Source: Pontibacter sp. G13 (GTDB lineage Bacteria; Bacteroidota; Bacteroidia; J057). From it: a stretch of DNA of 64,000 nt. The translations under genes were made by a program, and so were the position numbers. Position 1 is the stretch's first letter; each line of letters opens with the position of its first letter. The notes below the pieces were generated by a model, which had not been told where the DNA came from, made no database searches, and worked only from the letters and a program-made list of their open reading frames with translations. Shown here one piece after another: positions 1 to 64,000 of this stretch. The DNA lies in NCBI RefSeq assembly GCF_031851795.1, contig NZ_CP134696.1, positions 1,295,576 to 1,359,575 on the forward strand, in the 5' to 3' direction.

Positions 1-681
1 GATGTAAACCACATCATTGGGGCGAAGGAAGAAGTACTCGGATTCCAGTACATCGGTGCTCCCAAGGTTGAGGTAAGCTTTTTTGATTTTGCCGGATTCG
101 GTTTCGCGCAAGATTTTGACGCGGGTAGCATTCGCGAATTCGGTCATTCCACCAGCCATCCCTACTGCTTGGAGCAGGGTCAGCTTCTCTTCGAATACAT
201 AGTGCACGCCCGGCTGCATGAATTCACCCAACATGGTCACCCGGAAATTGGACAATTTCACGGTGGTGGTCACCTGATTGTAGTGATCTGCATATTTGGC
301 ATCCAAAGAGTCTTTGATTTGCTCAGTGGTCAGCCCTTGCACATTAATGGAGCCCAAAAGCGGGAGATCGACATTCCCGGAGTCATCCACCGTGTATCCC
401 TTGAAGAAGAGATCACTTTCTCCGCTACTGACAGAACTCAAGTTTTGGTTGAGGAAATCAATCGTGCTTTCCTCGTTTACATTCACCTTGATGGTGAGAT
501 TGTCGTAAGGGCGAATTTTGTAAGGCTGACGAAGCGCCGCCTCATTGATGGTGGCTGGAGCCATGTTGGCATCATCCACATCCTGCAAGTACACCATGTC
601 CTTATGGGAAATGCAGGAAGAGAGGAGGAGCAATAGTAGGAAGGGAAGGAAAGTTTTTGTTGCGCGTTTGTTATGCATCAT
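1..681 (-). CDS. Polysaccharide export outer-membrane protein (Wza/BexD Poly_export + SLBB family), partial; C-terminus lies beyond the window start
   Basis: My own reverse-complement translation from the ATG at 679-681 gives MMHNKRATKTFLPFLLLLLLSSCISHKDMVYLQDVDD...QPYKIRPYDNLTIKVNV... This is a lipoprotein-type signal (LLLSSC) followed by a Poly_export-like motif. The ORF is not in the supplied track because it runs off the window edge. The + strand ORF 169..636 is its shadow. Confidence 0.6.
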   Translation of the reverse strand, partial: MMHNKRATKTFLPFLLLLLLSSCISHKDMVYLQDVDDANMAPATINEAALRQPYKIRPYDNLTIKVNVNEESTIDFLNQNLSSVSSGESDLFFKGYTVDDSGNVDLPLLGSINVQGLTTEQIKDSLDAKYADHYNQVTTTVKLSNFRVTMLGEFMQPGVHYVFEEKLTLLQAVGMAGGMTEFANATRVKILRETESGKIKKAYLNLGSTDVLESEYFFLRPNDVVYI

Positions 682-1352
682 GATCCGGTCTCTGAGTGTT
701 GCCAAAAATGAGAGGACTAATCACACGGATTTTGCAAATAAGAATTTGCTGATTTTCCAAACGAAGGAAAATGAGATCCATTGTATAAATCGGGAAGAAC
801 GATGTAATAGCCATCCAGATGGGAGATCTTCCCTGTAAGAGCGATGGCCAGAAGGGCAGTCAATCTGGTCAAAGGTAGGAAAAAAGCATGCCAGCTTGGT
901 TTCCATATCGCGAATGCATCAAATCCCATCTTGAATGGCAATTATCTTTCAATGAATTGTCAGATTCCTGCTTGGGGTAGCCCACACAGTTAGACACTTG
1001 CCCATAATGCCCTGTATATCTCTATAATGAACATTCAGGCCTTTTTATGGCAGGCGGGTATTTTTCCCAGCTTTGATAAGACTTGATCAATTTATCCACT
1101 AAATGTATAATTTTAATATCATAATTTATGAAAGTACCAACAAGACGAGAATCACATCATATTTGGTCTCTATACCATTGCGGTTCATAGGGACTTAATG
1201 ACCGGTGGAATACAGATTTTTGCAACCAATGACAATTCCTGCAATTCCACGAAAAATTCTCATGAAATTTGCTTCTGTCCTTTACCTGCAGTCTTGTACA
1301 GATTGACTGGAGAAACACCATCGTATATAATCTGTCTAATTCTTGATTTTAT

Positions 1353-2354
1353 ATGTCATTTGAATCGCAACATGTATTGCTGACCGGAGTAGCGGGCTTT
1401 CTCGGTTCGAACCTATTGACCAAGATGCTCGGTGACGGGCATCGGGTGACCGGAATTGACAACCTCTCCCGTGGATTGATGCGCAACATTGCCGCGCATG
1501 CAGACAATCCTAACTTCCAATTCATCGAAGCCGACATCACGGATGAAGCCACTTTCGAGGGTCTTTCCGACGATTTCGATGTAATTGTCCACCTTGCTGC
1601 GTTCAAAATCCCTCGCTACGGAAATGCCGTTGCGACCCTGACCATCAATGCCAAGGGTACCGAATTGGTACTTGAGTATGCCAAAAAATTGCACGTCAAG
1701 TGCGTATTGGCTTCCACCTCAGATGTGTATGGCATGAATCCAGAGTTGCCGTTCCGCGAAGACGGCAACTGTGTATTGGGCGACTCCAAAGTGCCTCGCT
1801 GGGGATATGCGGTATCCAAGCTCTTTGATGAGCACTTGGCCTTGGCCTACATGGAAGACCACGGATTCCCAGTGGTATTGCTCCGATTCTTTGGATCCTA
1901 TGGCCCACACCAACACCTTAGCTGGTGGGGAGGTCCTCAGTCTGTATTCATCGAAAAGATCCTCAAAGATGAGGTCATTCCGATTCACGGTGATGGCTCC
2001 CAGACGCGTACCTTCACTTATGTGGACGACACGGTCGCGGGTATCTACGCTGCCACCATGATGGAGGAAGCCAATGGCGAAATCTTCAATATCGGTGCAC
2101 ATCAAGAAATCACCATCCACGAATTGGCCAAACTTCTCAAGGAAATCTCCGGTACTCCCGGCGAATTGAAAGTGGAGTTCATTCCTTACGACCAAATCTC
2201 ACAAGGCCGTAAGTATCAGGATGTCATGCGCCGGGTGCCAGACACGTCCAAACTGACCCGCATGTTGGGCATCACTGCTCAGGTTCCCCTGGAAGAAGGG
2301 CTTCGCAGAACCTTCGAATGGCAAAAGGAAATCCTCTCCCAAGAACACGCATGA
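1353..2354 (+). CDS. NAD-dependent epimerase/dehydratase (SDR; UDP-glucuronate decarboxylase / ArnA C-terminal-like)
   Basis: 333 aa. N-terminal Rossmann motif LLTGVAGFLGSNL, extended-SDR architecture and a catalytic YxxxK region (YAVSKLF). Its stop overlaps the next start (ATGA at 2351-2354). Confidence 0.8.
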   Translation: MSFESQHVLLTGVAGFLGSNLLTKMLGDGHRVTGIDNLSRGLMRNIAAHADNPNFQFIEADITDEATFEGLSDDFDVIVHLAAFKIPRYGNAVATLTINAKGTELVLEYAKKLHVKCVLASTSDVYGMNPELPFREDGNCVLGDSKVPRWGYAVSKLFDEHLALAYMEDHGFPVVLLRFFGSYGPHQHLSWWGGPQSVFIEKILKDEVIPIHGDGSQTRTFTYVDDTVAGIYAATMMEEANGEIFNIGAHQEITIHELAKLLKEISGTPGELKVEFIPYDQISQGRKYQDVMRRVPDTSKLTRMLGITAQVPLEEGLRRTFEWQKEILSQEHA

Positions 2355-3694
2355 AAAAAATAGGAATTATTGGAGGTGGCTTTATGGGGATGACCCTCGG
2401 TCACAAACTCGCCAAAGCCGGTGCCTCCGTCCAAGTTTTTGAACGTTCCTCCCAGGTTGGCGGCCTCGCCACTTGGGAGGACTACGGTTCATTCACCTTT
2501 GACCGCTTCTATCATGTGATCCTGCCGGGTGACCAATTCCTGCTCGACATCATCCGGGATCTGGGGATTGAAGATCGGCTGGTCTGGCAGCAGACCTACA
2601 CCGGTTACTATGTGAATGAGCAGTTCTATGACATGAGTACCTCCATGGACTTCCTGAAATTCCCTCCTTTGGGGATGTTCAGCAAAGGCCGATTGGCACT
2701 AACCATCCTGAGAGGCTCCCGCATCTCGGACTGGAAATCTATGGAGCAGATGACCATTGAAGAATGGCTCGTCAAGATCGGAGGTCGCAATACTTTCGAA
2801 AAATTCTGGAAGCCGCTACTGCTCGCCAAGTTGGGCGAAAACTACAAACGTGTGTCAGCGGTATTCATCTGGACCTATATCAAACGCCTGTTCGAAGCAC
2901 GTGACAGCTCCTCTGCTGAGCGCGCGGAACACATGGGCTACGTTTCAGGGGGATATAAAACTGTCTTTGATGCGATGACAGCATCCGTAGAATCTCACGG
3001 AGGCACCATCCATACCAACGCGGCAGTCACTCAGATCGAACCTGCTCCGGAGGGCGGAATGCTGGTACATACAGAAGCTGGAAGTACCCATTTTGACAAG
3101 GTGATCTTCACCAGTCCAGTCAATGTCCTCCAAAAGGTGGCCGCACCCGGATTGATCGAGGTACAGCAAGATGGCAGAGAAGTGGAATATTTGGGGGTCG
3201 TGTGCATGGTTCTCAAGACCACCCGATCGTTCACTCCTTACTACGTACTCAATTTGGCGGATGACAAAGTGCCCTTTACAGGCGTCATTGGCATGTCTAC
3301 TTTGGTGGACAAAGCTGACACGGGAGGATACGAACTCACCTATTTCCCCAAATACGTGCTGTCGACAGACCCCATTCTCCAGAAATCCGATGAGGAACTG
3401 AGCGAATGGTTTATCCAAGGAGTCAAATCTCTCTATCCAGATCTGAAATCCGAGGAAATCGTCGAAGCCCATATCAACCGGGCCTTCAAGGTACAGCCTT
3501 TGCAGGTACTCAACTATTCAGACATCGTTCCCAAATCCAAGACGCTGCATCCTGATATGTACGTGGTCAACACTTCACAATTTGTGAACGATACTTTGAA
3601 TAACAATTCTGTAGCTCGACATATCCACAAATTTCTGGAAGCCCACCAGAAGTCGCTCCTATCCGAACAACCTGAAACTACCCACCAGCTCTGA
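2351..3694 (+). CDS. FAD/NAD(P)-binding oxidoreductase (amine-oxidase / protoporphyrinogen-oxidase-like fold)
   Basis: Dinucleotide-binding motif KKIGIIGGGFMGMTLG...FERSSQVGG at the N-terminus. The ORF track starts at 2318; the MKKIGIIGGG start at 2351 overlaps the upstream stop by 4 nt, which fits translational coupling. Confidence 0.7.
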   Translation: MKKIGIIGGGFMGMTLGHKLAKAGASVQVFERSSQVGGLATWEDYGSFTFDRFYHVILPGDQFLLDIIRDLGIEDRLVWQQTYTGYYVNEQFYDMSTSMDFLKFPPLGMFSKGRLALTILRGSRISDWKSMEQMTIEEWLVKIGGRNTFEKFWKPLLLAKLGENYKRVSAVFIWTYIKRLFEARDSSSAERAEHMGYVSGGYKTVFDAMTASVESHGGTIHTNAAVTQIEPAPEGGMLVHTEAGSTHFDKVIFTSPVNVLQKVAAPGLIEVQQDGREVEYLGVVCMVLKTTRSFTPYYVLNLADDKVPFTGVIGMSTLVDKADTGGYELTYFPKYVLSTDPILQKSDEELSEWFIQGVKSLYPDLKSEEIVEAHINRAFKVQPLQVLNYSDIVPKSKTLHPDMYVVNTSQFVNDTLNNNSVARHIHKFLEAHQKSLLSEQPETTHQL

Positions 3695-3721
3695 TCGGTC
3701 CCACTGGATCGGTTCGTTCTT

Positions 3722-4759
3722 ATGGGGAAGTCCCCGCCATTCCCCGGCGCAAGCCTGAATGCGGGTCGTTTCGAACATCACAACAGCTACCACAGCATGA
3801 GTAAACTCGTTGCCAGCTTGTCCTTGGACCTGGATGACCAGTGGACATATCTCAAGACCCATGGGGATGAATCATGGCAGTCTTATCCTAGCTACCTGAA
3901 TTATGCAGTGCCGAGAATCCTCGATTTTCTGGACAAGCATCAGACACCCATCACCTTCTTTATCGTCGCTCAGGACGCGGCATTCGACCACAACCACGAT
4001 GTGTTGAGAGAGATTGCTGTCCGTGGCCACGACATCGGCAACCACACCTTCCACCACGATCCGTGGCTGCATATCTACTCCGCCGAAGAAATTCATGAGG
4101 AATTGGGCCGTGCTGAGGAGCATATCGAGCGGGTCACAGGCGTGAAACCCAATGGCTTTCGCGGCCCGGGCTTCAGCTTTTCAGATACCGTCCTCAAGGT
4201 ATTGACAGAGCGTGGATATCGATACGATGCCTCCACTTTCCCCAATATCCTCAATCCATTGGCACGAGCTTACTTCCTCGCTACCAGCAATTTGAGTAAA
4301 GAGGAACGCGAGCAGCGAAAAGGCCTATTCGGAAGTTGGTCGGATGGATTGCGTCCCAACAAGCCCTATCAGTGGAACTCCAACGGTACACATCTGCTGG
4401 AAATCCCGGTGACAACCATGCCAATGATGAAAGTCCCGATCCACGCGAGTTACATCCTGTATCTAGGAACCTTCAACTATTCGCTGGCGATCTCCTACCT
4501 CAAATTTGCCATCAACATGTGCAAAATGACGAGAACGGAGCCTTCCATCTTGTTGCATCCACTGGATTATCTAGGATGTGACGATACCGAAGCACTTTCC
4601 TTCTTCCCTGCGATGCGGGTAAAGAGCGACCTGAAGATCCGGATCATGGATGAGATGTTCCGCCTACTCAACAACCATTTCGATGTGCGCACCATGGATG
4701 GCCACGCCGATCACATCATGAGTCAGGGCAAGCTCAAAGCCAAGTTGGTTCCGGCCTAA
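3722..4759 (+). CDS. Polysaccharide deacetylase (NodB/CE4 family; ArnD/LgmC-like)
   Basis: NodB motifs are present: TFFIVAQDAAFDH...RGHDIGNHTFHHD. Start is ambiguous (ATG 3722 or ATG 3797, MSKLV...). Confidence 0.75.
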   Translation: MGKSPPFPGASLNAGRFEHHNSYHSMSKLVASLSLDLDDQWTYLKTHGDESWQSYPSYLNYAVPRILDFLDKHQTPITFFIVAQDAAFDHNHDVLREIAVRGHDIGNHTFHHDPWLHIYSAEEIHEELGRAEEHIERVTGVKPNGFRGPGFSFSDTVLKVLTERGYRYDASTFPNILNPLARAYFLATSNLSKEEREQRKGLFGSWSDGLRPNKPYQWNSNGTHLLEIPVTTMPMMKVPIHASYILYLGTFNYSLAISYLKFAINMCKMTRTEPSILLHPLDYLGCDDTEALSFFPAMRVKSDLKIRIMDEMFRLLNNHFDVRTMDGHADHIMSQGKLKAKLVPA

Positions 4760-4836
4760 CCCTTCCCAAACCCTCGATCCCCCTATTCCCCGGTCATCTG
4801 GGGAAGTCATTATTGAAAGCAGATTACCTCGCGAAT

Positions 4837-5268
4837 ATGAATCGTCAAGACCAGATGATGGAGTCGGCCGAAAAGCCTCGGTCCGATTTTTACTTGGGGT
4901 TGCTGTATCTGGGTGTTGATATCCTGATCAGTGTAGCGGCGCAGTTTGTCCTCAAATACGCCATGAATGGGCTGGGAGAATTTCCGACCGGAGCTGATGC
5001 CGATGTACTCGGGTATTTTTGGAATATGGTGAATCTTCCCATTTTCATCGGACTCGGGTTGTATGGAGTAGGCCAAGTGGTGTGGCTGCTTTGCCTCCAG
5101 AAATTGGATCTCAGCTTTGCCTATCCTGTAGCCACTTTGCAACACGTCTTGATTTTTGTGGGAGCTTGGTACCTATTCGATGAACAAATTAGTTTCCTCC
5201 GAATGGTGGGTCTAGGCATCATCATGTTAGGCGTAATCCTCATTTCAACAGATAAAACAGCATCATGA
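4837..5268 (+). CDS. Small membrane protein, ArnE/ArnF-like (SMR/EamA-type) flippase subunit 1
   Basis: About 140 aa with 4 predicted TM helices (LGLLYLGVDILISVAAQFVLKYAMNGLG...). Paired with the next gene through an ATGA overlap (5265-5268). The ORF-track start 4813 is TTG; the first ATG is 4837. Confidence 0.6.
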   Translation: MNRQDQMMESAEKPRSDFYLGLLYLGVDILISVAAQFVLKYAMNGLGEFPTGADADVLGYFWNMVNLPIFIGLGLYGVGQVVWLLCLQKLDLSFAYPVATLQHVLIFVGAWYLFDEQISFLRMVGLGIIMLGVILISTDKTAS

Positions 5269-5627
5269 GCGCACTGATTTTTGCAATTGCCAGTGTATTG
5301 ATCATGGCTTCTGCACAGTTTTTGTTTAAAGGAGGGTTAATAGATCAACCTGAGATCCCGGAAAGCCCTTCACCTTTCTACCGAATCATAGATTTGGTAT
5401 TCCGTCCCAAGATTTTGGGCGGTCTCTTACTCAGCGGCGTTGGAGCCGGCCTGTGGTTGCTTGCACTATCGGACCTCGAGCTGAGTTATGCATTTCCCTT
5501 TTTGAGCCTCAACTACATCATCATTCCCATCGGAGCGGTGGTGCTGTACGGAGAACGGATTGGAAAAGTCCGCAAAATGGGAATTGGCCTTATCTGTGTC
5601 GGAATCCTATTCATTGCGTTTAGTTAA
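5265..5627 (+). CDS. Small membrane protein, ArnE/ArnF-like flippase subunit 2
   Basis: 120 aa with 4 TM helices (IFAIASVLIMASAQFLFK...). Translationally coupled to the preceding paralog. Heterodimeric SMR-like pairs of this kind are typical of Und-P-aminosugar flippases. Confidence 0.6.
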   Translation: MSALIFAIASVLIMASAQFLFKGGLIDQPEIPESPSPFYRIIDLVFRPKILGGLLLSGVGAGLWLLALSDLELSYAFPFLSLNYIIIPIGAVVLYGERIGKVRKMGIGLICVGILFIAFS

Positions 5628-5952
5628 TGAATAGCATTTTTTCGAAATTTTCATTATTGGAACTTTCAGTCCTATCTTCACCCTTGATCATCGTCTAGAC
5701 ACCTGTAGCAATTTGACTATTAATGCTTCATTACTAGCCGATGAAACGGGCAGGACTCAGTTTCTTTCCAGTTTTTGGTAATTTGACTTTTGGTGAAAGC
5801 CTCATGAAGGTCAGCCAGTTTTAGCGTGAAATCGGTGATTTACTTTATTCGGAGTATCCATACTCCAACCGCTTGACGTGGGCTTCCCATGTCTCATGCT
5901 GGGATTTGCATCTTCATTAGGCCAACTACACAAAGCCGTTCAGGTGAAACAC

Positions 5953-7092
5953 ATGGAGATCAAGGAAATTGCACCTAGCCAAATGTCCACAAATGGCGTT
6001 CATGAGCAGCCCAAGACCAAGCTGCCCATGATCACCGTTATCACCCCTGCCTACAACGAAGAAGCCATCATCTCCAAGAATCTTCAGCGCCTCTGTGATT
6101 ATATGGAGCGCTTTGAGAATGACTATCGATGGGAGATCCTCATCGTCAATGATGGTTCAAAAGACAAAACCGCCAAGCTCGCCGATGCATTCGCCCAAGA
6201 ACGCAAGGAGGTAAGGGTCATTCACCACGCCTTCAACCGCAATTTGGGGGGCGCACTTCGTACGGGTTTTGCCAATGCGCTGGGCGACTATATCATCGTC
6301 ATGGATCTCGACCTCAGCTATGCGCCTGAGCATATCGAGACGATGATGAAGAAAATCACCGATACCGGAGCCGATATCGTGGTTGCCTCGCCCTATATGC
6401 CTGGTGGGAAAAATACCAAGGTGCCCAAATTCCGTTTGTTGCTCAGCAAGGTCGTGAACAGGTTCATGCGCCTGACTGCGAATAGCGACATTCATACCTT
6501 CACCAGCATGGTACGGGTATATCGGAGCGATTTCCTCCGCCAGCTCAACCTCAAATCCAATACTTACAGCATTATGCCAGAAATCATCTACAAGTCTCTC
6601 ATCTTGAGGGGACATGTAGAGGAGATTCCGGCGCATTTGGATTGGAGTTTCCAAGAACAAGCCGTAGGGCGTACATCCAGCATTCGGATTTTCAAGGGAA
6701 TCTTGGCAGGTCTGATGTCGGGGTTCATTTTCCGTCCCTACGCATTCTTCATGTTCACGGGATTCCTATTGCTCCTCGTATCGATGTATCTGATTACGTG
6801 GATCTTCATCAACACCATCGGGATCATTCCTGAACTGGCAGTTGGGGAGACCTTCTTCGATGATCGATTCAGCCGAGCTGTTGCAGAGGCTTTCAACAGA
6901 CGCCCTCACTCCTTCATTGTGGGCGGTGTCACGCTGATCGTATCACTGCAGTTTCTTGGCATTGGATTCCTCTCACTCCAGAACAAACGCTACTTCGACG
7001 AGCTGTTCCACATCAATACTACGAATTATCGTAACCTATTGAATCTACAGCTTGGACAGAATACCGATAAGAAGGACGACCTACATGCGTAA
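5953..7092 (+). CDS. GT2 polyprenyl-phosphate glycosyltransferase (ArnC/LgmA/GtrB-like) with C-terminal TM domain
   Basis: GT-A motifs ITVITPAYNEE...ILIVNDGSKDKT...DLDLS and a DXD, followed by two C-terminal TM helices as in ArnC/DPM1. The ORF-track start 5878 is GTG; 5953 is the first in-frame ATG. The true start could be as late as 6028. Confidence 0.8.
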   Translation: MEIKEIAPSQMSTNGVHEQPKTKLPMITVITPAYNEEAIISKNLQRLCDYMERFENDYRWEILIVNDGSKDKTAKLADAFAQERKEVRVIHHAFNRNLGGALRTGFANALGDYIIVMDLDLSYAPEHIETMMKKITDTGADIVVASPYMPGGKNTKVPKFRLLLSKVVNRFMRLTANSDIHTFTSMVRVYRSDFLRQLNLKSNTYSIMPEIIYKSLILRGHVEEIPAHLDWSFQEQAVGRTSSIRIFKGILAGLMSGFIFRPYAFFMFTGFLLLLVSMYLITWIFINTIGIIPELAVGETFFDDRFSRAVAEAFNRRPHSFIVGGVTLIVSLQFLGIGFLSLQNKRYFDELFHINTTNYRNLLNLQLGQNTDKKDDLHA

Positions 7093-8314
7093 GCTTCTCA
7101 AATTCATTCCTTTTCTTGTCCTGTACATCCTGATTATCGCCATTTTCGGAAAGGAAGACCTCAAGGGAGACGAAGGTAGATATATCTATTATGTAACGAA
7201 TCTGCTTCAGGGATTCTATAGTCCGACAGAAAATCCATTTCTGCGAAATGGGCCGGGTTATCCACTGTTTCTATTGCCATTTTACGGGATCGGCTTTACG
7301 GTGGGAATGCTCAAATACATGAATGCAGCCTTGATGGTGGGCGCTTTGTATTTTTTCGAAGCCACCGCCAAACGTCTCGTCTCTCCCAAGATTGCTTGGC
7401 TGGCGACGGTTGCACTGGGACTTTACTTTCCCATCTACCGATGGTTGGTCCTACTCTCACCCGTGGCTTTGTCGATCTTCCAGGTGGTCATGGTGATGTA
7501 CGGAGTTGCCAAAATCTGCGAATCCCGGAAATGGGACTTGCGGACCATTGGCTGGACAGGAGCCATGCTCGGATTTCTTGTGCTCACCAAATACATATTC
7601 GGGATGGCCATCATGGCCGCCAGTGTATTGGGAGCTGTAGCATTCGTGGTATGGAGGAAAAAGAAGCTATTCTCCCTACTATCCGTCATGGGGATCGCAT
7701 TTGCCTGCTGTATTCCCTATCTCATCTATACCTATTCCCTCACCGGACGGACGATGTATTGGGGTACCAATGGAGGGGAACAGCTCTATTGGATGTCCTC
7801 TGATATGGAAAATGAATGGGGCAACTGGTATGGCCATACCGAAGTGCTGGAAAGGTTGGAGCCCAAGCTGAGTGCCAATCACACCGCCTTCTATCGGGAA
7901 GTCAAAACGCTCTCCCACATGGAGATGAATGACCGATTCAAGGAACAGGCCATCGCCAATATCAAAGCGAATCCCACGAATTATATCAAGAATTGGCTCG
8001 GAAACATGAGCCGTCTGTGGTTTGGGTTTCCCAATTCCCACAAACAACAAAGCCTGAAGGCCTATTTCTACCTCATTCCCAACATGTTCCTGGTGGTATT
8101 CCTGCTGCTGAGCGTCATCCCTTTGTGGAAGCAGTGGCACCGAATCCCCCTGTACCTGTGGGCTTGGGCCACGTTCTTTGCGATCTATCTGGGCGGGACC
8201 AGTATTGTCACTGCCATCCCTAGATATTTGCTGATCGTGATGCCCTTCCTCATCTTGTGGCTAGCATACGTTGCCGACCGGTTAATTACCCTCAAGATTC
8301 ATCCGCCAGAATGA
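7085..8314 (+). CDS. GT-C family glycosyltransferase (ArnT/PMT/LgmB-like polyprenyl-phosphate-sugar-dependent transferase)
   Basis: Polytopic membrane protein. The N-terminal loop DLKGDEGRY fits the ArnT/PMT family. There are many TM segments throughout. The in-frame ATG at 7085 overlaps the GT2 stop by 8 nt (ATGCGTAA). Confidence 0.7.
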   Translation: MRKLLKFIPFLVLYILIIAIFGKEDLKGDEGRYIYYVTNLLQGFYSPTENPFLRNGPGYPLFLLPFYGIGFTVGMLKYMNAALMVGALYFFEATAKRLVSPKIAWLATVALGLYFPIYRWLVLLSPVALSIFQVVMVMYGVAKICESRKWDLRTIGWTGAMLGFLVLTKYIFGMAIMAASVLGAVAFVVWRKKKLFSLLSVMGIAFACCIPYLIYTYSLTGRTMYWGTNGGEQLYWMSSDMENEWGNWYGHTEVLERLEPKLSANHTAFYREVKTLSHMEMNDRFKEQAIANIKANPTNYIKNWLGNMSRLWFGFPNSHKQQSLKAYFYLIPNMFLVVFLLLSVIPLWKQWHRIPLYLWAWATFFAIYLGGTSIVTAIPRYLLIVMPFLILWLAYVADRLITLKIHPPE

Positions 8315-9477
8315 AAGACCGTTTCAAAGTCATGAGCTTGGTAGGTGCCAGGCCTCAGTTCATCAAACTAGCTCCCTTGTGCCGTGCGATCGAGCAGTTC
8401 AATGCGCGAGGAGGTGTACAAATCGATCACTTCATCGTGCATACCGGACAGCACTACGATCACGGTATGTCTGATATCTTCTTCGAGGAACTTGAAATTC
8501 CTCGCCCTGACCTCAATCTCGGGGTTGGTTCGGGCAAACATGGCGCCCAGACCGCAGAAATGCTCAAAGGTACCGAAGACATCCTCTTGCAGGAAAAACC
8601 GGATATCTTGGTCATTTTTGGAGATACCAACTCCACAGCTGCAGGCGCACTTGCCGCAGCCAAACTTCACATTCCCATTGCCCATATCGAGGCGGGATTG
8701 CGCAGTTTCAATCGAGATATGCCCGAGGAGATCAACCGCGTCATGTCGGATCACCTCTCGGACATTCTCCTCGCTCCTACCCCGACTGCCATCGAAAATC
8801 TCAAGAGAGAAGGGTTGGCAGATCGTACAGAAAGCAGTGGAGACATCATGTATGATACCGTGATGTTTAACACGAAGCTGGCTCGCCAAAAGTCGACACT
8901 GATCCAAGATCTCCAACTCGAAGGGCAGTCCATCGCCTTGGCGACCATTCACCGCGCGGAAAACACCAATGATACCCAGCGATTGGAGACCCTGTTGAAC
9001 AAGCTCAATGAGTTCGCAGACCATCATCTTCCTGTGGTATTCCCGATGCATCCGCGTACCAAGAACATGCTGCCAAACGTCCTGCCGGATTGGAAGCCGA
9101 GCCCCAATCTTCGGGTGATCGAGCCAGTGGGATATCTAGATATGTTGGCCCTGATCGACCATGCGAGACTTGCCTTGACGGACTCTGGGGGATTGCAGAA
9201 AGAAGCCTTCTTCCTGAACACGCCTTGCATCACGTTGCGAGACGAGACTGAATGGGTAGAAACCATCCAAGCTGGCGGCAACCGTCTAGCTGGAGCTGAT
9301 CCTGAGCTGATCGATGCAGCCATAGCAGATTGGGCGCAACGTTGGGCAGATCAGACACCAGATTTCACGGAAGCGATCCATGAGGCATTTGGTCGTGCTG
9401 ATTCAGCCGAAAAGACTATTGATGCCATTGTCAGATTTCTAGAAAAATCTCTTCCAGAAACCGAAAAGGTCGCATGA
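8311..9477 (+). CDS. wecB: UDP-N-acetylglucosamine 2-epimerase (non-hydrolysing)
   Basis: KVMSLVGARPQFIKLAPL...HTGQHYD...GDTNST...HIEAGLRS are signature blocks of WecB/MnaA. The MKDRF start at 8311 forms an ATGA overlap with the upstream gene. Confidence 0.85.
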   Translation: MKDRFKVMSLVGARPQFIKLAPLCRAIEQFNARGGVQIDHFIVHTGQHYDHGMSDIFFEELEIPRPDLNLGVGSGKHGAQTAEMLKGTEDILLQEKPDILVIFGDTNSTAAGALAAAKLHIPIAHIEAGLRSFNRDMPEEINRVMSDHLSDILLAPTPTAIENLKREGLADRTESSGDIMYDTVMFNTKLARQKSTLIQDLQLEGQSIALATIHRAENTNDTQRLETLLNKLNEFADHHLPVVFPMHPRTKNMLPNVLPDWKPSPNLRVIEPVGYLDMLALIDHARLALTDSGGLQKEAFFLNTPCITLRDETEWVETIQAGGNRLAGADPELIDAAIADWAQRWADQTPDFTEAIHEAFGRADSAEKTIDAIVRFLEKSLPETEKVA

Positions 9478-9574
9478 TCCACCATTCATGAAAATGACCA
9501 TTTTCACGAGAATACTTATCCGGATTGATTAAATTTATAGTGAGTAAATCTTTGGAAAACAATCTCCTTTCAGC

Positions 9575-10528
9575 ATGAAACTCTTTGGACTCACCGGAGT
9601 AGCCGGCTATATCGCACCTCGCCATCTACAAGCCATTCACGATACGGGCAACAAGCTCGTAGCCGCCATGGACCCGCACGATTCAGTGGGGATCTTGGAT
9701 CGGTATTTCAAGGAAGTGGCATTCTTCACCGAATACGAGCGTTTCGACCGCCACTTGGAGCGCCTTCGCCGTGATCCTGAACGTGATGCCATCGACTTCT
9801 TGAGCATTTGTACACCGAACTATCTACATGATGCCCATATCCGATTGGCGCTTCGTCTCGGTGCCAATGCGATCTGCGAAAAGCCTTTGGTGGCCAATCC
9901 TTGGCAGCTAGATGCATTGGAGCAACTCGAAGCAGAATCTCCCGGCAAAGTCTACTCTATCCTGCAATTGCGGGTGCACCCTTCTCTGATCGAGCTGAAA
10001 AAACGACTCGAAGCACAAAAGTCCGACAAGAAATACGACATCGTCCTGACCTACATTACCTCACGGGGTCCCTGGTATATGTATTCCTGGAAGGGAAATG
10101 AGGACAAGTCCGGAGGAATCGCCACCAATATTGGCATCCACTTCTTCGACATGCTCAGCTGGCTCTTTGGAGGTGTACAGAAGAGCGAAGTCTACCTCTC
10201 CGAAAAATCCAAGATGAGTGGCTTCCTCGAACTTGAAAACGCCAATGTCCGCTGGTTCCTCTCCATCGACAAAACCGATCTTCCGGAAGAAATCAAAGCC
10301 AAAGGACAGCCGACCTATCGCTCTATCACCTTTGATGGCGAAGAGATCGAATTCTCAGGTGGATTCACCGACTTGCACACGCGCATGTATGAAACCATTT
10401 TGGATGGGAAGGGCTTCGGAATCGAAACCGCAAGACCTTCGATCGAATTGGTCAATGGGATTCGTCAGGCAGAATTGTCACCCATCAACTACGGTCATCC
10501 TTTTTTGATGGAAAAGGTCAATAGCTAA
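9575..10528 (+). CDS. Gfo/Idh/MocA-family oxidoreductase (WbpB-like UDP-HexNAc(A) 3-dehydrogenase)
   Basis: The N-terminus MKLFGLTGVAGYIAPRHLQAIHDTGNKLVAAMDPHDSVG closely follows the WbpB/GnnA pattern (GAAGYIAPRH). Confidence 0.75.
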   Translation: MKLFGLTGVAGYIAPRHLQAIHDTGNKLVAAMDPHDSVGILDRYFKEVAFFTEYERFDRHLERLRRDPERDAIDFLSICTPNYLHDAHIRLALRLGANAICEKPLVANPWQLDALEQLEAESPGKVYSILQLRVHPSLIELKKRLEAQKSDKKYDIVLTYITSRGPWYMYSWKGNEDKSGGIATNIGIHFFDMLSWLFGGVQKSEVYLSEKSKMSGFLELENANVRWFLSIDKTDLPEEIKAKGQPTYRSITFDGEEIEFSGGFTDLHTRMYETILDGKGFGIETARPSIELVNGIRQAELSPINYGHPFLMEKVNS

Positions 10529-10556
10529 TTGTCATTGGCCGCTAGTAACCAATTAT

Positions 10557-10595
10557 CTGGGCTATCTCTGCAAGGAGGTAGCCCAGATTTTTTTG
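10557..10595 (+). terminator. Rho-independent terminator after the Gfo/Idh gene
   Basis: 8-bp stem CTGGGCTA / TAGCCCAG (10557-10564 and 10579-10586) with a 14-nt loop, followed by a T-run (10588-10594). Confidence 0.5.
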
Positions 10596-10686
10596 CAGAA
10601 CTGGAGGAAATGGACTTGATCCCCAGACCGTGCAGGATTGATGCGTTTCTGAAATTCACGTATTTTCCCAAAAATCTCCTATTCGC

Positions 10687-11607
10687 ATGAACGCTTCCCT
10701 ACGCTGGGGCATAGACCTCGGTGGTACCAAAATCGAAGGAGTCGTCATCTCTCCTGACTCCCCTACCCAACCGTTGGCTAGACTTCGAGTCCCCACAGAA
10801 CAGCAGCAAGGCTATCGCCATATCCTCGATCAGATCGAAAAACTCGTCCAGCTTCTCATCGAGGAAGTCGGAAGTACACCAGATCGGATTGGGATTGGTA
10901 CCCCTGGGGCACTGGACCCAGATAGTCAAACCCTCAAAAACAGCAACACACTTTGCTTGATCGGGAAACCCCTCAAAGCTGATCTTGAGGCTCAATTGGG
11001 TGTTCCCTGCATCCTCGCCAATGACGCCAACTGCTTCGCATTGGCAGAAGCCAAGCTTGGGGTTGTACCTGCACAAGTTCCTCACGCTGACGTAGTGTTT
11101 GGAGTGATCATGGGGACAGGCGTCGGAGGCGGGGTGGTCGTGGGGGATCGAGTTCTGCACGGTAGACATGGCATTGCAGGAGAATGGGGCCACAACTTCT
11201 TGGATGAATCCGGCGGACCTTGCTATTGCGGGCGCGTGGGCTGTGTGGAAACCATCCTCTCTGGTCCATCGCTGGAAAGATTCTACCGCACCCGGTCTGG
11301 CCAGAATCGCCGTCTTCCAGAAATCATCCAACGAGCGAGAGCAGGCAATGATCCGATTGCGATCCTCACCTTGGATCGATTGGTCACCATGTTTGGGAAG
11401 GCTTTGGGGCCCATCATCAATATTCTTGATCCAGATGCCATCGTCATCGGTGGCGGCGTCGGAAATATCTCCGAATTGTACGATCTGGGGAGAGACCATC
11501 TAGCGCGCCATGTCTTCAATCCGCACATGGCCACCAAAATCCTGAAGCCACAACTGGGAGATAGCGCAGGGGTATTCGGAGCGGCCATGCTCGTTGCAAA
11601 TTCTTGA
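10687..11607 (+). CDS. ROK-family sugar kinase (glucokinase / N-acetyl-hexosamine kinase-like)
   Basis: WGIDLGGTKIEGVVI at the N-terminus. The ROK zinc motif CYCGRVGCVE is present. 306 aa. Confidence 0.8.
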   Translation: MNASLRWGIDLGGTKIEGVVISPDSPTQPLARLRVPTEQQQGYRHILDQIEKLVQLLIEEVGSTPDRIGIGTPGALDPDSQTLKNSNTLCLIGKPLKADLEAQLGVPCILANDANCFALAEAKLGVVPAQVPHADVVFGVIMGTGVGGGVVVGDRVLHGRHGIAGEWGHNFLDESGGPCYCGRVGCVETILSGPSLERFYRTRSGQNRRLPEIIQRARAGNDPIAILTLDRLVTMFGKALGPIINILDPDAIVIGGGVGNISELYDLGRDHLARHVFNPHMATKILKPQLGDSAGVFGAAMLVANS

Positions 11608-11656
11608 GTAGAAGTTGCAAGCGGAGGACAATTCACTAGAAAGTCCACGGAGTATA

Positions 11657-12787
11657 ATGTTTATTGACAGGTATTTTCCCGCAAAAAGTCGTGGAAATAA
11701 AACCCAAAAACATTGGCTCCCAACCATGCATTCATCCTCACAACCGCCCAAACTTGCTGATGCCCACTTGGTTCACTATCTGAAATTTGCGCTTTGGGTG
11801 GTGTTTCTTGTATTGCCGCTTTTGTTGCTAGACGGGTCTCTACCGCCCTATTGGGGACAAACCTCTTGGACACAAAAGGTCGCCAGACTCGATGAGATCG
11901 ACTGGAAACCGAATCGCCTATTCTTGGGCACCAGCATCACCTATATGCAGGTCGACCCTTCCACCATAGATCGGGTGATCGGAGACAATCTAGGGTCCTT
12001 CAACTTGGGGGCTACAGATGCCGAGGTCGTGGAAATGATCGGATTTGCCAAGTGGATCATCCGTCAACCGCAGGCCGCTGGCAAAACCCTCATGTTGGAA
12101 GTCAGGCCTTGGGACCCCATCAGCAAGCGTCCCACTCGTCAGGAGAAGAAGTATTTCTACAGGCCGGACAACTGGCGTCTGACCCAATCGCTCATCGGGC
12201 AAACAGCGGAAACGAATTTTTGGGAGAAGACCCGACAATCTGCCTATCACAACGCTGGGTATCTCCAGAGTTACTTCCGGGCGGGACTCCTTCGACAATC
12301 CGTCAAGTTTCACTGGATCAAGGATCGCTACACGAACCGGTTCATCGGTGCGGGCCTAGACGGTTTTGTACCCTTGGACCTAGCCACGCTCGATGATTAC
12401 GCCACTAATGTAGGTGCTCGGGAGTCTCACGAATTCTATCATTCCGATACCACCGTATTCGATGCCCTTCGTTCCAATGGTTTGCCGATCCGAGAGGAAT
12501 GGAATCCCGTCAACGAAGCCTATCGCGATGAGCTGCTAGCGCTATTCACCTACGCAGAAATGAATGGCGTGCGTTTGATGCTCCTTATCCCTCCCCGATT
12601 GCCCCGAGCAGCGTATCGAGACCTTTTGCCGCTGGCATACAGCTTTCCTCCAACGCGGGTGGTGCAATTGGCTGATCCGGCGGAATTTCCCGAGTTTTAT
12701 GAAACCCGTTATTCATTTGACCAGATCCACCTGAATGCCGAGGGAGCAGGACTATTTTCCGATCGACTCGGAAGCTTGTTGCGGTAA
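11657..12787 (+). CDS. Membrane-anchored SGNH-hydrolase-like protein (candidate DltD/AlgJ-like partner of the adjacent MBOAT)
   Basis: N-terminal TM helix (FALWVVFLVLPLLLL). There is a GDS-like block I variant FLGTSITY and a clear SGNH block V, DQIHLNAEGAGLFSDRL, near the C-terminus. The ORF-track start 11615 is TTG; ATG candidates are 11657 and 11726. Confidence 0.45.
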   Translation: MFIDRYFPAKSRGNKTQKHWLPTMHSSSQPPKLADAHLVHYLKFALWVVFLVLPLLLLDGSLPPYWGQTSWTQKVARLDEIDWKPNRLFLGTSITYMQVDPSTIDRVIGDNLGSFNLGATDAEVVEMIGFAKWIIRQPQAAGKTLMLEVRPWDPISKRPTRQEKKYFYRPDNWRLTQSLIGQTAETNFWEKTRQSAYHNAGYLQSYFRAGLLRQSVKFHWIKDRYTNRFIGAGLDGFVPLDLATLDDYATNVGARESHEFYHSDTTVFDALRSNGLPIREEWNPVNEAYRDELLALFTYAEMNGVRLMLLIPPRLPRAAYRDLLPLAYSFPPTRVVQLADPAEFPEFYETRYSFDQIHLNAEGAGLFSDRLGSLLR

Positions 12788-12889
12788 ATAGTGCTGTCTG
12801 CTCGCTGCGAATAATGGATACTATCGGCCCTCGAAGCCCTCTTTTGGTTGCTTCGAGGGCCGTTTTTGTTAGGTGCCTGATTCATGAAG

Positions 12890-13110
12890 ATGTGCGGCTG
12901 GTAGGTGCGGCGTCAGGGATAGGAGGGGCGAGCCTTCAGGCGAGGTCCGAGGCAACTTGGGGAAATCGGGAAAGGCCTAGATGAAGTGCGCAAAGGACTG
13001 AACTGGAACCGCCCAAATCCGAGGACGGGAGCTTGCGTACCCCCGCATAGCCCGGCCCGGCGACTCTTTGGCTAGGCGGATAGCTCCCAGCCTGATCGCC
13101 GGGAGACGCC
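12890..13110. repeat. Copy (partial) of a dispersed ~200-300-bp repeat element family
   Basis: Shares the blocks GATGTGCGGCTGG.AGGTGCGGCGT.AGG, GGCGAGGTCCGAGGC and ATCCGAGGACGGGAGC...GTACCC...CCCGGCGACTC with 44990-45200 and 57390-57600. Lies between convergent genes. Confidence 0.6.
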
Positions 13111-13114
13111 CTCA

Positions 13115-14551
13115 TCAGAATTGGAAATATTGGAAGGGAACTTCGGCTTGATCGGCCATGGCCAATGTCACATATATCAAAATCGTGACCAATCCCCAAG
13201 ATTGCCAAGGCTTGAGAGTGGAGAGCCATTGATCGAACATGCGATTTTTCATGCGAATATGGAGCTGGTCCATCACCAACAGCAGGAATCCTCCCAAGGC
13301 GATGTGCTTGCCGATGTCGTCCCAAGCGGGGACCGATCCAGCAAACATCCACATCCGGTCCAGCATGGTCCACATGGTATCGAGATTGGGAACTCGGAAG
13401 GCCATCCCGGTAAACTGCGAGATGAACATGGTGATGGCGGTACCTCCGACGTTGAACCACATCCGAGCTTTGCCTTCGAGCTGATTGCGCCAAGGAGCCA
13501 TACGACGCATGATGAAGTACTCGATCAGCACATAGATGCCGTTGGCGACGCCCCAGATCATGAAATTCCAGCCTGCGCCATGCCAAATTCCCGTCAGGAG
13601 GTAGATGACGAACAATCCGCCATACCATCGGATTCTGGACTTGCCGCGGCCTGCAATGGGGAAAAAGACATAATCCCGCCACCAAGCGATCAGGGTCATG
13701 TGCCAACCGGACCAGAATCGATTTTTGGAGGGAGCAAAGTAGATCCGATTTTCGAAGTTGGGCGACAGTTCCACCCCGATCATCCGGGCACTTCCGATGG
13801 CCATGTCCGTATAGGCGCTAAAATCGCAGAACACCTGAAACCCGAACATGAGCATCCCCATCCAGATCCCAAATCCCTGATAGGATTCTGGGTCAGCGTA
13901 AACGGCATCCACGACCATGGCAAGCCTATCTGAGATGACGATCTTCTTGAACAGGCCCCAGACCATGAGCTGCATGCCCGCGACAAGGTTGCTGTCCTTG
14001 AACTTCACGGGACGCTCCAGTTGGCCATAGAGATGGGAGTATCGCTCGATCGGTCCTGCCACCAATTGGGGAAAGAAGCTCACAAACAGCGCAAAACGCC
14101 CTAGATGACGCGTGGGCTCCACTCGCTTGCGGTAGACATCGATGGTATAGCTCAATGTCTGGAAGGTGTAGAAGGAAATCCCCACCGGCATGAGATAGGT
14201 GTCTATCTGAGGGATGTAGGAGAGGTGCAGGGCCTCGAAAAGCCCGTTTCCCACATGGAATGCCGGACTGAGATATTTGAAGGTGAAAAGCAATCCCAAG
14301 TTGGTCCCCAGACTGAGTAGCAGCAGGAGATTGCGATACAGCGGCCTCTCCGTTTTTCCCAGCCAGATCCCCACGGCAAAATCCACCAAAGTAGAGCCGA
14401 GGATCAAGGTCAGGCACCAGGGATTCCAGACCGCATAGAACCCGTAGCTGACCAACAATAGCCAAAGCCACCGACCTCTATGGGGAATGAGATAGAAGAC
14501 CGCCACTGCCAATGGCAGGGCGATCAAGTATTCGAGGGAGTCAAATTGCAT
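13115..14551 (-). CDS. MBOAT-family membrane-bound O-acyltransferase (DltB/AlgI-like)
   Basis: 478 aa and polytopic. Has the typical MBOAT N-terminus YLIALPLAVAVFY, conserved FWRRWH-like regions (WSGWHMTLIAWWRDYVFFP) and a conserved His. Confidence 0.85.
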   Translation of the reverse strand: MQFDSLEYLIALPLAVAVFYLIPHRGRWLWLLLVSYGFYAVWNPWCLTLILGSTLVDFAVGIWLGKTERPLYRNLLLLLSLGTNLGLLFTFKYLSPAFHVGNGLFEALHLSYIPQIDTYLMPVGISFYTFQTLSYTIDVYRKRVEPTRHLGRFALFVSFFPQLVAGPIERYSHLYGQLERPVKFKDSNLVAGMQLMVWGLFKKIVISDRLAMVVDAVYADPESYQGFGIWMGMLMFGFQVFCDFSAYTDMAIGSARMIGVELSPNFENRIYFAPSKNRFWSGWHMTLIAWWRDYVFFPIAGRGKSRIRWYGGLFVIYLLTGIWHGAGWNFMIWGVANGIYVLIEYFIMRRMAPWRNQLEGKARMWFNVGGTAITMFISQFTGMAFRVPNLDTMWTMLDRMWMFAGSVPAWDDIGKHIALGGFLLLVMDQLHIRMKNRMFDQWLSTLKPWQSWGLVTILIYVTLAMADQAEVPFQYFQF

Positions 14552-14563
14552 GTCTATTCAGGC

Positions 14564-15790
14564 TCAAGCAGGCACGATCCGCGCAGGGAGATGGGCATAT
14601 CCGCGCGGGTTGAAGGTGTCTTGACGAATGGGATCGGCAGTCAATTCGAAGCGTTGGCTGCGGTCCATCAATTTGGAAATGGCCCATTTGGCTTGTTTGC
14701 GGGCGAGCCAAGCACCCGAGCAGATCCGTTCCCCTCTGCCGAAGCCCAGATTCCCCTTGGAGGTTCGGGAAAAATCCAACTGATCGGGGTGCTCATAGCG
14801 ATTTGCATCCCGGTGAGCGGCAGCTACGCACAGGACGATTCCGTGCCCCTTCTTAATGATTTTGCCGCCGTATTCGGTGTCTTCTTTGGCGATCCGTCCC
14901 AAAAGCGGAACCGAGGAGTCATATCGCAGGCATTCCTCGATGGCCAAGGCTGTAGCTTTGCGGTGATTGCGCAGCCATTCGGTCTGCTCTGGATGGGTCA
15001 TCATCAATTGCAGGGAATTGCCGATGAGGTGGACGGTCGTCTCCTGCCCAGCAAAGAACAGGAAGGCGCAGAAGCCTGCAATCTCCTGATCGGTGAGCTT
15101 CTCTTCGGATTGATCATTCAGCTTGATGAGGTTGCTGAGCAGATCGGGCTGGGGAGATTTCCGCTTTTCCTCGATCCAAGGGAGTAGGTATTCCACCACT
15201 TCCTCCATGCCTTCATTGAGCATCTCGAAAGACCGCATAGTTCTGCGATACTCAATGATCGGGTACAGCTTGAAGGAGATTTTCTTCAATTGAACCCAAT
15301 CCTCCGCAGGAAGCCCCATCACGCCCAACAAGGTCAGAATCGGAAGCATCCCCGCGAATTCCGTCATGAGATCCACCTGATCAAAATCCCACTGGTCCAT
15401 CATGTGATCGATCCGCTTCTTGACGGATTCGTCCACAGAACGGTCATTCCAAGCTTGGTGGAGCCATTCGCGGAGTTTGGGATGACGAGGCTTGTCGATG
15501 AATGGAAGGAACATCTTGCCTGCGAGCTTCATTCCCTCCATGACTTTGCCTTTGCCCTTGAGATATTCATAGGTGACATCAAACTCATCCGTACGGGTAA
15601 GGGGTCCGAGATTCTGATCGGCAAATGCGCGGAACACATCCTCATACCGCGTGAGGATCCATTCTCCATGCATAGATCGGTGGACTGGGTCTTGCTCGCG
15701 GATGGTTTTCAGGTAGGGATAAGGATTGGCCCGAAAGTCCGGATCGAAAGGGTCCCATCTCAACTGGGAAGCTTTGTATGCAGTGGACAT
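14564..15790 (-). CDS. Cytochrome P450
   Basis: Heme-binding loop FGRGERICSGAWLA (FxxGxRxCxG). EXXR is present (ECLRYD). 408 aa. 12-nt gap to the MBOAT gene. Confidence 0.85.
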   Translation of the reverse strand: MSTAYKASQLRWDPFDPDFRANPYPYLKTIREQDPVHRSMHGEWILTRYEDVFRAFADQNLGPLTRTDEFDVTYEYLKGKGKVMEGMKLAGKMFLPFIDKPRHPKLREWLHQAWNDRSVDESVKKRIDHMMDQWDFDQVDLMTEFAGMLPILTLLGVMGLPAEDWVQLKKISFKLYPIIEYRRTMRSFEMLNEGMEEVVEYLLPWIEEKRKSPQPDLLSNLIKLNDQSEEKLTDQEIAGFCAFLFFAGQETTVHLIGNSLQLMMTHPEQTEWLRNHRKATALAIEECLRYDSSVPLLGRIAKEDTEYGGKIIKKGHGIVLCVAAAHRDANRYEHPDQLDFSRTSKGNLGFGRGERICSGAWLARKQAKWAISKLMDRSQRFELTADPIRQDTFNPRGYAHLPARIVPA

Positions 15791-15841
15791 GTATTCGACT
15801 AATTAACTTGAATGTGTGAACACAGGGGGTAATCAGCGGAA

Positions 15842-16111
15842 TTAGGCGGTCTGTGATTTGTTGACGACGTTTTTGAGCAGGTAATTCACTACCCCTTCAA
15901 TGGAGGGAAAGTCCCAGAAGAGGGTCGGTGAAAGGTTGGTTCCGAGCAGGTCTTCCAAGTCTGCTGTCAAGCTTACCGCTGCGATGGATTCGAGATTGTA
16001 GCGGGCAAATGGCTTGTCGGTCTCGATCTTGTCCTTGGGCATGCGCGTTTCTTCGGCCACATGGTCGATCATCCACTGGATGAGTTCTTCGCGAGTGGGT
16101 TGGTTGGTCAT
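15842..16111 (-). CDS. Acyl carrier protein (stand-alone phosphopantetheine-binding protein)
   Basis: 89 aa four-helix ACP-like sequence with a likely phosphopantetheinyl serine in NLESIAAVSL. Sits 11 nt downstream of the FAAL gene. Confidence 0.7.
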   Translation of the reverse strand: MTNQPTREELIQWMIDHVAEETRMPKDKIETDKPFARYNLESIAAVSLTADLEDLLGTNLSPTLFWDFPSIEGVVNYLLKNVVNKSQTA

Positions 16112-16122
16112 GATTGGGAGGG

Positions 16123-17823
16123 TTAAGTGTTGGTTTCAAAAAACAGTTCTGTAGAGGTTTGGGACTTCTGCCAAAGGTCTCGGCAGGCAAATCGCATGAG
16201 CTTTCCACTGGACGTCTTCCGAATCGTACCGGGAGGAACCAGCGCAATATCTTTCAAAGCGATACCATGAGTCTGGTAGACTGTGGTTTGTATTTTTTGG
16301 CGTACTTCGTCGGCCCGATCTTCTGAGCGGAGTTCTGCCATGACGACCACCCGTTCTTCCTGCCCATCCACCACAGGGAATGCAGCTACATTTCCGGTCC
16401 GGATGTCGATATGGCAATCGCTAGCCGTCTTCTCGATGTCTTGTGGATAGTGGTTTTGACCGTTGAGGATGATGAGATCCTTGATTCTGCCGGTGATGTA
16501 CAGCCATCCATCCGCCAAAAATCCGAGATCTTCAGACCTGAGGTAGGGACCTTGGCCATCCAAGGTTTCTGCATGGAAAATTTCATCCGTTTTGTCAAGA
16601 TCTCCATAGTATCCCTGAGCGACAGAATCTCCTGAGATCCAAATTTCGCCGACTTCCCATTCTGGCAATACACTGCGAGATTTGGGATCTACGATCTTGA
16701 CATCAAAGCCCGAAGCGATCCGCCCAGAACTCACGAAAGACCTTCCCGCTTGCCCCGATTGAGCCTTGACTGCCCGATGCTGTTCTTGGAGCAATTCGAA
16801 TTGCAGGTCCAGGACCTTGGGCTTGAAATCCCGTCCCGTGCTAGAGACCATGAGCGTGCTCTCAGCCATCCCGTAGCAGGGCAACAATTGATCGTATCGA
16901 AATCCGCAAACTTGAAATGCTTTGGCAAAACGGTTCAACGTATCCGCCCAGATCGGTTCCGCACCGTTGTAGAGAACGTCTAGACTACTGAGGTTCAATT
17001 CGGCTTTTTGGGTGTCCTTGACCTTGCGGGCACACAATTCGAAGGCGAAATTGGGACCTCCTGTACAGGTGATCCGATATTTGGAAATGGCCTGAAGCCA
17101 TCGTACAGGTCTAGCAATGAAGTCCTCTGGCGCCATGATATGACCGGGGATCCCCTTGGCCAAAGGCCCCAGCACACCATCCACCAACCCCATGTCGTGA
17201 TAATGCGGTAACCAGGTCAAGTAGCGGCTTCCCGCATGGGTGCCAAAGGACTTGGCGATGGTCTTGCAATTTTCCACCAAGTTCTGGTGGGTGACAATTA
17301 CCCCTTTCGGTGAACCCGTAGAGCCAGAGGAATACTGGAGCACCGCAGGACTGGCAGGATCTAGCTTTGGGCTTTTTTCCCCCGTAGACTCGAGTTTTCT
17401 GAGCGACTCGTGCCAAAGGAGTTCAGCTCCATTGGCACTCAATTGGGCGCGAATTCCCTGAAATAATTCGGAGTCGGGCTCCAAATCTGTCAGGACCAAT
17501 TTTGCTCCACTATGGGTGAGGGTTTTGGCGAGGCGATTGACCTGTGAAAGGCGGTAGGGCAAAGGAAGGGGCACCGCAATCCGGCCTGCCCAAAAACAAG
17601 CCAGTAGCGCAGTGACAAAATCGATCCCAGCACGGTACAACAGCACGACCGGCTGCTGAAATTCGCTGTGATGCCCCAATCTCCCAGCAAGATGGGCAGT
17701 ATCTGATTCGAGTTGACGGTAAGTGATCGAGCGTCCCTCCAGTTCAGGGAAGTCGATCTTTTGATAGGCGAGGCCATCGGGATTTCGTGTGGCCCATTTT
17801 GTGAGGATTCGTTTCCAGTGCAT
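16123..17823 (-). CDS. Fatty acyl-AMP ligase (FAAL-type adenylation enzyme)
   Basis: LQYSSGSTGSPKGVIVTHQNL (AMP-binding core) and WLPHYHDMGLV are present; the latter is characteristic of the FAAL/FadD32 subfamily rather than CoA ligases. 566 aa. Confidence 0.8.
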   Translation of the reverse strand: MHWKRILTKWATRNPDGLAYQKIDFPELEGRSITYRQLESDTAHLAGRLGHHSEFQQPVVLLYRAGIDFVTALLACFWAGRIAVPLPLPYRLSQVNRLAKTLTHSGAKLVLTDLEPDSELFQGIRAQLSANGAELLWHESLRKLESTGEKSPKLDPASPAVLQYSSGSTGSPKGVIVTHQNLVENCKTIAKSFGTHAGSRYLTWLPHYHDMGLVDGVLGPLAKGIPGHIMAPEDFIARPVRWLQAISKYRITCTGGPNFAFELCARKVKDTQKAELNLSSLDVLYNGAEPIWADTLNRFAKAFQVCGFRYDQLLPCYGMAESTLMVSSTGRDFKPKVLDLQFELLQEQHRAVKAQSGQAGRSFVSSGRIASGFDVKIVDPKSRSVLPEWEVGEIWISGDSVAQGYYGDLDKTDEIFHAETLDGQGPYLRSEDLGFLADGWLYITGRIKDLIILNGQNHYPQDIEKTASDCHIDIRTGNVAAFPVVDGQEERVVVMAELRSEDRADEVRQKIQTTVYQTHGIALKDIALVPPGTIRKTSSGKLMRFACRDLWQKSQTSTELFFETNT

Positions 17824-18031
17824 GGATCAGTCAGTGAAGGTTGGCTGATATTAGGCTGCCTACTGCGAAAGTCCATGACACATTCAGGCCCTACATAATC
17901 CAATCACTTAAATGTTATTTATTTGGAATAATTTATCCACTCCCCTCCGATTCTTCCACTCGTAAGCTCGGATCAGATTTGATCGAAAATCCCTATCTTC
18001 CATGCTTGAAACCTTATCTTTCCATAGACCT

Positions 18032-21000
18032 ATGACCAAACGAACCTATATTTTCTGCTGGTTGGGCTGCATGTTGCTTTCGATGCAAAGCTTTGCCCAG
18101 CAGGCAGATGAATCAAAATGGGACGTCAATACCCCCCAGCGCCCTACAGAGTCGGTGGAGTTTACCACGGATGAAGGAACTTGGATGAATGTGGACATTT
18201 CGCCAGATGGCAAGCACATTGCGTTCGATATGATGGGCGATATTTACCTCATGCCCGCCGAGGGTGGCAAAGCTACATTGCTTCGTGGTGGAACAGCCTA
18301 TGAGGTTCAGCCGCGATTCTCCCCCGATGGAAAACAAATTGCCTTCACATCTGACGTGGGAGGTGGCGACAACATCTGGGTGATGGATCTCAAAGGCAAA
18401 AACGCCCGCCAAATCACCAAGGAGTCCTTCCGGTTGCTCAATGCGCCTGTATGGACGCCAGACGGTCAATATATTATCGCCCGAAAGCACTTCAGCTCTA
18501 CGCGTTCTCTAGGAGCGGGTGCCATGTGGATGTATCATGTCACAGGGGGCTCCGGAACTGAGCTCGTAGCCAAATCCAACGACCAGCAGGATCTCAATGA
18601 ACCTGCACTCTCCCCAGATGGTCGGTACCTGTACTATGCAGAAGATGTCTATCCGGGCGGATACTTCCAGTACAACAAGGACCCCAACAGCCAGATCTAT
18701 GTGATCAAGCGTTATGATCGAGAAACTGGCAAGAAGGAAACCTTCATCGGGGGTCAAGGCGGAGCACATACGCCCATGGTCTCGCATAATGGCAAAAAAC
18801 TGGCCTTCATCAAGCGAGTCAGAACCAAGACTGTCCTCTACATCCACGATTTCGAAAAAGGGACTCAGCGTCCGATCTATGACCAGCTGAGCAAAGACCA
18901 GCAGGAAGCATGGGCGATTTTCGGGGTGTACACCAAATACAACTGGACCCCAGACGACCAGCACATCATCATCTGGTCCCAAGGCAAAATCCACAAGATC
19001 AACGTCGAGACAGGTGCTGATGAGATCATCCCATTCGAAGCGGAAGCCACACACGAGATTCAGCAAGCACTGCGGTTCAAGCAGGATATCGCCCCCGAAT
19101 CCTTTGATGCCAAAGTGATCCGCCATGCGGTCACGCGTCCGGGCGGCAAGGAACTCTACTTTTCCGCTGTCGGATATCTCTGGAAGAAAAAGATGCCCAA
19201 AGGCACGCCTGAGCGAATCACCAGCTGGGAAGGCTTCTATGAATTCGAGCCGTCCTTCTCGGAAGATGGCAAGACCCTCCTGTTCACCACTTGGAGCGAT
19301 ATTGAAAAAGGCGCTATCTGGAAGCTGGATCTGACCGATCAGACAGCCAAACCCGTGAAACTCACCCAAAAACCGGGTATTTTCCGAAGCCCCAAATTCT
19401 CCCCAGATGGCACCCATGTTGTCTATGTCAAGGAATCCGGCAACGATCAGCAGGGTCACGCCTACACCACCGAACCGGGGATCTACACCATGATGGCAGA
19501 CGGATCTACGCCCGTGAGATTGACCCAGAGCGGCACACATCCCCAATTCAGCCAGAATGGCAAGCGGATCTATTTCCAGACTGGGGGATATCTCTTCGGA
19601 TCACTCAAGAAGGCATTCAAGAGCGTGAATCTCCAAGGTGAGGACGAGCGCACACATTTCACGTCAAAATACTCCAATCAGTTTGCCCTGAGCCCGGACA
19701 ACAAATGGTTGGCCTTCACGGAATTGTTCAAGGTGTATGTGGTGCCCATGCCACAGGCCGGAAAATCCATCGAGCTTTCTGCCAACACCAAGGTCGTGCC
19801 TGTGCGGCAACTGGCCAGGGATGCAGGGATCAGCCTGCATTGGTCAGCGGACGGACAGGCAGTATGCTGGACGCTCGGTGACCAATATTTCACCGCGCCG
19901 CTTTCTGACTACTATGGGTTCTTGTCTCAATCCGATGAGGAAGCCAAGCCCCAAGCTGAAGGAGTCTCCATTGGCCTGAATCTCCCCATGGACAAGCCTC
20001 AAGGCCTATTGGCACTGAAAGGCGCACGGATCATCACAGTCAATACGGAGGATGAAGTCATCGAAAATGGAGTCATCCTCATCGAAAACAACCGCATCAA
20101 AGCCATCGGTCCATCCACCGAGGTCGTTATTCCCGATGATGCGGAAATCATGGATGTCACAGGCAAAACCATCATGCCCGGCATCGTGGATGTGCATGCA
20201 CATTTGGGCGCTTTCCGATTGGGACTGAATGCCCAGCAGAACTGGAACTATTTCGCCAATCTGGCCTATGGCGTAACGACCACCCATGACCCTTCCGCCA
20301 ATACCGAAATGGTCTTTTCCAACGCAGAATTGGTGAAAGCGGGGCGTACGGTTGGACCGCGCGTATTCTCCACCGGAATCATCCTGTATGGGGCCGATGG
20401 GGACTTCAAGGCGGTCATCAACAACCTCGAAGATGCACGTTCTGCGATTCGCCGAACCAAGGCCTACGGGGCATTCAGCGTGAAGAGCTACAACCAGCCT
20501 CGTCGCGAACAACGCCAGCAAGTCATCCAAGCCGCCAGCGAGGAAGGCATCATGGTCGTTCCAGAGGGAGGTTCCTTCTTCTACCACAACATGTCGATGA
20601 TTTTGGACGGTCACACAGGCGTCGAGCACAATATCCCAGTGTATCCGGTCTACAAGGATGTGAAAGAAGTTTGGGGCGCCAGCAATACCGGCTATACCCC
20701 TACCCTGATCGTGAATTACGGCAGTGTGAATGGCGAGTACTACTGGTACCAGCACACCGATGTCTGGGCCAAGGAGCGCCTACTTTCCTACACCCCTCGG
20801 GCCATCATCGATTCCCGTTCCCGTCACCGCGTCATGATTCCTGAGGAGGAATACGAGCGTGGCCATATCCTCACCTCACAGAGTTGCAAGGCGCTGGCAG
20901 ATGCCGGTGTCAAAGTCAACCTCGGTGCCCACGGACAGCTTCAAGGACTGGGCGCGCATTGGGAGCTGTGGATGTTTGGCCAAGGTGGAATGAGCGAAAT

Positions 21001-21322
21001 GGACGCCATCCGGGCCGCTACCATGAATGGCGCCCACTATCTCGGCATGGATCACGATATCGGCTCTTTGGAAGCGGGAAAATTGGCCGACTTGGTAGTG
21101 ATGAATGAAAACCCCCTCGAAGATCTCCAGAACACGGAGCATATCGAGTACACCATGGTCAATGGCCGCATGTACGAGGTCGAAACCATGAATGAGGTCG
21201 GATTGGACAAGCGTCAACGCGGACCATTCTACTGGGAACAGAACGAGTACAGCGAGAACTTCCCCTGGCATGAATCCACCCAAGGATTTGGCCAGCCGAA
21301 GTGCGGATGCGGAATCCACTAA
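18032..21322 (+). CDS. Secreted TolB-like (PD40 beta-propeller repeats) / amidohydrolase fusion protein
   Basis: Signal peptide MTKRTYIFCWLGCMLLSMQSFAQQ. Repeated SPDGK.IAF PD40 motifs occupy the N-terminal ~600 aa. C-terminal metal-dependent amidohydrolase motifs are present (IMPGIVDVHAHLG...HTGVEHN...). The ORF-track start is 18002. Confidence 0.75.
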   Translation: MTKRTYIFCWLGCMLLSMQSFAQQADESKWDVNTPQRPTESVEFTTDEGTWMNVDISPDGKHIAFDMMGDIYLMPAEGGKATLLRGGTAYEVQPRFSPDGKQIAFTSDVGGGDNIWVMDLKGKNARQITKESFRLLNAPVWTPDGQYIIARKHFSSTRSLGAGAMWMYHVTGGSGTELVAKSNDQQDLNEPALSPDGRYLYYAEDVYPGGYFQYNKDPNSQIYVIKRYDRETGKKETFIGGQGGAHTPMVSHNGKKLAFIKRVRTKTVLYIHDFEKGTQRPIYDQLSKDQQEAWAIFGVYTKYNWTPDDQHIIIWSQGKIHKINVETGADEIIPFEAEATHEIQQALRFKQDIAPESFDAKVIRHAVTRPGGKELYFSAVGYLWKKKMPKGTPERITSWEGFYEFEPSFSEDGKTLLFTTWSDIEKGAIWKLDLTDQTAKPVKLTQKPGIFRSPKFSPDGTHVVYVKESGNDQQGHAYTTEPGIYTMMADGSTPVRLTQSGTHPQFSQNGKRIYFQTGGYLFGSLKKAFKSVNLQGEDERTHFTSKYSNQFALSPDNKWLAFTELFKVYVVPMPQAGKSIELSANTKVVPVRQLARDAGISLHWSADGQAVCWTLGDQYFTAPLSDYYGFLSQSDEEAKPQAEGVSIGLNLPMDKPQGLLALKGARIITVNTEDEVIENGVILIENNRIKAIGPSTEVVIPDDAEIMDVTGKTIMPGIVDVHAHLGAFRLGLNAQQNWNYFANLAYGVTTTHDPSANTEMVFSNAELVKAGRTVGPRVFSTGIILYGADGDFKAVINNLEDARSAIRRTKAYGAFSVKSYNQPRREQRQQVIQAASEEGIMVVPEGGSFFYHNMSMILDGHTGVEHNIPVYPVYKDVKEVWGASNTGYTPTLIVNYGSVNGEYYWYQHTDVWAKERLLSYTPRAIIDSRSRHRVMIPEEEYERGHILTSQSCKALADAGVKVNLGAHGQLQGLGAHWELWMFGQGGMSEMDAIRAATMNGAHYLGMDHDIGSLEAGKLADLVVMNENPLEDLQNTEHIEYTMVNGRMYEVETMNEVGLDKRQRGPFYWEQNEYSENFPWHESTQGFGQPKCGCGIH

Positions 21323-21334
21323 TTCGGAATCCAA

Positions 21335-21865
21335 TTCTACATGCAGAAAATCGGGATCACCTGTATGGTGGTCCCGATTTTTGGGTTTTTGGGGAATTGG
21401 GCGATCTCGGCGTGCTGGCATCCATTCCTATCTGGGCATGAAAGTCGCCGAGCCGGGCTGTTCCAGGAGTCCGCTGGCGCTCCCGTCCTCGGAAATTGTT
21501 CCCCGGAAAGCTGTATCCGTTTGAGCTCGGGAATCCTACCCAAAATCGCCAGAGGCCTCGGACCTCGCCTATCGGCTCGCCCTTCCCATCCCTATCGCCG
21601 CCACAGGCCAGCCGCACGTTTCAAAAAGGAACTTGCCTGAGCCAAATTTCGGCAAGTGCGCTGGCCCGTGCTGAGCCGGATTTCGGCAAGTGTACCGGCC
21701 CGTGCCCTTTTGTGCTGAGCCGGATTTCGGCGAGTGCGCTGGCCCGTGCCCTTTTGTGCTGAGCCGGATTTCGGCAAGTGTACCGGCCCGTGGGTAATCC
21801 GGCTCCTGCTCAGGGCTTACGCCAAGCGCTGTAGGCGCGACATCCCACAGCCAAGGGTTTTAACC
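21335..21865. repeat. Full-length copy of the dispersed repeat element, with an internal ~44-bp minisatellite (4 units, ~21640-21800)
   Basis: Blocks GGCCTCGGACCTCGCCTATCGGCTCGCCCTTCCCATCCCTATCGCCGCCACA and ...GCGCTGTAGGCGCGACA..AAGGGTTTTAACCCTT match 57330-57600 in reverse complement and 53990-54045. The unit CTGAGCCGGATTTCGGCAAGTG..GGCCCGTGCCCTTTTGTG is repeated in tandem. Lies between convergent genes. Confidence 0.65.
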
Positions 21866-21866
21866 C

Positions 21867-22664
21867 TTAGGTCGCAGAAACCAGTTCCTCCTTGGGACCT
21901 TTGAGCCAACGGCGGCCCGTGATGGTCAAGCCTCCACGTTTTTTGGCCATGCGAATCGTCAGAATGATAGAGAGCGCAATCGTAGCAACTCGGAAAACAT
22001 TGCCCATGGTGCTACCAATAGCCGTGTTGTCGATCGTAAAGATGGCCCAGAAGAAATTCATCAGGAGGTGCACGAAAATTGGAACCCACAGGTTGTTGTC
22101 CCACTCGATGTAGAGCCAGGCAAACCAGCAAGCGCCCAGGGAGGTGACTCCGAGTACCCCAGCAGCACTGAGCGGATCATGAGCCTGATAGAGGTGGCCG
22201 ATAGAAAACACCACCGCATTGACCATCGCAGCAGGAAAAAAGCCCCAACGTCCGTAGCGGAATAGCAGGCCGAATAGAAATCCGCGGTAGAAAATCTCCT
22301 CCTCGATTCCCGCTCGTAGGGCTCGCTGACAAAAGGACTCCAAGGTGTATTCTGTATTGAACGTTCCAAGAAGTGCGTATCCGATGGCCATCGGGAGCGT
22401 GAAGATAAATGCCCAAAGGAAGCCTTTGCCGAGCCCCTTGAAGAGGCCGAGATGCTCTAGGACATTGCCCCGCAACATGAGGTAAATGACGGTTCCCAAG
22501 ATGGCAAACCAAAACAGATTGTAGCTGCTGATAGCGGTATATGGCCAATAGGGAAATTCAGGGATGCTCGCTCCGAAGAGGCCGAGAATGTCTCCAAGAA
22601 AGTACCGGACGAGGAAAGTCAGGATGACCACTGTGGAGACGAGTATGCTAGAAGGCTGTTTCAT
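21867..22664 (-). CDS. CPBP-family intramembrane metalloprotease (CAAX protease/Abi-like)
   Basis: EEEIFYRGFLF...FFPAAMVNAVVFSIGHLYQ are the conserved EExxxR and FxxxH motifs of CPBP proteases. Multiple TM helices. Confidence 0.8.
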   Translation of the reverse strand: MKQPSSILVSTVVILTFLVRYFLGDILGLFGASIPEFPYWPYTAISSYNLFWFAILGTVIYLMLRGNVLEHLGLFKGLGKGFLWAFIFTLPMAIGYALLGTFNTEYTLESFCQRALRAGIEEEIFYRGFLFGLLFRYGRWGFFPAAMVNAVVFSIGHLYQAHDPLSAAGVLGVTSLGACWFAWLYIEWDNNLWVPIFVHLLMNFFWAIFTIDNTAIGSTMGNVFRVATIALSIILTIRMAKKRGGLTITGRRWLKGPKEELVSAT

Positions 22665-22820
22665 GAGTCAATTGTTTTCGAGTGATGAAGGCAAATACGG
22701 CCTCGAAAACGGACCAGCCAAAAAACAGGGCTGAGTGGCATCAATAGGGGATTTTGGGGCGAATGGCAACCGAATTAGGGAGGAATGGCAAGCCAAATTC
22801 GCATGCTGGGGATGAACGGA

Positions 22821-23663
22821 TCAGGTCTTTTCGGCCAATCGGGTTCGGATGTCGGCTACCTTGCTGCGGGAGATTGGGACTTCGGGGAGACCGGGCTCCC
22901 GAAAGTGAGCCATGGTCTTGGCACCAGAAATTTTGAGGGATTTCAGCTGATCGACCCTGAGCAAGGCGCTCCGATGCACCCGCTCAAACCCTAGTGCTTC
23001 GACCTGCTTCTCCAGTTCTTTCATCGTGTTGCGCAGGGTGGTTTTCTTCCAGTCTCCTCCCTTGCGGTACCACACTTCAACGTAGTTGTCCATGCTCTGG
23101 ATCAATCTCAGATCCCCGGGGTCGCATGTGATGGTATCCGTCCGATTGGTGCCGGTGAGTGTGATGGGCTCAACTGAGGGCGAAGCGATGGGCTGCTGCA
23201 CCTTCTCCACTTCCTGTTGTGGAATCTCTCGGGGCAAACTCTTCCAAACATTGTACAATCTAAACCCCACGGGGATTGCCGCAATGGAAGCGCAGCGACT
23301 TAGGAAGCCAAAATAGCTCCCGAGGGAATAATCCTGAATGGAAAAAAACAGCCGATGATACACAAATGACAAGGTCGCCACAAAACAGACCATCAAAACC
23401 AGCGCAAGCACTTCTTTGCCAAACGTCCAAGCATCCTTATTCACCCAGAGCAAGGCCACCTCCCAAAAAGAGACATAGCCCAAAAACACCAATACTCCAT
23501 AGCCCCCAAGCATCAGATACTTGGCTTCTGAGCGGAATTCATAGGTCCCGTAGGGCTGGAAAATGATTAGGATCAAAAACACAGATAGCCCGAGCCAAAG
23601 GCCGATTTTGGCGCGTTGGTGCTGATGATCGAATGGAATGTTTCGGGTAAATAGGGAAAGCAT
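22821..23663 (-). CDS. Membrane-associated LytTR-family DNA-binding regulator
   Basis: N-terminal ~150 aa contains 4-5 TM helices. C-terminal LytTR domain (LIQSMDNYVEVWY...LRNTMKELE...FERVHRSALLRVDQL). Confidence 0.75.
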   Translation of the reverse strand: MLSLFTRNIPFDHQHQRAKIGLWLGLSVFLILIIFQPYGTYEFRSEAKYLMLGGYGVLVFLGYVSFWEVALLWVNKDAWTFGKEVLALVLMVCFVATLSFVYHRLFFSIQDYSLGSYFGFLSRCASIAAIPVGFRLYNVWKSLPREIPQQEVEKVQQPIASPSVEPITLTGTNRTDTITCDPGDLRLIQSMDNYVEVWYRKGGDWKKTTLRNTMKELEKQVEALGFERVHRSALLRVDQLKSLKISGAKTMAHFREPGLPEVPISRSKVADIRTRLAEKT

Positions 23664-23826
23664 GGGAAATCAGGTTCAGCAATCGAAATTGCGCAGAAAA
23701 TGAGAAGCTCGCAATGATATCCGCATACTTTTGGTGGAATCGGGTGTCGAGGTACACAAAAGCCCCAATCGGGAAATCCAATGGGGGCTTGTGAAAATCT
23801 TTGAAGCAAAGGGAATATAGAGCTAC

Positions 23827-24351
23827 CTAAAGATCTATACTCGGGCGCAATTGGTTCTGGCTTGGGAGAATGGGTTCTCCTTCGAAGAGATCGCAAAGCT
23901 GATATTCCAACTTGCGGATCTCAATCCAAAATCCAATGATGAAGGAAATATATCCTCCAATGAGGCTGAGAAATGGTGCGCTGAACAAAATCAACGTACT
24001 CTCCAGTCCAGCCTCCAAAAACCGTGAAGCAATGAACCCCAGCAGGAGACCGCCTACCAAAAAGAGTGCGGCAAACCTTCCAAAGTCCAGTTGGCAAGTG
24101 GCGGAAACCAACGAGCCACCATCGATCGTTTCAACCTTGCCCCGAATTTCGGGGTGAAGGCTTACAGGTGCAAGATTGCGTCTGACCACAAACCGGTGAT
24201 CTTCCGTCCATCCCAAAAAAGCGCGGGGATCTTCGTGGTCCCCCGTTGGAACAAATCCTGTGTCAGTATCCCGTTCCAATTTGGAGATGACTTGCATGGG
24301 ACCCAGCGAGCTGGCGATCCTAAACTGATGTGAAAGCCAAGGAAACATCAA
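23827..24351 (-). CDS. Hypothetical membrane protein
   Basis: 174 aa ORF with two clear TM helices in the C-terminal half. No recognisable family. Confidence 0.4.
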   Translation of the reverse strand: MMFPWLSHQFRIASSLGPMQVISKLERDTDTGFVPTGDHEDPRAFLGWTEDHRFVVRRNLAPVSLHPEIRGKVETIDGGSLVSATCQLDFGRFAALFLVGGLLLGFIASRFLEAGLESTLILFSAPFLSLIGGYISFIIGFWIEIRKLEYQLCDLFEGEPILPSQNQLRPSIDL

Positions 24352-25043
24352 AGGGAAAGGCAGTGAATTCGTGAGTTAGCAGGTTGCCCCGAAAGGCGGT
24401 TGAATATACATGAGCAATTCATGCAAAATTAATACATTTAACAACTAGTTAACAATGGATATTTGTTCAAATCATCTGTGTCTTTTTATAATTACTTATT
24501 AAAGAACGAATTACAAATATTTTACCGACTCAAAAAAACTTACAGCGTTTCATTCCAGTCAAATATCAAGCTATATCTTCCCCGCACTTTACATTCAGTT
24601 AATACAACTATTTTATGTCAATTCACCTTCTTTATGATAAAAAATTTTATTCCAAGAAGTATTCACGTGAGCATTTTTCCTGCAAATCCTTTTACTCCTC
24701 CGATTTAAACCAAGCAACCTAAATGCCTGCAAGACAGATACCTAAAGCTCTTACAGACAGAAATTCATTCATAAAACCCTGAAATACTTCACAGACATGC
24801 GATCTTCCCCCTCCAAAAAAGAAAGCCTTCCTCCATCATCTCACTCAAGATTAGTTCAATATTTCGTTGATTAACCCAAAATCTTTCAGTCATTCGCCGA
24901 TTCCCCAATAAGAGCCTTTTGGGAAGGACTAGGAACTGCGGTCAAGTGGTTCTAGGTTATGGAGAATTCCGAAGGGGTTCTGGGCAGAGATGGGAAGGAG
25001 GCCATGGTAGACTTGTGTTTTCCGAGATCAGCGGAGTACTAGA

Positions 25044-25078
25044 CAAAAAAAAGCCCCAGCCGAAAATAGCCGGGGCGC
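25044..25078 (-). terminator. Rho-independent (bidirectional-looking) terminator downstream of the giant ATPase gene
   Basis: GCCCCAGC (25053-25060) and GCCGGGGC (25069-25076) form an 8-bp stem with one G-U wobble and an 8-nt loop. The + strand A-run at 25044-25052 reads as a U-run on the minus transcript. Sits 20 nt beyond the stop at 25100. Confidence 0.55.
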
Positions 25079-25099
25079 TCATACACTTGTGCAAGTACA

Positions 25100-28000
25100 T
25101 TATGATGAATGAGATCCATTGGAACGGCTTTCGAGGGCCGCCTGGATTCCTTTGAGACCTTCGGAGAATTGGCCCATTTCTCTGACCAATTGACCCAAAC
25201 GGTCTCCAGTGAGTTCTTTTTGTTTGCGGAACATCTCACAGATATCGGCCCAACGGGCTTCGTCTCCCTCAGAGGCATAGTCATTCATCTGCTTGAATTT
25301 AAGCAAATTGGCTTCTGCTCCCGCGGTCAGCGTCTGTGATTCCTGCTCGTAATGAGCGAGAACGAGTTTCCGCACTTCCTCGTCGTTCATGATCGGCATG
25401 ACTTTTTCTGCCAACCGGTTCATGTTTCGATACGATCCTTGAAGCTGGAATCGAGGCTCTACCCGATATTCATCCTGTTGGGACGCGGATTCAATATAAG
25501 CCTGATTTACATTCAAGATGGCATCGCGAACGACAAAGAGCTTTTGGAGGACGTTGACAGACTCCGAAATCTCCTCGGAAGTGAGATTGGATTCAAAGTC
25601 AAGTCCCTCACGTTGACCAGTTTCGGCAATTTTGACCAGCGTCAGGATATCCTGATGGGGCTTGGTCGTCAATCGGCTGAGAATCGGATTACTCGTCAAT
25701 GCATTCTCAATATAGCTCAATTTGAAGACATCCGCTTGATCGCCGATGATATCCCCCAAATTATAGGTATCCGCACGGTTGGCCAACATGTCTGGAATTT
25801 GGAATTTCTCCCCCGATTCCGTGTATGGGTTACCCGCCATGACGACCGCGACCTTTTTGCCACGGAGGTCATAGGTCCGTGTTTTGCCTTTGTACACCCC
25901 CTCGATTTTGCGCTGGGCATCACAGAGCGAGATGAACTTCTGTAGAAATTCCGGATGACAGTGCTGAATATCATCGAGATACAGCATGATATTGTCTCCC
26001 ATCTCCAAGGCCAGATTGAGCTTTGCCAATTCCTCTCTAGCGGCCGCATTGGGTGCCTCGGAAGGATCAAGTGAGGTGACTTGGTGCCCGATGGCCGGGC
26101 CATTCACCTTCATGAAGATGAGGCCCAAACGGTTGGCGACATATTCCATGAGCGTGGTCTTGCCGTATCCTGGAGGCGAAATCAGCAACAGCATGCCCAT
26201 ACGGTCAGTCCGGGTCTGCTCTCCGACGGTACCAATCTGCTTGGCGAGATTGTCCCCAATGATCGGCAAGTAGAGCTTGTCGATCAGCTGATTTCGGACA
26301 AAAGCACTCATCACACGAGGCTTGAACTCATCGAGTCGCAGGGTCTCGCGAAATTCATCCGTCAGGGTTTGCTTCCGCTCCCGAAAAGTTTGATACATCG
26401 GCAGCGTCTCCCGCTCAAATTTTCCTACACGCTCCATCAGATCGTGATAATCCAATAGGTAGGTTCCAGCCTTGATACAGCCGTGTTCGCCGACCATTCC
26501 AGTGATTTCTCGGAAAAGCTCCACATGTTTGACGCGCTTGCCATCAAAATCATCGAGCAAGACCAACAGTGCGGCTTCCGATTCGAAGAGCCGATGATGA
26601 TCCCCCAATTTCACCGATTCCGCCCAGGCACGCAACCCTTGTCGGACGAGCGTAAATTGAGCTTCTGGATGCGCCTGGAGGAGCTCCAGCGAATGACGGA
26701 ATTTGGTGGCTAGCCGTTGTTTCTTGAGGTGAGCTGCGAATTGCTCATACACTTCCGCCGCCTCTCCGCTGATGCCAAATGGCAGTTCCAGTGCCAATGT
26801 CCGGAAGAGATATTCAGAAGCCTCCGGGATAATCGACTCCGGGAAAAGCCCCATCAATGGGTCTTGCCCCAACATATCCACCGCAATGGATTCGATCAAT
26901 CCATCGAACTCATGAGTATCGGGGAACATCTGGACGATGAGTCCCGCAGTTTGGATTTGGCGCTCCCAGAAAGTCCGTTGATGCTCCTCCACGAATCTTT
27001 CCCAATAGAATTTGGCACATGTTCTCACCTCGGGAGAATATCTCAGTCCTCCCACTCGGCTCCTGATATCGACAAGATGACGGACCAATTTGGCTGCGTC
27101 CAAATCATGTACCCCCTTGATGTAGCCTTCTTCGAATCGAGTGGCCGAGAACTCTTTGACCAATTGGAGCCATTCCTCCTCGTGGTCATTCTCTGGCCAA
27201 GTCAAATCTGCCTGAAGCATCTGATAGGCCAAAAATTCCGCACGGTACACCTCGAGGTTTTCGGAAGGCAGACTCATGTTCCAGACAGTCTGTGTCTGGC
27301 GGAATTCGGCGTCGGTGATTTCTTCGAAGAAATTGGTGCCCGACAGGTGGAAATACATCCCATCCCCTCTAGGTACAATGCTCAATTCCAAGGGCTGGAC
27401 ATTCACCGAAAAATGATGACGCCCAAATTGAAGGACATTTTCCCCACCTACGAAGAGTTCCTTTCGGTCTTTCAACTGGCGGACAGCATCTTCCCGCAAA
27501 GTCTTCAAGCGGCTCTGGATATCGCCAGCCTTGACGGAGTCTTCCAACTCTTCCAGCGACTCGATGATATCGCGGACCTTATTCACCATCAAATCCGAAG
27601 CGAAATAGGCATTGATTTCCTGCGCTTCCTCGAATTTGGCGAGGCGGGTGCCGATCCCTTTGAGGATTCGCTCGGCTGCACGTTGGAGATTGTCGGTGCG
27701 TCTATTTCGGGCTTCCACCAATGAAAGCCTGCGGCTTTCGAAAGCTTGGTACAATTCTTCGCGCTTCTCACCGATCTGCTGCAGGAAATGGTCGTATTCA
27801 GCGAATTTCCCTTCCAATTCTTCCACCTGAACCATAAGCTTGGTGAGATACTCCTCGCATTTCTGGGGAGAATCACACAAGTCCAGGTAATTGATGATCG
27901 ATTGACCCAACAGACGAATCTGGGCACCAAATTCCGCTTCGGCCTCCATCCCCTGCATTTCCTGTCTACGCTGCTTGAGGGCTCCTCTCAATCCATTGAG

Positions 28001-30076
28001 ACGCGCATAGATGGTGGAAATGTGGTCAATGATCTGGGTGGTCTGGGTGGCATCGGCAATCTTGAGGTTGCTGACGATATCGATCAGCAATTCAAGCTCC
28101 TTCCCTACCCCATCCATTCGCTCCTGAAGCTCGTCGGCCTCTGTCACTTTGGCCACGGACTCGATGGAAGCTATCAACTCATCTACCCGAACGCCATAGG
28201 GCTCCAACGCCTTGGGGTCCACCAAGAATTGAACGCACTGTTCGGAGATTTTGGCACTTCTCTCCTCGACAGACTGATCGAGCTGTTCGACCAAATCGAG
28301 GTCTACATATCGAAGTTCGCGCAAGGAGATGATCTCGCCCCGCAAAGTGCGCAGATCTGCTAGATACTGGACAAATTGATCTACTTGTTGGGGTTTGTAT
28401 CTCCTGATCCGGTCTAGGGTATCCTGAACGCGCTCGGATACCGCATCCATCTCAGCCTTGGTATTGGCACGAATGCGGGTCACCTTCTCAAATTCATCAA
28501 TCGCCGAATTGGCTGCATCGCGAATTTGAGCCAAAGGTTCGGACAGATTCTGCGCTTCCTGATGATTGATCCAGTAGTAACTATCCAGAATATCGCCAGA
28601 TTTGCGCACCAGATCCACGTACAGCCCGTGATAGCTATCCTCTTTGTTGAGAAGCGTCAACAGTTCGTTGCACTCTCCTATACCCCGCACCAAATCCTTG
28701 TTTCCGACCTTGTATAGCCAAGTATCGGAATGTTCGGAGCTTCCTAGCTGGTTTTCCGTGTAGGGCGTCTGCCAGACTTGTACCAGGTGATGTCTGCCGG
28801 GCGTATCCTCCGAGCGGAAGTAGCTCAGTTCGCCATTGGGAAAAATGGAATAACCATTACAGACGATCGGAGTGGCTACCCGTTGCTCCACGAGATTGTA
28901 GTTGAGCAACACATAGGTGCCAGATGCCGGATCGGTGAAGATGTAGAGAAAATCCTCGCCATTAGGAGCCGCAATCCGCTTTTCGAAGTGCAATCCTGTG
29001 CCCTCCAAGGTCTCGAAAAGCTGAAATTCTCCGGTCTGGAGGTAATAGCCGTTGGCAAAAATCACCCCCTGATCGTCGGGCAACAGCACACAGCTATGCT
29101 CAATGGAGTCCACACGACGCACCTCCTGAGCTTTTTCATTGAACAGAAAATACCGGGAATCCTTTTCCTGATAGGGTTTAATCCTTAGTGCGATGAGGTT
29201 ACCGAGGTCTGCGAATGCGTATTCTGCGTCATCCAGCGTCTGCGCAGGATCATCCACCGGTTCGGCGTAGATTCCGTGTCCAGAATCGGTATTGTCCTCC
29301 ACCTTGATGGTCAAGTCGCCTCCTACGGTTTCGACGAACACTCGGTCCTGAATACTCACATGCGGGTGGCTCCCACGCCGATGCATATCCCTATTGGAAC
29401 GTTGCCATTGGAACTGATGCTGAGCAGGAAAGACCAATTCATGATCAAAGCGATTGCCTAGATACATCAGGCCCTCATCTTTGATGGCCCATTTGAAGGT
29501 CTTGACATCGTTGTGGCTTTTGCCCACCTGAAACACCATGAACAAATGGGGGCCGATCACTGCGAATCGCGAGAAAACTGTGTGCTTGTAGTATTTGTAG
29601 AGGTTGGTGAAATCCTCCTGAAAGCGCTCGTCTGAAAGTAGATCTAAATTTTTGGCATGGAAGCTATGATCAGCGGATTCGAAGCGGTAGGCTGCGAATA
29701 CATCCGAAAGCTTGACTTCTGTCCGTAGGCCCATGTGGACATTGTAGCCAAACAGGAAATGGTGTCCCAATGCCACCATATCCCTGGAAATGCAATTGTG
29801 CTCGGTGGTAATCCGGTCATTGGCGATGAGGGTCGTGTCCACCGCCCCGAAGATGACCTTCCGCTGCTGGTTGAGTGCATCCATCCTTCCGCGAAGATCC
29901 TGGGCTTGGGTCTTGAGTCGCTGGAGGATGATTTCATATGTGCCTCCTTCGAGGGAGGTAGGTTGTGTCGACATAGTATGGGAGTTTGCCAAGTCACGAT
30001 AACGAACCGAAACAGACAACATGCGGTGAAAATCCCGCCCATACCCAACGGGGGGCAGGGCGGTTGCTGGTATCAA
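25100..30076 (-). CDS. Giant (1,658 aa) multidomain protein with a C-terminal MoxR-like AAA+ ATPase module. The N-terminal region is beta-rich and the middle is a long coiled-coil/alpha-helical region
   Basis: Walker A LLLISPPGYGKTT. Walker B IMLYLDDIQHCHP. Sensor-1 KVAVVMAGNPYTE (the xxxNP pattern typical of the MoxR/AAA-5 clade). Residues ~500-900 are heptad-rich and E/L/R/Q-biased. One uninterrupted ORF ends 28 nt from the upstream lipoprotein gene. Confidence 0.75.
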   Translation of the reverse strand: MIPATALPPVGYGRDFHRMLSVSVRYRDLANSHTMSTQPTSLEGGTYEIILQRLKTQAQDLRGRMDALNQQRKVIFGAVDTTLIANDRITTEHNCISRDMVALGHHFLFGYNVHMGLRTEVKLSDVFAAYRFESADHSFHAKNLDLLSDERFQEDFTNLYKYYKHTVFSRFAVIGPHLFMVFQVGKSHNDVKTFKWAIKDEGLMYLGNRFDHELVFPAQHQFQWQRSNRDMHRRGSHPHVSIQDRVFVETVGGDLTIKVEDNTDSGHGIYAEPVDDPAQTLDDAEYAFADLGNLIALRIKPYQEKDSRYFLFNEKAQEVRRVDSIEHSCVLLPDDQGVIFANGYYLQTGEFQLFETLEGTGLHFEKRIAAPNGEDFLYIFTDPASGTYVLLNYNLVEQRVATPIVCNGYSIFPNGELSYFRSEDTPGRHHLVQVWQTPYTENQLGSSEHSDTWLYKVGNKDLVRGIGECNELLTLLNKEDSYHGLYVDLVRKSGDILDSYYWINHQEAQNLSEPLAQIRDAANSAIDEFEKVTRIRANTKAEMDAVSERVQDTLDRIRRYKPQQVDQFVQYLADLRTLRGEIISLRELRYVDLDLVEQLDQSVEERSAKISEQCVQFLVDPKALEPYGVRVDELIASIESVAKVTEADELQERMDGVGKELELLIDIVSNLKIADATQTTQIIDHISTIYARLNGLRGALKQRRQEMQGMEAEAEFGAQIRLLGQSIINYLDLCDSPQKCEEYLTKLMVQVEELEGKFAEYDHFLQQIGEKREELYQAFESRRLSLVEARNRRTDNLQRAAERILKGIGTRLAKFEEAQEINAYFASDLMVNKVRDIIESLEELEDSVKAGDIQSRLKTLREDAVRQLKDRKELFVGGENVLQFGRHHFSVNVQPLELSIVPRGDGMYFHLSGTNFFEEITDAEFRQTQTVWNMSLPSENLEVYRAEFLAYQMLQADLTWPENDHEEEWLQLVKEFSATRFEEGYIKGVHDLDAAKLVRHLVDIRSRVGGLRYSPEVRTCAKFYWERFVEEHQRTFWERQIQTAGLIVQMFPDTHEFDGLIESIAVDMLGQDPLMGLFPESIIPEASEYLFRTLALELPFGISGEAAEVYEQFAAHLKKQRLATKFRHSLELLQAHPEAQFTLVRQGLRAWAESVKLGDHHRLFESEAALLVLLDDFDGKRVKHVELFREITGMVGEHGCIKAGTYLLDYHDLMERVGKFERETLPMYQTFRERKQTLTDEFRETLRLDEFKPRVMSAFVRNQLIDKLYLPIIGDNLAKQIGTVGEQTRTDRMGMLLLISPPGYGKTTLMEYVANRLGLIFMKVNGPAIGHQVTSLDPSEAPNAAAREELAKLNLALEMGDNIMLYLDDIQHCHPEFLQKFISLCDAQRKIEGVYKGKTRTYDLRGKKVAVVMAGNPYTESGEKFQIPDMLANRADTYNLGDIIGDQADVFKLSYIENALTSNPILSRLTTKPHQDILTLVKIAETGQREGLDFESNLTSEEISESVNVLQKLFVVRDAILNVNQAYIESASQQDEYRVEPRFQLQGSYRNMNRLAEKVMPIMNDEEVRKLVLAHYEQESQTLTAGAEANLLKFKQMNDYASEGDEARWADICEMFRKQKELTGDRLGQLVREMGQFSEGLKGIQAALESRSNGSHSS

Positions 30077-30103
30077 CAGCTGGGTTACTCTTGGGGGAAT
30101 CCC

Positions 30104-30784
30104 CTAGGATTGGGAAGTATCTTGATTCATCCGGGCCCGGATTGCGGAACGGAGCGCTTCGAGGTCTTTGGCTTTCATCAAAGCAGGGTGCTTGACCAGT
30201 TCCAAGGTCTCGCTTCCATACCAGATGACGACATTCCCCAAAATAGGCGACCAATACTTGTGGTGGCCGGGCTTGGGATCTCCCAAGTGGGCGAATCCGA
30301 GAATCCGATAGATTTCCATCGAATCGGTATCCACTGGAAGCGTCATCTTGCGGTCGATCTGAACCTCGTAGGGATCAGCCAACACCATGAATGCCGTGTC
30401 TGGCGTGACCTTGAATTGGTAGTCAATGGCTTCTTGACGATTTTCGAAGTCTGTGAGGTCCAGCTTCAATTCCTGGACATAGTACTCAGTGCCACCGGAC
30501 TGATCTCGGTAGACATTGTAGACTTCCGTCATCCTCACTCGGCCATCCGAAAGGGTGTCCATCATGACCCACCCTTTTTCAGAACGACCGGCTCCATCAG
30601 CTCTGACCTCCAGTAGATGAACGGGTTTCTGCGACTCCACCCAATTGACGATTTCAGCCATGTGGCTATCCATCGGGGATTTTGGATGGGTGAGTTGGGG
30701 CGGAAGACGATGGGATGTATGGGTACAAGCCACGAGGGTCGTCAGCCATATCATCATGATTCCAAGTTCGATCTTCCTGTTCAT
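30104..30784 (-). CDS. Lipoprotein of unknown function
   Basis: Lipobox TTLVAC at the N-terminus after a hydrophobic segment. 226 aa. Positioned between the flotillin gene and the giant ATPase gene on the same strand. Confidence 0.55.
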   Translation of the reverse strand: MNRKIELGIMMIWLTTLVACTHTSHRLPPQLTHPKSPMDSHMAEIVNWVESQKPVHLLEVRADGAGRSEKGWVMMDTLSDGRVRMTEVYNVYRDQSGGTEYYVQELKLDLTDFENRQEAIDYQFKVTPDTAFMVLADPYEVQIDRKMTLPVDTDSMEIYRILGFAHLGDPKPGHHKYWSPILGNVVIWYGSETLELVKHPALMKAKDLEALRSAIRARMNQDTSQS

Positions 30785-30908
30785 CTAGCGGTCATTTGAG
30801 CTTTTCAGCCACAATATACGCATCCATTCTGGGCCAAGCGCATTTCGTTCCCGATTGGATCAAGGGGATTCCCCATCCGTCCATACGGACAGGGAATCGT
30901 AATTCTTC

Positions 30909-33092
30909 CTAGTTCAAGCCAATGCTCTCAGCCTTTTGATGGTCGATACCCATCGTTTTGGCGGTATTGAGCAGATTGGTCAATAGATTGAGCTGACTAG
31001 AATCCTCAGTCTGATTCATCATCTTCATGATGAGTGCAGAGATGGTCAAGTTCTTGACATCTGCGCTATCGAGTCCGAATTGTCCGACAAACCCCTTGAG
31101 CGCTTTGCCCAATCCGAGGTTGCCATTGGATTCACCATTGCCGAGGAGAGACTGCTTGAGGTCCACCAAGTGCTGGCTGTCCATGATTCGGTCCACATAC
31201 TTGCTGTTGGAGACAGCGTTGGTGATACGGTCGAAGAATTCTTGCTCTCCACCCACGATATCGATGTTGGCAGCTTTGAGGGCTTCGGCCAAGACTTGCG
31301 CTTGTGCCGCGGCGATCTCGCGCTGGATTTCGATCCGTGCCAATTCGATGGCTGTTTCCTTCTCCAATCGAAGCTTGAACTCTTCGTGCTCCTTGCCTAC
31401 GCCATCCAATTTCTGCATGGCTTCTGCCTTGGCGGCTACGCCCTTGGCATCCGCAATGCCTCTTTCCTCGATGACTTTGGCTTCGGCGACTCCCATCTTT
31501 TCGGTGGCGGCAGCCTTGGCTTCGAGCACTTGTGCTTCTGCAAGCCCTTTCTCGACATTCAATTTGGCATCCACCATACCGATCTTCTCGTTGGCATCCG
31601 CTTGAGCGTCTCCCTTGAGTTCGATTCCTTTGGCTTCGGCAATTGCCTGCTGCTCGAGGACATTGGCTTCAGCCTGACCTTCCTTCTCACGCGCTGAGGC
31701 TTTGGCTTCCAAGACACGTGCTTCAGCCAAACCGATGGCTGCATGCTCTTCTGCTGTAGCGTCCGCCATGATCTTCTTGGCTTCGGCTTCCTTGTCGATG
31801 GACTCGCGAAGGGCGTTGGCCTGAATCACACGGGTCTGGGCCTCGAGTTGAGAAGCTTCCTTCTCTGCTTCGGCACCTTTGATGCGCTCGACCAATTGCT
31901 CTTGTGCACGCTTTTCAGCTTCGAGGATGGCCACTTGCTTGAGACGCTCAGCCTCTGCAATCGCCTCTGTATCCTTGATTCGCTCCTGCTCCTCGACCAC
32001 TTCGCGCTCTACCGCAACGCGATCCCGGATCACATCCTGAATCTGCTTGCGCTCTTCTTCGAGTGCTTTTTCCTTTTCGATGTTGGCCAATGAGACAATG
32101 CGATCACGCTCTACAGCTTCTAGATCACGCTCACGGACCACTTTCTCCTGCTCTACCGCTTCGGTGCGCTCCTTATTCTTTTTGGCGACGATGATGTCGC
32201 GCATCTTGTTCTCCTCCTCGATCATGATTTGACGCTCTCGCTCAATGCGAGCAGCATCTGCCTTGAGGCGTTCTTCCTCCTGAACCTTTTGGGTTTCGGC
32301 AGTTTCTCGGGCTTTGATAGAGGCAATTTCACGCTTCTGGACCTCGGACTTCTCAGCCAGCTGCTTTTCCAATTCGAGGAATGCTTCCGCTTTTTCGGTG
32401 TCTTGACGCTTGATCTCCTTCTCACGTTCGCGCTGAACCTTGTTGGCAGCGGTGATCTGATCAGCAGTCAGCTCGCGAATTTTCTTGATACCAACGGCAT
32501 CCAAGATGTTGTTTTCGTCGAGGTATTCAACCGGGGTCTGCTCCAAGTAATCAATCGCTGCATCATCGAGGGAATACCCATTCAGATCTTTACCGATGAC
32601 TTGGATAATCTCCTTCTTGAGTTCGTCCCGAGAGTTGTAGAGGTCGATGAAGTCAAATCGTTTACCGACCGACTTGAGGGCCTCTGAGAATTTGGCTTCA
32701 AACAAGACGCGAAGCTGATCCGGGTCCGAAGCACGGGTACACCCAATGGTGGATGCCACGCGGAGAATGTCATTTTCTTCGGGGCTCACCCTTACGAAGA
32801 AGGCCACCTTGATGTCTGCACGCAAATTGTCCTTACAGATCAAGCCATCTTTTCCTTCACGGGTAATGACGACTTGCTTGAGGGAAATATCCATCATTTC
32901 CAACTTGTGGAACAATGGTACAACCCACATGCTTTTGCCTGTGCTGACTCTAGGCTTTCCTTGGCCAGTCTTGACCAATGCCTTTCCTTGGCTTACTTTT
33001 TTCAGAAACAGGGAGATTGCGAATAGGTAGCCTACGCCTATCACAACCAAGGCTCCGAGTAATACATACCCGACCATGACGAATGTATCCAT
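30909..33092 (-). CDS. Flotillin-like SPFH (band-7) domain protein with a long C-terminal E/A/K-rich coiled coil (YqiK-like)
   Basis: N-terminal TM helix. SPFH domain (VVPLFHKLEMMDISLKQVVITREGKDGLICKDNLRADIKVAFFVRV). This is followed by ~400 aa of EA-rich heptad repeats (AEAKVIEERGIADAKGV...). 727 aa. Confidence 0.85.
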   Translation of the reverse strand: MDTFVMVGYVLLGALVVIGVGYLFAISLFLKKVSQGKALVKTGQGKPRVSTGKSMWVVPLFHKLEMMDISLKQVVITREGKDGLICKDNLRADIKVAFFVRVSPEENDILRVASTIGCTRASDPDQLRVLFEAKFSEALKSVGKRFDFIDLYNSRDELKKEIIQVIGKDLNGYSLDDAAIDYLEQTPVEYLDENNILDAVGIKKIRELTADQITAANKVQREREKEIKRQDTEKAEAFLELEKQLAEKSEVQKREIASIKARETAETQKVQEEERLKADAARIERERQIMIEEENKMRDIIVAKKNKERTEAVEQEKVVRERDLEAVERDRIVSLANIEKEKALEEERKQIQDVIRDRVAVEREVVEEQERIKDTEAIAEAERLKQVAILEAEKRAQEQLVERIKGAEAEKEASQLEAQTRVIQANALRESIDKEAEAKKIMADATAEEHAAIGLAEARVLEAKASAREKEGQAEANVLEQQAIAEAKGIELKGDAQADANEKIGMVDAKLNVEKGLAEAQVLEAKAAATEKMGVAEAKVIEERGIADAKGVAAKAEAMQKLDGVGKEHEEFKLRLEKETAIELARIEIQREIAAAQAQVLAEALKAANIDIVGGEQEFFDRITNAVSNSKYVDRIMDSQHLVDLKQSLLGNGESNGNLGLGKALKGFVGQFGLDSADVKNLTISALIMKMMNQTEDSSQLNLLTNLLNTAKTMGIDHQKAESIGLN

Positions 33093-33177
33093 GGGTGGTT
33101 TTCTTAGTTAGTTTGCTGGAATAAATAACGAATCGAGATGTGCTGTAGGATTGTGTTTCAATGGTGGCGCCGCAGGG

Positions 33178-33846
33178 TCAGACCTCAAACTTGGTGATCA
33201 GAAATTGCTCTGAACCGGGCTGATACTCGACCAGCAGGGCCTTGTCGCCTTTGCGGAGGGAATCCGAATCTTTGGAATAGACATGGAGCAGGAAAAATTC
33301 TCCCTCCACTTCCAATTCCGCCTGTCCGGGGCTGTCAGGATCCACCTGAACCGTGATTTCGCAGATTTTCCCCACCAGTTCCCGCTTTGTGAGTGATCTG
33401 GAATCCAGTTTCTTGTGGAGATTCCCCAATGGCCATGTGGCAAATTTGGTGATGAACAATGATCCGACAAAGTTAGCCGTAAGCCATCCCGCCTGTGCCC
33501 ATCCCGTAGGGCCAATCAGTTGATGGATCGCTATGGCAATTCCCCACAAACTCATGGAGAGAATGCTCAAAAACAGCATGAAGGGTACTTTGCCGATATT
33601 GAAAAAGGTCAAGACCTCCATCCATACAGGCGCTCCCGCACCTATTTCCACATCGGTGTCTGCATCCACATCGACGTCTACGTCGACATCCACGTCCAAA
33701 TCGGCATCGATATCCAGATCGAAATCCAGCATATCCATGTCAATGGCTCCGAGGATCACGGTCACCCAATACATCAGCATCAGGCCCAAAAATCCCGTGA
33801 AGAACACGATGGAAGGAGAGATGATCAAATCCAGAAAATCGCGCAT
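33178..33846 (-). CDS. NfeD-like / YqiJ-like inner-membrane protein (flotillin-associated OB-fold protein)
   Basis: Two N-terminal TM helices. An acidic (DV/DI) low-complexity stretch. A C-terminal soluble domain that looks OB-fold-like (ELVGKICEITVQVDPDSPGQAELEVEGEFFLLHVYS). It lies immediately upstream of the flotillin gene, as in yqiJ-yqiK. Confidence 0.65.
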   Translation of the reverse strand: MRDFLDLIISPSIVFFTGFLGLMLMYWVTVILGAIDMDMLDFDLDIDADLDVDVDVDVDVDADTDVEIGAGAPVWMEVLTFFNIGKVPFMLFLSILSMSLWGIAIAIHQLIGPTGWAQAGWLTANFVGSLFITKFATWPLGNLHKKLDSRSLTKRELVGKICEITVQVDPDSPGQAELEVEGEFFLLHVYSKDSDSLRKGDKALLVEYQPGSEQFLITKFEV

Positions 33847-34238
33847 GAATTCAGGGTGTTAGATTTGGCGGCAGAATATACCAAAATTAATATTTTCTGA
33901 ACACCAAAAAATTGAGATTCACCCCCAATTGGGAAATTTCCAACAGATGATCGCCTCATCTACGGCTATTTCCACGACATTCCGGAACTGTCTTGGGTGT
34001 GGGAAGCTGGTGCATAAGTGTGAATGATTTCAGCATCACCGTAACCGAACTTCCCTCATTCGTACGGGAGACATTTGACAATGGTTTTGAAAAATTGAAT
34101 ATATCGAATACGATTTATTACAAATAAATAAACTTATCTAAATCGTGAGAAACGCCCCATGCATAAAGGATGGGCAAGTCCCTACGGGGTTGGAAAAAGT
34201 GATCCAAAATCCCGTAGGAACTCTCTTTCAGTCGATTT

Positions 34239-35426
34239 TTACTCGATCGATTTGGCCACTCGGAATCCGATGGCATCCGAACGGTTGGAGGGGCTAGATT
34301 TTTCACGAAAGGTCACCCGAGCATAGTTGGGCTTATTGTACCAGCTCCCGCCCCGCATCACACGCTCTGGTCCATCGGTTGCTCCTTTCGGATCATAGGT
34401 AGGACTCTTCTGATAGTAATGGCTATCGTACCAATCGGCGCACCATTCCCAGACATTGCCTGTGAGATCATACAATCCGAGCGCATTGGGCGGAAAGCTT
34501 CCTACAGGTGCAGTAAATACATGCCCATCATCAAATCCTTGAAATATCTGCCAGTCATCAAACTTGCGCTTGGCCGTTTCATCGGCGACATTTCCCCCAT
34601 CTTTGCCAGCAGGCATGCCCGTTCCCCATGCATATTCCAATCGTTTGCCCCGATTTCGGGCTGCATACTCCCATTCCGCTTCGGTAGGCAATCGGTAAGA
34701 TTCCCCAGAAGCACGACTGAGCCATCTGCAATAGGCCACAGCATCGTTCCAAGAGACGTGGATGACGGGATGGTGATATTCGGATTTCGGACGGGGATTG
34801 CCCTGCGAATCGTGCTTCCAGTTGACTGCCTCCTTGAGTTCCCATTCACCCGATTCTCGACAGACATGGCTTCCTCCGCCTCGATCGGCGTCAGTGAGAT
34901 ACCCTGAAACCTGAACGAATTCGGCAAATTGTCCTACGGTGACTTCATACCGCCCCATCATGAATGGCTCCACATGCACCTGATGCACTTGGTGATCGGT
35001 CCCAAATTTCTTTTGCTCTCCCATCCAATAGCTTCCCCCCTTCACAGCGGCCATTTCCCCTGCGGGTTGTTGACGATTGAAAGCAAATGGAGCTTCTTGT
35101 TCTCGCATGTACAGCTCAAGCAAGTGCTGTCTTCCTTTCTTCACATTCACTTCGTAGGTCTTGTCTGCCCATGCATTTCTGATCCTCAGGTGCGCGACCC
35201 CGCCTTTCACAGCATATTTGCGCAATTGCCTTGGGGCTTGATATCCCACGATTTTGCCATTGAGCTCTACCCACGCATAGGTATCGCACAACAACAGCAC
35301 AAACGTGTCTCCCTTGGGCGTAGGCGGACGCTTGGGGCGATTGTAGTCTTGGGATTTTTGGGCGTGTAGGACGCTACCGAATAAGAGAAACCAGGAGAGA
35401 CACAACGAGAAGATGATTCGATACAT
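34239..35426 (-). CDS. Formylglycine-generating-enzyme family protein (SUMF1/FGE-sulfatase domain)
   Basis: The C-terminal ~260 aa carry FGE-family motifs (GGSYWMGE, RGGSWYN, HVSW.DA.AYC.W). There is a signal peptide and an N-terminal ~120-aa extension. Confidence 0.75.
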   Translation of the reverse strand: MYRIIFSLCLSWFLLFGSVLHAQKSQDYNRPKRPPTPKGDTFVLLLCDTYAWVELNGKIVGYQAPRQLRKYAVKGGVAHLRIRNAWADKTYEVNVKKGRQHLLELYMREQEAPFAFNRQQPAGEMAAVKGGSYWMGEQKKFGTDHQVHQVHVEPFMMGRYEVTVGQFAEFVQVSGYLTDADRGGGSHVCRESGEWELKEAVNWKHDSQGNPRPKSEYHHPVIHVSWNDAVAYCRWLSRASGESYRLPTEAEWEYAARNRGKRLEYAWGTGMPAGKDGGNVADETAKRKFDDWQIFQGFDDGHVFTAPVGSFPPNALGLYDLTGNVWEWCADWYDSHYYQKSPTYDPKGATDGPERVMRGGSWYNKPNYARVTFREKSSPSNRSDAIGFRVAKSIE

Positions 35427-35661
35427 GCGATATTGGGCAGAGTGGAATCGGAGCTTGCTTGCTGGGAAGAATGAGCATTCCCATGCACTCGTTTCGATTT
35501 TGAGATATTGCGAATATACGTATCAGGACACCTCCTAGAAATCCTAAACTTCCGAGGAAATTACATCTCGATTTGTGAGGCATCCTACAGGGCCATAGAT
35601 AAAAGGGGATCACTTCCTTTTCAGAAATGATCCCCTAGCCTTGAGCAGCTATGATTAGCGG

Positions 35662-36432
35662 CTAGAATATATCGGCAAATTCGTAGAATCCGGTCTTGCC
35701 ATTCATCCATTCAGCCGCGACCACTGCTCCCAACGCGAAGCCGCGGCGGTTGAAGGCATTGTGCGAAATGCTGATGGTGTCTATATCGGAAGTGTATGTG
35801 ACGGTGTGCTTGCCCGGAATTTCCCCTGCGCGAATAAATCCAACAGACAACTCCTCTGGCTTGGGTGGACGAGTCCGCAGATCCGCATCAGAGACCGCGG
35901 TTTTGCGATCCAAATGATCGATGACTTGCTGAGCGAGAGAATGAGCCGTACCACTCGGTCCATCCGCCTTGTAGCGATGGTGCTGCTCCTCGATAAAGAC
36001 GTCGTAGTCGGAATAGCGATTCATGAGTTGAGCGAGCTGCTGATTGACCTTGAACAGGACATTGACCCCGATGGAGAAATTGGACCCAAACATGAATCCA
36101 GTTCCAGCTTCTGCTACCTCGGCTTTCACTTGCTCCATCTGATCATACCAACCAGTCGTCCCAGATACCACTGGAACGCCCAGTTTAAGCGTTTCTCGGA
36201 AGTTGGTAAAAAAACTATCTGGGTGGGTGAACTCGATGATCGCGTCGGTATTCTCGGGAGAAACCTTGGCCAAATCTGCTCGATTGTCCTGATCGATGAT
36301 GAAGGAAATGGTGTGGTCGCGTTTGATGGCTTCCTGCTCGATGGCCTTTCCCATACGGCCATAGCCCAACAAGGCAATTCTCATAACTCCGTGATTTTGG
36401 GCAAAGGTAAGTAAGTAGATGGACAAAAGCAT
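35662..36432 (-). CDS. dapB: 4-hydroxy-tetrahydrodipicolinate reductase
   Basis: MRIALLGYGRMGKAI Rossmann N-terminus and the conserved DapB core (FTHPDS...VVSGTTGW...FSIGV). Confidence 0.85.
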   Translation of the reverse strand: MLLSIYLLTFAQNHGVMRIALLGYGRMGKAIEQEAIKRDHTISFIIDQDNRADLAKVSPENTDAIIEFTHPDSFFTNFRETLKLGVPVVSGTTGWYDQMEQVKAEVAEAGTGFMFGSNFSIGVNVLFKVNQQLAQLMNRYSDYDVFIEEQHHRYKADGPSGTAHSLAQQVIDHLDRKTAVSDADLRTRPPKPEELSVGFIRAGEIPGKHTVTYTSDIDTISISHNAFNRRGFALGAVVAAEWMNGKTGFYEFADIF

Positions 36433-36606
36433 TGGGTCATTTTGCCTGAATGACTGCCCAGATTCGACCCCGGAATAGCAGTATTGGGATAGACGGGCTT
36501 CCGATACGACCGTTAGGACCTGGCAAGAAGAGGCGGGTTTAGGAAATCAATTCTCAACATCTTAGTCTCCCAAAGGCTTTGTCATAAGGAATTTCGAGCT
36601 CATGGT

Positions 36607-37215
36607 ATGATTGATTGGCTCTCAACCTTCATTATCTTCTTCTCAGTGATCGACCCAATTGGGACGGTTCCAGTTTTCATATCTGTCACCAGTGGCCGAG
36701 AACTCCGAGACAAAAGACGAATTGCTTTTCAGGCGGCGTGGGTTTCTGCCCTGGTCCTGTTGTTTTTCATCGTCTTGGGTGAATTGATTCTTGATGGGAT
36801 AGGGATTCCCATTTCAGCATTTCAAATCGCCGGAGGAATCGTTTTGTTCTTGTTTGCCTTGACCATGCTATTTGGGGAAAGCAAGCCAGACAAGGAGATC
36901 GGCCTTAAGCGGGATTCCAAGGAGGTGGCCATTTTCCCATTAGCAATGCCTTCGATTGCCAGTCCGGGATCGATGCTTGCAGCCGTCCTCCTCACCAAAA
37001 ATGCAGAGCACGAGCTTTGGGAGCAGGTTCAGATTGCGGGGTGCATGCTACTAGTGCTTGGGGTAACCTACGGAATGATGATGCTCGCCGCCCAGATCTA
37101 CCGGGTGATTGGCAGCGGGGGAGCGAGCATCCTGAGCCGGGTGATGGGGCTGATTTTGGCCTCGATCGCAGCGACCAATGTCTTGGAAGGAATCAAGGAA
37201 TATTTCCAGCTTTGA
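36607..37215 (+). CDS. MarC-family (UPF0056) integral membrane protein
   Basis: N-terminus FIIFFSVIDPIGTVPVFISVT is the conserved MarC signature. 6 TM helices. Confidence 0.8.
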   Translation: MIDWLSTFIIFFSVIDPIGTVPVFISVTSGRELRDKRRIAFQAAWVSALVLLFFIVLGELILDGIGIPISAFQIAGGIVLFLFALTMLFGESKPDKEIGLKRDSKEVAIFPLAMPSIASPGSMLAAVLLTKNAEHELWEQVQIAGCMLLVLGVTYGMMMLAAQIYRVIGSGGASILSRVMGLILASIAATNVLEGIKEYFQL

Positions 37216-37219
37216 GGGG

Positions 37220-39172
37220 CTAGATATTGATAATTTCGAATTCCACTCGGCGATTTTTTCGTCTTCCAGCAGAGGTCTTATTCGTGGCAATCGGACGATA
37301 CATCCCATAGCCTTTCACCTTCAATCTTAGCTCCATGATCCCCTGGTCGATCAGATAGGCTTTCACCGCATTGGCACGACGCAAGGACAGTTCCACTTTC
37401 TGCTTTTTGTTGCCGGTGTTGTCGGTATGGCCGCTCACCTCGATGACCACCCGCGGATTGAGTTTCAGAAATGCGACCACCCGCTCCAATTCAGCAAAGG
37501 ATTCAGGAAGTAGTTCCCATTTCCCCGTATCGAAATAGATATTCTTCAGAATCAGGCTGGCTCCCAATCTGATTGGTTCCAACTCATAGGTCTGCTTGAT
37601 GCTGACCCGGCTGAAGAGGGTATCCATGAGGATATCCTCTCCATGGAACAGATATCCTTTGGCCAATACGTTCATGGACACCAACCCATAAGCGGGCATG
37701 AGCATTCCAAAGTTTCCGGTGTCTGGCTCGGAAACGGCAGAGGCCAATGAATCGAGGGTCTTGTTGTCTGTCAATTTCACAGCAGCTCTCAGAGGAAGTC
37801 CTGTCTTCTTGTCTAGCACCGTTCCTTTCAACAGCGGAGGAGTGACAAACGGTCTGACTCCAAGCTTTAACGGATCATTGAAATTCACCAGAATCCAATC
37901 TGAAACCCCATTGTGACGCTCTATTTTGGGGCCAGTTGTATTGTTCTCGATGTTTCCGAATGCAAGAAATCCTCCTTTGGCCATTTCCTGAATATCGAAG
38001 AACTCATCCTTGCGCTTGTTTCCATAGGTTTTGTTCCACAGCAACTTCCCCGTGCCATCGACTTTCACCATCCAAGCATCGTAGTATCCGGCATTGAACT
38101 CGATTTGCCCTTCTCCAGTTCGGGACTTGGTGAGTCCTCCCATGATGTATCCCCCGTCTTGCATAGGACCAACGGAATTGAATCCATCCCCACGGGGTCC
38201 TCCATAAGATTGGGACCATAGTACTTGATAGCTGCTATCCATTTTCAATAGCCAACCATCCCCTTCCCCTTGGTGCTGAAGGAGATCTCCATCACTGGAA
38301 AAGGAAGTACCGGCGATCACGACATTTCCCTTCGAATCCCGGTAGGCATCATAGATATCATCATTTTCTGATCCTCCGAATGAACGCTGGGTTTTGATCT
38401 TGCCATATTCGCTCATTCGTAGCATCCACACGTCTTTTTTGCCCAATGCCTGTTCGACATTTCCGTCATCTGAAGCAGCGGTTCCGAAGATCAAATATTC
38501 AGATTCAGAGATTCGAAATCCTTTGCGTGCTTTTTCGTTATGGGTCCCCCCAAACTGCTTTTCCCAAATCAAACGTCCTTTGCCATTGATCCGAAGCACC
38601 CAAGCATCATAGCCTCCGAAGTGTTGAGAGGTGGCAAGACCGTTGGCAGAAGCCGATTCCCCCAGCAGAAAAAATCCACCATCCGTAGTCGGAATCGCGC
38701 CATATCCTCTATCATCGCCCGAGCCACCGTAGGATTGGGACCAAAGCAGCTCGCCTGTTTCACTGATTCTGGCAGCCCACACATCTGTTCCTCCATACCC
38801 TCTGGGAATATCTCCATCTTGCGAATCTGTGGTTCCCACGAGGAGGAACCCCCCAGATTCAAGCCGGATCATATCAGAGAGCGATTCTGTTCCGCTTCCA
38901 CCAATCACCTGTTTCCAGATAATCGTCCGCTGGGTATTGGTTTTAAAGATGACAATATCCTGAGTACCTGCGGAGTCGCCTCTCGAGAAATCGTCTTGCG
39001 AAGAAGATTCACCGGCGAGGATGATTGTCCCGTTGTCGAGTACCTCAAATTTTTTCCCTCGATCGTATCCTGCTCCCCCGTAGAGATTGAACCAATAATC
39101 CACCTGAGCAAAGGAGCAGGCAGGCGAGAGTGCCAAGCAGCATAGTAAGATCCGTAACGTCAGCCGAGTCAT
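37220..39172 (-). CDS. OmpA-family protein with N-terminal beta-propeller-like repeats
   Basis: Signal peptide MTRLTLRILLCCLALSPACSFAQ. Repeated SGDD/GGS.DD blocks are present. C-terminal OmpA_C domain (NIYFDTGKWELLPESF...GHTDNTGN...LSLRRANAVKAYL). The ORF-track start is 39229. Confidence 0.75.
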   Translation of the reverse strand: MTRLTLRILLCCLALSPACSFAQVDYWFNLYGGAGYDRGKKFEVLDNGTIILAGESSSQDDFSRGDSAGTQDIVIFKTNTQRTIIWKQVIGGSGTESLSDMIRLESGGFLLVGTTDSQDGDIPRGYGGTDVWAARISETGELLWSQSYGGSGDDRGYGAIPTTDGGFFLLGESASANGLATSQHFGGYDAWVLRINGKGRLIWEKQFGGTHNEKARKGFRISESEYLIFGTAASDDGNVEQALGKKDVWMLRMSEYGKIKTQRSFGGSENDDIYDAYRDSKGNVVIAGTSFSSDGDLLQHQGEGDGWLLKMDSSYQVLWSQSYGGPRGDGFNSVGPMQDGGYIMGGLTKSRTGEGQIEFNAGYYDAWMVKVDGTGKLLWNKTYGNKRKDEFFDIQEMAKGGFLAFGNIENNTTGPKIERHNGVSDWILVNFNDPLKLGVRPFVTPPLLKGTVLDKKTGLPLRAAVKLTDNKTLDSLASAVSEPDTGNFGMLMPAYGLVSMNVLAKGYLFHGEDILMDTLFSRVSIKQTYELEPIRLGASLILKNIYFDTGKWELLPESFAELERVVAFLKLNPRVVIEVSGHTDNTGNKKQKVELSLRRANAVKAYLIDQGIMELRLKVKGYGMYRPIATNKTSAGRRKNRRVEFEIINI

Positions 39173-39206
39173 AAGATTAGAAAGCGAATGTGTGATGTGC
39201 GAAGGA

Positions 39207-39992
39207 TTAGGAATCGATTTGAGCAGCAAATTCTGCCTCGAATATCTGGCGGTTGAGCGGAAACGAGTACGGGGACAGTTCGATCCATTCCGCTTTGCTC
39301 TTCCACGCGACCTCAGAGATGGATTCTTCGAGTTGTGGGATCAAAGCTTGAGATTTGTCCGCAGTCATCCGGTACCAATGTGTCTCTTTCAAGACCCACT
39401 TCTTTTTCTCGAAATAAGTATGGTAGGTGACGATCAAGGGGCCAATCATTTCGACCTGTTGTAATCCGGTCTCTTCTTGGACCTCTCGGACCGCTGCCAG
39501 TTCGACGGGTTCTTCCTTTTCGACATGTCCTTTGGGTAAAGTCCAGACATTTCGATGGGAAATCATGAGGAATGCTCCTTCCTCATTGTGGACCAATCCG
39601 CCAGCAGCCACCTTGACTTTGAACAGCTTCCGCAGTTGCATAATCGCCTTTTCGAGTGATTCTACCTCATCGAATTGAAACTCAATCGTACCTTTGGCCC
39701 TCGTTTCGTGTCCCCTCAAGACCGTCTGGAATAGGCTGGAGATGCATGCTTCCGAATCATCCGCCCGCACATACCACTGTCTGCCGCTCCAATTGGCGGG
39801 AGGTTCAGAGAGGAGCGCTTCCAAATGTTGCCAGGGGTGTGTGGGGAACTGGATAGGGGATTGCGGAGTTTGTAGTCCGAAGGACATGCACAAATTAAGT
39901 GCGAAAATTTTCATATTTTTGCGACCTAAGCCTAGATCAGACGTGACAAGTTCGAAAATAGCAGAGTATTTATTAAAAATCAAAGCCGTCAA
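39207..39992 (-). CDS. NUDIX hydrolase
   Basis: NUDIX box LPKGHVEKEEPVELAAVREVQEETGL. The start is uncertain. An internal ATG at 39917 would remove most of the overlap with pyrE. Confidence 0.7.
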   Translation of the reverse strand: MTALIFNKYSAIFELVTSDLGLGRKNMKIFALNLCMSFGLQTPQSPIQFPTHPWQHLEALLSEPPANWSGRQWYVRADDSEACISSLFQTVLRGHETRAKGTIEFQFDEVESLEKAIMQLRKLFKVKVAAGGLVHNEEGAFLMISHRNVWTLPKGHVEKEEPVELAAVREVQEETGLQQVEMIGPLIVTYHTYFEKKKWVLKETHWYRMTADKSQALIPQLEESISEVAWKSKAEWIELSPYSFPLNRQIFEAEFAAQIDS

Positions 39993-40575
39993 GATTGACG
40001 TGGGAAATCCTTTCCAGTGGAGTTCTGGCTGGAAATCTCCTATCTATTGTGACAACCGACTGACGCTTTCCCACCCTGAGATTCGTGATTTTATCAAGCA
40101 CGGATTTGTGGAGCGTGTGAAAGCCGAGTATCCCGAGGCCACTGGCATTGTCGGGGTAGCGACCGGAGCGATTGCGCTGGGGGTGCTGGTTGCAGACGAG
40201 ATGGGACTCCCATTCATCTATGTACGGTCCAAGGCCAAAGGGCATGGCATGCAGAATCTTCTGGAAGGAGACGTCGATTCCAACGGCAAATACGTCGTCA
40301 TCGAGGACCTCGTCTCTACCGGATGCTCCAGCGTGAAGGCGGTTCAGGCAGTTCAAGCGACTGGCGCAACCGTATTGGGGACGATTTCGATCTTTAGCTA
40401 TGGATTCCCACAAGCCAAGGCGGCTTTCGAGGAGACAGGCACCCAGTACGATTCCCTGACCAACTTGAAGACCCTTTTGGAAAAGGCTCAGGAGTTTGAT
40501 TATCTTCAAGCCGACGAACAAGCCACGATTTTCGATTGGCAGCAGGATCCGGCCAATTGGAATGGCCAAGAATAG
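39943..40575 (+). CDS. pyrE: Orotate phosphoribosyltransferase
   Basis: KIAEYLLKIKAVKIDVGNPFQWSSGWKSPIYCDNR...VIEDLVSTGCS are conserved OPRT blocks. I chose the in-frame GTG at 39943 as start. The ORF track begins at 39694, which would add ~80 non-homologous residues. Confidence 0.85.
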   Translation: MTSSKIAEYLLKIKAVKIDVGNPFQWSSGWKSPIYCDNRLTLSHPEIRDFIKHGFVERVKAEYPEATGIVGVATGAIALGVLVADEMGLPFIYVRSKAKGHGMQNLLEGDVDSNGKYVVIEDLVSTGCSSVKAVQAVQATGATVLGTISIFSYGFPQAKAAFEETGTQYDSLTNLKTLLEKAQEFDYLQADEQATIFDWQQDPANWNGQE

Positions 40576-40600
40576 GAACGAATCAGCATACTCACGACTC

Positions 40601-41110
40601 ATGTCAGAGCAACAACATACCTTCCTCGACACTATCAAGAAAAGCACCATTCAAGACTTTATCGTCGATGTGCGTGGACATGCCAATGAAATGACCATTC
40701 AGGTCAAAGCAGAGCATATCCTCGAGGTGCTTCGCAGTTTGAAAGAACAGCACGGATTCAACTTCCTTTCGGATATCACCGGCTCGGACAATTATACCGA
40801 CGAGGGGAGATTCGAAGTGGCGTACAATATCGTCAGCATGGCTCACCGCCAGCGCTTGCGTGTGGTTGCGCTGATCGAAGAGTCCGACCCTTCCATCGAT
40901 TCCGTGGTATCTTTGTGGTCTTCCGCCAACTGGTACGAGCGTGAAGCTTACGATATGGTCGGTATCCAGTTCCGCAATCATCCGGACTTGCGCCGTATCT
41001 ATATGCCTGAGGATTTCCAATGGTATCCGCTGCGCAAGGAGTTTCCATTGCTCGGAATTCCCGGCTCGATTGCCCTTCCCGAGAAAGATCCTCCGAAGGA
41101 GTACAAATAA
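40601..41110 (+). CDS. nuoC: NADH-quinone oxidoreductase subunit C-like (Complex I 30-kDa family) protein
   Basis: FLSDITGSDNY...FEVAYNIVS...EREAYDMVGIQFRNHPDLRRI...EDFQWYPLRKEF are NuoC/30-kDa subunit signature blocks. The ATG at 40601 is in frame; the ORF-track start 40496 is TTG. Confidence 0.65.
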   Translation: MSEQQHTFLDTIKKSTIQDFIVDVRGHANEMTIQVKAEHILEVLRSLKEQHGFNFLSDITGSDNYTDEGRFEVAYNIVSMAHRQRLRVVALIEESDPSIDSVVSLWSSANWYEREAYDMVGIQFRNHPDLRRIYMPEDFQWYPLRKEFPLLGIPGSIALPEKDPPKEYK

Positions 41111-41182
41111 TCCGATCGTTCGCGATCTCTTTTCAAAAGATGTGGAATACGTGTATTCCACATCTTTTTTTTTGAAGCTGTT

Positions 41183-41430
41183 TCAGGCTCTCCATTTCGG
41201 CTGTAAAGCACCATTTCCAGAACCTCAGTTCGCTATTTTTTCGGACATAGCCCCACTATGACCTGCAAAAATAGCAGCCTGAGAACCCGGATCTGACGCC
41301 TTTCGCTTCAAAATGGATTCCCTGAAACAGCTTCTTTGGGGATGGGCGGCCAAACCCTCCATTTCGGCTGCAATGCGCTATTTCCAGAACCTCAGTTCGC
41401 TATTTTTTCGGACATAGCCCGCTGTCAGTC
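41183..41430. repeat. Intergenic composite repeat: two ~65-bp direct repeats plus a perfect 14-bp inverted repeat
   Basis: Direct repeats CTCCATTTCGGCTG.AA.GC.C.ATTTCCAGAACCTCAGTTCGCTATTTTTTCGGACATAGCCC at ~41200-41265 and ~41359-41424. Inverted repeat GAAGCTGTTTCAGG (41184-41197) / CCTGAAACAGCTTC (~41320-41333). Confidence 0.6.
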
Positions 41431-41527
41431 CAATTCCATGTTGGAAGTTCTTTGTCCTGCATGAGGAGATTTTGGAAAAGGTTGGCGAAATTCTCTTTCG
41501 AAAAAATCGCTCAACAACTCGAATTGC

Positions 41528-41890
41528 ATGCAGGAACTTGATTGGTCGCTCGACCTGGGGATGATGATCCTATTTTACGCATCGGCAGGATTGGCGCATT
41601 TTCTGATGCCCAAGTTTTTCCTCAAAATCATCCCTCCCTACATTCCTATGCCAAATCTGGTCAATGGATTGGTAGGGCTGGTGGAAATGACGCTGGCGCT
41701 TGGCTTGGCATTTTCGACAACGAGGACCGCTGCGGCAATTGGCGTGGTATGCCTGCTCTTGGCGGTGTTCCCAGCCAATGTCTACCACCTGACAAGTGGT
41801 GGCGCGGGGATGAATATTCCCAAGTGGCTCCTCTGGATTCGACTTCCGCTACAAGGACTGTTGATCTTCTGGGCTTGGCAATACGTTTAG
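41528..41890 (+). CDS. DoxX-like small membrane protein
   Basis: 120 aa with 4 TM helices. LAVFPANVYH resembles DoxX/SURF4-family conserved regions. Weak call. Confidence 0.45.
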   Translation: MQELDWSLDLGMMILFYASAGLAHFLMPKFFLKIIPPYIPMPNLVNGLVGLVEMTLALGLAFSTTRTAAAIGVVCLLLAVFPANVYHLTSGGAGMNIPKWLLWIRLPLQGLLIFWAWQYV

Positions 41891-41891
41891 C

Positions 41892-42482
41892 TTATTCCAC
41901 CAATCGAAAGAATAACGTCGCCAAGGTGTGGTTGACCTGAAGCTCCACGCATTTGCCTTCTCGGTAGGTCATGTAGTTGTAATTGCCCGTTGGGAGCAGA
42001 ACGCGATACTTGTGTGGGCCTACTTGTTCGAATGGCAAGTAATGTCCCCAACGCTCCGAAAAAACCTGAGACCTCCCCACCGGTTCCTCCCAGTAGGTTC
42101 GAATGATGCAGAAATCAATGTCAGCAGGCGTTTCATAGGCTTTGCCATCTCGGATGGTCCGATAGATATGATTGACCCGCTTGCCTTCTGAATGGCTTTT
42201 TTCGGAGCCATTTCGGAAATTTCGAGTCAAGGAAGAAGTCAAATGCCCTGATTGGAAGTTCGCCTCATATGTGAACTGCAAATTCATGGAGAACATCATT
42301 TTGACATCCATGTTGCAATCCAGTGAGAAATGCTCGTTGCCATCCTGCATGACCTTGTTGACCCGCATCCAGCCTACCTCAGTTTGCCCCTTGTAAACCT
42401 TGTATAGCAGCGTTTGGCCCATCAAGGGGGAACCAAGCAGACCCGTCAGGCACCATACCAAGCAAATCTGCGCTCGAATCAT
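41892..42482 (-). CDS. Hypothetical secreted protein
   Basis: ORF with a probable signal peptide from MIRAQICLVWCLTGLLGSPLMGQ. No recognisable family. The ORF-track start is 42548. Confidence 0.35.
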   Translation of the reverse strand: MIRAQICLVWCLTGLLGSPLMGQTLLYKVYKGQTEVGWMRVNKVMQDGNEHFSLDCNMDVKMMFSMNLQFTYEANFQSGHLTSSLTRNFRNGSEKSHSEGKRVNHIYRTIRDGKAYETPADIDFCIIRTYWEEPVGRSQVFSERWGHYLPFEQVGPHKYRVLLPTGNYNYMTYREGKCVELQVNHTLATLFFRLVE

Positions 42483-42668
42483 TGTGTGTAGTCCTTTTCT
42501 AATGGGGATTATAGAGTTATTGGATAATCCACAATTACAACAAATCAACGAATGAAGATGTTGCCACGCAACTGCGATGTAACGGACATTTTGAATTTGT
42601 CCGCATAGTCGTTAGGGAAGAAGGGATTTGGGGAAATAAGGCGAGAGTTTGGTGCTGAGCAAAAAAAT

Positions 42669-43145
42669 CTAGAGTGATTTTCCGAAGAATCGTATTCCGA
42701 GCGTGGGATTCTGATTGTACCGTTCGATCTCTTGAAAGCCCAATGATGTGTACAGCCGCTGGGCGGCCAGCATGGAAGGATGCGTGTCCAATTTCATGAT
42801 TTGGTAGCCAGAATGTCGGGCGGCTTCCTCTAATTCCTCTATCAGCATTCGGCCGATGCCCAAGCCTCTTGCATTGGGCGTGACATACATCCGTTTCATT
42901 TCGCAAACCTCCTGAGAGATCCGTCGAAAAGCGATACATCCAACTGGCACTTCTGTTTGATAAGCCACCAGCAAAGCTCCTTGAGGCGGCTGAAACTCCC
43001 CGGGAAGCCCATCCAATTCCCGCTGATAATCTCCCAAGGCAGGATCAAATCCTCGAGCGGACATGTATTCCCACAGCAAGGACCGAACCGCCTGCCAATG
43101 CACGGGTCGATCTGCCGGAAGAATGCGGATGTGAGGATGCATGAG
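42669..43145 (-). CDS. GNAT-family N-acetyltransferase
   Basis: Acetyl-CoA binding motif A (RMYVTPNARGLGIGRMLIEELEE) and a C-terminal GFQEIERY block. I chose the MHPHIRIL start at 43145 to avoid the out-of-frame overlap with the DoxX gene. Confidence 0.75.
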   Translation of the reverse strand, partial: LMHPHIRILPADRPVHWQAVRSLLWEYMSARGFDPALGDYQRELDGLPGEFQPPQGALLVAYQTEVPVGCIAFRRISQEVCEMKRMYVTPNARGLGIGRMLIEELEEAARHSGYQIMKLDTHPSMLAAQRLYTSLGFQEIERYNQNPTLGIRFFGKSL

Positions 43146-43152
43146 TAGGAAT

Positions 43153-43590
43153 TTACCCCAACAAGCTAGACTGGGCGATGATGCCCAAAACTGCCAGAAT
43201 GAAGTATGGGACGAGAGAAGCGGCTCCTTCGTAGTCTTTGGCGAGGCGTTGCCCAAAGAACAGCATCACTAGGCTCAAGGCGGAAAGCTGAGCCCCATGA
43301 GCGGCCCAAGCAGTATTGTCTGTGAATAGCAGGAAACCAACCCCGATCAGAGAAAATACCCCCGCAGCTACTTCCGTGATGGTGACGATCCCCAACAGCA
43401 GGGGGACGATTCCAGACAGGGGAGAATTGGCGAAATGACTTTTGAGCCAGCTGAGGTTCCCTTTCCAATCTACGACCTTGTCCAATCCGGACTGTAGAAA
43501 CAAGATAGCCAAGAATGCGGCAAAAAGGATACGGGCGGAGTTCAGGGGCTGGAAGCTTTCCAAAATGGTGTGGAGCAACATGTCAGTCAA
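43153..43590 (-). CDS. DoxX-family membrane protein
   Basis: ILFAAFLAILFLQSGLDKVVDW...LLLGIVTITEVAAGVFSLIG is the DoxX pattern. 145 aa with 4 TM helices. Confidence 0.75.
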   Translation of the reverse strand: MTDMLLHTILESFQPLNSARILFAAFLAILFLQSGLDKVVDWKGNLSWLKSHFANSPLSGIVPLLLGIVTITEVAAGVFSLIGVGFLLFTDNTAWAAHGAQLSALSLVMLFFGQRLAKDYEGAASLVPYFILAVLGIIAQSSLLG

Positions 43591-43759
43591 TTCGCTAATG
43601 AGGTCGTATGTGTCGGTGATTCATCGGATAGGTCCGATTACACCGAATAACCGCAATATACCGATATAAAGTAGGCTGCCAAAGCCCAGACATCCTTTGG
43701 CTTCAAAATCTATCGGTGGGAAAAGGAAATTGAAAGAGGTAGAAGATCTTCAGGGGAGG

Positions 43760-44857
43760 TTATTTCCCAAGGAAAACTTGACGGAGGGCCAAGAGGATTT
43801 CTCTGATGACGACCAAGAGGAGTACCACGACCAGAAAGATCATGGCGATGACGATTGCCGTAGAGATCTCTCGTTCCTGAAGGGCCTGGAAGGAAAATTG
43901 AACACGTTCCCGGAAAGCTTGGGCGCGCTTCACTTCTGCCGAGTAGGGCGGCATGGGATGCTCATCCAGCAGATCGAACACCTTGTGGAGCAGATCTTGG
44001 CGATGAAGGGCGGAAAGGTGCGAGACGTAGACTTCTGGCCACAATCTCCGTGCATGCGCTAGATCTACCTTCAAGGAAGGCCATGCGATGGAATCTGTTA
44101 CAGCATAGGCCCCCAATGCTGCGGCGCTACCATGACCGCCATATCCCAAAATCAATCCCGGCTCATAGGCAGGAATGCCCTGAAGCATCAGGATGACCTC
44201 ACGCTGCATTTTGATCCGTGGAATGCCCACCACATACCGAAACCGCTTGGTCTGGACCTTGCGTTCGTCCCAGACATAGGCCCAATGTAGCGCTTCGGTT
44301 TCGAAGCCCGCCAAATCCAAATCCGATTCGATGAAGGTGAAGTCTCCGGGGACGGGATCTTCATACAACTTTTGGTAGAGGGCCAAAGTGGATTCGCCGG
44401 GAGAGACGTTCCATTGCTTGAGCAGATGGTCGTTGGGGCGGAAATCCATGCCCACCTTTTGGAAGCGGAGCTTGTACATCTCCATCCAGTCCTTGAGGTC
44501 TTCGTGGGCATGTTGGCAACGAGCAGAGGCACGATCATGCAGCCAATTGCCGTCCGACTCATCTACCACCAAACGGACCGATACCGGAATCCCCGCATCT
44601 TGGAAGTTCTTGACAGCGAGCGCCATCTCTTGCGAAAAGTCTCTCAAAGCCACAGACAATGCAGCATCTTCCGCCTCCAAAGTCTTGACTAGTTCTGTAT
44701 CCATCGATAGATCCAGCAAGGCTGGACCCTCACAATCTGTCATGATGGTAACGATGGGCCCCGCAAGGAGCGAACCCAAGAACAAACAAGAGAGGCCAGT
44801 CAAGAGGAGTATCCGTCGGAAGATCATTCTTCGCAATTGCAAATGTTTTCGGATGCG
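43760..44857 (-). CDS. Hypothetical membrane-anchored protein (N-terminal signal/TM, C-terminal TM)
   Basis: Start at MIFRRILLLTGLSCLFLGSLLAG. The C-terminus is hydrophobic (AIVIAMIFLVVVLLLVVI). The ORF track extends to 45265, but that region is the dispersed repeat and is non-coding. Confidence 0.45.
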   Translation of the reverse strand, partial: RIRKHLQLRRMIFRRILLLTGLSCLFLGSLLAGPIVTIMTDCEGPALLDLSMDTELVKTLEAEDAALSVALRDFSQEMALAVKNFQDAGIPVSVRLVVDESDGNWLHDRASARCQHAHEDLKDWMEMYKLRFQKVGMDFRPNDHLLKQWNVSPGESTLALYQKLYEDPVPGDFTFIESDLDLAGFETEALHWAYVWDERKVQTKRFRYVVGIPRIKMQREVILMLQGIPAYEPGLILGYGGHGSAAALGAYAVTDSIAWPSLKVDLAHARRLWPEVYVSHLSALHRQDLLHKVFDLLDEHPMPPYSAEVKRAQAFRERVQFSFQALQEREISTAIVIAMIFLVVVLLLVVIREILLALRQVFLGK

Positions 44858-44989
44858 CAAAATGCAGCATTCCAAGCGGATTTCCAATTCTCTTCCGGCG
44901 TTCGAAACAACATTGGGGGATTTGGGGACGGTAATGCTGAGGTGTTCCCATGCTGAGAGAATACAGTCAAAGGAGATTTGTGTCCGCTC

Positions 44990-45200
44990 GATGTGCGGCT
45001 GGCAGGTGCGGCGTAAGGGCTCCGGAAAGGCCGACGTCAGGAGGAGTCGCGGATCTGGGGGCGGCGATATCTCGCCCCCAGATCCGCGACCGAGGGGTCT
45101 CCCCGAGCTTGTAGGAGCCCGACCCCGCGGCTCAATTGCCAAGCGCCATCCCCATTGCCCAGCTCGCGGGGATACGCCCAAATCCAAAAAACCGCCTCCC
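44990..45200. repeat. Copy (partial) of the dispersed repeat element family
   Basis: It starts with GATGTGCGGCTGGCAGGTGCGGCGTAAGG, as at 12890. It contains the inverted pair GATCTGGGGGCGG...CCCCCAGATC. Confidence 0.55.
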
Positions 45201-45225
45201 CAAAGCTGGGAAGACGGTTTTTTTT
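45185..45225 (-). terminator. Bidirectional rho-independent terminator downstream of the ThuA-family giant gene
   Basis: CCGCCTCCCC (45192-45201) / GGGAAGACGG (45208-45217) form a 10-bp stem with 2 G-U wobbles. It is flanked by an A-run (45185-45190) and a T-run (45218-45225). Confidence 0.5.
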
Positions 45226-45254
45226 CGAAAAGCTCCGAGATCAAACGACTTGAC

Positions 45255-48200
45255 CTAGAGTCCATTGGCGGGCTTGAATTCCAAGCTCATGATCGCACCC
45301 AATGCTTTGGCGCGACGTTTTGCCTGATACTCGATGTACAGATCATGCTTGCCAATGGTCGGCAGCAGTTCCACCTTGGCGACATGCAAGCCTTCTGGCA
45401 GGTTCTCCTGATCGACCACCACTTTGCCAATCACCTCGCCGTCCAGTCCGTCTGTATGTACGACAATGGTTCCTCCACGGGAATATTGCTTGGTCAGGAA
45501 CATGGTGAAGTCGATGGAACCAATGCCCGTCAGGTCGATGTCCTCATAGACAGCGTGCGACTCGGGGTTGGCGACGTAGACAAAGAATGGCTCCTCCACA
45601 CCGGGCATCATCTCTCCGGTCACTTCGTAATCGATTCCCTTGAATTGGTAATCGTATCCCACCGCAGGAACGACTGGATGACGAAGCGTAATCATGCTAC
45701 GTCCGGTCAATGGTCCAATCTCCGTTCCGCCATTGTCGGTGTATGAAGCGTTGAGGATGTAGGCGCCTGTCGGTTTCTTGTGCTGATTGAATCGGTAGGT
45801 GCCCGTCATCGGGAGGCCTTCCACTTCTTCCGGCTCGTCACCCACAGACAAGATGTACTTGACCATCTGCTCAGCCTGATCTTGGCTCAACTGTGGGTGT
45901 GCGGACATCGCATGGTCTCCCCATACGCCGCTGCCACCATTGATGACCTTGGTAGCGAGCTTTTCAACGGCTCCAGCTTCCTCGGCATACCGCTCTGCGA
46001 TCTCCAGATAAGTCGGTCCTACGCTGGCTTGATCCATTTTGTGGCAGGCCATACAGTCGGAACCATCAATGAGGGTTTTGCCCACCGCAGAACGCGATGC
46101 CGCAGCCAATGCCTCATGTCCTTGGGCAATCTCGGTGATATCGGCCCCTTGCTCCAGATAATCGATGGAAATATTTACACGTGCAGGGTCGATATCTGCA
46201 TCTTCGGTATCGGATACTTTCACTTGGTAATCCAAGCTACCGCGATCCCAGAAGAAGGTACGGTTGCCCTTGAAAACCCACGCTACTTGAGGCAAATCGT
46301 TTCCGACATACACCTTGGTCTCGGCTTCGGCCTGCTTTCCGTCTGGGTCTGTCACCTTCAATTTGACGGTGTAGGTACCGGGCTTCTCAAACGTAAACTC
46401 AGGGGCCATTTCCTTGGACATAGATCCTCCGTCTCCGAAGTTCCACAGGAAAGCCAACTCGTCGCCATCGAAATCCATAGAACCTGTTCCGTCAAACTTC
46501 ACGGTCATGGGAGCTACGCCGAATTGCGCATTTGCTTCCAGTGTCGCAACAGGCTGACGGTTTCCAGCCACATATTCAATTTTGGACAGGCGTGCGTCGG
46601 GGTTTTGGGTAAACCAGTTGGTTCCATACTCCAGCACGTAGAGATCACCCTCTGGCGAGAAGAACATATCGACGGGATTTGAGAATGCAGAGCTCGGCAT
46701 GAACTGCTCCATGCTCTTCCAGTTTCCTTCCTCGTCAAAAGTATTGACCATGATCAGGCCACGCATCCAATCGTAGGAGAAGAATTTCCCTTCGAAATAA
46801 GCGGGGAATTTGCGCTTGGCATTGGGGAAATCCGCCTCGTAGAAGATCGGTCCCGCCATGGCGTTCCGTCCGCCTTCTCCCATGAGCGGAAACTCTTCAG
46901 AAGCCGCATAGGGATAGTAGATCATCGCAGGCTGTGCAGGCGGCAATTCGGTTGCACCGGTATTGTTGGGAGAGTTGTTGATCGGCTTGGCTGGATCATG
47001 CGCAGGGCCGCTGGTCTTGGTTTCGAAGTCAAATTCACGATACGGCTGGTTGTTGCCCACAAAATAGGGCCATCCGTAGTACCCTGCTTGTTTGGCTTGA
47101 TTGACCTCATCATATCCACGTGAACCACGATTCTCCTTGCTTTTGCCGGCATCGGGACCGACATCTCCCCAATAGAGATATCCAGAATGCTGGTCAATGG
47201 AAATCCGAAATGGGTTACGACATCCCATGACGTAGATCTCTGGACGACCTACACTGCCATCTTTGGGAAAGAGGTTTCCTTCTGGAATCTCATACCCACC
47301 TGCTGCAGTCGGCATGACGCGGAGGATCTTTCCGCGCAAGTCCATGGTGTTGCCCGAGGTGCGCTGCGCATCGAAATACTTCTGTCCGGGGCGTTCGTCG
47401 CTTGGAGAGAATCCGCCAGATTTGAAGGGATTGGTATCGTCGCCTGTGGATACATAGATAGCACCATCAGGACCAAATTCTACAGAACCTCCAGAGTGGC
47501 AGCACGTTTCTCGCTGGGTTTTGACTTCCAGCAACTGCTTTTCGCTTTCGAGGACCAACTGATTGTTCTTGAATTCGAATCGAGACAGGACATTGAGCGT
47601 ATCCGTCGGCGGGGAATAGTACAGGTAAATCCAATTATTTTCGGCGAATTTTGGATCAAGAGCCATTCCCAAAAGTCCATCCTCGAATTTGGAGAAGACA
47701 TTCAATTCGCCTACAACCTCATAATCTTCCTTGGCGAAATCGTACCGCTTCAATTTTCCGCGGCGCTCGATAAAGAGGATAGAACCATCGGGGAGCATAG
47801 CCATTTCCATCGGTTCATTCAAGTTGGAGACAAGCTCTTTCTTGGTGAATCGGTTTTCCTCCGGTGCGACCCGGCCATTGTTGTAATCCACGGGTTTTCC
47901 TTCACCGGCGGCATATTGAATACCTCCCCAGAGGTGCTCGAGGAATTCGGTTTCTACGAATGATTCAGCGGTGTGTCCCAATCCTGTGTAGAAAGTCCGG
48001 CCCCCGTCAAACTCATGGTGCCAAGAGATGGGGTGATTTTCCCCATTGGTTCCTCCTTCGTAGGACGTTTCATCCAGATTGAGGAGCACTTGGATGTGTG
48101 GTTGAATGGATTTGTAGTTGTACCATTCGTCCAGTCTTTTCCACCCCATCGGCAAAGCCCGGGTAGCTGGATGGTCTGGATTGATCACATCGATCTTGGC

Positions 48201-48641
48201 CTCTCTGACATTGGGGTCATTGGGATGAGATTCGAAGTAGGCACCCACGAGCTGATTGTACCAAGGCCAATCATACTCGGTGTCGGCGGCAGCGTGAATC
48301 CCCACGAATCCGCCTCCGGCTTGGATATAGCGCTTAAATTCAGTTTGCTGGTCTGCATTGAGAATATCTCCTGTCGTATTCAGGAAGACGACCACATTGT
48401 ATTTCTGGAGTTCTTTTTCCTGAAATACAGCAGCGTCTTCGGTGGCATGGACAGAAAATCCGTGTGTTTCGCCCAATTTTTGGAGGGCATCGATACCGGG
48501 TTCGATAGAAGCATGCCGATAACCTTCAGTTTTGGAGAACACCAGCATGTGTATTTCCGATTGTCCGGAAAAGAATATGCTCCTGATTCCGAAGAAGGCC
48601 ACCGCAGCAAGTAGCAGTAAGATGAGAATACCTCGTTTCAT
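45255..48641 (-). CDS. Multidomain secreted protein: ThuA-like (class-I glutamine-amidotransferase-like) domain + PQQ/soluble glucose-sorbosone dehydrogenase-like beta-propeller + PKD domain + c-type cytochrome domain
   Basis: Signal peptide. ThuA-like N-terminus (HMLVFSKTEGYRH...). GLLGMALDPKF...LYYSPP beta-propeller block. PKD-like FLWNFGDGG. CxxCH heme motif CMACHKMDQ. 1,128 aa. Confidence 0.75.
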   Translation of the reverse strand: MKRGILILLLLAAVAFFGIRSIFFSGQSEIHMLVFSKTEGYRHASIEPGIDALQKLGETHGFSVHATEDAAVFQEKELQKYNVVVFLNTTGDILNADQQTEFKRYIQAGGGFVGIHAAADTEYDWPWYNQLVGAYFESHPNDPNVREAKIDVINPDHPATRALPMGWKRLDEWYNYKSIQPHIQVLLNLDETSYEGGTNGENHPISWHHEFDGGRTFYTGLGHTAESFVETEFLEHLWGGIQYAAGEGKPVDYNNGRVAPEENRFTKKELVSNLNEPMEMAMLPDGSILFIERRGKLKRYDFAKEDYEVVGELNVFSKFEDGLLGMALDPKFAENNWIYLYYSPPTDTLNVLSRFEFKNNQLVLESEKQLLEVKTQRETCCHSGGSVEFGPDGAIYVSTGDDTNPFKSGGFSPSDERPGQKYFDAQRTSGNTMDLRGKILRVMPTAAGGYEIPEGNLFPKDGSVGRPEIYVMGCRNPFRISIDQHSGYLYWGDVGPDAGKSKENRGSRGYDEVNQAKQAGYYGWPYFVGNNQPYREFDFETKTSGPAHDPAKPINNSPNNTGATELPPAQPAMIYYPYAASEEFPLMGEGGRNAMAGPIFYEADFPNAKRKFPAYFEGKFFSYDWMRGLIMVNTFDEEGNWKSMEQFMPSSAFSNPVDMFFSPEGDLYVLEYGTNWFTQNPDARLSKIEYVAGNRQPVATLEANAQFGVAPMTVKFDGTGSMDFDGDELAFLWNFGDGGSMSKEMAPEFTFEKPGTYTVKLKVTDPDGKQAEAETKVYVGNDLPQVAWVFKGNRTFFWDRGSLDYQVKVSDTEDADIDPARVNISIDYLEQGADITEIAQGHEALAAASRSAVGKTLIDGSDCMACHKMDQASVGPTYLEIAERYAEEAGAVEKLATKVINGGSGVWGDHAMSAHPQLSQDQAEQMVKYILSVGDEPEEVEGLPMTGTYRFNQHKKPTGAYILNASYTDNGGTEIGPLTGRSMITLRHPVVPAVGYDYQFKGIDYEVTGEMMPGVEEPFFVYVANPESHAVYEDIDLTGIGSIDFTMFLTKQYSRGGTIVVHTDGLDGEVIGKVVVDQENLPEGLHVAKVELLPTIGKHDLYIEYQAKRRAKALGAIMSLEFKPANGL

Positions 48642-48713
48642 GAGAAGTCTAGCGATTGTCGATTGTAGGGAAAGGTCAAATAGCTATTACATGCAGTCAA
48701 AAGTCAAAATCTC

Positions 48714-49328
48714 TTAGGTTTCCGGGTTGTCTGGTAGTGGAATTTGTGCCAATAACCTGTCCACTGCGCGCATGAGGGAATGGTATGCATCCGCATTGCC
48801 TCCCTCCTCGGTGTAGAGCCGATTGCCCAATCCCAAGTGCGTGTAGCCGTGAACCAAACTGAGATAATTGGCCATGAAATCATGCCGAGTATCCCAATCC
48901 AATTCCGGATTGATCCGCGCCATCAACTCCATCGATCCGATGAACACCTCATGGCGTTTTTGCTCCAACTCTTCCAGCCCGGGAGCGGGAAGCGCCAGAG
49001 AAAACAGCAATTCGTATTGTTCGGGGTATTTGAAGGCGAATGTCCAGAATCCCTCAGCCATGATCCGGAGTTGATCAATGGGTGCTGAAATCCCTGAAGC
49101 TCGCTCCATCATGAAGGCATCGAAATCCTTCAGGGCTTTCAAATGCAGATGGGCCATCAGATCCGCCTTACTGGCAAAATGCCGATAAATGGCTGGTGCG
49201 GTCACCCCAATGGCCTGGGCAATCTTGCGGATTGTGACCGAATCCCACCCTGATTCCACCGCCAATTCAAGGGTGGCATCCAGAATCCGGTCCTTGGAAC
49301 CGCGAGGGGAAGAGATAGCTTTGGTCAT
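48714..49328 (-). CDS. TetR/AcrR-family transcriptional regulator
   Basis: HTH region VTIRKIAQAIGVTAPAIYRHFASKADL. 204 aa. Confidence 0.85.
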   Translation of the reverse strand: MTKAISSPRGSKDRILDATLELAVESGWDSVTIRKIAQAIGVTAPAIYRHFASKADLMAHLHLKALKDFDAFMMERASGISAPIDQLRIMAEGFWTFAFKYPEQYELLFSLALPAPGLEELEQKRHEVFIGSMELMARINPELDWDTRHDFMANYLSLVHGYTHLGLGNRLYTEEGGNADAYHSLMRAVDRLLAQIPLPDNPET

Positions 49329-49348
49329 GTACAGGCCTAAAAGTGAAC

Positions 49349-49360
49349 AATGTTAACATT
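49349..49360. promoter_or_regulatory. Perfect 12-bp palindrome AATGTTAACATT ~20 bp upstream of the TetR start (candidate operator)
   Basis: Seen directly in the sequence. TetR regulators commonly auto-regulate through palindromic operators that overlap their own promoters. Confidence 0.35.
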
Positions 49361-49994
49361 CAAGATATCGATCTTTCCTTGAATATTCAATTTTTCGAAT
49401 AGCCAGCGAAAGCCAGCTGCCCAAAAGCGTAAAGCTGTTCATGTTTCTGAATGAAGCAGCCGCTCATACATTCAGATCCCCAAGCTGCCACTTTTGGCGG
49501 ACATAACTGTCCTGCTCTATGAAAAATGGCGAATTGAGGCCTGAAAATGCACGTACAAGCGGGTTCGCAAAACGGATTGGACAATTCTGTATCATGATTC
49601 TGCACGATGATTACTCGGAAAACCCAAGCTTGAAAAGTTCAATCATGGGCGTTCTTTGCGATCATTTGCGCAAAACATCAACACAGGCAGCATATCTCCC
49701 TGTCCGTTGGCTTGTATTCAGAAATCGAAACCGACGAGATGTTTGGGCCATTGGCACAAATCCTCGAATGGCTTCTTAAAGAGGTGACCTGAGGCTTCAA
49801 AAGAAGTGAACGATTTGACGGAATCCGTGGGCAATCTTATGATTCAGGAATGATCACTCCCCTATTAGGAAATATTCAGGATGAAGGATCGCCATCGTCG
49901 GATGAATCGGACAACCCGCCCCCTCCATGCAAATCGGGCTCCCCGACCAGCTTGCGATCCGAGGAGCCCGATATGAAGGAATGAAAATGGGGTG

Positions 49995-51242
49995 CTATTC
50001 AGGGAATGTGTAGACCACGAGCCCGCTTCTCAGCTTGGGTTCAAACCAAGTAGTTTTGGGGGGCATGATGAAGCCCGAATCAGCTATGTCAATCAATTGT
50101 TGCATGCTCACAGGATAGAGCGCAAATGCTACAGCCATTTCACCGCTGTCTACTCGTTTTTCCAATTCTCCCAATCCGCGGATCCCCCCGACAAACTCGA
50201 TCCGCTTGTCCGTCCGCAGATCTTGAATGCCCAGAATCGGCTCCAAAATCTGTTTGGACAGAATAGTCACATCCAATACCCCGATGGGGTCGCTATCGTC
50301 ATACGTGCCATTGTGCGCCGTGAGGCCGTACCACTTTCCATTCAGGTACATCCCGAAGGTATGTAGTTGATCAGGCTTATAGGCTGTATCCGAAGATGCG
50401 ATGTCAAAAGATCGGGAGAGCGCATCCATAAATTCAGATTCGCTCAGTCCATTGAGATCCTTGACGACGCGGTTGTAGTCGATGATTCGGAGTTGGTTGT
50501 CCGGAAAATGGACCGCCATGAAGAAGTTGTAGTCTTCTGCTCCGGTATGTTGATCGTTTTCCGCGGCGAGATCTGCTCCCACGAGTGCAGCCGCGGCAGT
50601 CCGGTGATGTCCATCTGCCACATAGGTCGCCGGGACTCTATCGGCAAATAGTTGTTCCAGCTGAGCTACGGTATCTGCATCATCCACCACCCACAAGGTA
50701 TGGCGAATATCGTCTCCAGCGGTGAAGTCGTAGATAGGATCGCCCTGTTCCACTTCCTCGACGATGGCATCGATCTCCGCCACAGCTGGATAGGTAAAAA
50801 AGACCGGTTCGGCATTCATCCGAGAGACGCGCACATGATTCTTGCGATCCGCTTCCTTGTCTGGGCGAGTCAGCTCATGCTTTTTGATGACTCCATCCAC
50901 ATAGTCTTGTACAGCCGCGGCGGCCAATAGACCTGATTGACCCTGCCCGTCCATCTCCTGCCGATAGATATAGAGTGAAGGACGTTCATCTTGCGAAAAC
51001 AAGCCTTCTTCGATCATCCGGCGGAAATTGTCGCGGCCTTTTTCGTAGACCGCCTGATCGTAGGGAGGATGCCCTTCCGGGAGATCTATCTCCGGTTTGA
51101 CGACATGCAGGAAAGAGTCGGGATTCCCTGCAGCTTCAGCGCGAGCTTCCTGGGAGTTCAATACGTCGTAGGGGCGCGATGCAACCGCCTTGGCTCTTTC
51201 TGCCAAGGGACGATACCCTCTAAATGCTTTGATGACTGCCAC
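49995..51242 (-). CDS. DUF1015-family protein
   Basis: The N-terminus MAVIKAFRGYRPLAERAKAVASRPYDVLNSQEARAEAAGNPDSFLHVVKPEID matches the DUF1015 conserved start. 415 aa. Confidence 0.7.
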   Translation of the reverse strand: MAVIKAFRGYRPLAERAKAVASRPYDVLNSQEARAEAAGNPDSFLHVVKPEIDLPEGHPPYDQAVYEKGRDNFRRMIEEGLFSQDERPSLYIYRQEMDGQGQSGLLAAAAVQDYVDGVIKKHELTRPDKEADRKNHVRVSRMNAEPVFFTYPAVAEIDAIVEEVEQGDPIYDFTAGDDIRHTLWVVDDADTVAQLEQLFADRVPATYVADGHHRTAAAALVGADLAAENDQHTGAEDYNFFMAVHFPDNQLRIIDYNRVVKDLNGLSESEFMDALSRSFDIASSDTAYKPDQLHTFGMYLNGKWYGLTAHNGTYDDSDPIGVLDVTILSKQILEPILGIQDLRTDKRIEFVGGIRGLGELEKRVDSGEMAVAFALYPVSMQQLIDIADSGFIMPPKTTWFEPKLRSGLVVYTFPE

Positions 51243-51368
51243 TGGCTATGAGATTATGATGACGCGAGGAAAGGCCCGGGGACTTGGGTTTTTCGCAGCG
51301 CGATAGATCGTGAAACTAATCGTTTTTCAGAATCGGAATCTCCACACAAGAGAACCTGATCTTGCAAA

Positions 51369-52457
51369 CTATGATCTTTTCTGCTTCTGTTCAAATGAAT
51401 CCATGACCTCCAACAACCTTTCCACTCCGGCTATCGGCATGGCATTGTACAAGCTTGCACGCATTCCGCCGACACTCCGATGCCCTTTCAGGAAGTGAAG
51501 GTTGGCAGATTCCGCTTCACCCAAAAATGCATGGTCGATCGCTGAATCATTCGTCTTGAAACAGACATTCATCAAACTACGGTACGGTGCCGCTACCGTT
51601 GCATGGAATAATTCCGACTGATCGAGATACCCGTACAGCAAATCCGCCTTCTGTTGATTGATGGCATGAATCGCCGAAACGCCCCCCTGCTCCTCCAACC
51701 ATTGGAAAACCAATTTTGACAAGTAGATGGCAAATGTAGGGGGTGTATTGAACATGGATTTCTTGTCGACATGCGTCCGATAGGTCATCATCGTCGGGAG
51801 TTCTGGCCTTCCCGCTCCTACCAGATCATCGCGAATGATCACCACCGTCATTCCCGCTGGCCCAATGTTCTTTTGAGCACCTGCATAAATCAACCCAAAA
51901 TCCTGAACCCGATACGGTTGGGATAAGATATTGGAAGACATATCGGCCACCACCGGGATGGAGTCGTGAACCGGGATCTCCGGCATCAATGTTCCGAAAA
52001 TGGTATTATTCGTAGTAATGTGTCGATATGCAGATGTTTCGAGCCAATCAGCAGTACGGATATCGGGAATGGTGGTATAACTCTCCGATTGAGAGGAAGC
52101 GACCACATGTGATTTTGCTACTCGGTCCAGCTCCTTGATGGCTTTCTGTGACCAAGCTCCTGTATCGAGGACATCCACGGTTTCTCCCCCTTCCAGCAGG
52201 TTCATCGGAATCATCGAAAACTGGGTGCTTGCCCCACCTTGGAGAAACAGCACATGGTAGTTGTCCGGGATTTCCATCAAGCGCCTCAATGACGCTTCAG
52301 CTTCGTCTATGACGGCTTGAAACAGGGCTGAACGGTGGCTGACCTCCATGATGGACATCCCCGTCCCCTGATAATTGGCGAGTTCAGCTTGGGCTTTGGC
52401 CAGCACAGCTTTGGGCAGTACCGCAGGACCCGCTGAGAAGTTGAATGGTTCGGTCAT
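51369..52457 (-). CDS. serC: 3-phosphoserine/phosphohydroxythreonine aminotransferase
   Basis: FNFSAGPAVLPKAVL...GMSIMEVSHRS...VLFLQGGAS is collinear with SerC. The PLP-lysine region is present. Confidence 0.9.
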   Translation of the reverse strand: MTEPFNFSAGPAVLPKAVLAKAQAELANYQGTGMSIMEVSHRSALFQAVIDEAEASLRRLMEIPDNYHVLFLQGGASTQFSMIPMNLLEGGETVDVLDTGAWSQKAIKELDRVAKSHVVASSQSESYTTIPDIRTADWLETSAYRHITTNNTIFGTLMPEIPVHDSIPVVADMSSNILSQPYRVQDFGLIYAGAQKNIGPAGMTVVIIRDDLVGAGRPELPTMMTYRTHVDKKSMFNTPPTFAIYLSKLVFQWLEEQGGVSAIHAINQQKADLLYGYLDQSELFHATVAAPYRSLMNVCFKTNDSAIDHAFLGEAESANLHFLKGHRSVGGMRASLYNAMPIAGVERLLEVMDSFEQKQKRS

Positions 52458-52956
52458 ACCACAAATCTACGGCATCCGATTACTTATCAAAAGTCTTCCT
52501 TTTGTACAATCAAAATCAGGTGAATCACAGGTAAAGCTCCCGTAAATTGAGCGTTAAATAGTACACCCTTCAGTTTCGTGTAAATTGTGAAAAATTTAAT
52601 TGTCAATACTTCTGGAACCATGTAACAACTATTCACCGAGCGATACAGGCAGTTGAAAGAAAACTTTGGCCGTTTTTCCTCATTCAACTTGATTTTGATG
52701 ATTGACACGGTTTACTTGCATTATATAGTCAGACGGAAACGCCTTGAAGGAATGTGGAAGGATGAGTCGACGAAAAAGGCCTATTTACTACTCGAGCGAG
52801 AGGTCCGACTGAATGCTAGCTACACAATTCCTGTTACCAGCAAACTTTACAAATAATGGCGGGTTACGATGTTACCATCCTCCCGCCTGATCACGTTATT
52901 TGTCTGACGATCGGAAGCCTGACTTCCAGTCGTTTAGGTTAATTGATTCTTTTTAG

Positions 52957-53709
52957 ATGGGAAAAAACACACTGACCCGTATCTGGGAACTCATCGGACT
53001 GCGGTACAAATCCCACCCTTGGCATGGTGTACAGATCGGCGAAGAAGCGCCCGACCTCGTCACCAGCTTCATCGAAGTGGTACCCTCCGACACCGTGAAG
53101 TACGAAGTGGACAAACGCACCGGTTACCTCAAGGTGGACAGACCCCAGAAATTCTCCAACATCGTACCTGCGCTTTACGGATTCCTCCCTCAGACCTACT
53201 GTATGGATCAAGTGGCGGAATACTGCATGGAAAAAACCGGCAAAACGGGAATCGTCGGTGATGGAGACCCCTTGGATATCTGTGTATTGACGGAGCGAAA
53301 CATTACCCACGGCGACCTGCTAGTACCCGCAGTACCGATCGGTGGATTTCGCATGATCGACGGTGGAGAGGCTGATGACAAGATCATCGCCATCCTCAAA
53401 GGTGACCAAGTGTACGAAGACTGGAAGGACATCACCGATTGCCCTGCAGCCTTGGTCGAGCGCCTCAAACACTACTTCCTGACTTACAAACAGATGCCCG
53501 GAAGCGATGAAGACGAAAGCCGAATCATCGAAATCACCGACATCTACGGTCGCGAAGAAGCCCTCGAAGTGATCCGCCGAAGCATGGTGGATTACCGCAA
53601 GAAATTCGGGAAACTCGAAAACCGCCTTTCCTTGGCTACCTTGGAAATGATCAACTTCGGCCAGAGCTGGCAGGAAGCCATGCGCGAAGCCGACGGTTTC
53701 GGTTCCTAA
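52957..53709 (+). CDS. ppa: Inorganic pyrophosphatase (family I)
   Basis: Family I PPase blocks are present: IEVVPSDTVKYEVDKRTGYLKVDR...DGDPLDICVL... Confidence 0.85.
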   Translation: MGKNTLTRIWELIGLRYKSHPWHGVQIGEEAPDLVTSFIEVVPSDTVKYEVDKRTGYLKVDRPQKFSNIVPALYGFLPQTYCMDQVAEYCMEKTGKTGIVGDGDPLDICVLTERNITHGDLLVPAVPIGGFRMIDGGEADDKIIAILKGDQVYEDWKDITDCPAALVERLKHYFLTYKQMPGSDEDESRIIEITDIYGREEALEVIRRSMVDYRKKFGKLENRLSLATLEMINFGQSWQEAMREADGFGS

Positions 53710-53759
53710 TTCCCTCTTCCCATCCTACAAACCCTCGCCCCACAGTTTGCTGGAGCAGG

Positions 53760-54045
53760 GAAGTGCATTCGGGATTGACTGTCATAGTCGATCCCGAATT
53801 TTTTTTCAGGGGCTTTGGGCGTGCCCCCGCGGGCGAGACATCCGATCACCTCTTGGCCCATACATCGCGGGGTCGCGTGCTGCATGGGTTCGCTGCGCTC
53901 CGTCCTCCGCTCAAGGCTCCGGACCGCTCCCGAAGGAGCGCCATTCCGCCCGCTCACGCCACACTCACCAGCCGCACATTTCATGCGGTAAGGCATGTGG
54001 GTCAAGGGTTAAAACCCTTGCTTGTGATGTGTCGCGCCTACAGCG
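53760..54045. repeat. Left terminal element of the tandem-repeat locus (dispersed-repeat family, inverted relative to the right end)
   Basis: Ends ...CAAGGGTTAAAACCCTTGCTTGTGATGTGTCGCGCCTACAGCGCTT. This is the reverse complement of GCAAGCGCTGTAGGCGCGACACATCACAGACAAGGGTTTCCAACCCTTG at 57335-57385. Confidence 0.6.
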
Positions 54046-57000
54046 CTTAGAGGGATTTCAAGCGCTATGCCTTTGGTTCCATCATGTCATTGCCGGCAGC
54101 AAATGGTCTCGGCATTTGCCGCCGATCGGGAATCTCCTGAGCGCGAAGCATCCTGCCATGCGCAAAAAATGCCTCATCCCGCAAAATTTCGACGCGATGG
54201 CGCCTGTGGGCAGGGAAATTTATGCGGGATCTCACGCCTCGTGCATGCTGGGGCTAGTTTTTTGCCAAGCGTGGAAAATCATGCCAAGCCCACTCCACAT
54301 GCCCCCTCGGCGGTTGAGCTTGGATGCCATGCAAGCTCAGGGAGATTCCACCTCTGCCCCCGATGCGCGGGCCTTTGCTGATGGCAGGCTGGAATGACGG
54401 TTCTATTTTTCATTTGCTCAGCCCTGCGGGCGCCCAACCGCAAACCCCGTTGCAGGGACGTGGGATCCCTGATAAATCCCGCTTCGCACCGATGCCAACG
54501 CGGGGATTTTCAGGGATGAGGTGAAAGGGGGGAAGGCTGGATCTAGCAGGAGCCGGATTACCCACGGGCCTTTTCACTGGCCGAAATCCGCCTCAGTCAG
54601 GAAAAATGATGGTTGAACAACTATACAAGCACTATGCCTTTGGTTCCATCATGTCATTGCCGGCAGCAAATGGTCTCGGCATTTGCCGCCGATCGGGAAT
54701 CTCCTGAGCGCGGAGCCTTTTGCCATGCGCAAAAAATGCCTCATCCCGCAAAATTCCGACGCGATGGCGCCTGTGGGCAGGGAAATTTATGCGGGATCTC
54801 ACGCCTCGCGCATGCTGGGGCTGGTCTTTTGCCAAGCGCGAGCATGCATCCACGCCACATCCCCAAACCCCACACGTCATCCTCGACGGCGATAGCCAAG
54901 GCCCCAGCGATGGCGCCGATCGGGGATCTCCCTAGCGCGAAGCATCCTGCCATGCGAAAAATAATGCCTCATCCCGCAAAATTTCGACGCGATGGCGCCT
55001 GTGGGCTGGGAAATTTATGCGGGATCTCACGCCTCGTGCATGCTGGGGCTGGTTTTTTGCCAAGCGTGGAAAATCATGCCAAGCCCACTCCACATGCCCC
55101 CTCGGCGGTTGAGCTTGGATGCCATGCAAGCTCAGGGAGATTCCACCTCTGCCCCCAACGCGCGGGCCTGTGCTGATGGCAGGCTGGAATGACGGTTCTA
55201 TTTTTCATTTGCTCAGCCCTGCGGGCGCCCAACCGCAAACCCCGTTGCAGGGACGTGGGATCCCTGATAAATCCCGCTTCGCACTGATGCCAACGCGGGG
55301 ATTTTCAGGGATGAGGTGAAAGGGGGGAAGGCTGGATCTAGCAGGAGCCGGATTACCCACGGCCCTTTTCACTGCCCGAAATCCGCCTCAGTCAAAGCTT
55401 CGCTGAACACGCTGCCCCAAATCCCCAAACCCCACACGTCATCCTCGACGGCGATTGCCAAGGCCCCAGCGATGGCGCCGATCGGGGATCTGCCGAGCGC
55501 GAAGCCTTTTGCCATGCGCAAATAATGCCTCATCCCGCAAAATTTCGACGCGATGGCGCCTGTGGGCAGGAAAATTTATACGGGATCTCACGCCTCGTGC
55601 ATGCTGGGGCTGGTTTTTTGCCAAGCGTGGAAAATCATGCCAAGCCCACTCCACATGCCCCCTCGGCGGTTGAGCTTGGATGCCATTCAAGCTCAGGGAG
55701 ATTCCACCTCTGCCCCCGACGCGCGGACCTTTGCTTATGGCAGGCTGGAATGACGGTTCTATTTTTCATTTGCTCAGCCCTGCGGGCGCCCAACCGCAAA
55801 CCCCGTTGCAGGGACGTGGGATCCCTGATAAATCCCGCTTCGCACCGATGCCAACGCGGGGATTTTCAGGGATGAGGTGAAAAGGGGGAAGGCTGGACTA
55901 GCAGGAGCCGGATTATCCACGGCCCTTTTCACTGGCAGAAATCCGCCTCAGTCAGGAAAAATGATGGTTGAACAACTATACAAGCGCTATGCCTTTGGTT
56001 CCATCATGTCATTTCCGGCAGCAAATGGTCTCGGCATTTGCCGCCGATCGGGAATCTCCTGAGCGCGAAGCATCCTGCCAAGCGAAAAATAATGCCTCAT
56101 CCCGCAAAATTTCGACGCGATGGCACCTGTGGGCAGGGAAATTTATACGGGATCTCACGCCTCGTGCATGCTGGGGCTGGTTTTTTGCCAAGCGCGAGCA
56201 TGCATCCACGCCACATCCCCAAACCCCTCACGTCATCCTCGACGGCGATTGCCAAGGCCCCAGCGATGGCGCCGATCGGGGATCTCCCTAGCGCGAAGCA
56301 TCCTGCCATGCGCAAATAATGCCTCATCCCGCAAAATTTCGACGCGATGGCGCCTGAGGGCTGGGAAATTTATGCGGGATCTCAAGCCTCGTGCATGCTG
56401 GGGCTGGTTTTGGTCATGCGCGAAACAAACTGCCAAGCCCACTCCACATCCCCCCTTGGCGGTTGAGCTTGGATGCCATTCAAGCTCAGGGAGATTCCAC
56501 CTCTGCCCCCGATGCGCGGGCCTGTGCTGATGGCAGGCTGGAATGACGGTTCTATTTTTCATTTGCTCAGCCCTGCGGGCGCCCAACCGCAAACCCCGTT
56601 GCAGGGACGTGGGATCCCTGATAAATCCCGCTTCGCACCGATGCCAACGCGGGGATTTTCAGGGATGAGGTGAAAAGGGGGAAGGCTGGATCTAGCAGGA
56701 GCCGGATTACCCGCGGGCCAGCGCAATTGCCGAAATCCGCCTCAGTTAGGAAAAATGATGGTTGAACAACTATACAAGCACTATGCCTTTGGTTCCATCA
56801 TGTCATTTCCGGCAGCAAATGGTCTCGGCATTTGCCGCCGATCGGGGATCTCCCGAGCGCGAAGCATCCTGCCAAGCGCAAAAAATGCCTCATCCCGCAA
56901 AATTTCGACGCGATGGCGCCTGTGGGCAGGGAAATTTATGCGGGATCTCAAGCCTCGTGCATGCCGAGGCTGGTTTTTTGCCAAGCGCGAGCATGCATCC

Positions 57001-57320
57001 ACGCCACATCCCCCCTCGGCGATGGAGCTTGGATGCCATGCAAGCTCAGGGAGATTCCACCTCTGCCCCCGATGCGCGGGCCTTTGCTGATGGCAGGCTG
57101 GAATGACGGTTCTATTTTTCATTTGCTCAGCCCTGCGGGCGCCCAACCGCAAACCCCGTTGCAGGGACGTGGGATCCCTGATAAATCCCGCTTCGCACCG
57201 ATGCCAACGCGGGGATTTTCAGGGATGAGGTGAAAAGGGGGAAGGCTGGACTAGCAAGAGCCGGATTACCCGCGGCCCTTTTCACTGCCCGAAATCCGCC
57301 TCAGTCAGGAAAAATGATGG
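54045..57320. repeat. ~3.3-kb non-coding mosaic tandem-repeat array (5-6 units of ~550-800 bp built from modules of ~110, ~130, ~100 and ~330 bp)
   Basis: Module A (ATGATGGTTGAACAACTATACAAGC.CTATGCC...GATCGGGAATCTCCTGAGCGC) recurs at ~54607, 55964, 56755 and (truncated) 57303. Module B (GAAGCATCCTGCCATGCGCAAAAAATGCCTCATCCCGCAAAATTTCGACGCGATGGCGCCTGTGGGCAGGGAAATTTATGCGGG...GGTTTTTTGCCAAGCG) recurs at least 8 times. Module C1 ends in TCAGGGATGAGGTGAAA at ~54513, 55303, 55866, 56667 and 57226. All ORFs in the region are short and lie on both strands. Confidence 0.8.
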
Positions 57321-57620
57321 TTGAACAACTATGCAAGCGCTGTAGGCGCGACACATCACAGACAAGGGTTTCCAACCCTTGATCTGCTTGAAGCGTAGGG
57401 CTGGCTTGTGGCGGCGATAGGGATGGGAAGGGCGAGCCGACAGGCGAGGTCCGAGGCCTCCGGTGATCTCTGGCGGCGCATTTGACTCTGGTACGATCAG
57501 CTTTCCGAGAAAGAATCCGAGGACGGGAGCGCCAGCGTACCCCTGGATCAGCCCGCCCGGCGACTCGGATGCCCCGCGCACACCTCCCACTCCACACGCC
57601 GGGATCGCCCAAATGATGAT
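57320..57620. repeat. Right terminal element of the tandem-repeat locus (dispersed-repeat family)
   Basis: Contains GGCGAGGTCCGAGGC and ATCCGAGGACGGGAGCGCCAGCGTACCCCTGGATCAGCCCGCCCGGCGACTC, shared with 12890-13110. Its reverse complement matches 21400-21600. Confidence 0.6.
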
Positions 57621-57773
57621 TCATGTCCCAATCATCAAAACTCGCATTCTTCCATGACCAAAATTTGCCCAGACATAGACAGATGTATGCTGGAAAATGA
57701 CCTTTTTTCCTGAACTTTGCCGATCCAAGAGAAATGCCCTCGCGCGGATTTCTCCATTTCCGATACTGCTGTT

Positions 57774-60155
57774 ATGCACGCACGACTCCTTACTGTACTC
57801 TACCTAGCCGTGATCGCTGGCCTATCGCCACTCATGGCTCAAGATTTTCAGACCTCCCTACGTGGTAAGGTTCAGGAAGCCCAGATTTTGGCTCCTATCA
57901 CACAAGCAACCCTTACTTTGACCCAAGCCGGCAACGAGGCATCCACCCATACGGTGATGACTGACGAAACTGGCGGGTATAGATTTGACGATATTCCGTC
58001 TGGGAGATACACGCTCCAAGTATCGGCTACGGGGTATGAATCCGTGGAGGAACCGGGTTTGGTTCTCCATGCCGGAAAGCAACGGGTGCTGGACATCGAG
58101 TTGCCTTCGGCCAGTTTTGCCACGGAGGAAGTTCTGCTCATCGCCACCAATCCCCGGACATTGAATCGGGTATCCACCCGCACGATCACTGTAGAAGAAA
58201 CCAAGCGATTTGCGGCGGTCTATTTCGATCCGGCGCGGATGGCCACTTCCTTCCCCGGAGTGGTCGGGACAGACGATCAGGCCAACAACCTCGTCATTCG
58301 CGGCAACTCCCCCAATGGTATGCGCTGGCGGCTGGAAGGCATGGATATCGTCAATCCCAACCACCTCACCAATGCAGGCACCCAGACTGACCGCCTCACC
58401 CAGAATGGCGGTGGAACCATCCTGGTGAGCTCGCAAATGCTTGATCAATCCACCTTCTCGACAGGTGCATTCTCGGCTGAATACGGCAATGCGCTCTCGG
58501 GCTTGATGGACATGCAGTTTCGCAATGGCAACAACGAGCGCTATGAGTTCACGGGACAGATCGGGCTGATCGGAATCGACCTCTCTGCGGAAGGCCCTAT
58601 TTCCAAAGCATCGGGAAGCTCTTTCTTGGCAAATTATCGGTACTCCACCGTCGGACTGATCACCTCGCTGGGGGTGGACTTCGGCGATGAAAACATCCAG
58701 TACCAGGACCTCTCTTTCAAGGTGCATGTACCTACCGAACGAGCGGGCGTGTTCTCCATCTGGGCAATGGGCGGATTGAGTTCCAATGTATTCACCAGTC
58801 CCCGTCCCGACACCTTGACCGACCAAAAAGAGCAATTTGACATCGACTTCGCCTCCAACATGGGCGCAATCGGCGTCAATCACCAATTGGCCATAGGCTC
58901 AAGAACCCTCTGGAAATCAGGCCTGGCAGCCTCGGGTATCCAGTCTGAGCGTTCAGGTTGGTTGCTTCAAGAGTCCGCTCCGAGTAACCGTATCCAATAC
59001 GACGAACTAATCAATTCACGGATCTCCTTCCGGACGGCCATCGCCCATCAACTCAATGACAAATCCACCTTTGAGGGAGGGGTTTTCCTGAGTCAGATTT
59101 CCAACACGACTCGAATCGAACAAGCTTCCCTTACGGAGCCTGAACTTATTCAGGTATTGGCAGACCACAGCGGATCAGATTTATTGGTAGAGCCTTATGT
59201 GAAGGGTCAATTCCCTGTTGGGCAGCGTATCCAGCTTCATGTGGGCCTCCACGGAATGTGGCTTCAGGACAATGGGAGCTTCTCGCTGGAACCACGATTC
59301 GCAGCAGATGTCCGGGTAGCTCCTCAGCACAAGTTGAGATTGGCCTATGGGCTTCACAGCCAGATGCAAATGCCTGCGGTCTACTACACCACCTTTGAAG
59401 ATCAGGATGGAGCGCTTGTTTCCCCGAATGCCGACCTAGGCTTCACCCGGGCGCACCATGTGGTGTTGGGGTACAATTTCCAACCGACTCCGGGATTTGT
59501 GGTGAAAGTAGAGCCGTACTTCCAGCGGATGTTCAATGTGCCTGTTTCCACAAACCCATTCAGCACCTTCTCCACGCTCAACCTGCTGGAAGGCTATGTG
59601 ACCGACACGCTCGAGAATTCAGGGATCGGCACCAATTACGGGATTGACCTGAGTGTCGAGCAATGGCTGACGGACACCTACTACTACCTCTTGAGTGGTT
59701 CTTGGTATCAAGCCAATTTCCGAGCTGCAGATGGTGTGGTACGGGATGCGCGCTACAATGGTCGATTTAGCTTGGCGGCATCTGGTGGAGCGGAATTTGA
59801 TCGTATGACCCAGAAGGGCAAGAACAAGATTTTTGGCGTGAATGCACGCATACTCTATCGAGGTGGGTTCATGGCGGCCCCCGTAGACCTGGATGCTAGC
59901 CGCGAAATGGCCCGCACCATTTACGACGAATCCAATGGATTTACGGAGCAATTGCCGGACTATGCGCGGGTGGATCTTCGGATTATCTTCAAACGCAACA
60001 AGGCGAAGTTTACCCGGACCTTCAGCTTCGATATCCAGAATGTCCTCAATACCCAAAACATCGCTTACAAATACTACGATGTAGTGTTGGACGAAGAGGT
60101 CACCAAATACCAACTGGGCCTGATTCCACTCCTCAGCTATCGACTTGAATTTTAG
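57774..60155 (+). CDS. TonB-dependent outer-membrane receptor with N-terminal carboxypeptidase-regulatory-like domain
   Basis: Signal peptide MHARLLTVLYLAVIAGLSPLMAQ. CarboxypepD_reg-like block GKVQEAQ...GGYRFDDIPSGRYTLQVSATGYE. Plug domain and C-terminal beta-barrel ending in an aromatic residue (...SYRLEF). The ORF-track start is 57717. Confidence 0.8.
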   Translation: MHARLLTVLYLAVIAGLSPLMAQDFQTSLRGKVQEAQILAPITQATLTLTQAGNEASTHTVMTDETGGYRFDDIPSGRYTLQVSATGYESVEEPGLVLHAGKQRVLDIELPSASFATEEVLLIATNPRTLNRVSTRTITVEETKRFAAVYFDPARMATSFPGVVGTDDQANNLVIRGNSPNGMRWRLEGMDIVNPNHLTNAGTQTDRLTQNGGGTILVSSQMLDQSTFSTGAFSAEYGNALSGLMDMQFRNGNNERYEFTGQIGLIGIDLSAEGPISKASGSSFLANYRYSTVGLITSLGVDFGDENIQYQDLSFKVHVPTERAGVFSIWAMGGLSSNVFTSPRPDTLTDQKEQFDIDFASNMGAIGVNHQLAIGSRTLWKSGLAASGIQSERSGWLLQESAPSNRIQYDELINSRISFRTAIAHQLNDKSTFEGGVFLSQISNTTRIEQASLTEPELIQVLADHSGSDLLVEPYVKGQFPVGQRIQLHVGLHGMWLQDNGSFSLEPRFAADVRVAPQHKLRLAYGLHSQMQMPAVYYTTFEDQDGALVSPNADLGFTRAHHVVLGYNFQPTPGFVVKVEPYFQRMFNVPVSTNPFSTFSTLNLLEGYVTDTLENSGIGTNYGIDLSVEQWLTDTYYYLLSGSWYQANFRAADGVVRDARYNGRFSLAASGGAEFDRMTQKGKNKIFGVNARILYRGGFMAAPVDLDASREMARTIYDESNGFTEQLPDYARVDLRIIFKRNKAKFTRTFSFDIQNVLNTQNIAYKYYDVVLDEEVTKYQLGLIPLLSYRLEF

Positions 60156-60198
60156 GGATTGCTGCTCCAATCCTCTGATATTCAAACTTGATCATCTT

Positions 60199-60244
60199 CC
60201 CCGAAAGTCCTGTTGAGCTGGGCTTTCGGGGAATGCGTTTTTTC
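60199..60244 (+). terminator. Terminator-like hairpin after the TonB-dependent receptor gene
   Basis: CCCCGAAAG (60199-60207) / CTTTCGGGG (60223-60231) form a 9-bp stem, followed by a T-run at 60238-60244. Confidence 0.45.
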
Positions 60245-60348
60245 ACCTGAAGGGTTGACTGTAGGCAATCGAGAATTTCGATGACGGAATTAGCTTGCGT
60301 GATACCGAAGTGAAATGCAAATTGTAGCCTCCAAATTCCTTATATCGC

Positions 60349-60711
60349 ATGATTAAGCCCCTTAACATTGGCCTTTGCTTCCTGTTCTCGTTGTTCGCAT
60401 GGTTTCAGCTGAATGATCCTGATGGGGTCGTATGGGCCGTATTCTATGGCGTGATCGCTGTCTATGCGGCATTGACTCGCCCAGGCCGGATGACGCTGCC
60501 CCTGTTGATTCTCCTGATATTCTGTCTCTCCGGAATGGTCGCTTTCGCTGGCGGATTCGTGGAGTTCCTCACCAATCAGGACAATATTGGGTTCGCAGAA
60601 GGGATGCAAAACAACTATCCCTACATCGAGGAGGCCCGAGAATTTGGAGGATTGACGATCGCTGCCATGATGGTCATGCTCTTGTATCGTCAAAGCAAGC
60701 AACCCGCCTAA
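60349..60711 (+). CDS. Hypothetical 4-TM membrane protein
   Basis: 120 aa with four clear hydrophobic helices. I prefer it over the overlapping minus-strand ORF 60340..60867, which has no protein-like features. Confidence 0.4.
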   Translation: MIKPLNIGLCFLFSLFAWFQLNDPDGVVWAVFYGVIAVYAALTRPGRMTLPLLILLIFCLSGMVAFAGGFVEFLTNQDNIGFAEGMQNNYPYIEEAREFGGLTIAAMMVMLLYRQSKQPA

Positions 60712-60831
60712 CCTATCCCCTGACATATTTAGGTTTGCCTGCCGGACCGCCACCCGAGAACAGAATCTGCACGTCTGTAGTTTCTGAAGAATCTTGGTTG
60801 CGCGTATTTCACGATAGGATTTCCAGCACAT

Positions 60832-60868
60832 AAAAAAACAGTCCTGCTTAATCAGGACTGTTTCCAAT
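60832..60868. terminator. Strong hairpin flanked by an A-run and a short T-run (bidirectional terminator-like)
   Basis: AAAAAAA (60832-60838), then CAGTCCTG (60839-60846), loop CTTAAT, CAGGACTG (60853-60860), then TTTCC. Confidence 0.4.
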
Positions 60869-61075
60869 TGGGATTTTTCTTGTTGGCTAAATGTACCGAC
60901 TTGTCACTAAATCGGTTGTTTGGCGAACCCGTTCTTGTGAACACCCCTGTTCATTTTGATCGGGACAATCGCACTTGATCAAATTCCATGCCAGCAATGG
61001 GAATGTATCTATCGCCAAAGCAAATATTTTTCAGGAAATTTCCACCCAACAAACTAAACCACTGATTACGAGGAG

Positions 61076-61984
61076 ATGCCCCATTTAATTTCGATCGTCG
61101 GCCCCACCGGAGTAGGAAAAACCCAGCTTTCTGTACAGTTGGCGCAACACTATCAGACCGAAATATTATCGGGTGATTCGCGGCAGATGTACCGGAAGAT
61201 GGACATTGGCACGGCAAAACCGACCATTGAGGAGCGCTCCGGCATTCCGCATCATTTTCTGGACACCCTCGATCCAGACCAATCATACAGTCCCGGACAA
61301 TTTGAGCGAGACGCCAGCGAATTGCTCGAACAATTGTTCCGCACCCATGAAGTAGCCATCATGGTAGGGGGCTCTACCCTGTACATGGAAAGCTTCTGGT
61401 ACCAAATGAATGAGATGCCGGAAGTACCTGCCGAGGTCCGTGAAAAGCTCAATCAGGAGTTCAAGGAATCCGGCTTGGGGGAGCTTCTAGAGGAACTGAT
61501 GCGGGTAGATCCATTTACCTACGAAGTGGTAGATCGCGCCAATCCCGCCAGAATCATCCGAGCGCTGGAGGTATATCGAGCTTCAGGGACGCCGATTTCG
61601 ACGTTTCGCACAGGCCGAAAGCCCAAGGTGAGACCCTACAAAATCCATAAGATCGGCCTGACGGACAATCGGGATCTGCTATACAACCGCATCAACCTCC
61701 GCGTAGATCAAATGATCGAATCAGGGCTTGAGGCGGAAGTGCGTAATTTGTGGGACGCCGGATATCAGGAAGAAGATCCGGGAATCAAGTCGATTGGGTA
61801 TCAGGAATGGTATCCGTACTTCCGGGAGGAATACGATCGGGAAGAAGCCATCAGACTAATCAAGCGGAATAGCCGCAGGTATGCCAAGCGTCAACTCACC
61901 TTTTATCGGAGGCATGAGGATATCGAATGGTTTCAAGCTGGCCAGTGGGATACTGTCCGGGAGTGGCTCAGTGAGCAGATTTGA
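61076..61984 (+). CDS. miaA: tRNA dimethylallyltransferase
   Basis: P-loop ISIVGPTGVGKTQLSVQLA followed by ILSGDSRQMYRKMDIGTAKPT. Collinear with MiaA. Confidence 0.9.
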   Translation: MPHLISIVGPTGVGKTQLSVQLAQHYQTEILSGDSRQMYRKMDIGTAKPTIEERSGIPHHFLDTLDPDQSYSPGQFERDASELLEQLFRTHEVAIMVGGSTLYMESFWYQMNEMPEVPAEVREKLNQEFKESGLGELLEELMRVDPFTYEVVDRANPARIIRALEVYRASGTPISTFRTGRKPKVRPYKIHKIGLTDNRDLLYNRINLRVDQMIESGLEAEVRNLWDAGYQEEDPGIKSIGYQEWYPYFREEYDREEAIRLIKRNSRRYAKRQLTFYRRHEDIEWFQAGQWDTVREWLSEQI

Positions 61985-62020
61985 GGTACTTCGAATCCCG
62001 CCATTTTAGGTTGAGACGAG

Positions 62021-62431
62021 CTATTGGGCCCATTCGGGAGCGGCTTCCATGCGCTCGAAATAGATCGGCGTGTCCGTATCGATATGATTGGCGTCGCGGA
62101 TAGTGAGCCGGATCTGCCGTGAACCGGAATTCGGGTTCATGGGCGAACCCTGAAAGAGCGTCCCATCAAATTCCAGTCCGGGGACATCTGCTTCCAGCGA
62201 AACGCGGCCAGCAGATACACAGTCATCCCCAGTCAGCTTGAGGATTGTCAACACAGAATCCTGATGGGTAATCTCCACGATCTCCCGATGAAAAACCCCT
62301 TCAGGACATTGGTAGTCAACGCCCTCCCAGACACCTGTAAGATTGGGAATAGCAGGGGGGCGGGAACAGTGGGACAATGAAATGGCCAAGACCGTTAAGG
62401 CAAAGAAGGGCAGACTCCGAAAATTCAACAT
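62021..62431 (-). CDS. Hypothetical lipoprotein
   Basis: MLNFRSLPFFALTVLAISLSHC gives a lipobox-like signal. No family recognised. The ORF-track start is 62458. Confidence 0.35.
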   Translation of the reverse strand: MLNFRSLPFFALTVLAISLSHCSRPPAIPNLTGVWEGVDYQCPEGVFHREIVEITHQDSVLTILKLTGDDCVSAGRVSLEADVPGLEFDGTLFQGSPMNPNSGSRQIRLTIRDANHIDTDTPIYFERMEAAPEWAQ

Positions 62432-62642
62432 GCAGGAAATCGCTAGGGGAAATGACAAACACCCGAAAGTTCGGAAAATTCACATCGTGAGGCAACTTTG
62501 AGCGATGACGGTATCCGCAACTTCTCCCAATCCAAAGAGGAGAATTTGTCGCCTCCGCTACGTAACCTCCACGGAATCTTGGTATTTTTCAACGTTGGCG
62601 GTTAGTTTCCCTGCCTTTCTACCCTACGAGATTCCGATATCC

Positions 62643-64000
62643 ATGAACCCTTCTTCTCGTCATCTTCCTTTCGTAGCCTGTTGGCTCTTGTTCGCCATGC
62701 TCCTCTTGGGGTGTCCCGCTCCACGTGGAATGGTCCAGCAGTCAGCCTCCATCCAGCAGGCAAAAGCGCTACCTACCCGCAATGATCTGGTCGGAAGGTT
62801 GCGCCAAGACCGAACCCTGACCCTTGTCTACGGAACCGGCGATCCCGAAGCAGCAGCATTCTACGCAGGGTTGAAGGATTCATTGGATGGCATCTCCAGA
62901 TATCTCACCTATCGACTCCAGCCAGACACCGCCTATCTGGATAGCCCCCTTCCGGGCATGGTAGTCGCAGTAGGCACCCCCGAGCACAATCCTGTTCTTC
63001 AACAAATCATGGATGCGCTGCCGATCGAGATGGATTCCAATCGGTTGTCCGCATTCGGACAGGCTATCACAGGGGATGAACTGGTGTTGAATATGGGGCT
63101 TTACCCGCATCCCATCCAGCGAGGTTCCGGCTTTGCGATGGTGGCCGGCAATACCGAGCAGGCTGTGCGATCCTACATGGAGCATTTGCTTGGGCAACCC
63201 AATCGGCGTCTGATCAACTCCAACTGGGGGATGGTGATGCTCTCGAATAATGAGCGACTGGTGATGGCCAATTACGGCGCTGACTGGGAGCCAGATCCCC
63301 AACAGGTATGGACGTTTCTGCCGGAGGATAGCCCATCCCGGCAACTGGATGGTATCACGATTCGGCTTCATGGATTGGAAATGGACAGTACGGACCGAAT
63401 CCAATTGATGGATCGACTCGTGGCCAGGCGGGATGAGATCTTCGACTATCTCCATCGACCCGACTTGAAAAGCGAGGCAACACTCCACCTTTATGGTAGC
63501 GCGGAAGAAATGGGGCTCCGTGCCGGTCAAATGCTCCACAGCTTCCTCGACAAATCGGAAACCGAAGCCCACCAAATCTGGCATCCCGCATACTCCGGAA
63601 ATGATCCAGAACCACTCAATCAGCTTTGGGTACAGGCGGCAATGGGACCGGCGGCCACGCCAGCACTAGCCCAAGGAATGGCGCTGATGTTCAGCCCCAA
63701 GTGGCAAAAGGAAGGCGCGCTTTACTGGGCGGCAAGACTGGTTCATTCGGGGGATGTACTGACGCTCGACCAATTGACCGATCGCACGTACTTCCGGCAT
63801 GAATCCGATCTCGTCGCCGGAGCTTTTTCTGCGGCATTGGTGGATTTCCTGCTGGTGGAATGGGGGCAGGACACGTTGCTTGAGCGATATGCACATTGGA
63901 CCTACCAATCCTCCGACAGTCTCGAATCCAAGTGGCAAACCTACCTCCAATTGCTTGCTTCCACCTATCCGGTCTTGGACACAGGGCCTCGTCCCCTCCA
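62643..64000 (+). CDS. Hypothetical lipoprotein, partial (continues beyond the window end)
   Basis: My own translation from the ATG at 62643 gives MNPSSRHLPFVACWLLFAMLLLGCPAPRG..., open for >450 codons to the window end. It is absent from the ORF track because it has no stop. The minus-strand ORFs 62880..63584 and 63666..63950 are its shadows. Confidence 0.5.
   Translation, partial: MNPSSRHLPFVACWLLFAMLLLGCPAPRGMVQQSASIQQAKALPTRNDLVGRLRQDRTLTLVYGTGDPEAAAFYAGLKDSLDGISRYLTYRLQPDTAYLDSPLPGMVVAVGTPEHNPVLQQIMDALPIEMDSNRLSAFGQAITGDELVLNMGLYPHPIQRGSGFAMVAGNTEQAVRSYMEHLLGQPNRRLINSNWGMVMLSNNERLVMANYGADWEPDPQQVWTFLPEDSPSRQLDGITIRLHGLEMDSTDRIQLMDRLVARRDEIFDYLHRPDLKSEATLHLYGSAEEMGLRAGQMLHSFLDKSETEAHQIWHPAYSGNDPEPLNQLWVQAAMGPAATPALAQGMALMFSPKWQKEGALYWAARLVHSGDVLTLDQLTDRTYFRHESDLVAGAFSAALVDFLLVEWGQDTLLERYAHWTYQSSDSLESKWQTYLQLLASTYPVLDTGPRPL

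Follow-up and report, generated by a model that had tools for sequence, protein, structure and literature searches.

A putative carrier-protein-fed MBOAT-SGNH envelope acylation locus in Pontibacter sp. G13

Gene content of the locus

The window, a 64-kb stretch of Pontibacter sp. G13 DNA, carries four genes on its minus strand (13115-17823), for a fatty-acyl-AMP ligase (FAAL), a free-standing ACP, a complete cytochrome P450 and an MBOAT acyltransferase, separated by intergenic gaps of 11, 51 and 12 nt, and, convergent to them, a gene encoding a membrane-anchored SGNH-fold protein, here termed P5. All five ORFs are as described in a first-pass annotation of this DNA, whose gap lengths were reproduced exactly. 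The pattern is not due to chance, since the ORFs are long, the HMM matches are strong and full-length relatives of P5 number 311 at E<=1e-10.

The first gene of the minus-strand operon (16123..17823; 566 aa) encodes the FAAL, which includes the motif WLPHYHDMGL, a Pfam AMP-binding domain (E 8e-67, residues 8-406) and an AMP-dom_DIP2-like C-terminal domain. Against NCBIfam it scored 396-403 bits with FAAL subfamilies and 427 bits with the PKS/NRPS FAAL loading region, compared with at most 167 bits for acyl-CoA ligases and 97 bits for DltA; as these scores all lie under the curated equivalog cut-offs, membership of the FAAL group is assigned at family level only. In the PDB, FAAL domains are its nearest relatives (7r7e, 370 bits; 3kxw, 320; FadD32, 283; E. 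coli FAAL 3pbk, 267), with DltA at 84 bits. Relative to a DltA-like ANL enzyme, the ligase has an insertion of about 23 aa (VLDLQFELLQEQHRAVKAQS..GQA) between YGMAE and GRI, which is at the FAAL-specific position, aligns without gaps to FAAL 7r7e and is shared with the fused FAAL-ACPs encoded beside related MBOATs. Model scores, insertion and solved relatives thus agree with the earlier call of a FAAL and not an amino-acid ligase. DltA (the D-alanine-specific ligase, about 500 aa) was rejected as an assignment, its 97 bits comparing with cut-offs of 476-560 and with fourfold higher scores from the FAAL models. The predicted activity of the enzyme is the loading of a fatty acyl group onto the ACP. 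It scored higher with a PKS loading FAAL (370 bits) than with the fused FAAL-ACPs (306-318 bits), so that it may have been recruited separately.

The stand-alone ACP (15842..16111, minus strand; 89 aa) matches the Pfam PP-binding model over positions 1-67 of 67 (E 2.4e-12), with its predicted phosphopantetheine serine in NLESI. Its motifs YNLESIAA...FWDFPSI match YPLESIDA...FWALPS in the ACP domain of the fused FAAL-ACPs, and the serine on which the first-pass reading depended is present, aligning with LES of those domains. Between the ACP and MBOAT genes lies that of the P450 (14564..15790, minus strand; 408 aa; Pfam p450 E 5e-27), in which FGRGERICSG (with the Cys haem ligand), EECLR (ExxR) and AGQETT (the I-helix acid-alcohol pair involved in oxygen activation) are intact in the translation. 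Of the solved structures, that of P450 BioI bound to acyl-ACP (3ejb) is closest to it (180 bits over 17-384), by a marginal preference over PksS (172 bits) and another CYP107-like enzyme (167 bits). Because BioI acts on acyl-ACP, this relationship supports a tailoring role for the P450 on an acyl-ACP. No ferredoxin or reductase partner is encoded among the ORFs adjoining the module.

The MBOAT acyltransferase (13115..14551, minus strand; 478 aa; Pfam MBOAT E 1.5e-22) has H284 and H324 (WHGA) invariant in an alignment of 14 homologues, as expected of the conserved catalytic His. It ends in FQYFQF (residues 473-478; codons 13118..13135, minus strand), a C-terminal FxYxxF motif with Tyr475, of which F473, Y475, F476 and F478 are invariant in the same alignment; this motif is the acyl-Tyr shuttle in PatA and DltX (PMC12148441). 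The AF2 model (pLDDT 78.9) best matches DltB (6bug, TM 0.63/0.72), followed by HHAT and PORCN, and about 60 additional C-terminal residues form model helices 410-434 and 448-465, which are absent from DltB. Confidence (pLDDT) is low over the FQYFQF tail, as might be expected of a flexible segment. Assignment to the DltB equivalog was rejected, since the score of 119 bits falls short of the cut-off (375) and the shuttle is fused. With the shuttle motif built into the MBOAT, there is no DltX at the locus. The first-pass reading of a FAAL, an ACP, an MBOAT and an SGNH-like protein is borne out, but its parallel with the Dlt system does not extend to the kind of MBOAT, which, judged by these features, is of the PatA/AlgI type and not of the DltB type in the details of its predicted mechanism.

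P5 (11726..12787, plus strand; 353 aa) lies in an ORF open from 11615 to 12787. The start first proposed, 11657, is an in-frame ATG, but both the NCBI call and the point at which about 47 aligned homologues begin favour the ATG at 11726. The protein has a single N-terminal hydrophobic helix (10-38 in the model) and a predicted triad of Ser70 (11933-11935), Asp332 and His335 (both within 12719-12730, plus strand). GTSITY (G68, S70) and DQIHLNAEG (D332, H335, N337, G340) fall on invariant or nearly invariant columns of the family alignment (47 sequences), in which S70 (GTS; family consensus GSSR), N93 and H335 do not vary and conservation of D332 is 90% or more, so that the block I Ser, block III Asn and block V Asp-x-x-His of SGNH proteins are all present. 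The AlphaFold model adopts an SGNH fold, with DltD as the best solved match in Foldseek, bearing out the earlier description of a membrane-anchored SGNH-like protein. P5's own sequence matched no Pfam or NCBIfam model, the Pfam DltD model included, and no curated SGNH family even at E 10, and the SGNH assignment is consequently one confirmable only through profile and fold comparison. Among its relatives, 3 of 47 match DUF1574 (best E 1.4e-5) and 1 of 47 matches DUF459/PatB, families that both belong to the SGNH clan (CL0264; PMC9487903).

Directly upstream of P5, and on the same strand, is an Arn-like sugar-modification cluster (1353..11607, plus strand), a candidate source of the acceptor, in agreement with the reported adjacency of the module to an envelope-modification cluster. 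By Pfam it encodes an NAD epimerase/dehydratase, amine oxidase, polysaccharide deacetylase, two EamA-like small membrane proteins, GT2, UDP-GlcNAc 2-epimerase, Gfo/Idh/MocA oxidoreductase and ROK kinase. The product of ORF 7052-8314 (420 aa), which has no Pfam match, at least seven hydrophobic segments and a GDEGRY motif, may be GT-C/ArnT-like. P5 begins 118 nt past the ROK kinase gene, and 38 nt past its stop codon, in the 327-nt convergent spacer, is an intrinsic-terminator-like hairpin with U-tract (12825..12870, plus strand); its stem (12825-12862) is followed by UUUUUGUU and has a dG of -31.4 kcal/mol (z -5.05), with 0 of 200 shuffles folding as well.

Conservation of the core in related loci

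Gene order, on which the first-pass reading was made to depend, is conserved in the sampled relatives for the core and not for the P450. The order FAAL-ACP, MBOAT, SGNH partner was kept in all seven loci sampled among the 23 closest MBOAT homologues, which derive from Bacteroidota MAGs; in each of these FAAL-linked loci the MBOAT start is overlapped by, or lies 2-10 nt beyond, the end of a fused FAAL-ACP gene, and a gene for a partner of about 305 aa is next. The P450 was absent from the related loci and seen only in Pontibacter sp. G13, and it is thus outside the conserved module. The split ACP and convergent partner are likewise features of this genome alone among the loci compared. In two relatives FabA-like, KS and ACP genes lie directly upstream of FAAL-ACP, which suggests that variable tailoring of acyl-ACP is built into the design of the module; a P450 that acts in tailoring would fit this.

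Neither a FAAL nor a P450 was found near the MBOAT in 82 more distant MBOAT loci (80 and 2 further). One of the 80 encodes a DltA-like ligase and carrier protein instead. In a neighbour-joining tree the window MBOAT is sister to the FAAL-linked clade (bootstrap of the grouping, 49/100).

In 52 of 87 loci the gene next downstream of the MBOAT belongs to the P5 family, and some members of the family have no MBOAT nearby, as in L088 (an exosortase/Wzz/ABC locus) and L089. P5 itself belongs to a subfamily of about 345 aa found beside ordinary MBOATs, whereas the FAAL-linked loci use the subfamily of about 305 aa, to which it is homologous (hhalign 97.2%, E 3e-11). It is the sole member of its family in the 64-kb window and adjoins the only MBOAT.

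MBOAT-SGNH pathways other than Dlt are reported to use acyl-CoA without a carrier protein (PMC12148441). The gene content observed here departs from this pattern expected of a PatA/AlgI-type MBOAT, as FAAL and ACP are encoded in the MBOAT operon and are fused and adjacent to the MBOAT in the seven sampled relatives; their presence in the operon would imply a long-chain, ACP-bound donor.

Proposed pathway and alternative readings

The protein identities, motifs and folds, together with the recurrence of the FAAL-ACP/MBOAT/partner core, are the observations on which a functional reading can be built. On gene content and context, we favour, with somewhat more confidence than doubt, a carrier-protein-fed MBOAT-SGNH trans-envelope system that acylates an extracytoplasmic glycoconjugate with a fatty acyl or hydroxy-fatty acyl group. 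A fatty acid, presumably long-chain, would be adenylated by the FAAL and loaded as a thioester on the stand-alone ACP, after which the P450 would oxidise the ACP-bound chain, most likely by hydroxylation. On the cytoplasmic side, acyl-ACP would then give up its acyl group to the MBOAT, whose conserved His would serve to pass it on to Tyr475 in the enzyme's own FQYFQF shuttle, on the periplasmic side. In the putative pairing with P5, Ser70 would receive the acyl group and deliver it to the extracytoplasmic acceptor, probably a glycoconjugate, which may be a product of the adjoining Arn-like polyprenyl-phosphate-sugar pathway.

Several points count against parts of this pathway, including the weak placement of the MBOAT (bootstrap 49/100), the closer match of the FAAL to PKS loading domains than to the fusions encoded beside MBOATs, the published account of acyl-CoA as the donor in non-Dlt MBOAT-SGNH pathways (PMC12148441), and, for the P450, its absence from every related locus, the small margin of BioI and the lack of an adjoining ferredoxin or reductase gene. 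The first two, with the 82 more distant MBOAT loci that have no FAAL and a fused shuttle like that of acetyl-CoA users (PMC12148441), would suit two unrelated neighbours, in which the MBOAT, whether or not it works with P5, O-acetylates a surface polysaccharide from acetyl-CoA in the ordinary AlgI/AlgJ- or PatA/PatB-like manner and FAAL-ACP-P450 supplies a building block for an unconnected lipid or secondary metabolite. We consider this unlikely, as only 12 nt separate the P450 and MBOAT genes, FAAL-ACP is directly beside the MBOAT in all seven sampled closest relatives in differing genomic contexts, and the window ORFs covered by the annotation, which reached about 33 kb, include no PKS, NRPS, condensation enzyme or other acyltransferase able to use up the acyl-ACP.

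The placement of P5 also counts against the pathway: it is convergent, 327 nt away, has its own putative terminator and is co-directional with the Arn-like operon. P5 might accordingly be a member of that operon, for example as an esterase, a deacylase or an otherwise-fed acyltransferase, with FAAL-ACP-P450-MBOAT having no SGNH partner or one elsewhere in the 7.5-Mb genome, a reading to which its MBOAT-less relatives and its position outside the partner subfamily of FAAL-linked loci also lend weight. That P5 is not the partner of this MBOAT nevertheless appears distinctly improbable, given the frequency with which its family follows an MBOAT, its position as the only family member in the window, abutting the only MBOAT, and the expectation that an MBOAT with a fused shuttle passes its acyl group to an SGNH protein (PMC12148441).

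A variant of the favoured trans-envelope pathway, in which a BioI-like P450 breaks the chain on the ACP, leaving an omega-carboxy (dicarboxylic) acyl-ACP, and the exported group is a charged half-ester and not a hydroxy-fatty acyl, has the match to BioI in its acyl-ACP complex in its favour but is very improbable, as that match exceeds those to PksS and vitamin D hydroxylases by a few bits and P450s of this class hydroxylate by default.

Comparison with known systems

Read as a carrier-protein-fed trans-envelope system, the locus would be an undescribed variant of known envelope acylation systems. Its closest counterparts are the Bacteroidota MAG operons (Phaeodactylibacter and others; L001-L004, L085-L087, L213, L214). 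Their MBOATs are the nearest homologues (41-44% identity), the FAAL insertion and the ACP motifs recur in them, and their SGNH-like partner is homologous to P5. The operons lie within glycan clusters that include sulfotransferases, GT4 and ABC transporters, and differ in the fusion of FAAL and ACP (about 670 aa), in a co-directional partner about 50 aa shorter, and in the lack of a P450. Their MBOATs are annotated by the sources only as DltB or AlgI, and no paper on Bacteroidota operons of FAAL-ACP, MBOAT and the partner of about 305 aa was found.

DltABCD(X), which is involved in D-alanylation of teichoic acids in Gram-positive bacteria, shares the logic of an adenylating enzyme, a carrier protein, an MBOAT and a membrane-anchored SGNH-fold protein in succession, and the models of P5 and the MBOAT best match DltD and DltB, respectively. 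The window differs in having a FAAL instead of DltA, a shuttle on the additional C-terminal helices of the MBOAT, an added P450, an MBOAT well below the DltB cut-off and a P5 without a Pfam DltD match, and its host is a Gram-negative member of the Bacteroidota without teichoic acid. PatA/PatB, AlgI/AlgJ/AlgX and WssH/WssI use acetyl-CoA and are reported to have no carrier protein (PMC12148441), whereas the window operon encodes both FAAL and ACP; their partners are co-directional, whereas P5 is convergent. P450 BioI (CYP107H1) acts on a fatty acyl chain tethered to ACP and, among solved structures, is nearest to the window P450, but it is a biotin synthesis enzyme with no link to an MBOAT, and the similarity is little above that to other CYP107-like enzymes.

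The eukaryotic protein-lipidating MBOATs HHAT, PORCN and GOAT transfer long or medium fatty acyl groups from the cytosolic side onto secreted substrates, and HHAT and PORCN come directly after DltB among the structural matches to the window MBOAT (14-16% identity). They differ in using an acyl-CoA donor and in acylating a protein substrate directly, without a Tyr shuttle or SGNH partner. It is tempting, though we hold it with rather less than even confidence, to see in these operons a Bacteroidota envelope lipidation family, a counterpart in bacteria to the acylation of Hedgehog, Wnt and ghrelin, in which a FAAL-activated, ACP-borne long and sometimes tailored chain would pass through an MBOAT Tyr shuttle and a DltD-like SGNH protein to a periplasmic or outer-membrane glycoconjugate, with Pontibacter sp. 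G13 possibly encoding a P450-equipped version that places an oxidised chain on an Arn-type sugar modification.

Gene layout, ligase and carrier protein

On a 7.5-Mb contig of Pontibacter sp. G13 (Cytophagales, Bacteroidota), four open reading frames lie in close succession on the minus strand: a fatty-acyl-AMP ligase (FAAL; 16123-17823, 566 aa; Pfam AMP-binding with a DIP2-like C-terminal domain, E 8e-67), a carrier protein (ACP; 15842-16111, 89 aa; Pfam PP-binding, E 2.4e-12), a cytochrome P450 (14564-15790, 408 aa; Pfam p450, E 5e-27) and an MBOAT acyltransferase (13115-14551, 478 aa; Pfam MBOAT, E 1.5e-22). They are separated by 11, 51 and 12 nt, and the reading frames and Pfam matches confirmed the gene set described in the first-pass annotation. 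Convergent to these genes, across a spacer of 327 nt from the MBOAT, is the plus-strand gene P5, whose frame is open from 11615 to 12787. The gene itself was upheld, but the start first proposed at 11657, an upstream in-frame ATG, gave way to the ATG at 11726, which is used in the NCBI gene call (353 aa) and matches the N-termini of aligned homologues. Directly 3' of P5 is a hairpin followed by a U-tract (12825-12870; dG -31.4, z -5), confirmed by folding and missed by a consensus terminator scan because its loop exceeds the limit of that scan.

The ligase scored 396-427 bits with NCBIfam FAAL models, at most 167 with acyl-CoA ligases and 97 with DltA, with every one of these scores short of the curated equivalog cut-off. 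Among solved structures it comes closest to FAAL domains (7r7e, 370 bits; Legionella 3kxw, 320; FadD32, 283; E. coli 3pbk, 267), with DltA at 84 bits. Alignment with a DltA-like ligase from an Algibacter locus revealed about 23 additional residues between YGMAE and GRI, the site of the FAAL-specific insertion. By sequence, then, the enzyme is assigned as a FAAL, as originally proposed, and a DltA-like amino-acid activator was rejected on model scores, solved relatives and the insertion. The ACP fully covers the PP-binding model and retains the expected serine within NLESI.

The MBOAT and its proposed SGNH-fold partner

When the MBOAT was aligned with 13 homologues, two histidines (H284 and H324) proved invariant, as did the C-terminus F473-x-Y475-F476-x-F478, the protein terminating in FQYFQF. 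The acyl-shuttle motif, defined as FxYxxF and acylated on its tyrosine in DltX and PatA, is carried by two additional helices that are absent from DltB (PMC12148441). An AF2 model (pLDDT 78.9) matched DltB best (TM 0.63/0.72), followed by HHAT and PORCN, and contains additional C-terminal helices (410-434 and 448-465) and a flexible tail. The MBOAT is of the PatA/AlgI type, not the DltB type. The parallel drawn earlier with the Dlt system was retained for its logic of carrier, MBOAT and SGNH protein; in mechanism, the MBOAT with its fused shuttle stands nearer to PatA/AlgI than to DltB/DltX.

P5 had no match in Pfam or NCBIfam, and a word-index search of 5.8 billion proteins returned P5 itself only. 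An exhaustive HMMER search recovered 768 relatives among representative sequences (311 at E<=1e-10), which, at about 345 aa, align from end to end and share 21-30% identity. G68, S70, N93, G213, P290, H335 and G340 are invariant in this family and D332 is nearly so, which places the SGNH motifs noted at first reading, GTSITY and DQIHLNAEG, on the conserved Ser and Asp-x-x-His. DUF1574 was matched by 3 of 47 relatives and DUF459/PatB by one, both being members of the SGNH clan (PMC9487903). The family profile gave only noise against PDB sequences (ribosomal protein eS7, E 0.13). An AF2 model of P5 built from 16 sequences (pLDDT 83.4, pTM 0.83; N-terminal helix 10-38) had DltD as its top 11 Foldseek matches in the PDB (E 1e-4 to 7e-3), with PatB next. 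A chance origin of the motifs was rejected on family conservation and this fold match.

The P5-family HMM matched the same-strand frame directly 3' of the MBOAT in 52 of 87 MBOAT loci, and an upstream frame in one more, indicating that this family typically partners MBOATs. Within the window there is just one P5-family gene and just one MBOAT. P5 is accordingly modelled as a DltD-like SGNH-fold MBOAT partner, and its pairing with the window MBOAT is proposed. A close family member elsewhere (P0280; L088:5559-8101) has no MBOAT within 7 kb; it is preceded by genes for PID_CTERM and an EpsH-like exosortase, in a polysaccharide locus with Wzz, ABC and sulfotransferase genes. Members of the family may therefore also act where no MBOAT adjoins them.

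Recurrence of the core module in Bacteroidota

The closest homologues of the window MBOAT share just 41-44% identity with it. Seven of the 23 best matches were sampled (P0004, P0006, P0008, P0015, P0018, P0023 and P0024), and in all seven loci, from Bacteroidota MAGs, a gene encoding FAAL and ACP as one fused protein (about 670 aa) ends 2-10 nt before the MBOAT start or overlaps it. Downstream of the MBOAT, again in 7/7, lies a partner of about 305 aa, which has no confident Pfam match, carries the same GxSR and D-x-x-H motifs as the P5 family and is homologous to it (hhalign 97.2%, E 3e-11, across 93 N-terminal columns; P5-family HMM, E 2e-10 to 3e-4). No FAAL was present at MBOAT ranks 25 and 67 (Anaerolineae and Rhodothermus), nor in any of the 80 MBOAT loci among the matches listed in an MBOAT-alignment scan of a genome collection; these were generic MBOATs that included neither the FAAL-linked clade nor the source genome of the window, and served as a negative control. 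The core module recurs in Bacteroidota. The P450 was found in none of the seven loci, and a metagenome scan for it gave 46 pattern matches and no relatives, so that of the co-occurrence initially envisaged the FAAL-ACP, MBOAT and partner held and the P450 did not; compared with seven relatives, its arrangement is a singleton of the window locus.

The FAAL-linked proteins formed a monophyletic group (bootstrap 100/100) when 88 MBOATs were placed in a neighbour-joining tree, and the window MBOAT came out as their sister with a support of only 49/100. Such a placement leaves some room for an ordinary acetyl-CoA MBOAT that merely adjoins an unrelated FAAL-ACP-P450 trio, an unlikely but serious competitor, against which stand the FAAL-ACP genes beside the MBOAT in all seven sampled relatives. 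FAAL-linked MBOATs show the tail variant FIYF[D/E]F; a metagenome DNA pattern for this tail and a stop codon found 80 loci, of which 58 were chance matches and 22 were MBOAT ends. FAAL-ACP and P450 were absent throughout, indicating that the tail is not clade-specific.

The surroundings of the FAAL-linked loci (sulfotransferases, GT4 enzymes and ABC-2 transporters) point to glycan or glycolipid acceptors. At L085:1379-7998 and L213:3856-7991, the fused FAAL-ACP and the MBOAT are immediately preceded by genes for a FabA/ApeI-like dehydratase, a ketosynthase and a stand-alone ACP, a set bordered in L085 by sulfotransferase genes. Such genes suggest that the chain is extended or desaturated on the carrier ahead of export, and carrier-bound tailoring of the acyl chain seems to be an accessory function that varies between loci.

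Other arrangements were also observed. L001:5985-14592, like L002 and L003, has two tandem FAAL-ACP and MBOAT pairs with a single partner of about 300 aa after the second, adjoining sulfotransferases, a GT4-sulfotransferase fusion and an ABC-2 transporter. Ligase and carrier are lacking from L060:3198-10324 (Flavobacterium proteolyticum), with three MBOAT-partner pairs in a row, and from L053:4799-10309 (Flavobacteria bacterium BAL38), with two MBOATs and three partner-family frames. A different kind of Bacteroidota MBOAT locus with a linked carrier protein was found in the Algibacter sp. MAG (L057:8001-16137, JBNKOE010000021.1), encoding in order an MBOAT, a 310-aa partner, a FemAB-like GNAT, a second MBOAT terminating in FIYFQF, a 366-aa frame, a 503-aa AMP-binding enzyme that is DltA-like and lacks the FAAL insertion, and an 84-aa PP-binding protein. 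Judged by gene content, this appears to be a Dlt-like system for amino-acylation in a Gram-negative host, with its shuttle fused.

Local context, proposed pathway and known systems

Upstream of P5, and ending 118 nt before it, is a plus-strand Arn-like set (1353-11607) of NAD epimerase/dehydratase, amine oxidase, polysaccharide deacetylase, two small EamA-like membrane proteins, GT2, a 420-aa multi-pass GDEGRY protein, UDP-GlcNAc 2-epimerase, Gfo/Idh/MocA oxidoreductase and ROK kinase. The 420-aa protein (7052-8314), between GT2 and the UDP-GlcNAc 2-epimerase, has no Pfam match and at least seven hydrophobic segments, with GDEGRY after the first; a tentative guess is a divergent GT-C/ArnT-like transferase. 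The flavin amine oxidase (2318-3694), between the NAD epimerase/dehydratase and the deacetylase, is unusual for such a cluster. This operon may extend to P5 as its final gene, which would tie the acylation module to envelope modification of the polyprenyl-phosphate-sugar type and also weaken the case for P5 being dedicated to the MBOAT. That P5 belongs functionally to the Arn-like operon and not to the MBOAT is nevertheless judged improbable, given the usual partnership of its family with MBOATs. Elsewhere in the window, the minus strand encodes a 1658-aa protein (25100-33092) with DUF3686 ('ATPase involved in DNA repair', E 2e-186), DUF7902 and an AAA domain, with genes for 226-aa and 727-aa proteins without Pfam match just upstream on the same strand, and an Rce1-like CAAX protease-family membrane protein (21867-23663) adjoining a LytTR-domain regulator.

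The translated P450 retains its Cys-ligand loop (FGRGERICSG), ExxR motif (EECLR) and acid-alcohol pair (AGQETT), and appears to be a functional monooxygenase. Among solved structures, its closest relative is P450 BioI (180 bits), which was crystallised with acyl-ACP; PksS (172 bits) and vitamin D hydroxylases (about 166) follow closely, so the similarity gives only a hint that the substrate is ACP-bound. A BioI-like chain-cleaving role would suit the top match, is not favoured by scores this close and is very improbable.

The acylation pathway first suggested draws support, as the best reading at present, from the module identities, the shuttle, the SGNH fold and the recurring core. From the observed identities, motifs, folds and neighbourhood statistics we infer each step of the pathway as now proposed: the FAAL would load the ACP with a fatty acid, the P450 would oxidise the bound chain, the MBOAT would move the acyl group onto its own Tyr475, and P5 would receive it on Ser70 and pass it to an extracytoplasmic glycoconjugate. 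If true, bacteria would be able to send long-chain or oxidised fatty acyl groups out to extracytoplasmic glycans or glycolipids, and this decoration would alter surface hydrophobicity, permeability and phage or host recognition in Bacteroidota. The pathway offers a testable function for a large family without a Pfam model (the 768 P5 relatives) and for many MBOATs loosely annotated as DltB or AlgI, as the FAAL-linked ones are in their sources, and a tractable bacterial model for long acyl-chain movement by MBOATs.

A literature search for FAAL with MBOAT or DltB, with most subscription papers outside its coverage, found nothing relevant. Described MBOAT-SGNH systems comprise the acetyl-CoA users PatAB, AlgIJX and WssHI and the carrier-protein-dependent Dlt, the sole such pathway described, in which DltX assists the transfer of D-alanine; the others have no carrier protein because they use acyl-CoA (PMC12148441). 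The window operon shares a carrier protein with Dlt, but its shuttle is fused to the MBOAT, whereas DltX is separate; it shares the fused shuttle with PatA and AlgI, whose pathways lack a carrier protein, in contrast to the ACP here. With a fused-shuttle MBOAT alongside FAAL and ACP, it merges features of both described designs.

Follow-up and report, generated by a model that had tools for sequence, protein, structure and literature searches.

Multi-kilobase stretches without genes are rare in bacterial chromosomes. Two kinds of tandem or interspersed array are instructive here: the staphylococcal STAR elements, whose units are short and GC-rich with spacers of ~40 nt between them, and NsiR1 (Rfam RF02399), a multi-copy small RNA (sRNA) array of Nostoc in which each unit has a defined promoter and produces an RNA of ~60 nt. 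STAR elements and species-specific intergenic direct repeats (PMC3532100, PMC3372372) are compared with our locus below, as are the BIME and REP clusters known from E. coli and pseudomonads (PMC2817692, PMC3333891, PMC3733652). Y1 transposases have been credited with REP arrays and with the inverted repeats found around TIRYT genes, in Acidobacteria among others (PMC3733652). A further relevant family is Acido-Lenti-1 (AL1; RF01687), described, with covariation, as an RNA of Acidobacteria and Lentisphaerae and a candidate sRNA acting in trans, in a paper that does not discuss tandem organization (Weinberg et al. 2010, PMC2864571). A 2026 preprint places AL1 beside large unannotated stretches in Tannerella, and the paper on KLIKK proteases makes no mention of repeats.

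The locus described here lies in a 64-kb stretch of DNA from Pontibacter sp. G13 (hereafter the window). An inorganic pyrophosphatase gene (52957-53709, + strand; PF00719; 100% identity to P0001 of this organism) and its intrinsic terminator (53767-53809, +; a 15-bp stem followed by T8) are found on the left, and a gene for a TonB-dependent receptor (57774-60155, +; Pfam CarboxypepD_reg and TonB_dep_Rec_b-barrel) is found on the right. The interval of 4 kb from the end of the pyrophosphatase gene to the receptor ATG holds no gene and is filled by a direct-repeat array of 3.27 kb (54061-57334). A repeat search recovered five families of direct repeats, 109-300 nt long, whose starts lie 795, 561, 793 and 560 nt apart, demonstrating the unit-to-unit identity that the initial annotation had reported. 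Anchor motifs and alignments agree with this search on a mosaic, also as first described, with the order A-B-C1, A-B-C2-B-C1-C2′-B-C1, A-B-C2-B-C1 and A-B-C1(hybrid). Tandem Repeats Finder (TRF), which had been suggested as a check, missed the array, solely because its longest period was 500 nt.

Module B is present in seven copies, C1 in five, A in four and C2 in three, at 88-99% identity. All are direct repeats on the + strand, and inversion is limited to the two AL1 copies that flank the array. A linker with A1 (54049-54123; A proper starts with CAAGCGCT at 54059) leads into B1 (54124-54271) and C1 copy 1 (54272-54599), followed by tail+A2 (54600-54690), B2 (54691-54838), the short spacer C2 copy 1 (54839-54917), B3 (54918-55066), C1 copy 2 (55067-55394), the variant C2′ in place of tail+A (55395-55479), B4 (55480-55627), C1 copy 3 (55628-55954), tail+A3 (55955-56045), B5 (56046-56194), C2 copy 3 (56195-56273), B6 (56274-56420), C1 copy 4 (56421-56748), tail+A4 (56749-56839), B7 (56840-56987) and C1 copy 5 with the final tail (56988-57334). 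Two modules are hybrids, namely the C2/C1 start at 56988 and C2′. Copies of C1 (~328 nt) are 90-98% identical to each other and copies of tail+A (91 nt) are 98-99% identical, and C2 measures 79-85 nt. A higher-order repeat of 1,355 nt was considered and rejected, since copies i and i+2 are no closer than neighbors; this period recurs because tail+A and C2′ are similar in length.

Module B exists as proposed, at 147-149 nt rather than ~130 bp, and its copies are 88-96% identical. It is an imperfect palindrome of 148 nt, with arm ends GCAAAAAA and TTTTTTGC, that includes the previously noted hairpin CCCGCAAAATTT...AAATTTATGCGGG and finishes with a terminator-like hairpin and a T-run. Only two classes of spacer, of 79 nt and about 415 nt, separate one B copy from the next. 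The early verdict that this is not a CRISPR array was correct: the repeat is 148 nt long, the ‘spacers’ are of two repeated kinds, and Rfam and Pfam gave no CRISPR or cas match. Integron attC sites were likewise rejected, given that no R″/R′ core sites (RYYYAAC / GTTRRRY) were seen by eye and that the same two ‘cassettes’ are repeated, and an iteron or origin was ruled out on the anatomy of the array.

Each flank of the array is an inverted composite of X, a dispersed GC-rich element of ~230 nt, and AL1, a double hairpin of 46 nt. The left composite consists of X (53813-53989, −; nhmmer E 7.7e-37), which has an internal deletion of ~60 nt, and AL1 (54002-54047, +; cmscan with RF01687, 27.0 bits), whose 3′ end points toward the array. 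The right composite consists of an AL1 copy inverted with respect to the left one (57336-57382, −; 27.6 bits; a 95% complementary inverted repeat) and X in the sense orientation (57384-57614, +; E 1.8e-61). The AL1 arms of about 47 nt (54002-54048 and 57335-57382) are 92-95% complementary. The flanking X copies are clearly homologous by nhmmer but diverged, and BLASTN-detectable similarity is confined to AL1. Thus, the inverted flanking pair that had been reported is real, but the single 300-bp element it was said to consist of is an unequal composite of two independent modules, which are found elsewhere in other arrangements (X solitary, AL1 without X).

This element had also been placed at three other sites in the window, which holds true for X and, at one site only, for AL1. 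A solitary X (12881-13116, +) follows a hairpin at 12828-12872, a solitary-type copy (21394-21629, −) abuts a terminator at 21346-21392, and a divergent copy (44991-45184, +), in which a 45-nt palindrome replaces the variable domain, abuts a terminator at 45185-45213. All five X copies in the window are intergenic and sit beside a terminator-like or other hairpin. The additional AL1 (21825-21870, −; 38.8 bits) extends over the stop codon of a gene for a CAAX protease (Pfam Rce1-like), and a mini-array of four tandem 34/44-nt units at 21637-21810 (−; BLAST and TRF) is homologous to the 3′ end of C1 (GCCGAAATCCGGCTCAG). The ends of X (5′ GTGCGGCTGG, 3′ CGCCCAAA) are not inverted repeats, and inspection by eye of the surroundings of the five X copies and of the whole block revealed no target-site duplications. 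The suggested MITE nature of the flanking element is not supported. A group II intron remnant, considered because of the GUGCG-like 5′ end of X and the reported proximity of AL1 to introns, was rejected when no intron family matched.

A second locus in the source genome, P0121, is a tandem array of AL1, A, C2 and B in which the same modules are recombined in an order that differs from that of the main array, with AL1 following the start of B. The deposited record of this sister array as a hypothetical protein (261 aa by PGAP) is an annotation artefact. P0121 was the sole match in a search with the translated array, and as a query it found itself alone. Four relatives share the upstream synteny and have no array at this site; another gene begins 17-340 nt past the pyrophosphatase gene. 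Neither AL1 (57 kb of the relatives’ contigs) nor X (L001, perhaps L002) was found in the contigs searched. Exact B and two-block X patterns each gave 0 matches among 185,579 species genomes, a collection that apparently does not include the source genome; the C1 pattern gave 0 matches in metagenomes, and searches of plasmid and viral contigs did not find the array. Nine metagenome matches to the two-block X pattern were dismissed as chance, with no similarity beyond the pattern. Judged by sequence comparison, the array is specific to the Pontibacter sp. G13 lineage.

Given the inverted X-AL1 composites at either end, the dispersal of X (five copies in 64 kb) and the missing block in relatives, one might view 53813-57614 (3.8 kb) as a single non-autonomous mobile element of foldback, MITE-like or composite-transposon type with terminal inverted repeats of ~280 nt. 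We consider this improbable: no direct repeat lies outside the two ends, BLASTN detects no similarity between the X arms, which also differ by an indel of 60 nt, whereas the AL1 arms are 92% identical, X alone and AL1 without X both occur, and the block is known from one copy only. Among the approximately 40 larger ORFs of the window, Pfam revealed no transposase, reverse transcriptase or recombinase.

The description of the gap as non-coding is sustained by several observations. Ten ORFs of the array have no Pfam match, the ORF spanning B7 and C1 has 0 phmmer matches among 1.84 billion representatives, and unit lengths are not multiples of three. A recurring ORF of 66 aa shows 3 synonymous versus 4 non-synonymous changes, and periods of 793 and 560 nt break the reading frame from one unit to the next. 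As a result, we rejected a protein-coding repeat, and no frame with homologs or a synonymous excess runs through the units. That the locus is a coding repeat region after all, or a repeat mis-expanded during assembly, is very improbable. Repeats exceeding short-read length are prone to mis-assembly, and PGAP did call a protein at the sister array; nonetheless, the divergence between copies (2-12% of positions) and their differing module order are not what collapse or expansion during assembly produces, the deposited record consists of one 7.54-Mb contig, and Pfam, phmmer and a word index return no homolog save the sister array.

Most likely, the array is repeat DNA of a selfish or neutral nature that expanded through recombination. 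Specifically, we favor, with a probability of roughly 0.55, a mosaic repeat cluster that is non-coding, confined to this lineage and without a product, and that resembles the BIMEs of E. coli, formed by duplication seeded at CAAGCGCT and by unequal crossing-over. As part of this explanation, X, AL1, A, B, C1, C1-end and C2 would constitute a private intergenic set of modules of the source genome. We infer the order of events, like the neutrality of the array, as follows. The ancestor would have been one A-B-C1-tail core of ~570 nt between head-to-head X-AL1 composites, located 3′ of the pyrophosphatase terminator and bordered on both sides by the 8-nt CAAGCGCT, which opens both module A and the inverted AL1. 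Duplication through this microhomology would have created the first tandem pair, and the 148-nt B modules and the C modules would then have undergone unequal homologous crossing-over and gene conversion, yielding seven B copies, two spacer classes and the hybrids.

The hybrid modules and the shared 8-nt junction agree with the recombination-generated expansion raised as an option in the initial annotation. Moreover, the motif CAAGCRCTRT is confined to the four A starts and the two inverted AL1 starts (6 matches versus 0.34 expected), and the array therefore consists of complete units, its end coinciding exactly with a junction between units. The end-loop of C1 copy 4 carries a variant also known from the 21.7-kb mini-array, which suggests ectopic conversion between the two sites. 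Because the X flanks have diverged far more than the AL1 flanks, what we treat as a single ancestral bracket may instead represent two separate insertions. Any effect of the array on the cell is likely to be passive only: transcription from the pyrophosphatase gene would be kept out of the receptor gene by the seven co-oriented terminator-like hairpins, and the number of units is probably especially prone to change.

Some features count against this preferred explanation. T-runs are retained in six of the seven B copies, and two changes on one side have perfected the stem of B7. In addition, a core of C1 (54381-54541 in copy 1, 161 nt) has 2 variable columns among the five copies, whereas the neighboring B copies have 23 in 149 (Fisher P about 3e-6). 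Whole-unit duplication does not predict such invariance and alone leaves it unexplained; selection could account for it. The core includes an AT-rich island, TTCTATTTTTCATTTG, that is one mismatch from the Bacteroidota promoter motif TAnnTTTG. This motif is present upstream of genes elsewhere in the window, and has 0 exact matches in 54049-57334 versus 26 in the window; exact consensus matches to sigma-70-like sites in the array also number 0.

The near-invariant core bears on the doubtful proposal that the units are tandem sRNA genes, for which NsiR1 is the nearest model and wherein B would be a shared 3′ scaffold, A or C2 alternative 5′ regions, and the promoter would reside in the tail or the C1 core. 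Terminator-like features had been claimed for each unit, and such hairpins are indeed called on the + strand in all seven B copies, with the T-run intact in six and degraded and weak in B6. In B7, two changes on one side give a perfect 7-bp terminator stem, and AL1 itself was advanced as an RNA with covariation (PMC2864571). However, no exact promoter motif of either type occurs in the 3.3 kb, and the terminator-like sites, when repeat copies are counted as one, are not enriched over shuffled sequences (8 observed versus 4.9 +/- 2.4 expected). Folding, recommended as a check for B, gave ordinary energies (z-scores from -1.7 to +0.65). Compensatory changes are seen at none of the 52 predicted B pairs, and 14 of these pairs are disrupted in at least one copy, with several of the stem-breaking substitutions uncompensated. 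Rfam families other than AL1 are absent from the array at E<=1 and at a looser cut-off of up to 5. The earlier sRNA idea is thus left with its terminator-like ends.

AL1 deserves separate consideration. Relative to the RF01687 gathering score of 37 bits, the copy at the stop codon passes and the two array-flanking copies fall under it, at 87-89% identity to the passing copy. The cmscan alignments span positions 1-46 of the model and both of its stems (an 8-bp hairpin, a 12-nt linker and a 5-bp hairpin). Compared with the seed, the stem sequences show covariation (in NC_005027, for instance, CCUUGGGUUGAAACCCAAGG), and the loop of hairpin 2 is CUACA rather than the common UUC(G/A). In the 2010 seed, 42 of 87 copies have a neighboring copy within 1 kb, forming 13 same-strand clusters (2-5 copies each, spacings of 69-743 nt) and 2 of mixed orientation. 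The participation of AL1 in a repeat system, seen in the sister array and in these seed clusters, had been overlooked in the initial annotation. Considering its tandem and mosaic DNA context, a function of AL1 at the level of DNA or repeats is at least as likely as one at the level of RNA.

If AL1 hairpins were sites for a hairpin-specific single-stranded DNA enzyme that disperses modules and copies them tandemly, for example a rolling-circle nickase or a Y1 HUH transposase of the RAYT/TIRYT type, then the array would be an enzymatic product and not an accident of recombination. This is rather unlikely. Such an enzyme would fit the varied partners of the double hairpin (behind X, a stop codon or the start of B), the regular same-strand seed clusters (periods of 69-490 nt) together with a further cluster of alternating orientation, and a patchy spread across several phyla that is compatible with mobility. 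Against this, no transposase gene lies in the 64-kb window, internal array units have no AL1, and the GTAG of the inverted AL1 is within the loop and stem of hairpin 2 instead of outside the stem and is missing from most seed sequences. More broadly, and with low probability, AL1 might mark intergenic mosaic tandem arrays across phyla (those of Lentisphaerae, Bacteroidota and marine metagenome contigs; in Acidobacteria the copies are mostly dispersed) rather than a free-standing sRNA. A dedicated hairpin-recognizing activity would then make or maintain the arrays, or they would be transcribed into multi-unit RNAs, and the C1 core would be under selection, for example for protein binding or for its role as a promoter or RNA.

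If the preferred reading of a recombination-expanded repeat cluster is correct, this locus illustrates how private structured intergenic modules grow into a satellite-like array. AL1, an orphan Rfam family since 2010, behaves like a component of tandem DNA arrays both at this locus and in its seed alignment, and its identity as an RNA or as a repeat or transposase substrate becomes testable. Even if merely neutral, the array is of value as a copy-number-variable typing locus and as a caution for assemblers.

How, then, does the locus compare with known systems? Like described AL1 representatives, the motif found at both edges of the array, and again in the sister array, is a 46-nt two-hairpin element, but its host is a member of the Bacteroidota, it is inverted at the array ends, and the internal units lack it. 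MITEs and foldback elements are similarly dispersed, non-coding and intergenic, with inverted copies around a block; the block here is far larger, X has no terminal inverted repeats, and no target-site duplications were seen. NsiR1 shares tandem units on one strand that each end in an intrinsic-terminator-like hairpin, whereas our units are 228-795 nt long with no promoter motif found. STAR elements are also interspersed intergenic direct repeats with variable unit number in a single lineage, and differ in having neither a mosaic of 100-330-nt modules nor inverted structured flanks.

BIMEs differ in scale and orientation. At 46-330 nt, the present modules exceed the 20-40 nt of BIMEs, the 3.3-kb array is an order of magnitude larger, and it is composed entirely of direct repeats, whereas BIME orientation alternates (one alternating AL1 cluster exists in the seed). 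AL1 has no GTAG/CGTC tag in the canonical place, and no RAYT (Y1 transposase) gene was found within the window. A REP is a 20-40-nt imperfect palindrome in high copy number; the 46-nt AL1 double hairpin has three copies in 64 kb and at least three more in P0121. In other respects the resemblance is close: both are extragenic, located at gene 3′ ends and terminators, and assembled combinatorially from hairpin-forming modules, and both are species-specific, multi-locus and without a product, with BIMEs possibly acting as terminators or mRNA-end structures.

The gap between the pyrophosphatase gene (ending at 53709) and the TonB-dependent receptor gene (ATG at 57774) holds a genuine tandem mosaic array of direct repeats (54061-57334). 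A repeat search recovered direct-repeat families of 109-300 nt at spacings of 795, 561, 793 and 560 nt, and the silence of Tandem Repeats Finder, which had been proposed as a check, is due solely to its period limit of 500. Our parse, which rests on anchor motifs and alignments, covers 54049-57334 without gaps. It divides the array into four blocks composed of modules A, B, C1 and C2, together with a C2 variant (C2') and a ‘tail’ piece that precedes A. The blocks read A1-B1-C1, then tail+A2-B2-C2-B3-C1-C2'-B4-C1, then tail+A3-B5-C2-B6-C1, and finally tail+A4-B7-C1-tail, in which this last C1 has a hybrid start. More simply, seven B modules of 148 nt each are separated either by a short spacer (C2, 79 nt) or by a long one of 413-419 nt (C1 together with tail+A or with C2'). 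Aligned copies are 88-96% identical for B, 90-98% for C1, 98-99% for A and 97.5% for C2, and these identities reveal no higher-order repeat among the array copies.

We also found no gene in the gap, as had been claimed, in that none of the 10 array open reading frames (ORFs) tested matches a Pfam domain. A 133-aa ORF across B7 and C1 has no relatives among 1.84 billion representatives, and two of the four array periods are not divisible by three. Just one ORF, of 66 aa, is found again in every C1, and it carries 3 synonymous versus 4 non-synonymous differences.

Module B is predicted to fold as a long imperfect palindrome of approximately 33 pairs, in which GCGCAAAAAATGCCTCATCCCGCAAAATTTC pairs with GAAATTTATGCGGGAT...GGGGCTNGTTTTTTGC, and a terminator-like hairpin with a T-run is scored in its 3′ part in all seven copies, each time on the plus strand. 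Folding energies in the array, including those from the fold check on module B, are ordinary. Among 52 aligned B pairs, 14 are disrupted in at least one copy and none has both partners changed, although this covariation test is weak because the copies are young. The array contains neither a sigma-70-like site nor the Bacteroidota -7 motif TAnnTTTG, which is present upstream of several genes in the window. In four relatives in which the upstream DUF1015 gene, the aminotransferase gene or both are retained, a different gene follows the pyrophosphatase gene at a distance of 17-340 nt. The relatives' contigs (57 kb) have no match to Acido-Lenti-1 (AL1; Rfam RF01687), a 46-nt double-hairpin motif that borders the array, and the profile of a second bordering element, X, has no match in relatives' sequence (locus L001, perhaps L002). 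Public searches of genomes, metagenomes, plasmids and viral contigs returned nothing for the array modules and elements. Based on these promoter, RNA-structure, conservation and database-search results, we regard the array as repeat DNA whose only effect, if any, is passive insulation by its seven co-oriented putative terminators.

The initial annotation described the array as bounded by inverted copies of a single element of about 300 bp. The inverted flanks are present, but each consists of two joined parts, with AL1 inside and X outside, giving the order terminator, X (reverse), AL1, array, AL1 (reverse), X. Full-model matches to RF01687 place AL1 at 54002-54047 (+, 27.0 bits) and 57336-57382 (-, 27.6 bits), and these inner 46-47 nt of each side are 92-95% complementary. 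A third copy at 21825-21870 (-) scores 38.8 bits, above the RF01687 gathering score. The X element is GC-rich and approximately 230 nt long, and a profile search of the window found five copies, all intergenic: the right flank (57384-57614, +), the left flank (53813-53989, -, lacking about 60 nt), 21394-21629 (-), 12881-13116 (+) and a divergent copy at 44991-45184 (+). This search bears out the claim of three further sites in the case of X. The left and right X arms of the array share no BLASTN-detectable similarity.

Two helices are kept in the X copies, a closing one (GGCG/CGCC) and CCCGGCG/CGCCGGG, the latter with the compensatory variants CTCGGCG/CGCCGAG and CCCCGCG/CGCGGGG, whereas the central domain is variable, being deleted in one copy. 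Such a pattern indicates that X is under structural constraint at the level of RNA or single-strand DNA. In the divergent copy the central domain is swapped for a near-perfect 45-nt palindrome (45046-45090; GAGTCGCGGATCTGGGGGCGGCGATATCTCGCCCCCAGATCCGCGAC), suggesting that the variable domain is a stem-loop of free length. In three of the five copies the 3′ end of X (CGCCCAAA) lies 1-4 nt from the T-run of a neighboring gene's terminator (contacts 53809/53813, 21392/21394 and 45184/45185; terminators 53767-53809, 21346-21392 and 45185-45213, respectively). A fourth copy begins about 10 nt after a hairpin, and a weaker AT-rich hairpin comes after the fifth, which is the right flank. Terminator T-tracts may be preferred insertion sites of X. 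The proposed classification as a MITE is not established, because we saw neither terminal inverted repeats nor target-site duplications for the X copies in the window.

The array modules form a family of which AL1 is a member. At 21.4-21.9 kb, the minus strand reads in order a CAAX-protease stop codon overlapped by the third AL1 copy, a mini-array, X and a terminator. The mini-array (21637-21810, -) comprises four 34/44-nt units in tandem that share homology with the C1 3′ end, and two loop variants, GGTACACTT and AGCGCACTY, alternate among them. The fourth copy of this C1 end in the large array carries the loop variant AGCGCAATT, otherwise known from the mini-array, which suggests that the two loci have exchanged sequence.

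Furthermore, translation of 53747-54394 had one database match only, P0121, which is recorded as a ‘hypothetical protein’ of 261 aa and encoded outside the window in the same genome. Mapped onto the window, P0121 reads C2, B start, AL1, A/C2 hybrid, B start, AL1, A/C2, then full B, C2, B start, AL1, A/C2 and B, and its AL1-to-A junction is identical to the left edge of the window array. As judged from this order, the P0121 locus is a second array, with AL1 repeated in direct orientation. The NCBI/UniRef entry, the only visible evidence of that locus, is an annotation artefact produced by conceptually translating a non-coding AL1/A/C2/B tandem array.

Clustering is also seen in the published seed alignment of AL1 (87 copies; PMC2864571 supplement). 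Forty-two of its copies have another copy no more than 1 kb away, including 38 of 56 on NZ_ABCK contigs. Thirteen clusters are same-strand (period 69-490 nt) and a further one alternates in orientation; the alternating cluster (NZ_ABCK01000016.1, 15912-16336) holds four copies that switch strand every 100-140 nt in a BIME-like layout, while other clusters from these contigs keep a single orientation throughout (periods of 69-490 nt). When flanks are included in the alignment, whole units of about 192-200 nt are repeated. The original description remarks only that AL1 is sometimes near group II introns (PMC2864571), and according to a 2026 preprint, AL1 in Tannerella adjoins large unannotated stretches.

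The motif CAAGCRCTRT occurs six times in the window (0.34 expected), exclusively at the four A starts and the starts of two inverted AL1 copies. The array therefore spans one CAAGCGCT to the next in whole units only, which fits a first duplication in which a single A-B-C1-tail core, bracketed by two 8-nt repeats, would have undergone illegitimate recombination between them. Unequal crossing-over among B and C modules would have followed, and a C2/C1 hybrid at 56988, the replacement of tail+A by C2' in one position and a CCACATCCCC motif common to C1 and C2 starts are its expected scars. Judging by these sequence features, the array probably arose by a duplication between the 8-nt repeats and then by unequal crossing-over.

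The C1 core (54381-54541, 161 nt) has only 2 variable columns in five copies, compared to 23/149 in adjacent B and 14/58 in the C1 end (P about 3e-6). B and the C1 end, which also occur at other loci, may acquire variation through ectopic conversion, with homogenisation of the core confined to the array. Selection on the core, or its recent insertion, is possible.

The gene content of the window (polysaccharide, amino-acid and transport genes) is that of an ordinary chromosome, and no transposase, integrase or reverse transcriptase was found among its ORFs with Pfam. The pyrophosphatase (52957-53709) is 100% identical to a protein of Pontibacter sp. G13 (Bacteroidota; one contig of 7.54 Mb), and its next-best homologs, at ≤86% identity, are from Bacteroidota metagenome-assembled genomes. 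No named Pontibacter is among its best 120 homologs, the G13 genome measures 7.5 Mb, and the genus label may be loose. Our genome-wide statements are inferred from the 64-kb window and protein records. Four co-directional genes at 25100-33846 (-) begin with a 1,658-aa DUF3686/DUF7902/AAA ATPase, followed by genes for 226, 727 and 222 aa without Pfam domains, and the set matches no PADLOC defence model. A 12/18-nt short tandem repeat of about 3-5 copies (33647-33728) lies within ORF 33178-33846 (-). A pair of direct repeats of 64 nt (41190-41253 and 41357-41420; 94% identity) lies 3′ of a palindromic terminator (41135-41168), in a stretch of about 730 nt without ORFs of at least 150 aa, and has no relation to the X/AL1 family.

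The initial observation as a whole is borne out, and of its interpretation the mosaic array, the inverted flanks and the lack of a gene stand, but the single flanking element does not, and the MITE is not established. Among the mosaic intergenic repeat clusters known in bacteria, this locus is a new form and unusually large. It also adds a link through which the orphan AL1 motif is recast as a building block of tandem arrays.
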